NCBI GenBank assembly: GCA_048938445.1
Contig: JBHLME010000079.1
Coordinates: 1-21,369 of the forward strand
Source of the DNA: Promethearchaeota archaeon
GTDB taxonomy: Archaea > Asgardarchaeota > Lokiarchaeia > Sigyniarchaeales > SOKP01
Reading direction: 5' to 3'
Length of the DNA: 21,369 bases
Under the pieces are notes generated by a model. That model was not told the origin of the DNA. It worked only from the letters and a program-made list of their open reading frames with translations, and did no database searches. Numbering within the stretch: the first letter of the stretch is position 1; each line of letters starts with the position of its first letter. Positions 1 through 21,369 of the stretch are shown piece after piece. The translations under genes were made by a program, and so were the position numbers.

Positions 1-1
1 T

Positions 2-130
2 ATAGAGGCGCTTTGTAAGGGATGCGGTGTGTGTGGAGCCACTTGTACTAATCAAGCAATAATAATAAAGCATTTCACAAATCCGCAAATATTATCTGAA
101 ATATATATGTTTGGAGGTAAAGAAATATAA
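2..130 (+). CDS. hdrA: 3' end of an HdrA-like heterodisulfide reductase flavoprotein (C-terminal ferredoxin motif), truncated by window start
   Basis: Frame 2 reads IEALCKGCGVCGATCTNQAIIIKHFTNPQILSEIYMFGGKEI*, closely matching the C-terminus of HdrA 12538-15588 (LCKGCGVCGATCTNQALVIKHFTDQQILSQI). Stop TAA overlaps the next ATG (TAATG). Not in the ORF track. Confidence 0.9.
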   Translation: MEALCKGCGVCGATCTNQAIIIKHFTNPQILSEIYMFGGKEI

Positions 131-891
131 TGAGTTTTGAACCAAGAATATTAGGATTTTTATGTAATTGGTGTTCATACGCAGGAGCAGATTTAGCGGG
201 AGTGAGCAGAATTCAATATCCTCCAAATATTAGAGTTATAAGGGTGATGTGTAGTGGAAGAGTCGATCCTATCTTTATATTTAGAGCACTTCAACTTGGA
301 ATCGATGGGGTAATTGTTATGGGTTGCCATCCAGGGGATTGTCATTATCTTGATGGGAATTATGAAGCAGAGAAGAAATTTAAAATGGTACAAAAATTTC
401 TTGAAATCGAAAAATTTGCTAATAGAATTCGATTAGAATGGGTATCAGCATCTGAGGGAGTAAGATTCGGACAAGTAGTCACCGATTTTACTGAAACAAT
501 TAAAAATCTCGGACGTTCTCCACTCAGTGGGGATAATCCTGATACTATCTTGTTAGATAAATTAAAAGCAATGGAAAAGGCCGCTACAGGTAATAGAATG
601 AGATCCCTTGTAGGTAGGCAAAGACTAATAACAGAAGCAGAAAATGTTTATGGTGAAATAGTACCTAAAGAAAAATTTAATAATATTCTTGATTCAGCCA
701 TTCAGGATGAGTATATTCGAGCTAGAATACTTGTATCTTTAGAAAAAGATCCCAAGTCCGTGAAAGATTTAGCTTTAGAATTAGAAGTCGATCCAAGTGA
801 AGTTTTGGAGAATATCTTGATTTTAAAAGGGCGTGCTCAGTTGGATATGGCTGAAATAAAGGGGATTACCCCAATATATGTTAGAACATAG
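130..891 (+). CDS. mvhD: MvhD/FlpD-family [2Fe-2S] protein with ~120-aa C-terminal extension ending in a winged-helix-like domain
   Basis: FLCNWCSYAGAD, RVMCSGRV, GCHPGDCHY and WVSASEG motifs. Tail RILVSLEKDPKSVKDLALELEVDPSEVLENILIL has an HTH pattern. GGAGGT at 113-118. Confidence 0.9.
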   Translation: MSFEPRILGFLCNWCSYAGADLAGVSRIQYPPNIRVIRVMCSGRVDPIFIFRALQLGIDGVIVMGCHPGDCHYLDGNYEAEKKFKMVQKFLEIEKFANRIRLEWVSASEGVRFGQVVTDFTETIKNLGRSPLSGDNPDTILLDKLKAMEKAATGNRMRSLVGRQRLITEAENVYGEIVPKEKFNNILDSAIQDEYIRARILVSLEKDPKSVKDLALELEVDPSEVLENILILKGRAQLDMAEIKGITPIYVRT

Positions 892-904
892 GAGGAATGA
901 AAGA

Positions 905-3900
905 ATGGATAAAGTTGGGTCAGTTTTAGTTGTTGGTGCTGGAATTGGAGGTTCTCAGGCTTCACTAGATTTAGGAGACGCTGGATATAAAGTCTATTTA
1001 CTTGAATCCACGACAAGTATTGGTGGTGTTATGGCACAATTAGATAAGACATTCCCCACTAACGATTGTGCAATGTGTATTGTCAGCCCTAAGCTCGTTG
1101 AAACCGGTCGTCATCAAAACATTGATTTATCTATTAATACGAAAGTATTAGACGTTCAAGGTGAAGCAGGAAATTTTAAGGTAAAATTACAGAAGAAAAC
1201 TCTATATGTAAACATGGATAAATGCACGGGATGTGGTGTTTGTGGTAGAGAATGCCCTGTTGAGGCTATAGATGTTTTTAATGAAGGATTAGCAAAATAT
1301 AAAGCAACATCAGTAAAGTATCCTCAAGCAGTACCGCTTGTTTATGCTATTAATAAAGAATATTGCATTGGTTGTGGAATTTGTTTAGGTGTTTGTAAAG
1401 CCAAAGCAGTAGAATATGATCTAGAAGATGAGATAGAAGAACTTAATGTAGGAGCCATCATATTAGCTCCTGGTTTTGATGAATATATTCCTCCCGAAGT
1501 AAATAAATTTGGATATGGAATATTCAAAAATGTAGTCACGAGTATTGAGTTTGAACGCATTCTAAGTGCAAGTGGCCCTTATGCCGGTAAAATCTTACGT
1601 CCCTCTGATGGAGATGTTCCAGAAAAGGTTGCATTCCTTCAATGCATAGGCTCACGTGATTTTAGAGATGGTCAACCTTATTGTTCATCGGTATGTTGCA
1701 TGTACACTGCAAAAGAAGCAGTAATAGCAAAAGAACACATGGATCAAGTAAATCCGACAATTTTTAGCATGGATATACGAGCCTATGGAAAAGATTTTGA
1801 TAAATATATTGACCGAGCACAGGAAGAATATGGAGTTCGTTATATAAGGAGTCGCATTTCACATATAGAAGAGGATCCTAAAACTAAAGATTTAATTTTA
1901 ACTTATGAAGACGAAGATGGAACAATTATAAAGGAAAATTATAATTTAGTTGTCCTTTCAGTTGGTCTTAATCCTCCTAATGATGCAAAATATCTAGGTG
2001 AGAAATTTGGTGTGGAACTAAATGAGTTTAACTTTGTCAAGACAGACCTTTTCAATCCCGTGCAGACCTCTCGACCAGGAATTTTTGCATGTGGAGCATT
2101 TACTTCTCCAAAAGACATTCCTGAAACGGTTACACAGGCTAGTGCTGCGGCAGGATGTGTTAATCAGCTCTTATATGACCAAAGGGGAACCTTAATAACT
2201 GAAAAAACCCTCCCTCCAGAGATATTCGTTGCGGGACAGCCCCCTAGGATTGGAGCATTTATATGTCATTGTGGTATAAATATTGGAGGGTACGTTGATG
2301 TTCCCGAAGTAACCAGGTATGTAAGTACACTTCCAAATGTCGTGCTAGCTGATAGAAATTTGTATACTTGTTCGGCAGACACTCAAACAATAATAAAAGA
2401 TAAAATAAAAGAATATAATCTCAACCGTGTCATAGTTGCATCATGCACTCCTAGAACGCATGAACCATTATTTCAAGAAACTATAAGAGAAGCAGGATTA
2501 AATAGATACTTGTTTCAAATGGCAAATATAAGAGATCAATGTTCTTGGGTTCATATGCATGAACCAGTAGAAGCAACTCAGAAGGCAAAGGATTTAGTGA
2601 GGATGGCGGTAAATAAAGCCCGAGAAATACAACCTTTAGAAAGGATTAAATTAAGTGTTACACCCAAGGTTCTTGTTATAGGAGGTGGGATAAGTGGAAT
2701 GGTTGCTGCACGAAATTTTGCTAGTCAAGAACTCGAAACCTATTTAGTTGAGAAAGAAAAAGAACTTGGTGGTCATGCTCGTCATATTTATACAACTCTA
2801 GAAGGCGCAGATGTCCAAGAATATTTATCAAATTTAATAAAAGAGATTAATTCAAACAAATTTATACATGTGTATACTCAAGCTGTAATAGAAAATATTG
2901 ATGGATATATCGGAAATTTTAAAACTTCCATCATACATGGAGATAAAAAGGAACAAGTTGATTTCGAGCATGGTGCTATTATCGTTGCGACCGGTGCTGC
3001 GGAATATGAACCAAAAGAATTTTTATATAGAAAGGATGATCGAGTCATTAAACAATCTGAATTTGAAAAACTCATAAACACGACCGATGAAATCAAGAAT
3101 AAAAAATCAATTGTCATGATACAATGTGTAGGTTCAAGAAATGAAGAACATCCTTATTGTAGCAAGATGTGTTGCGCTGAAGCAATAAAGAATGCAATTA
3201 AAACAAAAGAATTAAATCCTAACACTGAAATTGTTATATTATATAGAGATATTAGAACATATGGTTTTAAAGAGCTATATTATAGAAAAGCTCGAGAAGC
3301 AGGTATCGTGTTCATTAGATTTGATAAGAAAAATCCTCCTGAAATACTTGCGAAAAAAGATACTTTAGAAGTTATTGTTGAAAATCCAAAACTTGGAAAG
3401 ATTTCAATTAATTCAGATATGTTGGTTTTGAGCGCGGGAATAGTTGCAAGAGGAGAAGAAAATGAAGAACTTGCCAAGATGCTAAAAGTTCCTATAAATG
3501 AAGATAACTTTTATCTGGAGGCACACGTGAAGCTACGCCCAGTTGATTTTGCAACTGAGGGAGTGTTCGTAGCGGGTCTTTCACATTGTCCAAAACCGAT
3601 TGAGGATTCCATATCTCAAGCAAATGCTGCGGTTTCGAGAGCATGTACGATACTTTCAAAAGATGAGATAGAAGCAGAAGGAAAGGTTGCTAGTATTGAT
3701 ATTACTAGATGTAGTGGATGTGGAATGTGTGTTGAAAATTGCGCTTATAATGCTATTGAACTAATAGTGGATAGGAGATTTGGTCTGGTAGCTTCCATTA
3801 ATCAAGCTTTATGTAAAGGTTGTGGAGCTTGTTCAGGAAATTGCAGATGTTCCGCAATAGACATTTTAGGTTTTACAGGGGATCAAATATATGAAATGAT

Positions 3901-3919
3901 TACCGGGAGGGTAGGATAA
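905..3919 (+). CDS. hdrA: Large HdrA-like flavoprotein with two FAD-binding HdrA modules and multiple [4Fe-4S] clusters
   Basis: VLVVGAGIGG, LDKTFPTNDCAMCI, CTGCGVCGRECP, EFERILSASGP, QCIGSR..YCSSVCC, FICHCG..CTPRTHE, second VIGGGISG, QCVGSR..CSKMCC, EAHVKLRPVDF and C-terminal ferredoxin. Start moved from track 878 to ATG 905, which follows GGAGG at 891-895. Confidence 0.93.
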   Translation: MDKVGSVLVVGAGIGGSQASLDLGDAGYKVYLLESTTSIGGVMAQLDKTFPTNDCAMCIVSPKLVETGRHQNIDLSINTKVLDVQGEAGNFKVKLQKKTLYVNMDKCTGCGVCGRECPVEAIDVFNEGLAKYKATSVKYPQAVPLVYAINKEYCIGCGICLGVCKAKAVEYDLEDEIEELNVGAIILAPGFDEYIPPEVNKFGYGIFKNVVTSIEFERILSASGPYAGKILRPSDGDVPEKVAFLQCIGSRDFRDGQPYCSSVCCMYTAKEAVIAKEHMDQVNPTIFSMDIRAYGKDFDKYIDRAQEEYGVRYIRSRISHIEEDPKTKDLILTYEDEDGTIIKENYNLVVLSVGLNPPNDAKYLGEKFGVELNEFNFVKTDLFNPVQTSRPGIFACGAFTSPKDIPETVTQASAAAGCVNQLLYDQRGTLITEKTLPPEIFVAGQPPRIGAFICHCGINIGGYVDVPEVTRYVSTLPNVVLADRNLYTCSADTQTIIKDKIKEYNLNRVIVASCTPRTHEPLFQETIREAGLNRYLFQMANIRDQCSWVHMHEPVEATQKAKDLVRMAVNKAREIQPLERIKLSVTPKVLVIGGGISGMVAARNFASQELETYLVEKEKELGGHARHIYTTLEGADVQEYLSNLIKEINSNKFIHVYTQAVIENIDGYIGNFKTSIIHGDKKEQVDFEHGAIIVATGAAEYEPKEFLYRKDDRVIKQSEFEKLINTTDEIKNKKSIVMIQCVGSRNEEHPYCSKMCCAEAIKNAIKTKELNPNTEIVILYRDIRTYGFKELYYRKAREAGIVFIRFDKKNPPEILAKKDTLEVIVENPKLGKISINSDMLVLSAGIVARGEENEELAKMLKVPINEDNFYLEAHVKLRPVDFATEGVFVAGLSHCPKPIEDSISQANAAVSRACTILSKDEIEAEGKVASIDITRCSGCGMCVENCAYNAIELIVDRRFGLVASINQALCKGCGACSGNCRCSAIDILGFTGDQIYEMITGRVG

Positions 3920-4372
3920 ATGAACGAAGCAGTTGTAGAAAAAAAAGTAGAGGAAAAAGAATGGACTCCAAAAATAATTGCTTTTTTATGTAATTGGTGT
4001 TCATATGCTGGAGCTGACTTAGCAGGAGTGAGCAGGATTCAATATCCTCCCACTATAAGGGTTGTTAGAGTCCCATGCTCTGGAAGAATTAATCCTTTTT
4101 TCATTATAAAAAGTTTGATGGATGGATGGGATGGTGTTGTCGTGTCAGGATGTCATCCAGGAGATTGTCATTATATCCGTGGAAATTTAGTAGCTAGAAG
4201 AAGATTTGCAATTCTAAAAGATCTATTAGATTTTTTTGGTATAGAACCTGAGAGGGTTCAATTTATGTGGGCTTCTGCTGCGGAAGGAGAACGTTTCGCT
4301 GTATTAATTAGAAAAGCTACGGAATTAGTGAAAAAAGTAGGACCAAATAATAAATTTGAGAAAAAATGGTGA
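3920..4372 (+). CDS. mvhD: MvhD/FlxD [2Fe-2S] electron-transfer subunit
   Basis: FLCNWCSYAGAD, RVPCSGRI, GCHPGDCHY, WASAAEG. First gene of an flxDCBA-like run. Confidence 0.93.
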   Translation: MNEAVVEKKVEEKEWTPKIIAFLCNWCSYAGADLAGVSRIQYPPTIRVVRVPCSGRINPFFIIKSLMDGWDGVVVSGCHPGDCHYIRGNLVARRRFAILKDLLDFFGIEPERVQFMWASAAEGERFAVLIRKATELVKKVGPNNKFEKKW

Positions 4373-4376
4373 TTAT

Positions 4377-5399
4377 ATGGGAAATATACAAGGAGATAAT
4401 AAAAAAATTGAACAATCCATGAGAGATGTAGCGCGTGATTTGCTTAAAAATAAAGAAGTAGATTTAATTATTGGTTATGCAAAGGGATCTGTCCCATTAA
4501 GCTCTTCTCCAGCTTTCATTACTAAAGAAGAGGACGTGGATAATTTAATTTGGAATAATTTATGCTATGTCAACTTGGCTAGATATATTGTTCCTCCAAT
4601 TACAGAATTCATTAATAATGAGAATGTACCACTGAAGGTAGGAATAGTATCAAAAGGATGTGTTGGTAGGAGTTTAATTCATCTAGCTAAAGAAAATCAA
4701 GTTAATCTTGAAAACATTAAAATAATAGGCATTCCATGTAATGGAATCATTAATAGAAAAAGAATCGAAAAAGAACTAGGAGAAAAAGAAATTTTTGATA
4801 TATCTGTTATTAACAATGAAATTATTGTTAAAGGAGCAGATTTTGAAAATAAATACTCATTTGATGAATATTTAAATGAACTATGTAAGACATGTAAAGT
4901 TAAATCACCACCAATGACATCACCTATGTCTGATGTTATCGCGGGAGAATCTATGGAATGCTCACAAGTTGATGATGATTTTTCTGACCTATCTCAATAT
5001 GAATCAAAAACTCCTGAAGAAAGATGGCAAGTCATTGAGGATTTATTAAGCAGTTGTACGAGATGTTATGCATGTAGAGAAGCTTGTCCCATGTGCTATT
5101 GTAATCTGTGTTTTGTAGATCAGAATAAACCGATTTGGTTTGGAAAAACAACAGAAATATCAGATATCATTTCATTCCATTTGGTTAGAGCAATGCACAT
5201 GGCAGGTCGCTGTGTTGCTTGTGGTGCATGTAGTAGTGTGTGCCCGATGGGAATTGATTTGAAATTAATCACGAGAAAATTGGAAAAAATCGTGAAAGAA
5301 AGATTTAACTTTACTTCTGGCTTGAATCCTGATATAATGCCCCCAATGATGACTCAAAAAATGAATGATTCAGAAGATTTCATGTTAGAAGAACATTAA
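4377..5399 (+). CDS. flxC: FlxC-like (FdhB-related) 4Fe-4S dicluster protein
   Basis: CTRCYACREACPMCYCNLC and HLVRAMHMAGRCVACGACSSVCP motifs; position between mvhD and an AsrA-like gene. Start set to ATG 4377 after GGTGA (track gives TTG 4356). Confidence 0.8.
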   Translation: MGNIQGDNKKIEQSMRDVARDLLKNKEVDLIIGYAKGSVPLSSSPAFITKEEDVDNLIWNNLCYVNLARYIVPPITEFINNENVPLKVGIVSKGCVGRSLIHLAKENQVNLENIKIIGIPCNGIINRKRIEKELGEKEIFDISVINNEIIVKGADFENKYSFDEYLNELCKTCKVKSPPMTSPMSDVIAGESMECSQVDDDFSDLSQYESKTPEERWQVIEDLLSSCTRCYACREACPMCYCNLCFVDQNKPIWFGKTTEISDIISFHLVRAMHMAGRCVACGACSSVCPMGIDLKLITRKLEKIVKERFNFTSGLNPDIMPPMMTQKMNDSEDFMLEEH

Positions 5400-5415
5400 T
5401 ATGGTGATAGAATAA

Positions 5416-6486
5416 ATGACTGAAAAAGTTTTAAAAAAACAGGATGTAGAAAAATTACATAAAGATTTATCACGTTATTATAATTTTTTTGCACCAACAA
5501 TGGAAAATGGTAATATAGTATTTAAAAAAATTACCGATCCTAAAGATATTTTTCTGGATTTTTTAAACTCTAAAGTTCCTCCAAAAGAAATACTCTTTCC
5601 AAAAATGGAAACATTATTTACTTATAAAATTAACGGAAAGGACATTGAAATCGAACCAGTAAAAAATTTAGATGAGAAAAATTTAATTTTCGGAGTGCGC
5701 CCTTGCGATGCTTATAGTTTCACTCTATTAGAAAATTTCTTTGGATATGGGAATTATAAAGATGATATATTTTTAGAAAAAAAGAAGAACACTATCATTA
5801 TTGGAATGGGTTGTAATCATCCAAGACAAACCTGTTTCTGCACATCTTTAGATTATGGTGGACATCCTCATAGGAAAGAAGATGTTGATATTTTTCTCAC
5901 GGATTTAGGTGATAAATATCTTGTTTGTCCAATCAGTGATACAGGAAGGGCTATCATTGACAAGTTAGCATGGTTACCTGATGCGAATAAAAAAGATTTA
6001 GCTGAAGCAGAAGACTTATTTAAAACAGTTGAAGCTTTAATGGCGCCAAAACTTGATCTTGAAGATATAGCTGAAATCCTAGAACCAAACTTTGAACATC
6101 CCCTTTGGAAGGAAATCAGTGAAAATTGTATAGGTTGCGGAACTTGTGCTTTCTTATGTCCTACATGCACCTGTTTTGATGTAGTTGATGAAAATGATCA
6201 TTATAATAACCGTGGTAAGCGAATTAGACTTTGGGACACCTGTCAGTTTTGCATTTATACACGTCATACAAGTGGACATAATCCTCGCGATTCAAAAATT
6301 GAAAGATGTAGAAATAGAATTTTGCATAAATTTAGTTATTATCCAAAAAATTATGGAATGCTTGGATGTGTTGGATGTGGTCGATGTATTCAGTTATGCC
6401 CAGTTAATAATGACCTTAGGGAAATTATCGATAAAATAAATAAAATTAAGAACAATGAGAAGGAGGCAAAAGTTATTGCAGCTTAG
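5416..6486 (+). CDS. flxB: FlxB-like (AsrA/HydB family) 4Fe-4S protein
   Basis: PPKEILFP, GVRPCD, CFCTS, CIGCGTCAFLCPTCTCF, RxWDTC, HKF and CVGCGRCIQLCP. Confidence 0.85.
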   Translation: MTEKVLKKQDVEKLHKDLSRYYNFFAPTMENGNIVFKKITDPKDIFLDFLNSKVPPKEILFPKMETLFTYKINGKDIEIEPVKNLDEKNLIFGVRPCDAYSFTLLENFFGYGNYKDDIFLEKKKNTIIIGMGCNHPRQTCFCTSLDYGGHPHRKEDVDIFLTDLGDKYLVCPISDTGRAIIDKLAWLPDANKKDLAEAEDLFKTVEALMAPKLDLEDIAEILEPNFEHPLWKEISENCIGCGTCAFLCPTCTCFDVVDENDHYNNRGKRIRLWDTCQFCIYTRHTSGHNPRDSKIERCRNRILHKFSYYPKNYGMLGCVGCGRCIQLCPVNNDLREIIDKINKIKNNEKEAKVIAA

Positions 6487-7318
6487 TGCTTATATTCCTT
6501 ATTTAACATCTATAAAATCCATAGTTAGTGAAAATGGAGTTAATGATATTAAAACATTTGAATTAGTGTTTAAGAATAAAGAAGATGAAGAAAAATTTGA
6601 TTACATTCCAGGACAATTTGCTGAAATAAGCATGATAGGAAAAGGAGAATGCCCTATAGGAATTGCTTCCTCTCCTACTGAAAAAGGATCTATCAAATTC
6701 ACTATAAAGAAAATGGGAACGGTTACCACGGCAATTCATAATGCTGAAATTGGAGACGTTGTAGGTGTGAGAGGACCATTAGGAAATGGGTGGCCCATTG
6801 AAGATTTAAAAGGTAAGAACATTATCGTGATAGGTGGAGGATTTGCCTTTTCTACATTACGGTCTCTCGTGGAATACATGATAACTGATGATAATAGAAA
6901 TGATTTTAAAGAAATCACGGTAATTTATGGAAATAGAAACTGTTCAGAAATCCTCTATCAAGAGGATTTAATGAGATGGGAAAAAAGAGAAGATGTTGAC
7001 GTAGCACTTACAATTGACTGCGCTGAGGAAGGTTGGGACGGAAAAGTGGGTTTTGTTGCCCCTATAGTAGAAGCCGTGAGTCCATCACCAGATAATGCTA
7101 TAGCAATAGTCTGTGGTCCCCCTATAATGATCAGGACTACTGAAGCAGTATTAGAAAAATTGAACTTCAAACCGGACCAAATTTTAGAATCTTTAGAAAA
7201 TCGGATGAAATGCGGAATTGGCAAGTGTGGTAGGTGTAATATAGGAGAAAAATTCGTATGCGTGGATGGTCCTGTGTTTTCTAAAGAAGAATTAAATAAA
7301 ATGCCAAAAGAGTATTAA
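6476..7318 (+). CDS. flxA: FlxA-like (AsrB/HydG/PyrK family) FAD/NAD(P)-binding [2Fe-2S] oxidoreductase
   Basis: PGQF, RGPLGNG, GGGF, YGNR, CGPPIM and ENRMKCGIGKCGRC..CVDGPVF. In-frame TTG at 6476 lies 9 nt after AGGAGG (track start 6455). Confidence 0.88.
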   Translation: MQLSAYIPYLTSIKSIVSENGVNDIKTFELVFKNKEDEEKFDYIPGQFAEISMIGKGECPIGIASSPTEKGSIKFTIKKMGTVTTAIHNAEIGDVVGVRGPLGNGWPIEDLKGKNIIVIGGGFAFSTLRSLVEYMITDDNRNDFKEITVIYGNRNCSEILYQEDLMRWEKREDVDVALTIDCAEEGWDGKVGFVAPIVEAVSPSPDNAIAIVCGPPIMIRTTEAVLEKLNFKPDQILESLENRMKCGIGKCGRCNIGEKFVCVDGPVFSKEELNKMPKEY

Positions 7319-7339
7319 AAAGTAAGAGGGAATGTAAAG

Positions 7340-8464
7340 ATGAGTAAATCAAAAGTAGTTGATGAAGTTCTTCCTAAATCCTTTGAAGATTTAATAAAAG
7401 AAGTACATGATAAGGGAATATGTGGAGAATGTGGAGGGTGCGTGAGTTTTTGTTCCGCTGCTGAACTGAAGGCAATAGAGATGTCAGAATCTGGACCTCC
7501 TAAATATAGTAATAAGGATAATTGTCTTCATTGTGGACTATGTTACTTGGTATGTCCTCAAACATACGTGTTAAATGAGGAGTTGAATGACCGGTTTAAA
7601 TATAAAATATCGATTGGCAATCAGAAAAAAATATCATCGAGTCAAGCAACTTCCGATGAAATCCTAAAAAAAGCTACAGATGGTGGTGTGGTAACTGCAA
7701 TTTTAACCTATCTTTTAGACAAAAATTATATTCAAGGAGCTCTCGTGTGTAAAGAAAAAGGTCCATTTAATAGAGTTCCCTTTTTTGCTACTACGAGAGA
7801 TGATCTAATAGAGTCTGCTGGTTCTCATTTTGACTTATCTAAACAAGTAAGTGGCTTAGAACATTATGACACGTTCATACCAACCATCACGAAATTGAAA
7901 AAAGTCGTAGGGAAGGACATGATGAATATTGCTGTGGTTGGAACACCTTGTCAAATCCATTCGATACGAAAAATGCAGGAATTGAGCATACTTCCCGCAC
8001 ATGTTGTTAAATATACTTTAGGATTGTTTTGCAACTTTAACTTTTCTTTTGGAGAAGATGCACGCAAAAAAATGGAAGATAAATATGGCTTCTCTTTTGA
8101 TGACGTCGAAAAAATGAATATTAAAGAATCCTTAACTTTAGAATTAAAAAATCAAGAAACAATCCTAATTGATTTTGATGATTTAAATGATATTGCTCGA
8201 CACGCATGCTTTGCTTGTAGAGATTTTTCCAATGTATATGCAGATATCTCCTTTGGCGGATTAGGTTCCCGAGAAAAGTATACTACGACAGTAATTAGAA
8301 CTGATGTGGGTGAAGAAATTTATAATAATGCGCTAAAAGAAGGTTATATTCGAGAACCTTCGGAATTAAACACTTCGGTAAAAAAATCAGAGATGTTGGC
8401 AAAAATCATAAGTTTTGGTAAAAGAAAATTTGAGCGATATAAAAAATCTTTAAGTTATAGATAA
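7340..8464 (+). CDS. frhB: FrhB/FpoF-family coenzyme F420-interacting flavoprotein with N-terminal ferredoxin domain
   Basis: CGECGGCVSFC, CLHCGLCYLVCP, DGGVVTAIL, VGTPCQI, LGLFC, CFACRDF..YADISFG, TTVIRT. Confidence 0.85.
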   Translation: MSKSKVVDEVLPKSFEDLIKEVHDKGICGECGGCVSFCSAAELKAIEMSESGPPKYSNKDNCLHCGLCYLVCPQTYVLNEELNDRFKYKISIGNQKKISSSQATSDEILKKATDGGVVTAILTYLLDKNYIQGALVCKEKGPFNRVPFFATTRDDLIESAGSHFDLSKQVSGLEHYDTFIPTITKLKKVVGKDMMNIAVVGTPCQIHSIRKMQELSILPAHVVKYTLGLFCNFNFSFGEDARKKMEDKYGFSFDDVEKMNIKESLTLELKNQETILIDFDDLNDIARHACFACRDFSNVYADISFGGLGSREKYTTTVIRTDVGEEIYNNALKEGYIREPSELNTSVKKSEMLAKIISFGKRKFERYKKSLSYR

Positions 8465-8469
8465 GGAAA

Positions 8470-8490
8470 ATTTCTTACTCTTATTTTTTT
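8470..8490 (+). terminator. Candidate archaeal oligo-T terminator of operon 1
   Basis: Pyrimidine run TTTCTTACTCTTATTTTTTT just after the frhB-like stop. Confidence 0.4.
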
Positions 8491-8619
8491 ATAATCTCTA
8501 ATCCTTTAACTTGATAATATACTTATATATTATGAATATTAAAGTTCTAATATTAATTAACTAATATATTGCATAATATTTTATTAAGAATGATCATCTG
8601 AATTTTTATTTTCATTATT

Positions 8620-8633
8620 TTTACAATTGTAAA
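8620..8633. promoter_or_regulatory. Perfect 14-bp palindrome, candidate operator
   Basis: TTTACAATTGTAAA is its own reverse complement and lies in the spacer upstream of operon 2. The AT-rich background weakens its significance. Confidence 0.3.
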
Positions 8634-8895
8634 TGATCAAGTAAAGACATAATGATCGAATATTATCGCCCTTTCCTGACAGTTTTTTCTATTTCAATAA
8701 TATTTGAATGAAATATTATCGGAATCAAAAATTTTTTAGCTGAAAATTTCTGAAATTGATCATTGCTTTTAAATATGATGGTGTAATTCATAATTATTGG
8801 GAAAATTTTTACAAAAAAGTAATTCAATAAAAAGTGCAAAATTTGCGACTTTTAATTATTCAATTAGAATTTTAGCATAGAGGAGATAATGTAAA

Positions 8896-10179
8896 ATGGA
8901 GGATTTGATAAAAGATTCTGATTTGGATTTAAATTTAATTAGTGAGATCTCTAAAAATGAAGAATTAAAGTCAATTTTAAGTTGTTTTGAATGTGGTATG
9001 TGTACATCGAGCTGTCCTATTGGGGAACACTTTTTATTAAATCCCCATCAAATCACTCGATTAGCAGCTTTTGGTGCAAAAAAACAGGTTCTGGATGAAC
9101 AAATTCTTCGATTTTGCTTAACTTGTAGGACCTGCCAGGAATATTGTCCGCAGGACGTGAATTTCATTGAATTCATAAGATTAGCAAGAAGTCTTCTAAT
9201 AAACGAGGGAATTAAATATGATGAAACACATGATGGTATCTTAACTCTAATCTCTGAAATACAAGCAAAAAGTCATTTAGGCTTTGAAATTGCATCCGAT
9301 ATTATTCCAGATGGTTATGAAATATTAAAAAAAGGAAAAATTGCATATTTTTATGGTTGTTTACCACTATTGGATATGCTTTTTTGTAATTACAGTATAA
9401 ACCTCTTAGAAATTGCCCAAAATGGCATGAAAATTTTAAGCGAAGTTCTCGAATATCCACCAATACTTATAGATAATGTAAAATGTTGCGGTCACGATGC
9501 TCTTTGGAAGGGTCATCATGAAACTTTCAGGAAACTAGCTGAACATAACGTGAGTGAAATTAACAAGCGAGGTATAGAGACTATTGTAACAACTTGTGCC
9601 GAATGTTACCGCACATTAAAAATAGATTATCCGAAATACATTAAAAACGTTAATTTTAATGTTATTCATCTTTCTGAGCTAATTGCTGGTAAGATTACCA
9701 ACAACCAATTAACTTTTTCAGAAACTCAAGATTTAAAAGTCACATATCACGATCCTTGCAGATTAGGAAGACACATGAAAGTATACTCCCCTCCGAGAAT
9801 AATACTTAACCATATGAAAAATAATGGTGTTACATTTACCGAAATGGAAAGATCCCATGAAAATTCCCCTTGTTGCGGAGTCAGTTGTTTTATTAATTGT
9901 AACGATCTTTCCAAGGCATTACAAGCAGATAGATTATCTGAAGCTCAAGATGTAGCAAAATTATTAGTTACTACTTGTCCAAAATGTCAGATTCATTATA
10001 GTTGTATGATAAACGAAAAAAAAGAAAAACCTTCAGATGAAATAACTTTGAAAATTTCTGATTTAACAAATTTGATTGCACAAATGGGAGTAGTAAAAAT
10101 AAAACGAAAAGAGGAAAAAGAAAAGAACCTGAAGAAAAAAGAGAAGGAAAAAAAAATTGTCATGCCTATTAATGCATGA
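8896..10179 (+). CDS. hdrD: HdrD-like (HdrC + CCG domain) Fe-S oxidoreductase
   Basis: CFECGMCTSSCP and CLTCRTCQEYCP, then two CCG domains (YFYGC..CCGH..TTCAEC; YHDPC..CCGV..TTCPKC). GAGGAG upstream; Lys/Glu-rich tail. Confidence 0.85.
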   Translation: MEDLIKDSDLDLNLISEISKNEELKSILSCFECGMCTSSCPIGEHFLLNPHQITRLAAFGAKKQVLDEQILRFCLTCRTCQEYCPQDVNFIEFIRLARSLLINEGIKYDETHDGILTLISEIQAKSHLGFEIASDIIPDGYEILKKGKIAYFYGCLPLLDMLFCNYSINLLEIAQNGMKILSEVLEYPPILIDNVKCCGHDALWKGHHETFRKLAEHNVSEINKRGIETIVTTCAECYRTLKIDYPKYIKNVNFNVIHLSELIAGKITNNQLTFSETQDLKVTYHDPCRLGRHMKVYSPPRIILNHMKNNGVTFTEMERSHENSPCCGVSCFINCNDLSKALQADRLSEAQDVAKLLVTTCPKCQIHYSCMINEKKEKPSDEITLKISDLTNLIAQMGVVKIKRKEEKEKNLKKKEKEKKIVMPINA

Positions 10180-10292
10180 AGGAGGAATGATCATAAAATT
10201 AAATACTAAAAATAGAAAAGCTCTCGTTAGAAACAAGAAAATAAATATTATTCTAACGAATTGAAATTTACCAGAAATTAAAAATTTATTTT

Positions 10293-10315
10293 GTTGCTAA
10301 ACCAAGTTTAGCAAC
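10293..10315. promoter_or_regulatory. Perfect 10-bp inverted repeat with 3-nt spacer (operator or RNA hairpin)
   Basis: GTTGCTAAAC-CAA-GTTTAGCAAC, 40 nt upstream of hdrA 10356. The repeat is seen directly; its function is inferred. Confidence 0.55.
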
Positions 10316-10355
10316 TGGAAGAAAATAAATAAGAATTAATAAAGTGTAAAAAAAA

Positions 10356-12086
10356 ATGGTGCCTAAAAAGGAAAAAAAGGAGATTATTAGAGTTGGAGTA
10401 TTTGTTTGTCATTGTGGAACAAATATAGGTGGATTATTAGATTGTAAGGCTCTTGCAGAATATGCAAGAACTTTACCAAATGTTGCATATAGCGAAGACA
10501 ATTTATATACCTGTGCAGAGACAGGTTTGACGAGTATTAAAAAAGCGATTAAGGACTATGATTTAAATCGAATAGTTGTAGCTTCTTGTACACCTAGAAC
10601 CCATGAACCTTTATTTAGAGAATGCATTTCAGAAGCAGGGCTTAATCCATATCTCTTTAATTTGGTTAACATTCGAGAACAATGTTCTTGGGTTCACATA
10701 GGAGATCCTGATGAAGCTTTTGATAAAGCTTTAGATTTAATTTCGATGGGTGTAGCTAAGGCTATAAAACTAGAACCTCTAAAAATGATTACGATTGATA
10801 TTAACAACGCTGCTTTAATAATCGGTGGAGGTGTTTCTGGAATGACTGCAGCCCTTAATTTGAATAATCAAGGTTTTCAAACATATTTAGTTGAAAAGGA
10901 AGAAATTTTGGGGGGTAGATTGAATACACTATATCAATTATTTCCTCATAATATTAAAGCTTCAGATTTTGTTGAAGAAATCAAATCTAAAGTGAATAAT
11001 GCTAAAAAGATTACAGTATTTACAGAGGCTCAAGTTATGAATGTTAATGGATTCGTAGGAAATTATCAAATAGAAATTCAACAGAATGGTAGGATAATTG
11101 ATTTAACGGTTGGTGCAATAATAGTAGCTATTGGTGCGTCACTTCTTGATCCCAAAAATCTCTATAAATACGATGGTGTAAAAATAATTACACAATATGA
11201 ACTTGAATCTAAATTGAAAGAGAAAAAGATGCTTCCGAACAATATCGTGATGATACAGTGCGCAGGTTCCCGGAATGAAGATATACCTTATTGTGCAAAT
11301 GTATGTTGCATGACTGCGTTAAAAAATGCCTTGATTATTAAAGAAAAGAATCCAAGTGCCAATATAGTAATATTATTCCGAGATTTATATACACCTGGAA
11401 AATATGAAGAATATTATAGAAGAGCAAGAGAAAATGACATTCTCTTCATTAGATACAATGAAAATAGATTGCCAAAAGTTAATAAGAAAAAAATTTTAGC
11501 ATTTAACGAGTACATGGGAGACAACCTAACTGTTCCTTATGATTTATTAGTATTATCAACGCCTTTAATAGCTAATAACGACAATAAGGAACTTGCTCAG
11601 GTTTTGAAAGTTCCATTAGAAGCCAATAATTTCTTTTTAGAAGCTCACGTTAAGTTACAACCTATTGACTTTTCAACAGATGGAATTTTTATATGTGGAT
11701 CTGCAAAATGGCCTGTGGATGTTTCAGAATCTATAACACAAGGTTATGCTGCAGCCTCTAGGGCTAGTACAATAATATCAAAAGATGAAATGAAAATTTC
11801 TGGTGCAATCGCGGAAATCGACGAGGAACAATGTATTGGTTGTGGTGATTGCCGAGATCTCTGTGTATATAATGCTATCGATATTGTTGAAAATGCTATT
11901 GAATTTAAAGCAATTCGGGATGCAATAGTTCCATCTATGAGTTTTCTCAGGTATAAGTCAAAAGTAAATCCCGCAATGTGTAAAGGATGTGGTGTATGCG
12001 TGGGAGTTTGTCCAGTTGGAGCTTTATCCTTGAAAAATTTTACAAATGAACAATTAGATGTTATGCTTGAATCATACTTGCCATAA
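10356..12086 (+). CDS. hdrA: Short single-FAD HdrA-like protein lacking the inserted ferredoxin domain
   Basis: GVFVCHCG, ASCTPRTHE, REQCSWVH, IIGGGVSG, QCAGSR..YCANVCC, EAHVKLQP and C-terminal CIGCGDCRDLC/CKGCGVCVGVCP. Colinear with the second half of the long HdrAs. Confidence 0.9.
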   Translation: MVPKKEKKEIIRVGVFVCHCGTNIGGLLDCKALAEYARTLPNVAYSEDNLYTCAETGLTSIKKAIKDYDLNRIVVASCTPRTHEPLFRECISEAGLNPYLFNLVNIREQCSWVHIGDPDEAFDKALDLISMGVAKAIKLEPLKMITIDINNAALIIGGGVSGMTAALNLNNQGFQTYLVEKEEILGGRLNTLYQLFPHNIKASDFVEEIKSKVNNAKKITVFTEAQVMNVNGFVGNYQIEIQQNGRIIDLTVGAIIVAIGASLLDPKNLYKYDGVKIITQYELESKLKEKKMLPNNIVMIQCAGSRNEDIPYCANVCCMTALKNALIIKEKNPSANIVILFRDLYTPGKYEEYYRRARENDILFIRYNENRLPKVNKKKILAFNEYMGDNLTVPYDLLVLSTPLIANNDNKELAQVLKVPLEANNFFLEAHVKLQPIDFSTDGIFICGSAKWPVDVSESITQGYAAASRASTIISKDEMKISGAIAEIDEEQCIGCGDCRDLCVYNAIDIVENAIEFKAIRDAIVPSMSFLRYKSKVNPAMCKGCGVCVGVCPVGALSLKNFTNEQLDVMLESYLP

Positions 12087-12523
12087 TGAGGTGTATTAAG
12101 ATAGAACAAGTTCAAGAGGTTTATAAACCCAAAATTATTACCTTTTTGTGCAACTGGTGTGGTTATGCTGGTGCAGATTTTGCAGGAGTAAGCCGTTATC
12201 AATATCCTCCATCCATAAGAGTAATAAGAGTATTATGCTCCGGAAGAATTCAACCTGCTTTAATACTTAATGCTTTTAATCGTGGAAGTGATGGTGTCTT
12301 GATATGTGGATGTCATATAGGGGATTGTCATTATATTTCAGGTAATGAAAAAGCAGAAGAGCGAGTTAAAAAAACCAAGAAATTGCTAGAACTCTTAAGA
12401 ATTGATCCAAAAAGGCTTAGATTGGAATGGATTTCTGCATCAGAGGGAATAAAATTTGCTGAAGTTGTAAGAAAGTTTACTAATCAGCTCATACAAATGG
12501 GACCGCTTGAGAATGAAATCTAG
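12086..12523 (+). CDS. mvhD: MvhD [2Fe-2S] subunit
   Basis: FLCNWCGYAGAD, RVLCSGRI, GCHIGDCHY, WISASEG. TAATG overlap with the upstream hdrA. Confidence 0.93.
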   Translation: MRCIKIEQVQEVYKPKIITFLCNWCGYAGADFAGVSRYQYPPSIRVIRVLCSGRIQPALILNAFNRGSDGVLICGCHIGDCHYISGNEKAEERVKKTKKLLELLRIDPKRLRLEWISASEGIKFAEVVRKFTNQLIQMGPLENEI

Positions 12524-12537
12524 GATGTGATAATCTT

Positions 12538-15500
12538 ATGATACAAAGTTCAACTTATGAAAATCAAGTTTTAGTAATTGGTGGAGGTGTGGCTGGAATA
12601 TCTGCCGCTTTAGATCTTGCAGATCAAGGTCATATTGTTTACTTAGTAGAAAAATCCCCTTCAATTGGTGGTAAAATGGCTCAATTAGACAAAACGTTTC
12701 CAACATTAGATTGTTCAATATGTATCTTAGCTCCAAAAATGGTAGAATGCGCACGCCACCCTCGAATAAAGCTTTTAACATATTCAGAAGTTAAAAGTGT
12801 TAATCCAATTTATGATGGATCTGCTTTTAAAGTAAAAATACTACTTAAGCCGCGATATATAGATCAGACAAAATGTACCTCCTGTGGAACTTGCGCACAA
12901 AAATGTCCTTATAAAAAATTTCCTTCTGAATATGAACAAGGGTTGAGCAAAAGAGGTGCAGCTTACATACCTTTTCTTCAAGCCGTTCCAGCTGTTTATC
13001 TTGTTGATGAGGAAAACTGTACTTATTTTAAAAATGGTACTTGTAAGGTTTGTGAAAAATTTTGTCCGACTCATGCAGTAGATTTCGAGCAAAAACCACG
13101 AGAGATTGAAATTGAGGTAGCCTCCGTTATAGTTGCTACTGGTTTTGACCTCATGGATGTTAGCTCATTAAAAAGATATGGATATGGAAAATATCCCAAT
13201 GTAGTCGTTTCATTGGAGTATGAACGCATAATGTGCGCATCAGGACCAAGTAAGGGAGAAATAATTCGCCCTTTTGATAATAAACATCCTCATAAAATAG
13301 GATTGATTCTATGTGTAGGATCACGAAATATTGGTTTAAAACCTTATTGTTCTAAATTTTGTTGCATGTATGCTACAAAGGAGGCAATAATGACTATGGA
13401 ACACCATCCAGATGCGGAAATTTTGGTATTTTATAATGACCTGCGGACAATAGGGAAGAATCATGAGGAGTTTATTGAAAGAGCCAAATTAGATTATAAT
13501 GTTAAGTATGTTAAAGGATTACCCAATAAAATATATGAGCATCCAGAAACTAAGGATTTAATAATAAGACATACGGATTTTGAGACAGGAAAAGTTAGAT
13601 TTGACACTGTTGATATGGTGGTTTTATTTCCCGCAGTTATACCTAGCAAAGGAGCAAAGGAATTAAACAAGATACTAAGTGTAGAAATGGATGAATATGG
13701 TTTCATAAAACCATATAATTTAGTAAATAATATTGAAACAAGTGTTCCTGGGATTTATTCATGTGGTTGTGCCCATGGACCAGAAGATATATCTACTTCT
13801 GTTGCTGAGGCAAGCGGAGCAGCAAGTAGAGCGTCAAGCAGAACTTCATTGCTTACGGTAGAATCTATTGAAGAAAAGATTGTTGAAAAAGAGGTGTTAT
13901 TAGGAGATCCCCCTCGAATTGGGGTATTTATTTGTCATTGTGGTTCAAATATTGCGGGTTTTGTAGATGTAGAAAAAATAGCTAATGAAATTGAATCCGT
14001 TCCAAATGTGGTTTATGTAGAAAGGAACTTGTATACTTGTTCTGAAGAATCTCAAAATAGTATTCAAGCCGCAATTGAAAAATATGATTTGAATAGAGTA
14101 ATAATTGCAGCATGTACTCCAAGAACACACCTCCCCCTCTTTCAAGCAACCTGTCATAAAGTAGGTCTAAATACTTACCTCGTTTTATTCGCAAGCATTA
14201 GAGAATTGGTTAGTTGGGTTCACATGACTGAACCTGAAAAAGCAACTCAAAAAGCAAAAGAACAAATCCTTATGACTATTGCAAAATCCCGGCTTGTAGA
14301 GCCATTACAAGATATAGAAGTTAAAGTATTACCCGCTTCATTGGTTATTGGAGGAGGGATCGCAGGAATGACCGCTTCATTAGCTATAGCAAAAAAAGGA
14401 TTTAAAGTATATCTAGTTGAGCAGGAAAGTATTTTGGGTGGATTCACTAGATACTTGCACCAGATTAATCCAGATGGCCTAACACCTGATCAAGTGTTAA
14501 GTCCAATCATTCAAGCAATAAAAACTACCACTAATATTGAAGTTCTTACATCTTCAAGAGTTAAGGCAGTGAGTGGTTCAATAGGGGATTTTCTAGTTAT
14601 TGTAGAAAATAATGGAATAGAGCAAGAAATTGAAGTGGGCACCATTATCGTTGCCGTGGGAGGCCAAGAATTTAAACCACATGGATATTTCCATTATAAG
14701 AAGGAAAAGAATGTCTACACTAATTTGGAATTCGAAAATTTAATTGCAAATGATCAATTACATGAAGAAGAAAAAATAATATTCATTCAATGTGTTGGAT
14801 CTCGGGAAATCGATGGTAGAACTTATTGTTCACTGACTTGCTGCGCTGAATCAATTAAAAATGCATTAATTACTAAAAAGCGCCATCCAAATTCTCAAAT
14901 TTTCATTTTATACCGAGATATTAGAGTTACTTATGAACAAGAAATTGAATATAAAAAGGCTAGAGAATGCGGGATTAATTTCATTCAATATAACATGAAG
15001 TATCCTCCGCTCTTAGGAAAAAATAATGGTAGGTTTATATTACGAGTCTTTGATGTTTTAACGAGAATGACATTCGAATTATCTTTAAGTAAGGTTGTCC
15101 TCGCAACACCCCTAATAGCTTGGGAACAAAATAAGAAGTTATCAGAAATGCTAAAAGTACCCTTGGATAAAAATGGCTTCTTTTTTGAAGCCCATCCTAA
15201 ATTAAGACCAGTTGATTTCGCGACTGATGGAATATTTGTATGTGGAACTGCTCAAAGTCCAAAAAATATTAATGAATCTATAAGCCAAGCTTTGGGGGCA
15301 GCATCTCGAGCATTAATTCCCTTAATGAATAGTAAAGCATCAGTTGAAGGTGCTACATCAAGTCTTCCTGAATTCAATAAAGAATTATGCACAGGATGTG
15401 AAGTCTGTATCGCTGTATGTCCTTATAAGGCGATTAACAAGAATGAAATGGATGAAATTGAAATAAATCAAGTACTTTGTAAAGGTTGTGGAGTATGTGG

Positions 15501-15588
15501 AGCTACTTGTACTAATCAAGCTCTTGTAATAAAACATTTTACAGATCAGCAAATTCTTTCTCAAATTGATTCATGTATTCTAAGATAG
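12538..15588 (+). CDS. hdrA: Large HdrA-like flavoprotein with two FAD-binding HdrA modules
   Basis: VIGGGVAG, LDKTFPTLDCSICI, EYERIMCASGP, YCSKFCC, FICHCG, CTPRTH, second VIGGGIAG, YCSLTCC, EAHPKLRPVDF and two C-terminal CxxCxxCxxxC motifs. Confidence 0.93.
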   Translation: MIQSSTYENQVLVIGGGVAGISAALDLADQGHIVYLVEKSPSIGGKMAQLDKTFPTLDCSICILAPKMVECARHPRIKLLTYSEVKSVNPIYDGSAFKVKILLKPRYIDQTKCTSCGTCAQKCPYKKFPSEYEQGLSKRGAAYIPFLQAVPAVYLVDEENCTYFKNGTCKVCEKFCPTHAVDFEQKPREIEIEVASVIVATGFDLMDVSSLKRYGYGKYPNVVVSLEYERIMCASGPSKGEIIRPFDNKHPHKIGLILCVGSRNIGLKPYCSKFCCMYATKEAIMTMEHHPDAEILVFYNDLRTIGKNHEEFIERAKLDYNVKYVKGLPNKIYEHPETKDLIIRHTDFETGKVRFDTVDMVVLFPAVIPSKGAKELNKILSVEMDEYGFIKPYNLVNNIETSVPGIYSCGCAHGPEDISTSVAEASGAASRASSRTSLLTVESIEEKIVEKEVLLGDPPRIGVFICHCGSNIAGFVDVEKIANEIESVPNVVYVERNLYTCSEESQNSIQAAIEKYDLNRVIIAACTPRTHLPLFQATCHKVGLNTYLVLFASIRELVSWVHMTEPEKATQKAKEQILMTIAKSRLVEPLQDIEVKVLPASLVIGGGIAGMTASLAIAKKGFKVYLVEQESILGGFTRYLHQINPDGLTPDQVLSPIIQAIKTTTNIEVLTSSRVKAVSGSIGDFLVIVENNGIEQEIEVGTIIVAVGGQEFKPHGYFHYKKEKNVYTNLEFENLIANDQLHEEEKIIFIQCVGSREIDGRTYCSLTCCAESIKNALITKKRHPNSQIFILYRDIRVTYEQEIEYKKARECGINFIQYNMKYPPLLGKNNGRFILRVFDVLTRMTFELSLSKVVLATPLIAWEQNKKLSEMLKVPLDKNGFFFEAHPKLRPVDFATDGIFVCGTAQSPKNINESISQALGAASRALIPLMNSKASVEGATSSLPEFNKELCTGCEVCIAVCPYKAINKNEMDEIEINQVLCKGCGVCGATCTNQALVIKHFTDQQILSQIDSCILR

Positions 15589-15619
15589 ATATAATTAGCA
15601 TTGATGAAATAATCTAAGA

Positions 15620-15658
15620 GGCAAAGAGAGAGTAAAAATGAAATAAAATAAGAAAAGC
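15620..15658 (-). terminator. Candidate T-rich terminator of the LRR-TIR operon in the convergent spacer
   Basis: Minus strand reads GCTTTTCTTATTTTATTTCATTTTTACTCTCTCTTTG right after the stop codon. Confidence 0.4.
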
Positions 15659-15661
15659 AGA

Positions 15662-18148
15662 TCAATATTTTTGACTTTCTCGAGTCATCAACCAAGATGA
15701 AAATAATTGACTTATTTGAAGTAAAAATGCTCTATCATCGAGGTTACCACTTTTTAATCCTTCTAATAGGTCTGCAATTGTATTAGTATTGTTCGAATGA
15801 AAGATTTTTAAATTATTAGATTCAATTATGCCTTCTAATATAGTTAAAAAGTCCTTCCATTCAAAAATTTGGCTTTTTTTAATTTCAAGAGGTTTTTGGG
15901 CAAATTCTAATTTTTTAACTTTAAATAATTGATTCTTGATGTGAAATTCTTTCACGTAAACATATATTTTCTCACAGAAGCTATCAAAATTGTCTACATC
16001 ATAATCAATCCCTGGAGTACTTGAAAGGCCAATCGAAGCAAGATCTTGCCAAGTCACGTCATTTCCCCTTAATGGCAAGATAGGAACGTTATATTTGCGA
16101 GATAGTTCAAGCTCATGAGAACAATCTATGGAGTTAAATACAGATTTTTGGGTGCCTAAGAAAAATACATAATCACTAATGGGAACGTTCTTATCCATAA
16201 ATTTATCAATATTCCCAGATAGATCTTGTTCGCACAATAATACATCATATATTTCTGGTTTAGATTCAAGATAATCGCCTAAATCTGCCAATAGGTAACT
16301 TTCATAATCAATAACGGCGTGCGAGATAAAAATTGACATACATGAACGTTGTTTAAAGTAATCTCGAAGAGTATCTAAATCACGTTGAATCAGAGTTTTT
16401 TCATCATCACCAAGTGGATTATCATCCAATTTGAGTTCGGTAAGTGTCTTGAGAGGCCACAGGACATATGGAAGAGAGGTGAATTTGTTTTTTGTTAGAG
16501 TCAACTGTTTTAATTTCATATGACCCATACTTTTAGGAAGATTCAATAAATGATTTTCATCTAAGTTAAGATATTCTAATTTTTCGAGCTTGGCAATAGA
16601 AGAGGGTATGCTTGTAAGGTTATTGGATCGAAGATTTAATATATTAAGAGATTGCAAATTACCTATTTCTTCTGGTAGGGCTTGTAAGGTATTTTTATTT
16701 AAGTTTAATTGCTCTAATTTTGCTAGATTACCAAATTGGGAAGGTAATAAAGATAAGTTGTTCTCTTCCAGATTTAATCTTTTCAATCCTTTTAAACCAC
16801 CAATTTCTTGCGGTAGAGAGTTAATATTATTTTTTTGTAAATTAAGTTCTTCCAAGGTTTCTAATTTACTGATGCTTTTCGGGAGAGTTTTGAGATTTGT
16901 TTTCGTTATTGTCAAGATTCTCATGGTGGTTAACTCACCGAAAGATAGAGGAAGCGATTCTAAAGGGGCATTCTCAATGTGAAAATTAGTAGCTTTTTTA
17001 ATGCCCATTAATGTGTCTGGGAAGGCTTCGAGCTTACTATCTCGAATGCTTAAATGAGACAACGATTCTAAATTTCCAAAAGATTGGGGTAAAGAAGTAA
17101 AATTATTTCTATCTAAACTAAGGTTGAATAATTTCTTTAAATTTCCAAGCGATTCAGGTAAAAAATTCAATTGATTTTCCCCTAAATCTAAAACGTTCAA
17201 TTCTGTTAAATTACCTATAGATTGAGGAATCTCTTTTAGGGAGTTGCGATTAAGGCGTAAATCTTTTAAAGAAGATAGATTTCCAATAGCATTTGGTAAA
17301 GATTCGAGCTGATTTTGGGCTAAATCTAATTTCTTTAACTTAATGAAACTATAAATAGATTCTGGAACTGCTATTAATCCAATGTTTTTTGCGTTCATAA
17401 TCTCTATCTCCGTGAGATCTCCAATTGAAACGGGTAATTTTAGTATTGAATTTTCTGACAAGTCAAGTTCAACGATTCCTTTTAGGTTCCCAAATGATGT
17501 TGGAAGATTTTTTATTCGATTTTTATTGAGCAAGAGTTTTTTTAGCTTGGATAAATTAGTGAGATCTTCATGGAAATCAGAAATTCTATTATTACTGACA
17601 TCTAATTCAATTAAATCTGCACATTCGGCAAGTACTGGAGATAAATTTTCGATTTTATTATCTTGTAGATGTAAAATCTTAAGCTTTTTAAGATTTAATA
17701 TCCAATTGGGAATTGTTCTTAAGTCATTATTATCAAGGATTAGCTTTTCAAGGTTGATAAAATTCGAAAAATACATTGGAAGTTCTTTTAAGAGATTTAC
17801 TCGCAGGGTGAGTTCTTTTAAAGCCGTACAGTTGGCAAGACTATCAGGTAAATCAACAATCTGATTCTGGGAAACATTTAGAGTTTCTAAATTGGTTAAT
17901 TCACCGATGGAATGAGGTAATGTTTTAAAATCATTTCCATATAAAAAGAGAGCCTTGATTTTTTTACATTTTCCAATAGATTCAGGTAATTCCGTTAAAT
18001 GAGCTCTCGTCACTTCAATACGAGATACGTTATTATTTTCAACTATAAAGCAACGCGAATTCCAACTCGATCCCATGAGTTGTTCTAATTCCTCGAGAAA
18101 TTGCACTTCTTCTAAGGGAAGCAAGTGACCCATGTATTCCTTACTCAT
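15662..18148 (-). CDS. LRR-TIR protein: ~23-24 LRRs, TIR domain with intact catalytic-Glu motif, C-terminal helical domain
   Basis: 23-aa LxxLxLxxNxLxxLPxxIGxLxx repeats. TIR motifs SIFISHA, SDYVFFLGT, SIDCSHEL and PILPL. Start set to ATG 18148, 6 nt after AAGGAGGTG (track 18166). No transmembrane segment or signal peptide seen. Confidence 0.88.
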   Translation of the reverse strand: MSKEYMGHLLPLEEVQFLEELEQLMGSSWNSRCFIVENNNVSRIEVTRAHLTELPESIGKCKKIKALFLYGNDFKTLPHSIGELTNLETLNVSQNQIVDLPDSLANCTALKELTLRVNLLKELPMYFSNFINLEKLILDNNDLRTIPNWILNLKKLKILHLQDNKIENLSPVLAECADLIELDVSNNRISDFHEDLTNLSKLKKLLLNKNRIKNLPTSFGNLKGIVELDLSENSILKLPVSIGDLTEIEIMNAKNIGLIAVPESIYSFIKLKKLDLAQNQLESLPNAIGNLSSLKDLRLNRNSLKEIPQSIGNLTELNVLDLGENQLNFLPESLGNLKKLFNLSLDRNNFTSLPQSFGNLESLSHLSIRDSKLEAFPDTLMGIKKATNFHIENAPLESLPLSFGELTTMRILTITKTNLKTLPKSISKLETLEELNLQKNNINSLPQEIGGLKGLKRLNLEENNLSLLPSQFGNLAKLEQLNLNKNTLQALPEEIGNLQSLNILNLRSNNLTSIPSSIAKLEKLEYLNLDENHLLNLPKSMGHMKLKQLTLTKNKFTSLPYVLWPLKTLTELKLDDNPLGDDEKTLIQRDLDTLRDYFKQRSCMSIFISHAVIDYESYLLADLGDYLESKPEIYDVLLCEQDLSGNIDKFMDKNVPISDYVFFLGTQKSVFNSIDCSHELELSRKYNVPILPLRGNDVTWQDLASIGLSSTPGIDYDVDNFDSFCEKIYVYVKEFHIKNQLFKVKKLEFAQKPLEIKKSQIFEWKDFLTILEGIIESNNLKIFHSNNTNTIADLLEGLKSGNLDDRAFLLQISQLFSSWLMTRESQKY

Positions 18149-20414
18149 ATCTAGCACCTCCTTCATTAGAATTTTTTAGAGCGGAATAAAGAGAAAAAAC
18201 TTGCATTAAAAATAGACCATCAGCCCCAATCTTTGCGTTTTGCGTTTGATTTCGAGCAATTAATAAAGCACTCTTGTTATTTTCAAAAAATTCTTTTAAT
18301 TGAGGCGAATGAATCATCCGCATCATTTCATTTTTAAATAATGTAAAACTTGTTGTACCTTCATCTTCGACCATACCCTTCAATATGAGATCTTTCTTAT
18401 TTTTAAATACATCATGAGAACGTTTGAATTGCAGGATATAATTATATACCCCTTGACAAAATCCATCAAAATCGTCAGGTTTAAATTCATGTCCTAACTC
18501 TCGGCTAAGCCCTACGACATCCATTTCGGCCCATCCTATATCAAGTCCCTTTAATGGAACGATATCAATGCCTTTTTCTCTAGCATTCGTGATTATCATA
18601 ATAGATTTCTCGGATTGTAGGGATCGAGATGTTGCTAAAAACAAAATTAAATCCGTTGAGTCTAGATTTTCATTCTCATCAGGTAAAATACCAAAAATTT
18701 CGCTTTGCATTTTTAAAAATTTCATTAAATCTTGTATTCGATGGGATTCGGCATCCTCTTCATCATATAAGATCATTACTGAAATGGAGGCTCTTTGACG
18801 ACAATAATCCAATATTGCAGGAGCATCCATTAATGCTATTTCTTTTTCATCAGGTGAGAATGGATTACCATCCAATTTTAAGGTTTTGAGTGAAGCCATT
18901 GGCCATATAAAATAGGGTAACGAGGAGAGATGGTTATTGGAAAGTTGAAGGGTAGTTAATTTCAGATTGATCAAGCTTTCGGGTAATTTAGTCAATTGAT
19001 TATTTCCCAACCAAAGAGTATTTAAAGAAGTTAATGACCCAATAGATTCCGGTAATTCGGCTATAAAATTAGAATTTAATAGAAACCACTGTATTGAGGT
19101 TAATCCACCAATGCATTCGGGTATCATCGTGATTTTATTAAAAGATAAGTCTAATTGCTTTAAAGAAGAAAGGTTACAAAGAGAATTAGGGATAGAGATT
19201 ATTTCATTCACTCTTAGATTTAGTGAATCTAAATTTGAAAAAGTTCCAATTGAATTTGGAATTTTGATTAAATGATTATTTTCAAAAGAGGCTTTTGTTA
19301 GATTTTTGAGTTGTCCAAATTTTTCAGGTAAAGTCTCAAGTTCATTTTTTTCACAATCAAGTTCTTTAAGACTTAAAAGGTCGCAAAAAGAATCAGGCAG
19401 TCTTTCTAACTTGTTTTCTTTCAAGTTTAAATATTCTAATGAGGTCAATGTTCCAAACGAAGGGGGCAGAGCAATAAGTTGGTTATTTGTCAAGACAATT
19501 TCTTTTAAAGATTTTAAGCCTCCCAAAGAATCGGGTAATTTTTCCAATTGGTTCCATTGAAGGTTAAAATTTTTTAGGGAAGAGAGGTTTCCAAAGCTTG
19601 AGGGTAACTTTTCAATTGCACAAGTTTGAGCGTCTAAAGACACTAAATTATTAAGATTACCGATGTTTTCGGGTAAAGTTTTGATCTTGTTCCAAGAAAC
19701 AGAAAAAGATTTTAGGTTTTGAAGGTTTCCTATGCTTTCAGGTAATTCTTCGATCTCGTTTTGCTGTAATTGAAGCACTTGTAACTTACCTAAGGATCCT
19801 ATCGTGCTTGGTAATGTTTTAAGATGGCATTTTATTATAGTAAGATTTTTTAAATTGTCCAAAGCCCCTAGTGAATCGGGTAGTGAAGCAATTTCTTCAT
19901 TTTCAAGACAAAGCCCTATAATTCTATTTTTCATGCTTATATACCCAAAATTAGCCATGGCCGGAACCTGATCACTATCTTGGCTAAAAGTTTCCTTAAT
20001 TTGCTTTCGTTGTTGGATCTGCTGTTTTATTTGCTGGGTCATTTGTTTAGCAAGTTGTTTAGCTCTATCACCATCAAGTTCCATCATTTGCTTCATTTGA
20101 ATGACTGTTGGATGATTTTCTCCTAGAGTAGATATGATGTTATCAAGTTGTGCTTTCATTTGAGCTTTATACTCTGGTGTCGCCATTGAAAGATAGTAAT
20201 TTTCATAGTATTGCTCCATTTCTTCCATTGACATTTGTTCCAGTTGTTTCCATTGAGCATCTTGAGCCGTTTGAGCACTATTAGCCTGGTTCAATGATTT
20301 ATCTCTATTCTCAATGCAAGGAATGGATTTTCCAAGCTTTTTTTCTAATTCTTCAAGAAAACTAGCTTCTTTATTGATTAAAGAATTGCCATTATAATCT
20401 TTTAATTCTTCCAA
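18141..20414 (-). CDS. LRR protein with degenerate TIR: N-terminal Gln/Met-rich insert, ~15-16 LRRs, pseudo-TIR, C-terminal helical domain
   Basis: Same 23-aa LRR consensus. The C-terminal part aligns by eye to the neighbour's TIR (TDLILFLAT..IVPLKG..W...GLS...DDFDGFC). TTG start; stop overlaps the neighbour's start (ATGAGTAA). Confidence 0.85.
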   Translation of the reverse strand: MEELKDYNGNSLINKEASFLEELEKKLGKSIPCIENRDKSLNQANSAQTAQDAQWKQLEQMSMEEMEQYYENYYLSMATPEYKAQMKAQLDNIISTLGENHPTVIQMKQMMELDGDRAKQLAKQMTQQIKQQIQQRKQIKETFSQDSDQVPAMANFGYISMKNRIIGLCLENEEIASLPDSLGALDNLKNLTIIKCHLKTLPSTIGSLGKLQVLQLQQNEIEELPESIGNLQNLKSFSVSWNKIKTLPENIGNLNNLVSLDAQTCAIEKLPSSFGNLSSLKNFNLQWNQLEKLPDSLGGLKSLKEIVLTNNQLIALPPSFGTLTSLEYLNLKENKLERLPDSFCDLLSLKELDCEKNELETLPEKFGQLKNLTKASFENNHLIKIPNSIGTFSNLDSLNLRVNEIISIPNSLCNLSSLKQLDLSFNKITMIPECIGGLTSIQWFLLNSNFIAELPESIGSLTSLNTLWLGNNQLTKLPESLINLKLTTLQLSNNHLSSLPYFIWPMASLKTLKLDGNPFSPDEKEIALMDAPAILDYCRQRASISVMILYDEEDAESHRIQDLMKFLKMQSEIFGILPDENENLDSTDLILFLATSRSLQSEKSIMIITNAREKGIDIVPLKGLDIGWAEMDVVGLSRELGHEFKPDDFDGFCQGVYNYILQFKRSHDVFKNKKDLILKGMVEDEGTTSFTLFKNEMMRMIHSPQLKEFFENNKSALLIARNQTQNAKIGADGLFLMQVFSLYSALKNSNEGGARYE

Positions 20415-21135
20415 GTGATAATCTCAATCCTCTTTTTTCTTCTATAATTAGAATTTTATTTCAATATTTAAAATAAATTAAATTTCAATCTCATTTTCAA
20501 ACTTTCATTTTTAAGTGAATATTAAATAAAATTCATTTTTTTTAAATATGAAAATTTCTATAATAGTGATCTAATAATGTCGTTTAGAAATTTTTATATA
20601 TTTGTTTTTTTCAGATAATAACAAAAATAAAGGTAAAATTACGAAATAATTTAAAACTAATGGAGATAGTTTCTTTCCATTTGAAACCTTTATTGTTTAA
20701 ATGGTATGATAAGATAAACATTTCTAACAAGAACAATTCCAAACCATTTCCCGAATCTCAGATTGAGATCATAATAAATTTTAGTAGTAATTATTTTATT
20801 AAAATTATTGATTATCCAATTATATCTCCAATATATTTATTATTTTCTATAACAATATTTTGGTAAATCATACTTTTTTATCGTCAGAAATCAACAATAA
20901 TTTTTTCATTTAAAATGATCCATTTTTAACACAATTTTAAGCGACGTGAGCTCAAAATTTAAAAAAAAATGTGTCAAATTCTTTCTTTAGATTTTTAAAA
21001 AAAAAAAATCCATAATCTGTATAGATTTTTATTTATAAATCTATTGCTTAAATGGGTGTTTATTATATAGGAATTGAAAAAATTTATAAATACAAAATTT
21101 ATATTTGTTATAATTAAATTGTTTAAAAATGTATC

Positions 21136-21160
21136 AAAAAAAAACAATTTATATAGATAA
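21136..21160 (+). promoter_or_regulatory. Candidate BRE/TATA promoter of the actin gene
   Basis: A-rich run followed by TTTATATA (21148-21155), about 70 nt upstream of the ATG. Several similar AT-rich motifs nearby make the assignment uncertain. Confidence 0.3.
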
Positions 21161-21226
21161 ACTTTCTTATAATATTTACACTGAAAAAATAATTTACAAA
21201 AAAATATAAAAAAAAGGCTGAGTAAA

Positions 21227-21369
21227 ATGGCAGAAGAAGAAAGCTTTTTAAATGCTAAAGCACTTGTAGTAGATAACGGTACAGGTATCAGCAAGAATGG
21301 ATTCGCTGGTGAGGATCAACCACGATCTGTATTTCCAACACTCATCGGATATCCAAAATACGAAAGTAT
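21227..21369 (+). CDS. Actin (Asgard/Lokiactin-like), 5' end truncated by window end
   Basis: Reads [47 protein letters not shown], matching the actin phosphate-1 region (eukaryotic ALVxDNGSGxxKAGFAGDDAPRAVFPSIVG) with an acidic N-terminus. Unlike MreB, FtsA or ParM. Not in the ORF track. Confidence 0.95.

Follow-up and report, generated by a model that had tools for sequence, protein, structure and literature searches.

Immune systems of bacteria, plants and animals all make use of TIR domains. In the plant RPS4/RRS1 system, two adjacent paralogous genes that are inherited together encode the receptor, and one of the two TIR domains is signalling-competent and the other is not. To our knowledge, almost nothing is known of how TIR domains are wired in Asgard archaea. 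Toll-like receptors, the other familiar combination of leucine-rich repeats (LRRs) with a TIR domain, are described in part of PMC11350192 as functioning as dimers or heterodimers. Among the papers returned by our full-text searches we found none describing an Asgard or Lokiarchaeal LRR-TIR protein or protein pair; supplements, such as the defence-system tables of PMC11291487, might list such proteins under generic TIR labels.

The window, by which we mean the whole 21,369-nucleotide stretch of a Loki-type Asgard archaeon that was analysed, carries at positions 15662–20414 of its minus strand two overlapping, co-oriented paralogous genes, A upstream and B downstream (Table 1). An Asgard origin and a pair of co-oriented paralogs with overlapping start and stop had both been proposed in a first-pass annotation made from the sequence alone, and both were borne out: homologs are named Promethearchaeota, Lokiarchaeum or Promethearchaeum, and the two open reading frames lie as described. 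Where A starts with TTG, its ortholog in genome G004 has an ATG. Taken as longest ORFs the genes overlap by 26 nt, and the junction favours ATG 18148–18146 as the start of B, which gives an 8-nt overlap (ATGAGTAA) and places a Shine-Dalgarno-like GGAGGTG (18155–18161), itself inside the last codons of A, 6 nt upstream of this probable start. Among 15 pairs, the overlap is 4 nt in 10, 8 nt in two and 1 nt in one, with a 2-nt gap in the remaining two, and GGAGG stands just upstream of the B start in 13. Judged from these junctions, the start and stop look translationally coupled. The stretch or part of it occurs in 13 listed sequencing-run rows, recorded as metagenomes of sediment, of soil or of unspecified origin and presumed to be DNA, with no RNA run among them. 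A sigma-70 scan returned 37 promoter-like sites (28.9 ± 5.6 expected) and a terminator scan 2 terminator-like sites (2.5 expected), counts that are uninformative here because the consensus is bacterial and the host an archaeon.

Table 1. Features of genes A and B, in window coordinates. The TIR and pseudo-TIR assignments rest on predicted folds and motifs.
Feature	Position	Strand	Description
Gene A	18141..20414	-	757 aa; TTG start; LRR protein with putative pseudo-TIR and helical tail
A N-cap	20295..20414	-	residues 1-40; YxGxxLxxxExxFLEELExxxG, then IPCxENRD
A-specific insert	19935..20294	-	~120 residues (41-160), Q/K/M-rich, between N-cap and LRRs
A LRR solenoid	18822..19934	-	15-16 repeats of 23 residues; terminal cap LPYFIWP...LKLDGNP
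A linker and putative pseudo-TIR	18420..18821	-	residues 532-665; charged helical linker, then pseudo-TIR
A 11-residue deletion at ILPDE/NEN, BB-loop region	18666-18689	-	
A Ile607, where B has glutamate	within 18582-18608	-	
A helical tail	18144..18419	-	residues 666-757; 689-747 predicted interface with B tail
Gene B	15662..18166	-	834 aa, ATG (longest ORF); LRR protein with putatively intact TIR and helical tail
B LRR solenoid	16376..18028	-	23-24 repeats of 23 residues; terminal cap LPYVLWP...LKLDDNP
B linker and TIR	15917..16375	-	residues 598-750; charged helical linker, then TIR domain
B FISHAV	16313-16330	-	residues 613-618
B CEQDLSGNID	16205-16234	-	residues 645-654
B DCSHELEL	16103-16126	-	residues 681-688, including Glu685
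B helical tail	15665..15916	-	residues 751-834; four helices in model; 768-834 predicted interface with A tail

Both proteins follow the same layout, in which an N-cap leads into a solenoid of 23-residue LRRs, a charged helical linker, a TIR region and a helical tail. Most of this architecture had been read correctly in the first pass. The N-cap motif and the SLPYxxWP/LKLDxNP cap are found in both A and B, and the proposed ~24 and ~16 repeats are matched by 23 units in B, covering residues 70–575, and 15 in A, covering residues 188–509, each array probably having one further unit, near residue 47 in B (its first) and near residue 165 in A. The repeats are of the cytosolic SHOC2/Leptospira 23-residue type, and over the full length of the two proteins Pfam matched LRR families only (LRR_14, E 3.3e-63 and 5.1e-43), with no NTPase family in either. 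The maximum 19-residue Kyte-Doolittle mean is 1.10 in B and 1.27 in A, and neither protein has a transmembrane helix; with the LRRs N-terminal to the TIR region, the description of A and B as soluble LRR-then-TIR proteins is supported. The insert of A had no Pfam match, and orthologs of A also carry an insert between N-cap and LRRs. A search of the ESM Atlas with the tail of B (residues 745–834) gave no usable match.

The pair is inherited as a unit. In a scan of 400 genomes, A is followed by B in 15 of the 16 genomes that have a B ortholog, and the sixteenth is cut by a contig end. These 15 genomes span four genera and four different neighbourhoods, among which we found no real gene in common other than A and B, so the proposal of a genuine operonic two-gene unit held. 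In the tree, the A sequences form one clade (support 100) and the B sequences another (99); the two clades group together (88), and the branching inside them is parallel. LRR copy number, whose variation had been raised as a check, is fairly stable among orthologs, and stop-to-stop frames measure 802–860 aa for B and 760–796 aa for A (leaving out L014, whose A frame of 775 aa is cut by a contig start). In the one comparison short of full saturation (dS already above 1.4), selection on the LRRs is purifying rather than diversifying, with dN/dS about 0.10–0.12; for ortholog pairs more distant than the closest one, dS is saturated and dN/dS therefore uninformative.

The C-terminal domain of B has a TIR fold, as determined from its predicted structure and a fold search, and its best structural matches are enzyme-type TIRs. 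Pfam TIR models matched neither A nor B, even with the C-terminal parts alone and at E 10 (only sub-threshold matches to SAPI, NARF and WH_Egal appeared), and paralogs at 42–47% identity pass the TIR_2 cut-off of 28 bits, with L003, a paralog from the same genome (47% identity), scoring 37.8 bits and L004 scoring 28.8. Among the 23 family members in the alignment, 11 match TIR_2 (PF13676) and one matches PF01582 (E 0.0096). Searches of PDB sequences were less productive: phmmer with the C-terminus of B gave only a marginal match to a 'pathogenicity island protein' (E 0.046), located in the tail; a profile of the full family alignment was swamped by LRR matches; a narrow TIR-only profile found no TIR; and P0107 gave only chance matches to LSm4. 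Across all 20 B-type and singleton TIRs, residues F9, S11, H12, C41, E42, G47, N48, D50, C78 and E81 are invariant. E81 corresponds to Glu685 of B, which the model places in the helix that follows strand C and precedes strand D, and because B has no Pfam TIR match and no PDB TIR was found by sequence, this mapping rests on its place in the predicted structure. PMC7075850 reports that TIR NADase activity depends critically on a conserved glutamate at this position, and adds that conservation of the glutamate does not always accompany enzyme activity. The F[IV]SHAV motif is kept in all 16 B-type sequences that reach the strand-A region (L023 starts after it), as are CEQDL-GNID and DCxHE in all 17. 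By these motifs B probably has a competent, enzyme-type TIR, and it alone of the pair keeps enzyme-type motifs; we infer that it cleaves NAD+.

Protein A presents a different picture. It has VMILYD where the family has the FISHAV strand motif, and in each of the 15 A orthologs both FISHAV and the glutamate are missing and the 11-residue deletion is present. The AF2 model of its C-terminal domain (pLDDT 79) was matched by Foldseek to SPARTA, a B. cereus TIR, SARM1 and the RRS1/RPS4 TIRs, mixed with receiver and SIS folds at similar E-values. The model thus points to a TIR/flavodoxin-like fold, assigned with less specificity than that of B; judged by its motifs, the domain is degenerate, a dead and conserved pseudo-TIR. 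With the motifs of A lost, the first-pass reading of both proteins as TIR proteins ('two TIRs') is wrong as a statement of function. A is not decaying, because its ORF is intact in 15 of 15 copies and its pseudo-TIR is 76% identical between two genomes of genus g1 (dN 0.14); the dead TIR of A is also more conserved than its LRRs.

The heterocomplex suggested at the outset is supported by structure prediction. The A–B model reached an ipSAE of 0.77, versus 0.00 for the best control, with a tail-to-tail interface, although with paralogous tails the model cannot tell A–B from B–B or A–A. Of 80 solved complexes, 58 attained that value, as did 2 of 110 mismatched pairs, counts that hold only roughly because our own alignments were used. 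Repeated runs share at least 49% of contacts, with a partner pLDDT of at least 69. The model contains no TIR–TIR contact, so any gating of B by the pseudo-TIR is conjectural.

Taken together, these observations are consistent with a heterodimeric sensor/executor LRR-TIR receptor that works as a fixed A–B pair and has an NAD+-cleaving output, a reading to which we give roughly even odds. A and B would be made together from one transcript and would form a fixed heterodimer by binding through their C-terminal helical tails, as modelled. The two different solenoids (15–16 repeats in A, 23–24 in B) would serve as binding surfaces. B would supply the only competent TIR, of the enzyme type, and the pseudo-TIR of A, presumably unable to cleave NAD+, would most likely hold or gate it. 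Binding of a ligand to the LRRs would drive oligomerisation, in which the B TIRs of several heterodimers associate, and this association would switch on NAD+ cleavage, leading to either NAD+ depletion or an ADP-ribose-derived signal. Such a layout would amount to a sensor/executor receptor pair without an NTPase switch.

We are more tentative about a stronger version, which we think less likely than not: that the pair is a new prokaryotic immune receptor, a minimal, NTPase-free, two-chain Asgard LRR-TIR sensor/executor in which a tail-bound pseudo-TIR gates an NAD+-cleaving TIR. The immune role, which we infer, found no support in the genomic context, contrary to the first-pass expectation. 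The neighbours are redox, housekeeping or signalling genes (with Pfam matches to redox, WD40, isochorismatase, hexapeptide transferase, ThiF, Roadblock, HTH, histidine kinase and transposase families), there is no defence island around the pair in the neighbourhoods examined, no effector gene is conserved beside it across genera, and our scan found no TIR relatives on viral contigs. The accompanying claim that the pair matches no known defence architecture fared better, with 0 families among the PADLOC models matching A or B.

A setting of this kind would also suit a rather unlikely alternative, in which the TIRs are only interaction modules, as in animal TLR/MyD88, and act as a non-enzymatic scaffold in expanded Asgard LRR/WD40/Roadblock/GTPase signalling networks, with no NAD+ chemistry and no link to viruses. 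In genus g11 the neighbours of the pair are a WD40 protein, a Roadblock/LC7 protein and ThiF, the synteny is stable in 11 g11 genomes, the LRRs are under the purifying selection noted above, and the caveat about glutamate conservation applies here directly. However, the polar set that is invariant in B and the singletons (S11, H12, C41, E42, N48, D50, C78 and E81) is the set lost in A, which fits a catalytic site with a dead copy better than a docking surface, and the enzyme-type nature of the best structural matches likewise speaks against a scaffold. Enzyme activity would be retained if B, in the manner of Thoeris, made a cyclic-ADPR-type or other ADPR-derived messenger for a receptor encoded elsewhere in the genome, and this we consider quite improbable. 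It would account for the WD40 protein and isochorismatase-family protein that adjoin this pair or another family member in g11 and g4 genomes, and for the two canonical TIR_2 proteins and the four further members of the family that this genome encodes. As obligatory partners, however, these two proteins were tried and rejected: with the g11 protein as query, no isochorismatase-like gene was found in this genome (96.5% complete), G004 (90%) or G035 (85%), and the search for the WD40 protein gave nothing in G004 and, in the other two, only weak matches (E 6.4e-15 at best) that are not true orthologs. Moreover, no gene is conserved beside the pair across genera, and none of the PADLOC effector models matches A or B.

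Finally, A and B might be mere tandem paralogs without a joint function, A being either a copy in decay or one that has taken on a new role independently. Relatives do commonly carry the family in tandem arrays, and each of the four remaining copies in this genome stands alone. Against this stand the A-then-B order, the overlap and the Shine-Dalgarno-like motif, retained across 15 genomes from four genera whose neighbouring genes differ, as well as the parallel trees, the intactness of A everywhere, the conservation of its dead TIR beyond that of its LRRs and a predicted complex that passes its controls, and we regard it as highly improbable.

The sensor/executor reading of the pair matters because it would couple ligand-binding LRRs straight to an enzyme-type TIR, with no ATPase switch of the NLR kind between them, and add an obligate dead-TIR partner. 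If active, the pair would offer a very small model of the restraint and activation of TIR enzymes, a way to ask whether pairing a sensor with an executor is a general design rule, and a handle on virus–host or signalling biology in the lineage nearest to eukaryotes. The stronger, immune-receptor version, if true, would make the pair the first archaeal counterpart of paired immune receptors. It would also imply an independent origin, in the prokaryotes most closely related to eukaryotes, of both the sensor/helper logic seen in plant NLR pairs and the LRR-TIR order seen in Toll-like receptors. Part of the bench work could be done, as the cultured strain Promethearchaeum syntrophicum MK-D1 has a singleton member of the family.

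Set beside known systems, the pair differs from STAND/NLR proteins (Avs, bNACHT, plant TNL) in having no P-loop NB-ARC or NACHT domain, only LRR families being matched. Its likeness to SPARTA (TIR-APAZ/short Argonaute) is one of TIR fold only, with no APAZ or Argonaute match in A, B or their neighbours. More generally, SPARTA, SARM1 and AbTir sense through APAZ/Argonaute, ARM/SAM or a coiled coil, whereas the sensor here would be an LRR solenoid and a dedicated pseudo-TIR partner would be part of the unit, again with no PADLOC match. With Thoeris (the TIR protein ThsB and ThsA) the pair shares a TIR_2-type prokaryotic TIR with a conserved glutamate; unlike Thoeris, it has the LRR sensor fused to the TIR, no ThsA-like SIR2, Macro or SLOG gene beside it in any of the four neighbourhoods and no match to PADLOC.

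The label 'Toll-like', applied in the first pass, holds for domain order, because animal Toll-like receptors also have LRRs at the N terminus and TIR at the C terminus. It fails in other respects, as the pair has no signal peptide and no transmembrane helix, its LRRs are of the SHOC2/Leptospira type, its TIR family matches TIR_2 and not PF01582, catalytic-type motifs are kept, and no MyD88-like adaptor is known here. Convergence is the simplest account of the likeness.

Another close parallel is the plant pair RPS4/RRS1, with its TIR heterodimer (PDB 4c6t). Those proteins are TIR-NB-LRR receptors encoded head to head, whereas A and B place LRRs before TIR, are encoded by co-oriented, overlapping genes of an archaeon, lack an NB-ARC/STAND NTPase and an integrated decoy domain, and are predicted to touch through C-terminal helical tails rather than TIRs. 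The RPS4 and RRS1 TIRs are nevertheless among the structural matches of the A and B models alike, and both systems consist of adjacent paralogs that always occur together, with one live and one apparently dead TIR and LRRs presumed to sense. Of these paired-receptor features, linkage and the live/dead split are observed in A and B, and the heteromer comes from the model.

The first-pass annotation had reported an operonic pair of soluble LRR-TIR proteins at 15662-20414, and this observation proved real and robust. Both the upstream protein (A) and the downstream protein (B) open with the N-terminal motif YxGxxLxxxExxFLEELExxxG, continue into an LRR solenoid with a strict 23-residue period, and close it with the cap LPYxxWP...LKLDxNP, in the layout originally described; the counts of ~24 and ~16 repeats also held (B has 23 units and A has 15, each with a probable additional unit at the front). 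Only A carries a Q/K/M-rich insert of ~120 residues between N-cap and LRRs. Pfam recognized only leucine-rich-repeat families in the two proteins (LRR_14, E 3.3e-63 in B and 5.1e-43 in A), and a search for membrane-spanning hydrophobic stretches found none (maximum 19-residue hydropathy 1.27 for A and 1.10 for B), in keeping with the reported lack of a TM helix and of an NTPase domain. The statement that the pair does not match the Thoeris, CBASS, Pycsar, SPARTA or Avs architectures likewise agreed with the PADLOC models, none of which matched A or B at E up to 0.1. Upstream of A lie a ~580-nt spacer of 25% G+C and a short ORF.

Coordinates of the pair, of its surroundings and of family members elsewhere (G, genome; C, contig; L, locus; the window is the entire contig G000:C218)
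Feature	Sequence	Position	Strand	Remarks
Gene A	window	18141-20414	-	ORF, 757 aa, TTG start
Gene B	window	15662-18166	-	ORF, 834 aa, ATG start
Likely B start	window	18148-18146	-	ATG
GGAGGTG before likely B start	window	18155-18161	-	
Region upstream of A	window	20415-21369		spacer, then ORF
Short ORF	window	20995-21294	-	99 aa, no Pfam match
Redox cluster	window	130-15588	+	large
HdrA-like flavoprotein/Fe-S genes	window	878-3919, 10356-12086, 12538-15588	+	three
MvhD/FlpD genes	window	130-891, 3920-4372, 12086-12523	+	three
FrhB-like gene	window	7340-8464	+	
CCG-domain gene	window	8896-10179	+	
LRR-TIR member with WD40 and isochorismatase-like genes	G020:C54	12965-17122		L083, L085
TIR of that member	G020:C54	16514-17122		stop-to-stop frame 825 aa
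Truncated B-type copy and its surroundings	G035:C20	3844-5268, 11134-12222	-	L011
Tandem pairs/triplets	G214:C7	722721-725545		
	G207:C77	6956-9783		
	G018:C4	16531-23534		
	G270:C114	6126-9930		
	G277:C33	27046-29129		
	G003:C375	1068-3753		
WD40 and canonical TIR_2 ORF	G000:C177	~20441-21688		465 aa; L008, L086
Canonical TIR_2 ORF	G000:C187			473 aa

With the threshold relaxed to E 10, the C-terminal sequence of B still failed to match any TIR model of Pfam. A search of 1.84 billion proteins gave its family 278 representatives (E up to 0.001), and 11 of 23 aligned members matched TIR_2, as did a paralog in the same genome with 47% identity to B (37.8 bits against a cut-off of 28); four of the 14 database proteins closest to B carry a precomputed PF13676 label. 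An AlphaFold2 model of the domain (mean pLDDT 87) gave AbTir, PdTIR, SPARTA TIR-APAZ, BtpA and SARM1 as best Foldseek matches, and on the family matches and this fold together we identify the domain as a TIR; it is followed by a disordered stretch and a four-helix tail. The FISHAV, CE.DL.GNID and DC.HEL columns are invariant or nearly so in 20 TIRs from B-type proteins and singletons, indicating that B has kept the motifs of enzyme-type TIRs. Invariant Glu685 (834-aa ORF numbering) sits in the helix between strands C and D, where a TIR survey places a glutamate critical for NADase activity (Toshchakov and Neuwald, PMC7075850). This correspondence is one of position in a predicted structure, a profile search of the PDB having yielded no residue-level sequence alignment of Glu685 to a solved NADase.

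The claim of a TIR in both proteins thus stood for B, whereas the domain of A is degenerate. A model of the latter (pLDDT 79) has the same alpha/beta fold, and its structural matches were SPARTA, B. cereus TIR, SARM1 and RRS1/RPS4 TIRs mixed with other flavodoxin-like folds. Yet A reads VMILYD in place of FISHAV, lacks 11 residues where B reads QDLSGNIDKFM (the BB-loop region), and has Ile607 in the glutamate column. All three losses are common to 15 of 15 A orthologs; by comparison, the second and third motifs are kept in 17 of 17 B-type sequences and the first in all 16 that reach the strand-A region (the remaining one, L023, begins after it). The A ORF is intact in every genome holding it, and the pseudo-TIR is its best-conserved part, with 76% identity to the ortholog in G004, a genome of the same genus, and 50–59% to those of other genera, compared with 32–40% for the LRRs. 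In the closest ortholog pair dN/dS was 0.08–0.29 in every domain with computable dS, figures that are only indicative because dS was already 0.8–1.9; the pseudo-TIR of A, where dS was saturated, was excluded. Judged by its sequence, A therefore appears to carry a conserved dead copy of the TIR.

Family matches (E up to 1e-18) occurred in 67 of 400 genomes of the phylum, all in four families of one class, and B orthologs (E up to 1e-70) in 16. An A ortholog lies directly upstream of B on the same strand in 15 of these 16 genomes, spanning four genera (2 of 5 genomes scanned in g1, 11 of 54 in g11, 1 of 4 in g4 and 1 of 2 in g20), and in the sixteenth, G028, the contig begins inside B. Clustering all ORFs from the 16 loci revealed four unrelated neighbourhoods. 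In g1 the pair adjoins an Hdr/Mvh-like redox cluster; in g11 its neighbours are genes for WD40, isochorismatase, hexapeptide transferase, ThiF and Roadblock proteins; in g4 they encode HTH proteins and histidine kinases; and in g20 they are a DDE transposase gene and unknown genes. Apart from A and B, no real gene occurs in more than one of these neighbourhoods, two further shared clusters being shadow frames inside LRR genes. The A-B pair is a unit. Its junction is tight, B starting 4 nt inside A (ATGA or GTGA) in 10 of 15 pairs, 8 nt inside in two (the window's own among them), 1 nt inside in one and 2 nt past the A stop in two. A GGAGG stands 5–10 nt upstream of the B start, within the last codons of A, in 13 of 15 pairs, and the ESM Atlas record of B begins at the same ATG that we consider its likely start. 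This geometry suggests translational coupling.

The redox cluster of the window also encodes Fe-S proteins and a NAD-binding/DHODB-type subunit, and part of it adjoins the pair in G004 (L009) too. In g11 the WD40 and isochorismatase-like genes flank the pair, and in G020 such genes stand immediately downstream of another LRR-TIR member, so that the association with the family may recur without being obligatory. We ruled out this module as an obligatory part of the unit because, in the window's genome, G004 and G035, the isochorismatase-like gene was not found and the WD40 gene had only weak matches (E 6.4e-15 or weaker) that are not true orthologs, with no match at all in G004. G035 has a third, truncated B-type copy, divergent from the pair, with an in-frame TAG flagged and a DDE-family transposase gene a few kb away. 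The window's genome holds six copies of the TIR domain, four of them singletons on other contigs, as well as two ORFs with canonical TIR_2 domains, one above cut-off and combined with WD40 repeats. Other family tandems include a recurring pair of ~733 and 564 aa in two g11 genomes.

In a tree calculated for the TIR and tail from 50 rows (eight A and eight B picked from the 15 pairs, with 34 other members), support was 100 for the A clade and 99 for the B clade, which includes one database protein, P0006. The two clades have identical genus order and join at 88, which is not strong support, and the stem leading to A is long. The tree fits one old tandem duplication followed by active-site decay in A. 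Database names of the homologs go no further than 'leucine-rich repeat domain-containing protein', and a full-text literature search found no description of Asgard LRR-TIR proteins in the passages it covered. Within the species-representative genome collection the TIR occurs at 58 loci, of which 35 are titled Promethearchaeota, Promethearchaeia or Promethearchaeum (strain MK-D1 included), 16 'uncultured archaeon', 4 bear other Asgard labels and 3 bacterial ones. The last three (L040, L063 and L075; contigs of 5.4–21.6 kb from MAGs named Ignavibacteria, Anoxychlamydiales and Nanopelagicaceae) have TIRs 43–71% identical to that of B and are most likely mis-binned Asgard contigs.

Modelling the C-terminal parts of A and B together, with one 29-row alignment each, predicted a complex with ipSAE 0.77 versus 0.00 for the best control, a mark reached by 58 of 80 solved complexes and 2 of 110 mismatched pairs in a benchmark that is only rough with custom alignments. 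Three runs shared at least 49% of contacts, with partner pLDDT of at least 69. All confident contacts are tail to tail (B residues 768–834 with A residues 689–747), and none joins TIR to TIR. Because the tails are paralogous, homodimers (B-B or A-A) could obtain an equal score.

A single TIR domain of the enzyme type (as in SARM1, plant TNLs, AbTir and SPARTA) is inactive, and NAD+ cleavage requires sensors to bring such domains into ordered TIR-TIR assemblies. We propose that A and B would be produced in step, pair via their tails and offer two different LRR surfaces, with the B TIR held off until a ligand alters the assembly. Because A can supply neither BB loop nor catalytic site, it would act as regulator or sensor rather than enzyme. 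As output, NAD+ may be depleted or give rise to an ADPR-derived signal; with no effector gene accompanying the pair, depletion is the more economical guess. The pair may plausibly serve in immunity, since the family is patchy within genera and expanded (1 to 13 copies per genome among holders, frequently in tandem arrays). The innate-immunity reading was nonetheless overstated: genes beside the pair lend it no support, and we found no relatives of the TIR on viral contigs.

The first-pass annotation was right about the architecture and missed its key point, the live/dead asymmetry of the TIRs. From its sequence, the pair is a new combination of known modules with putative biochemical activity. 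Calling it 'Toll-like' overstated a likeness that extends to LRR-then-TIR order only; the TM helix that defines Toll-like receptors is missing. Also absent are the NTPase that defines NLR/Avs systems, the ThsA of Thoeris and the APAZ/Argonaute of SPARTA. In TIR structure the closest systems are SPARTA, plant TIRs and SARM1, and in logic the closest analogue is the plant RPS4/RRS1 pair.
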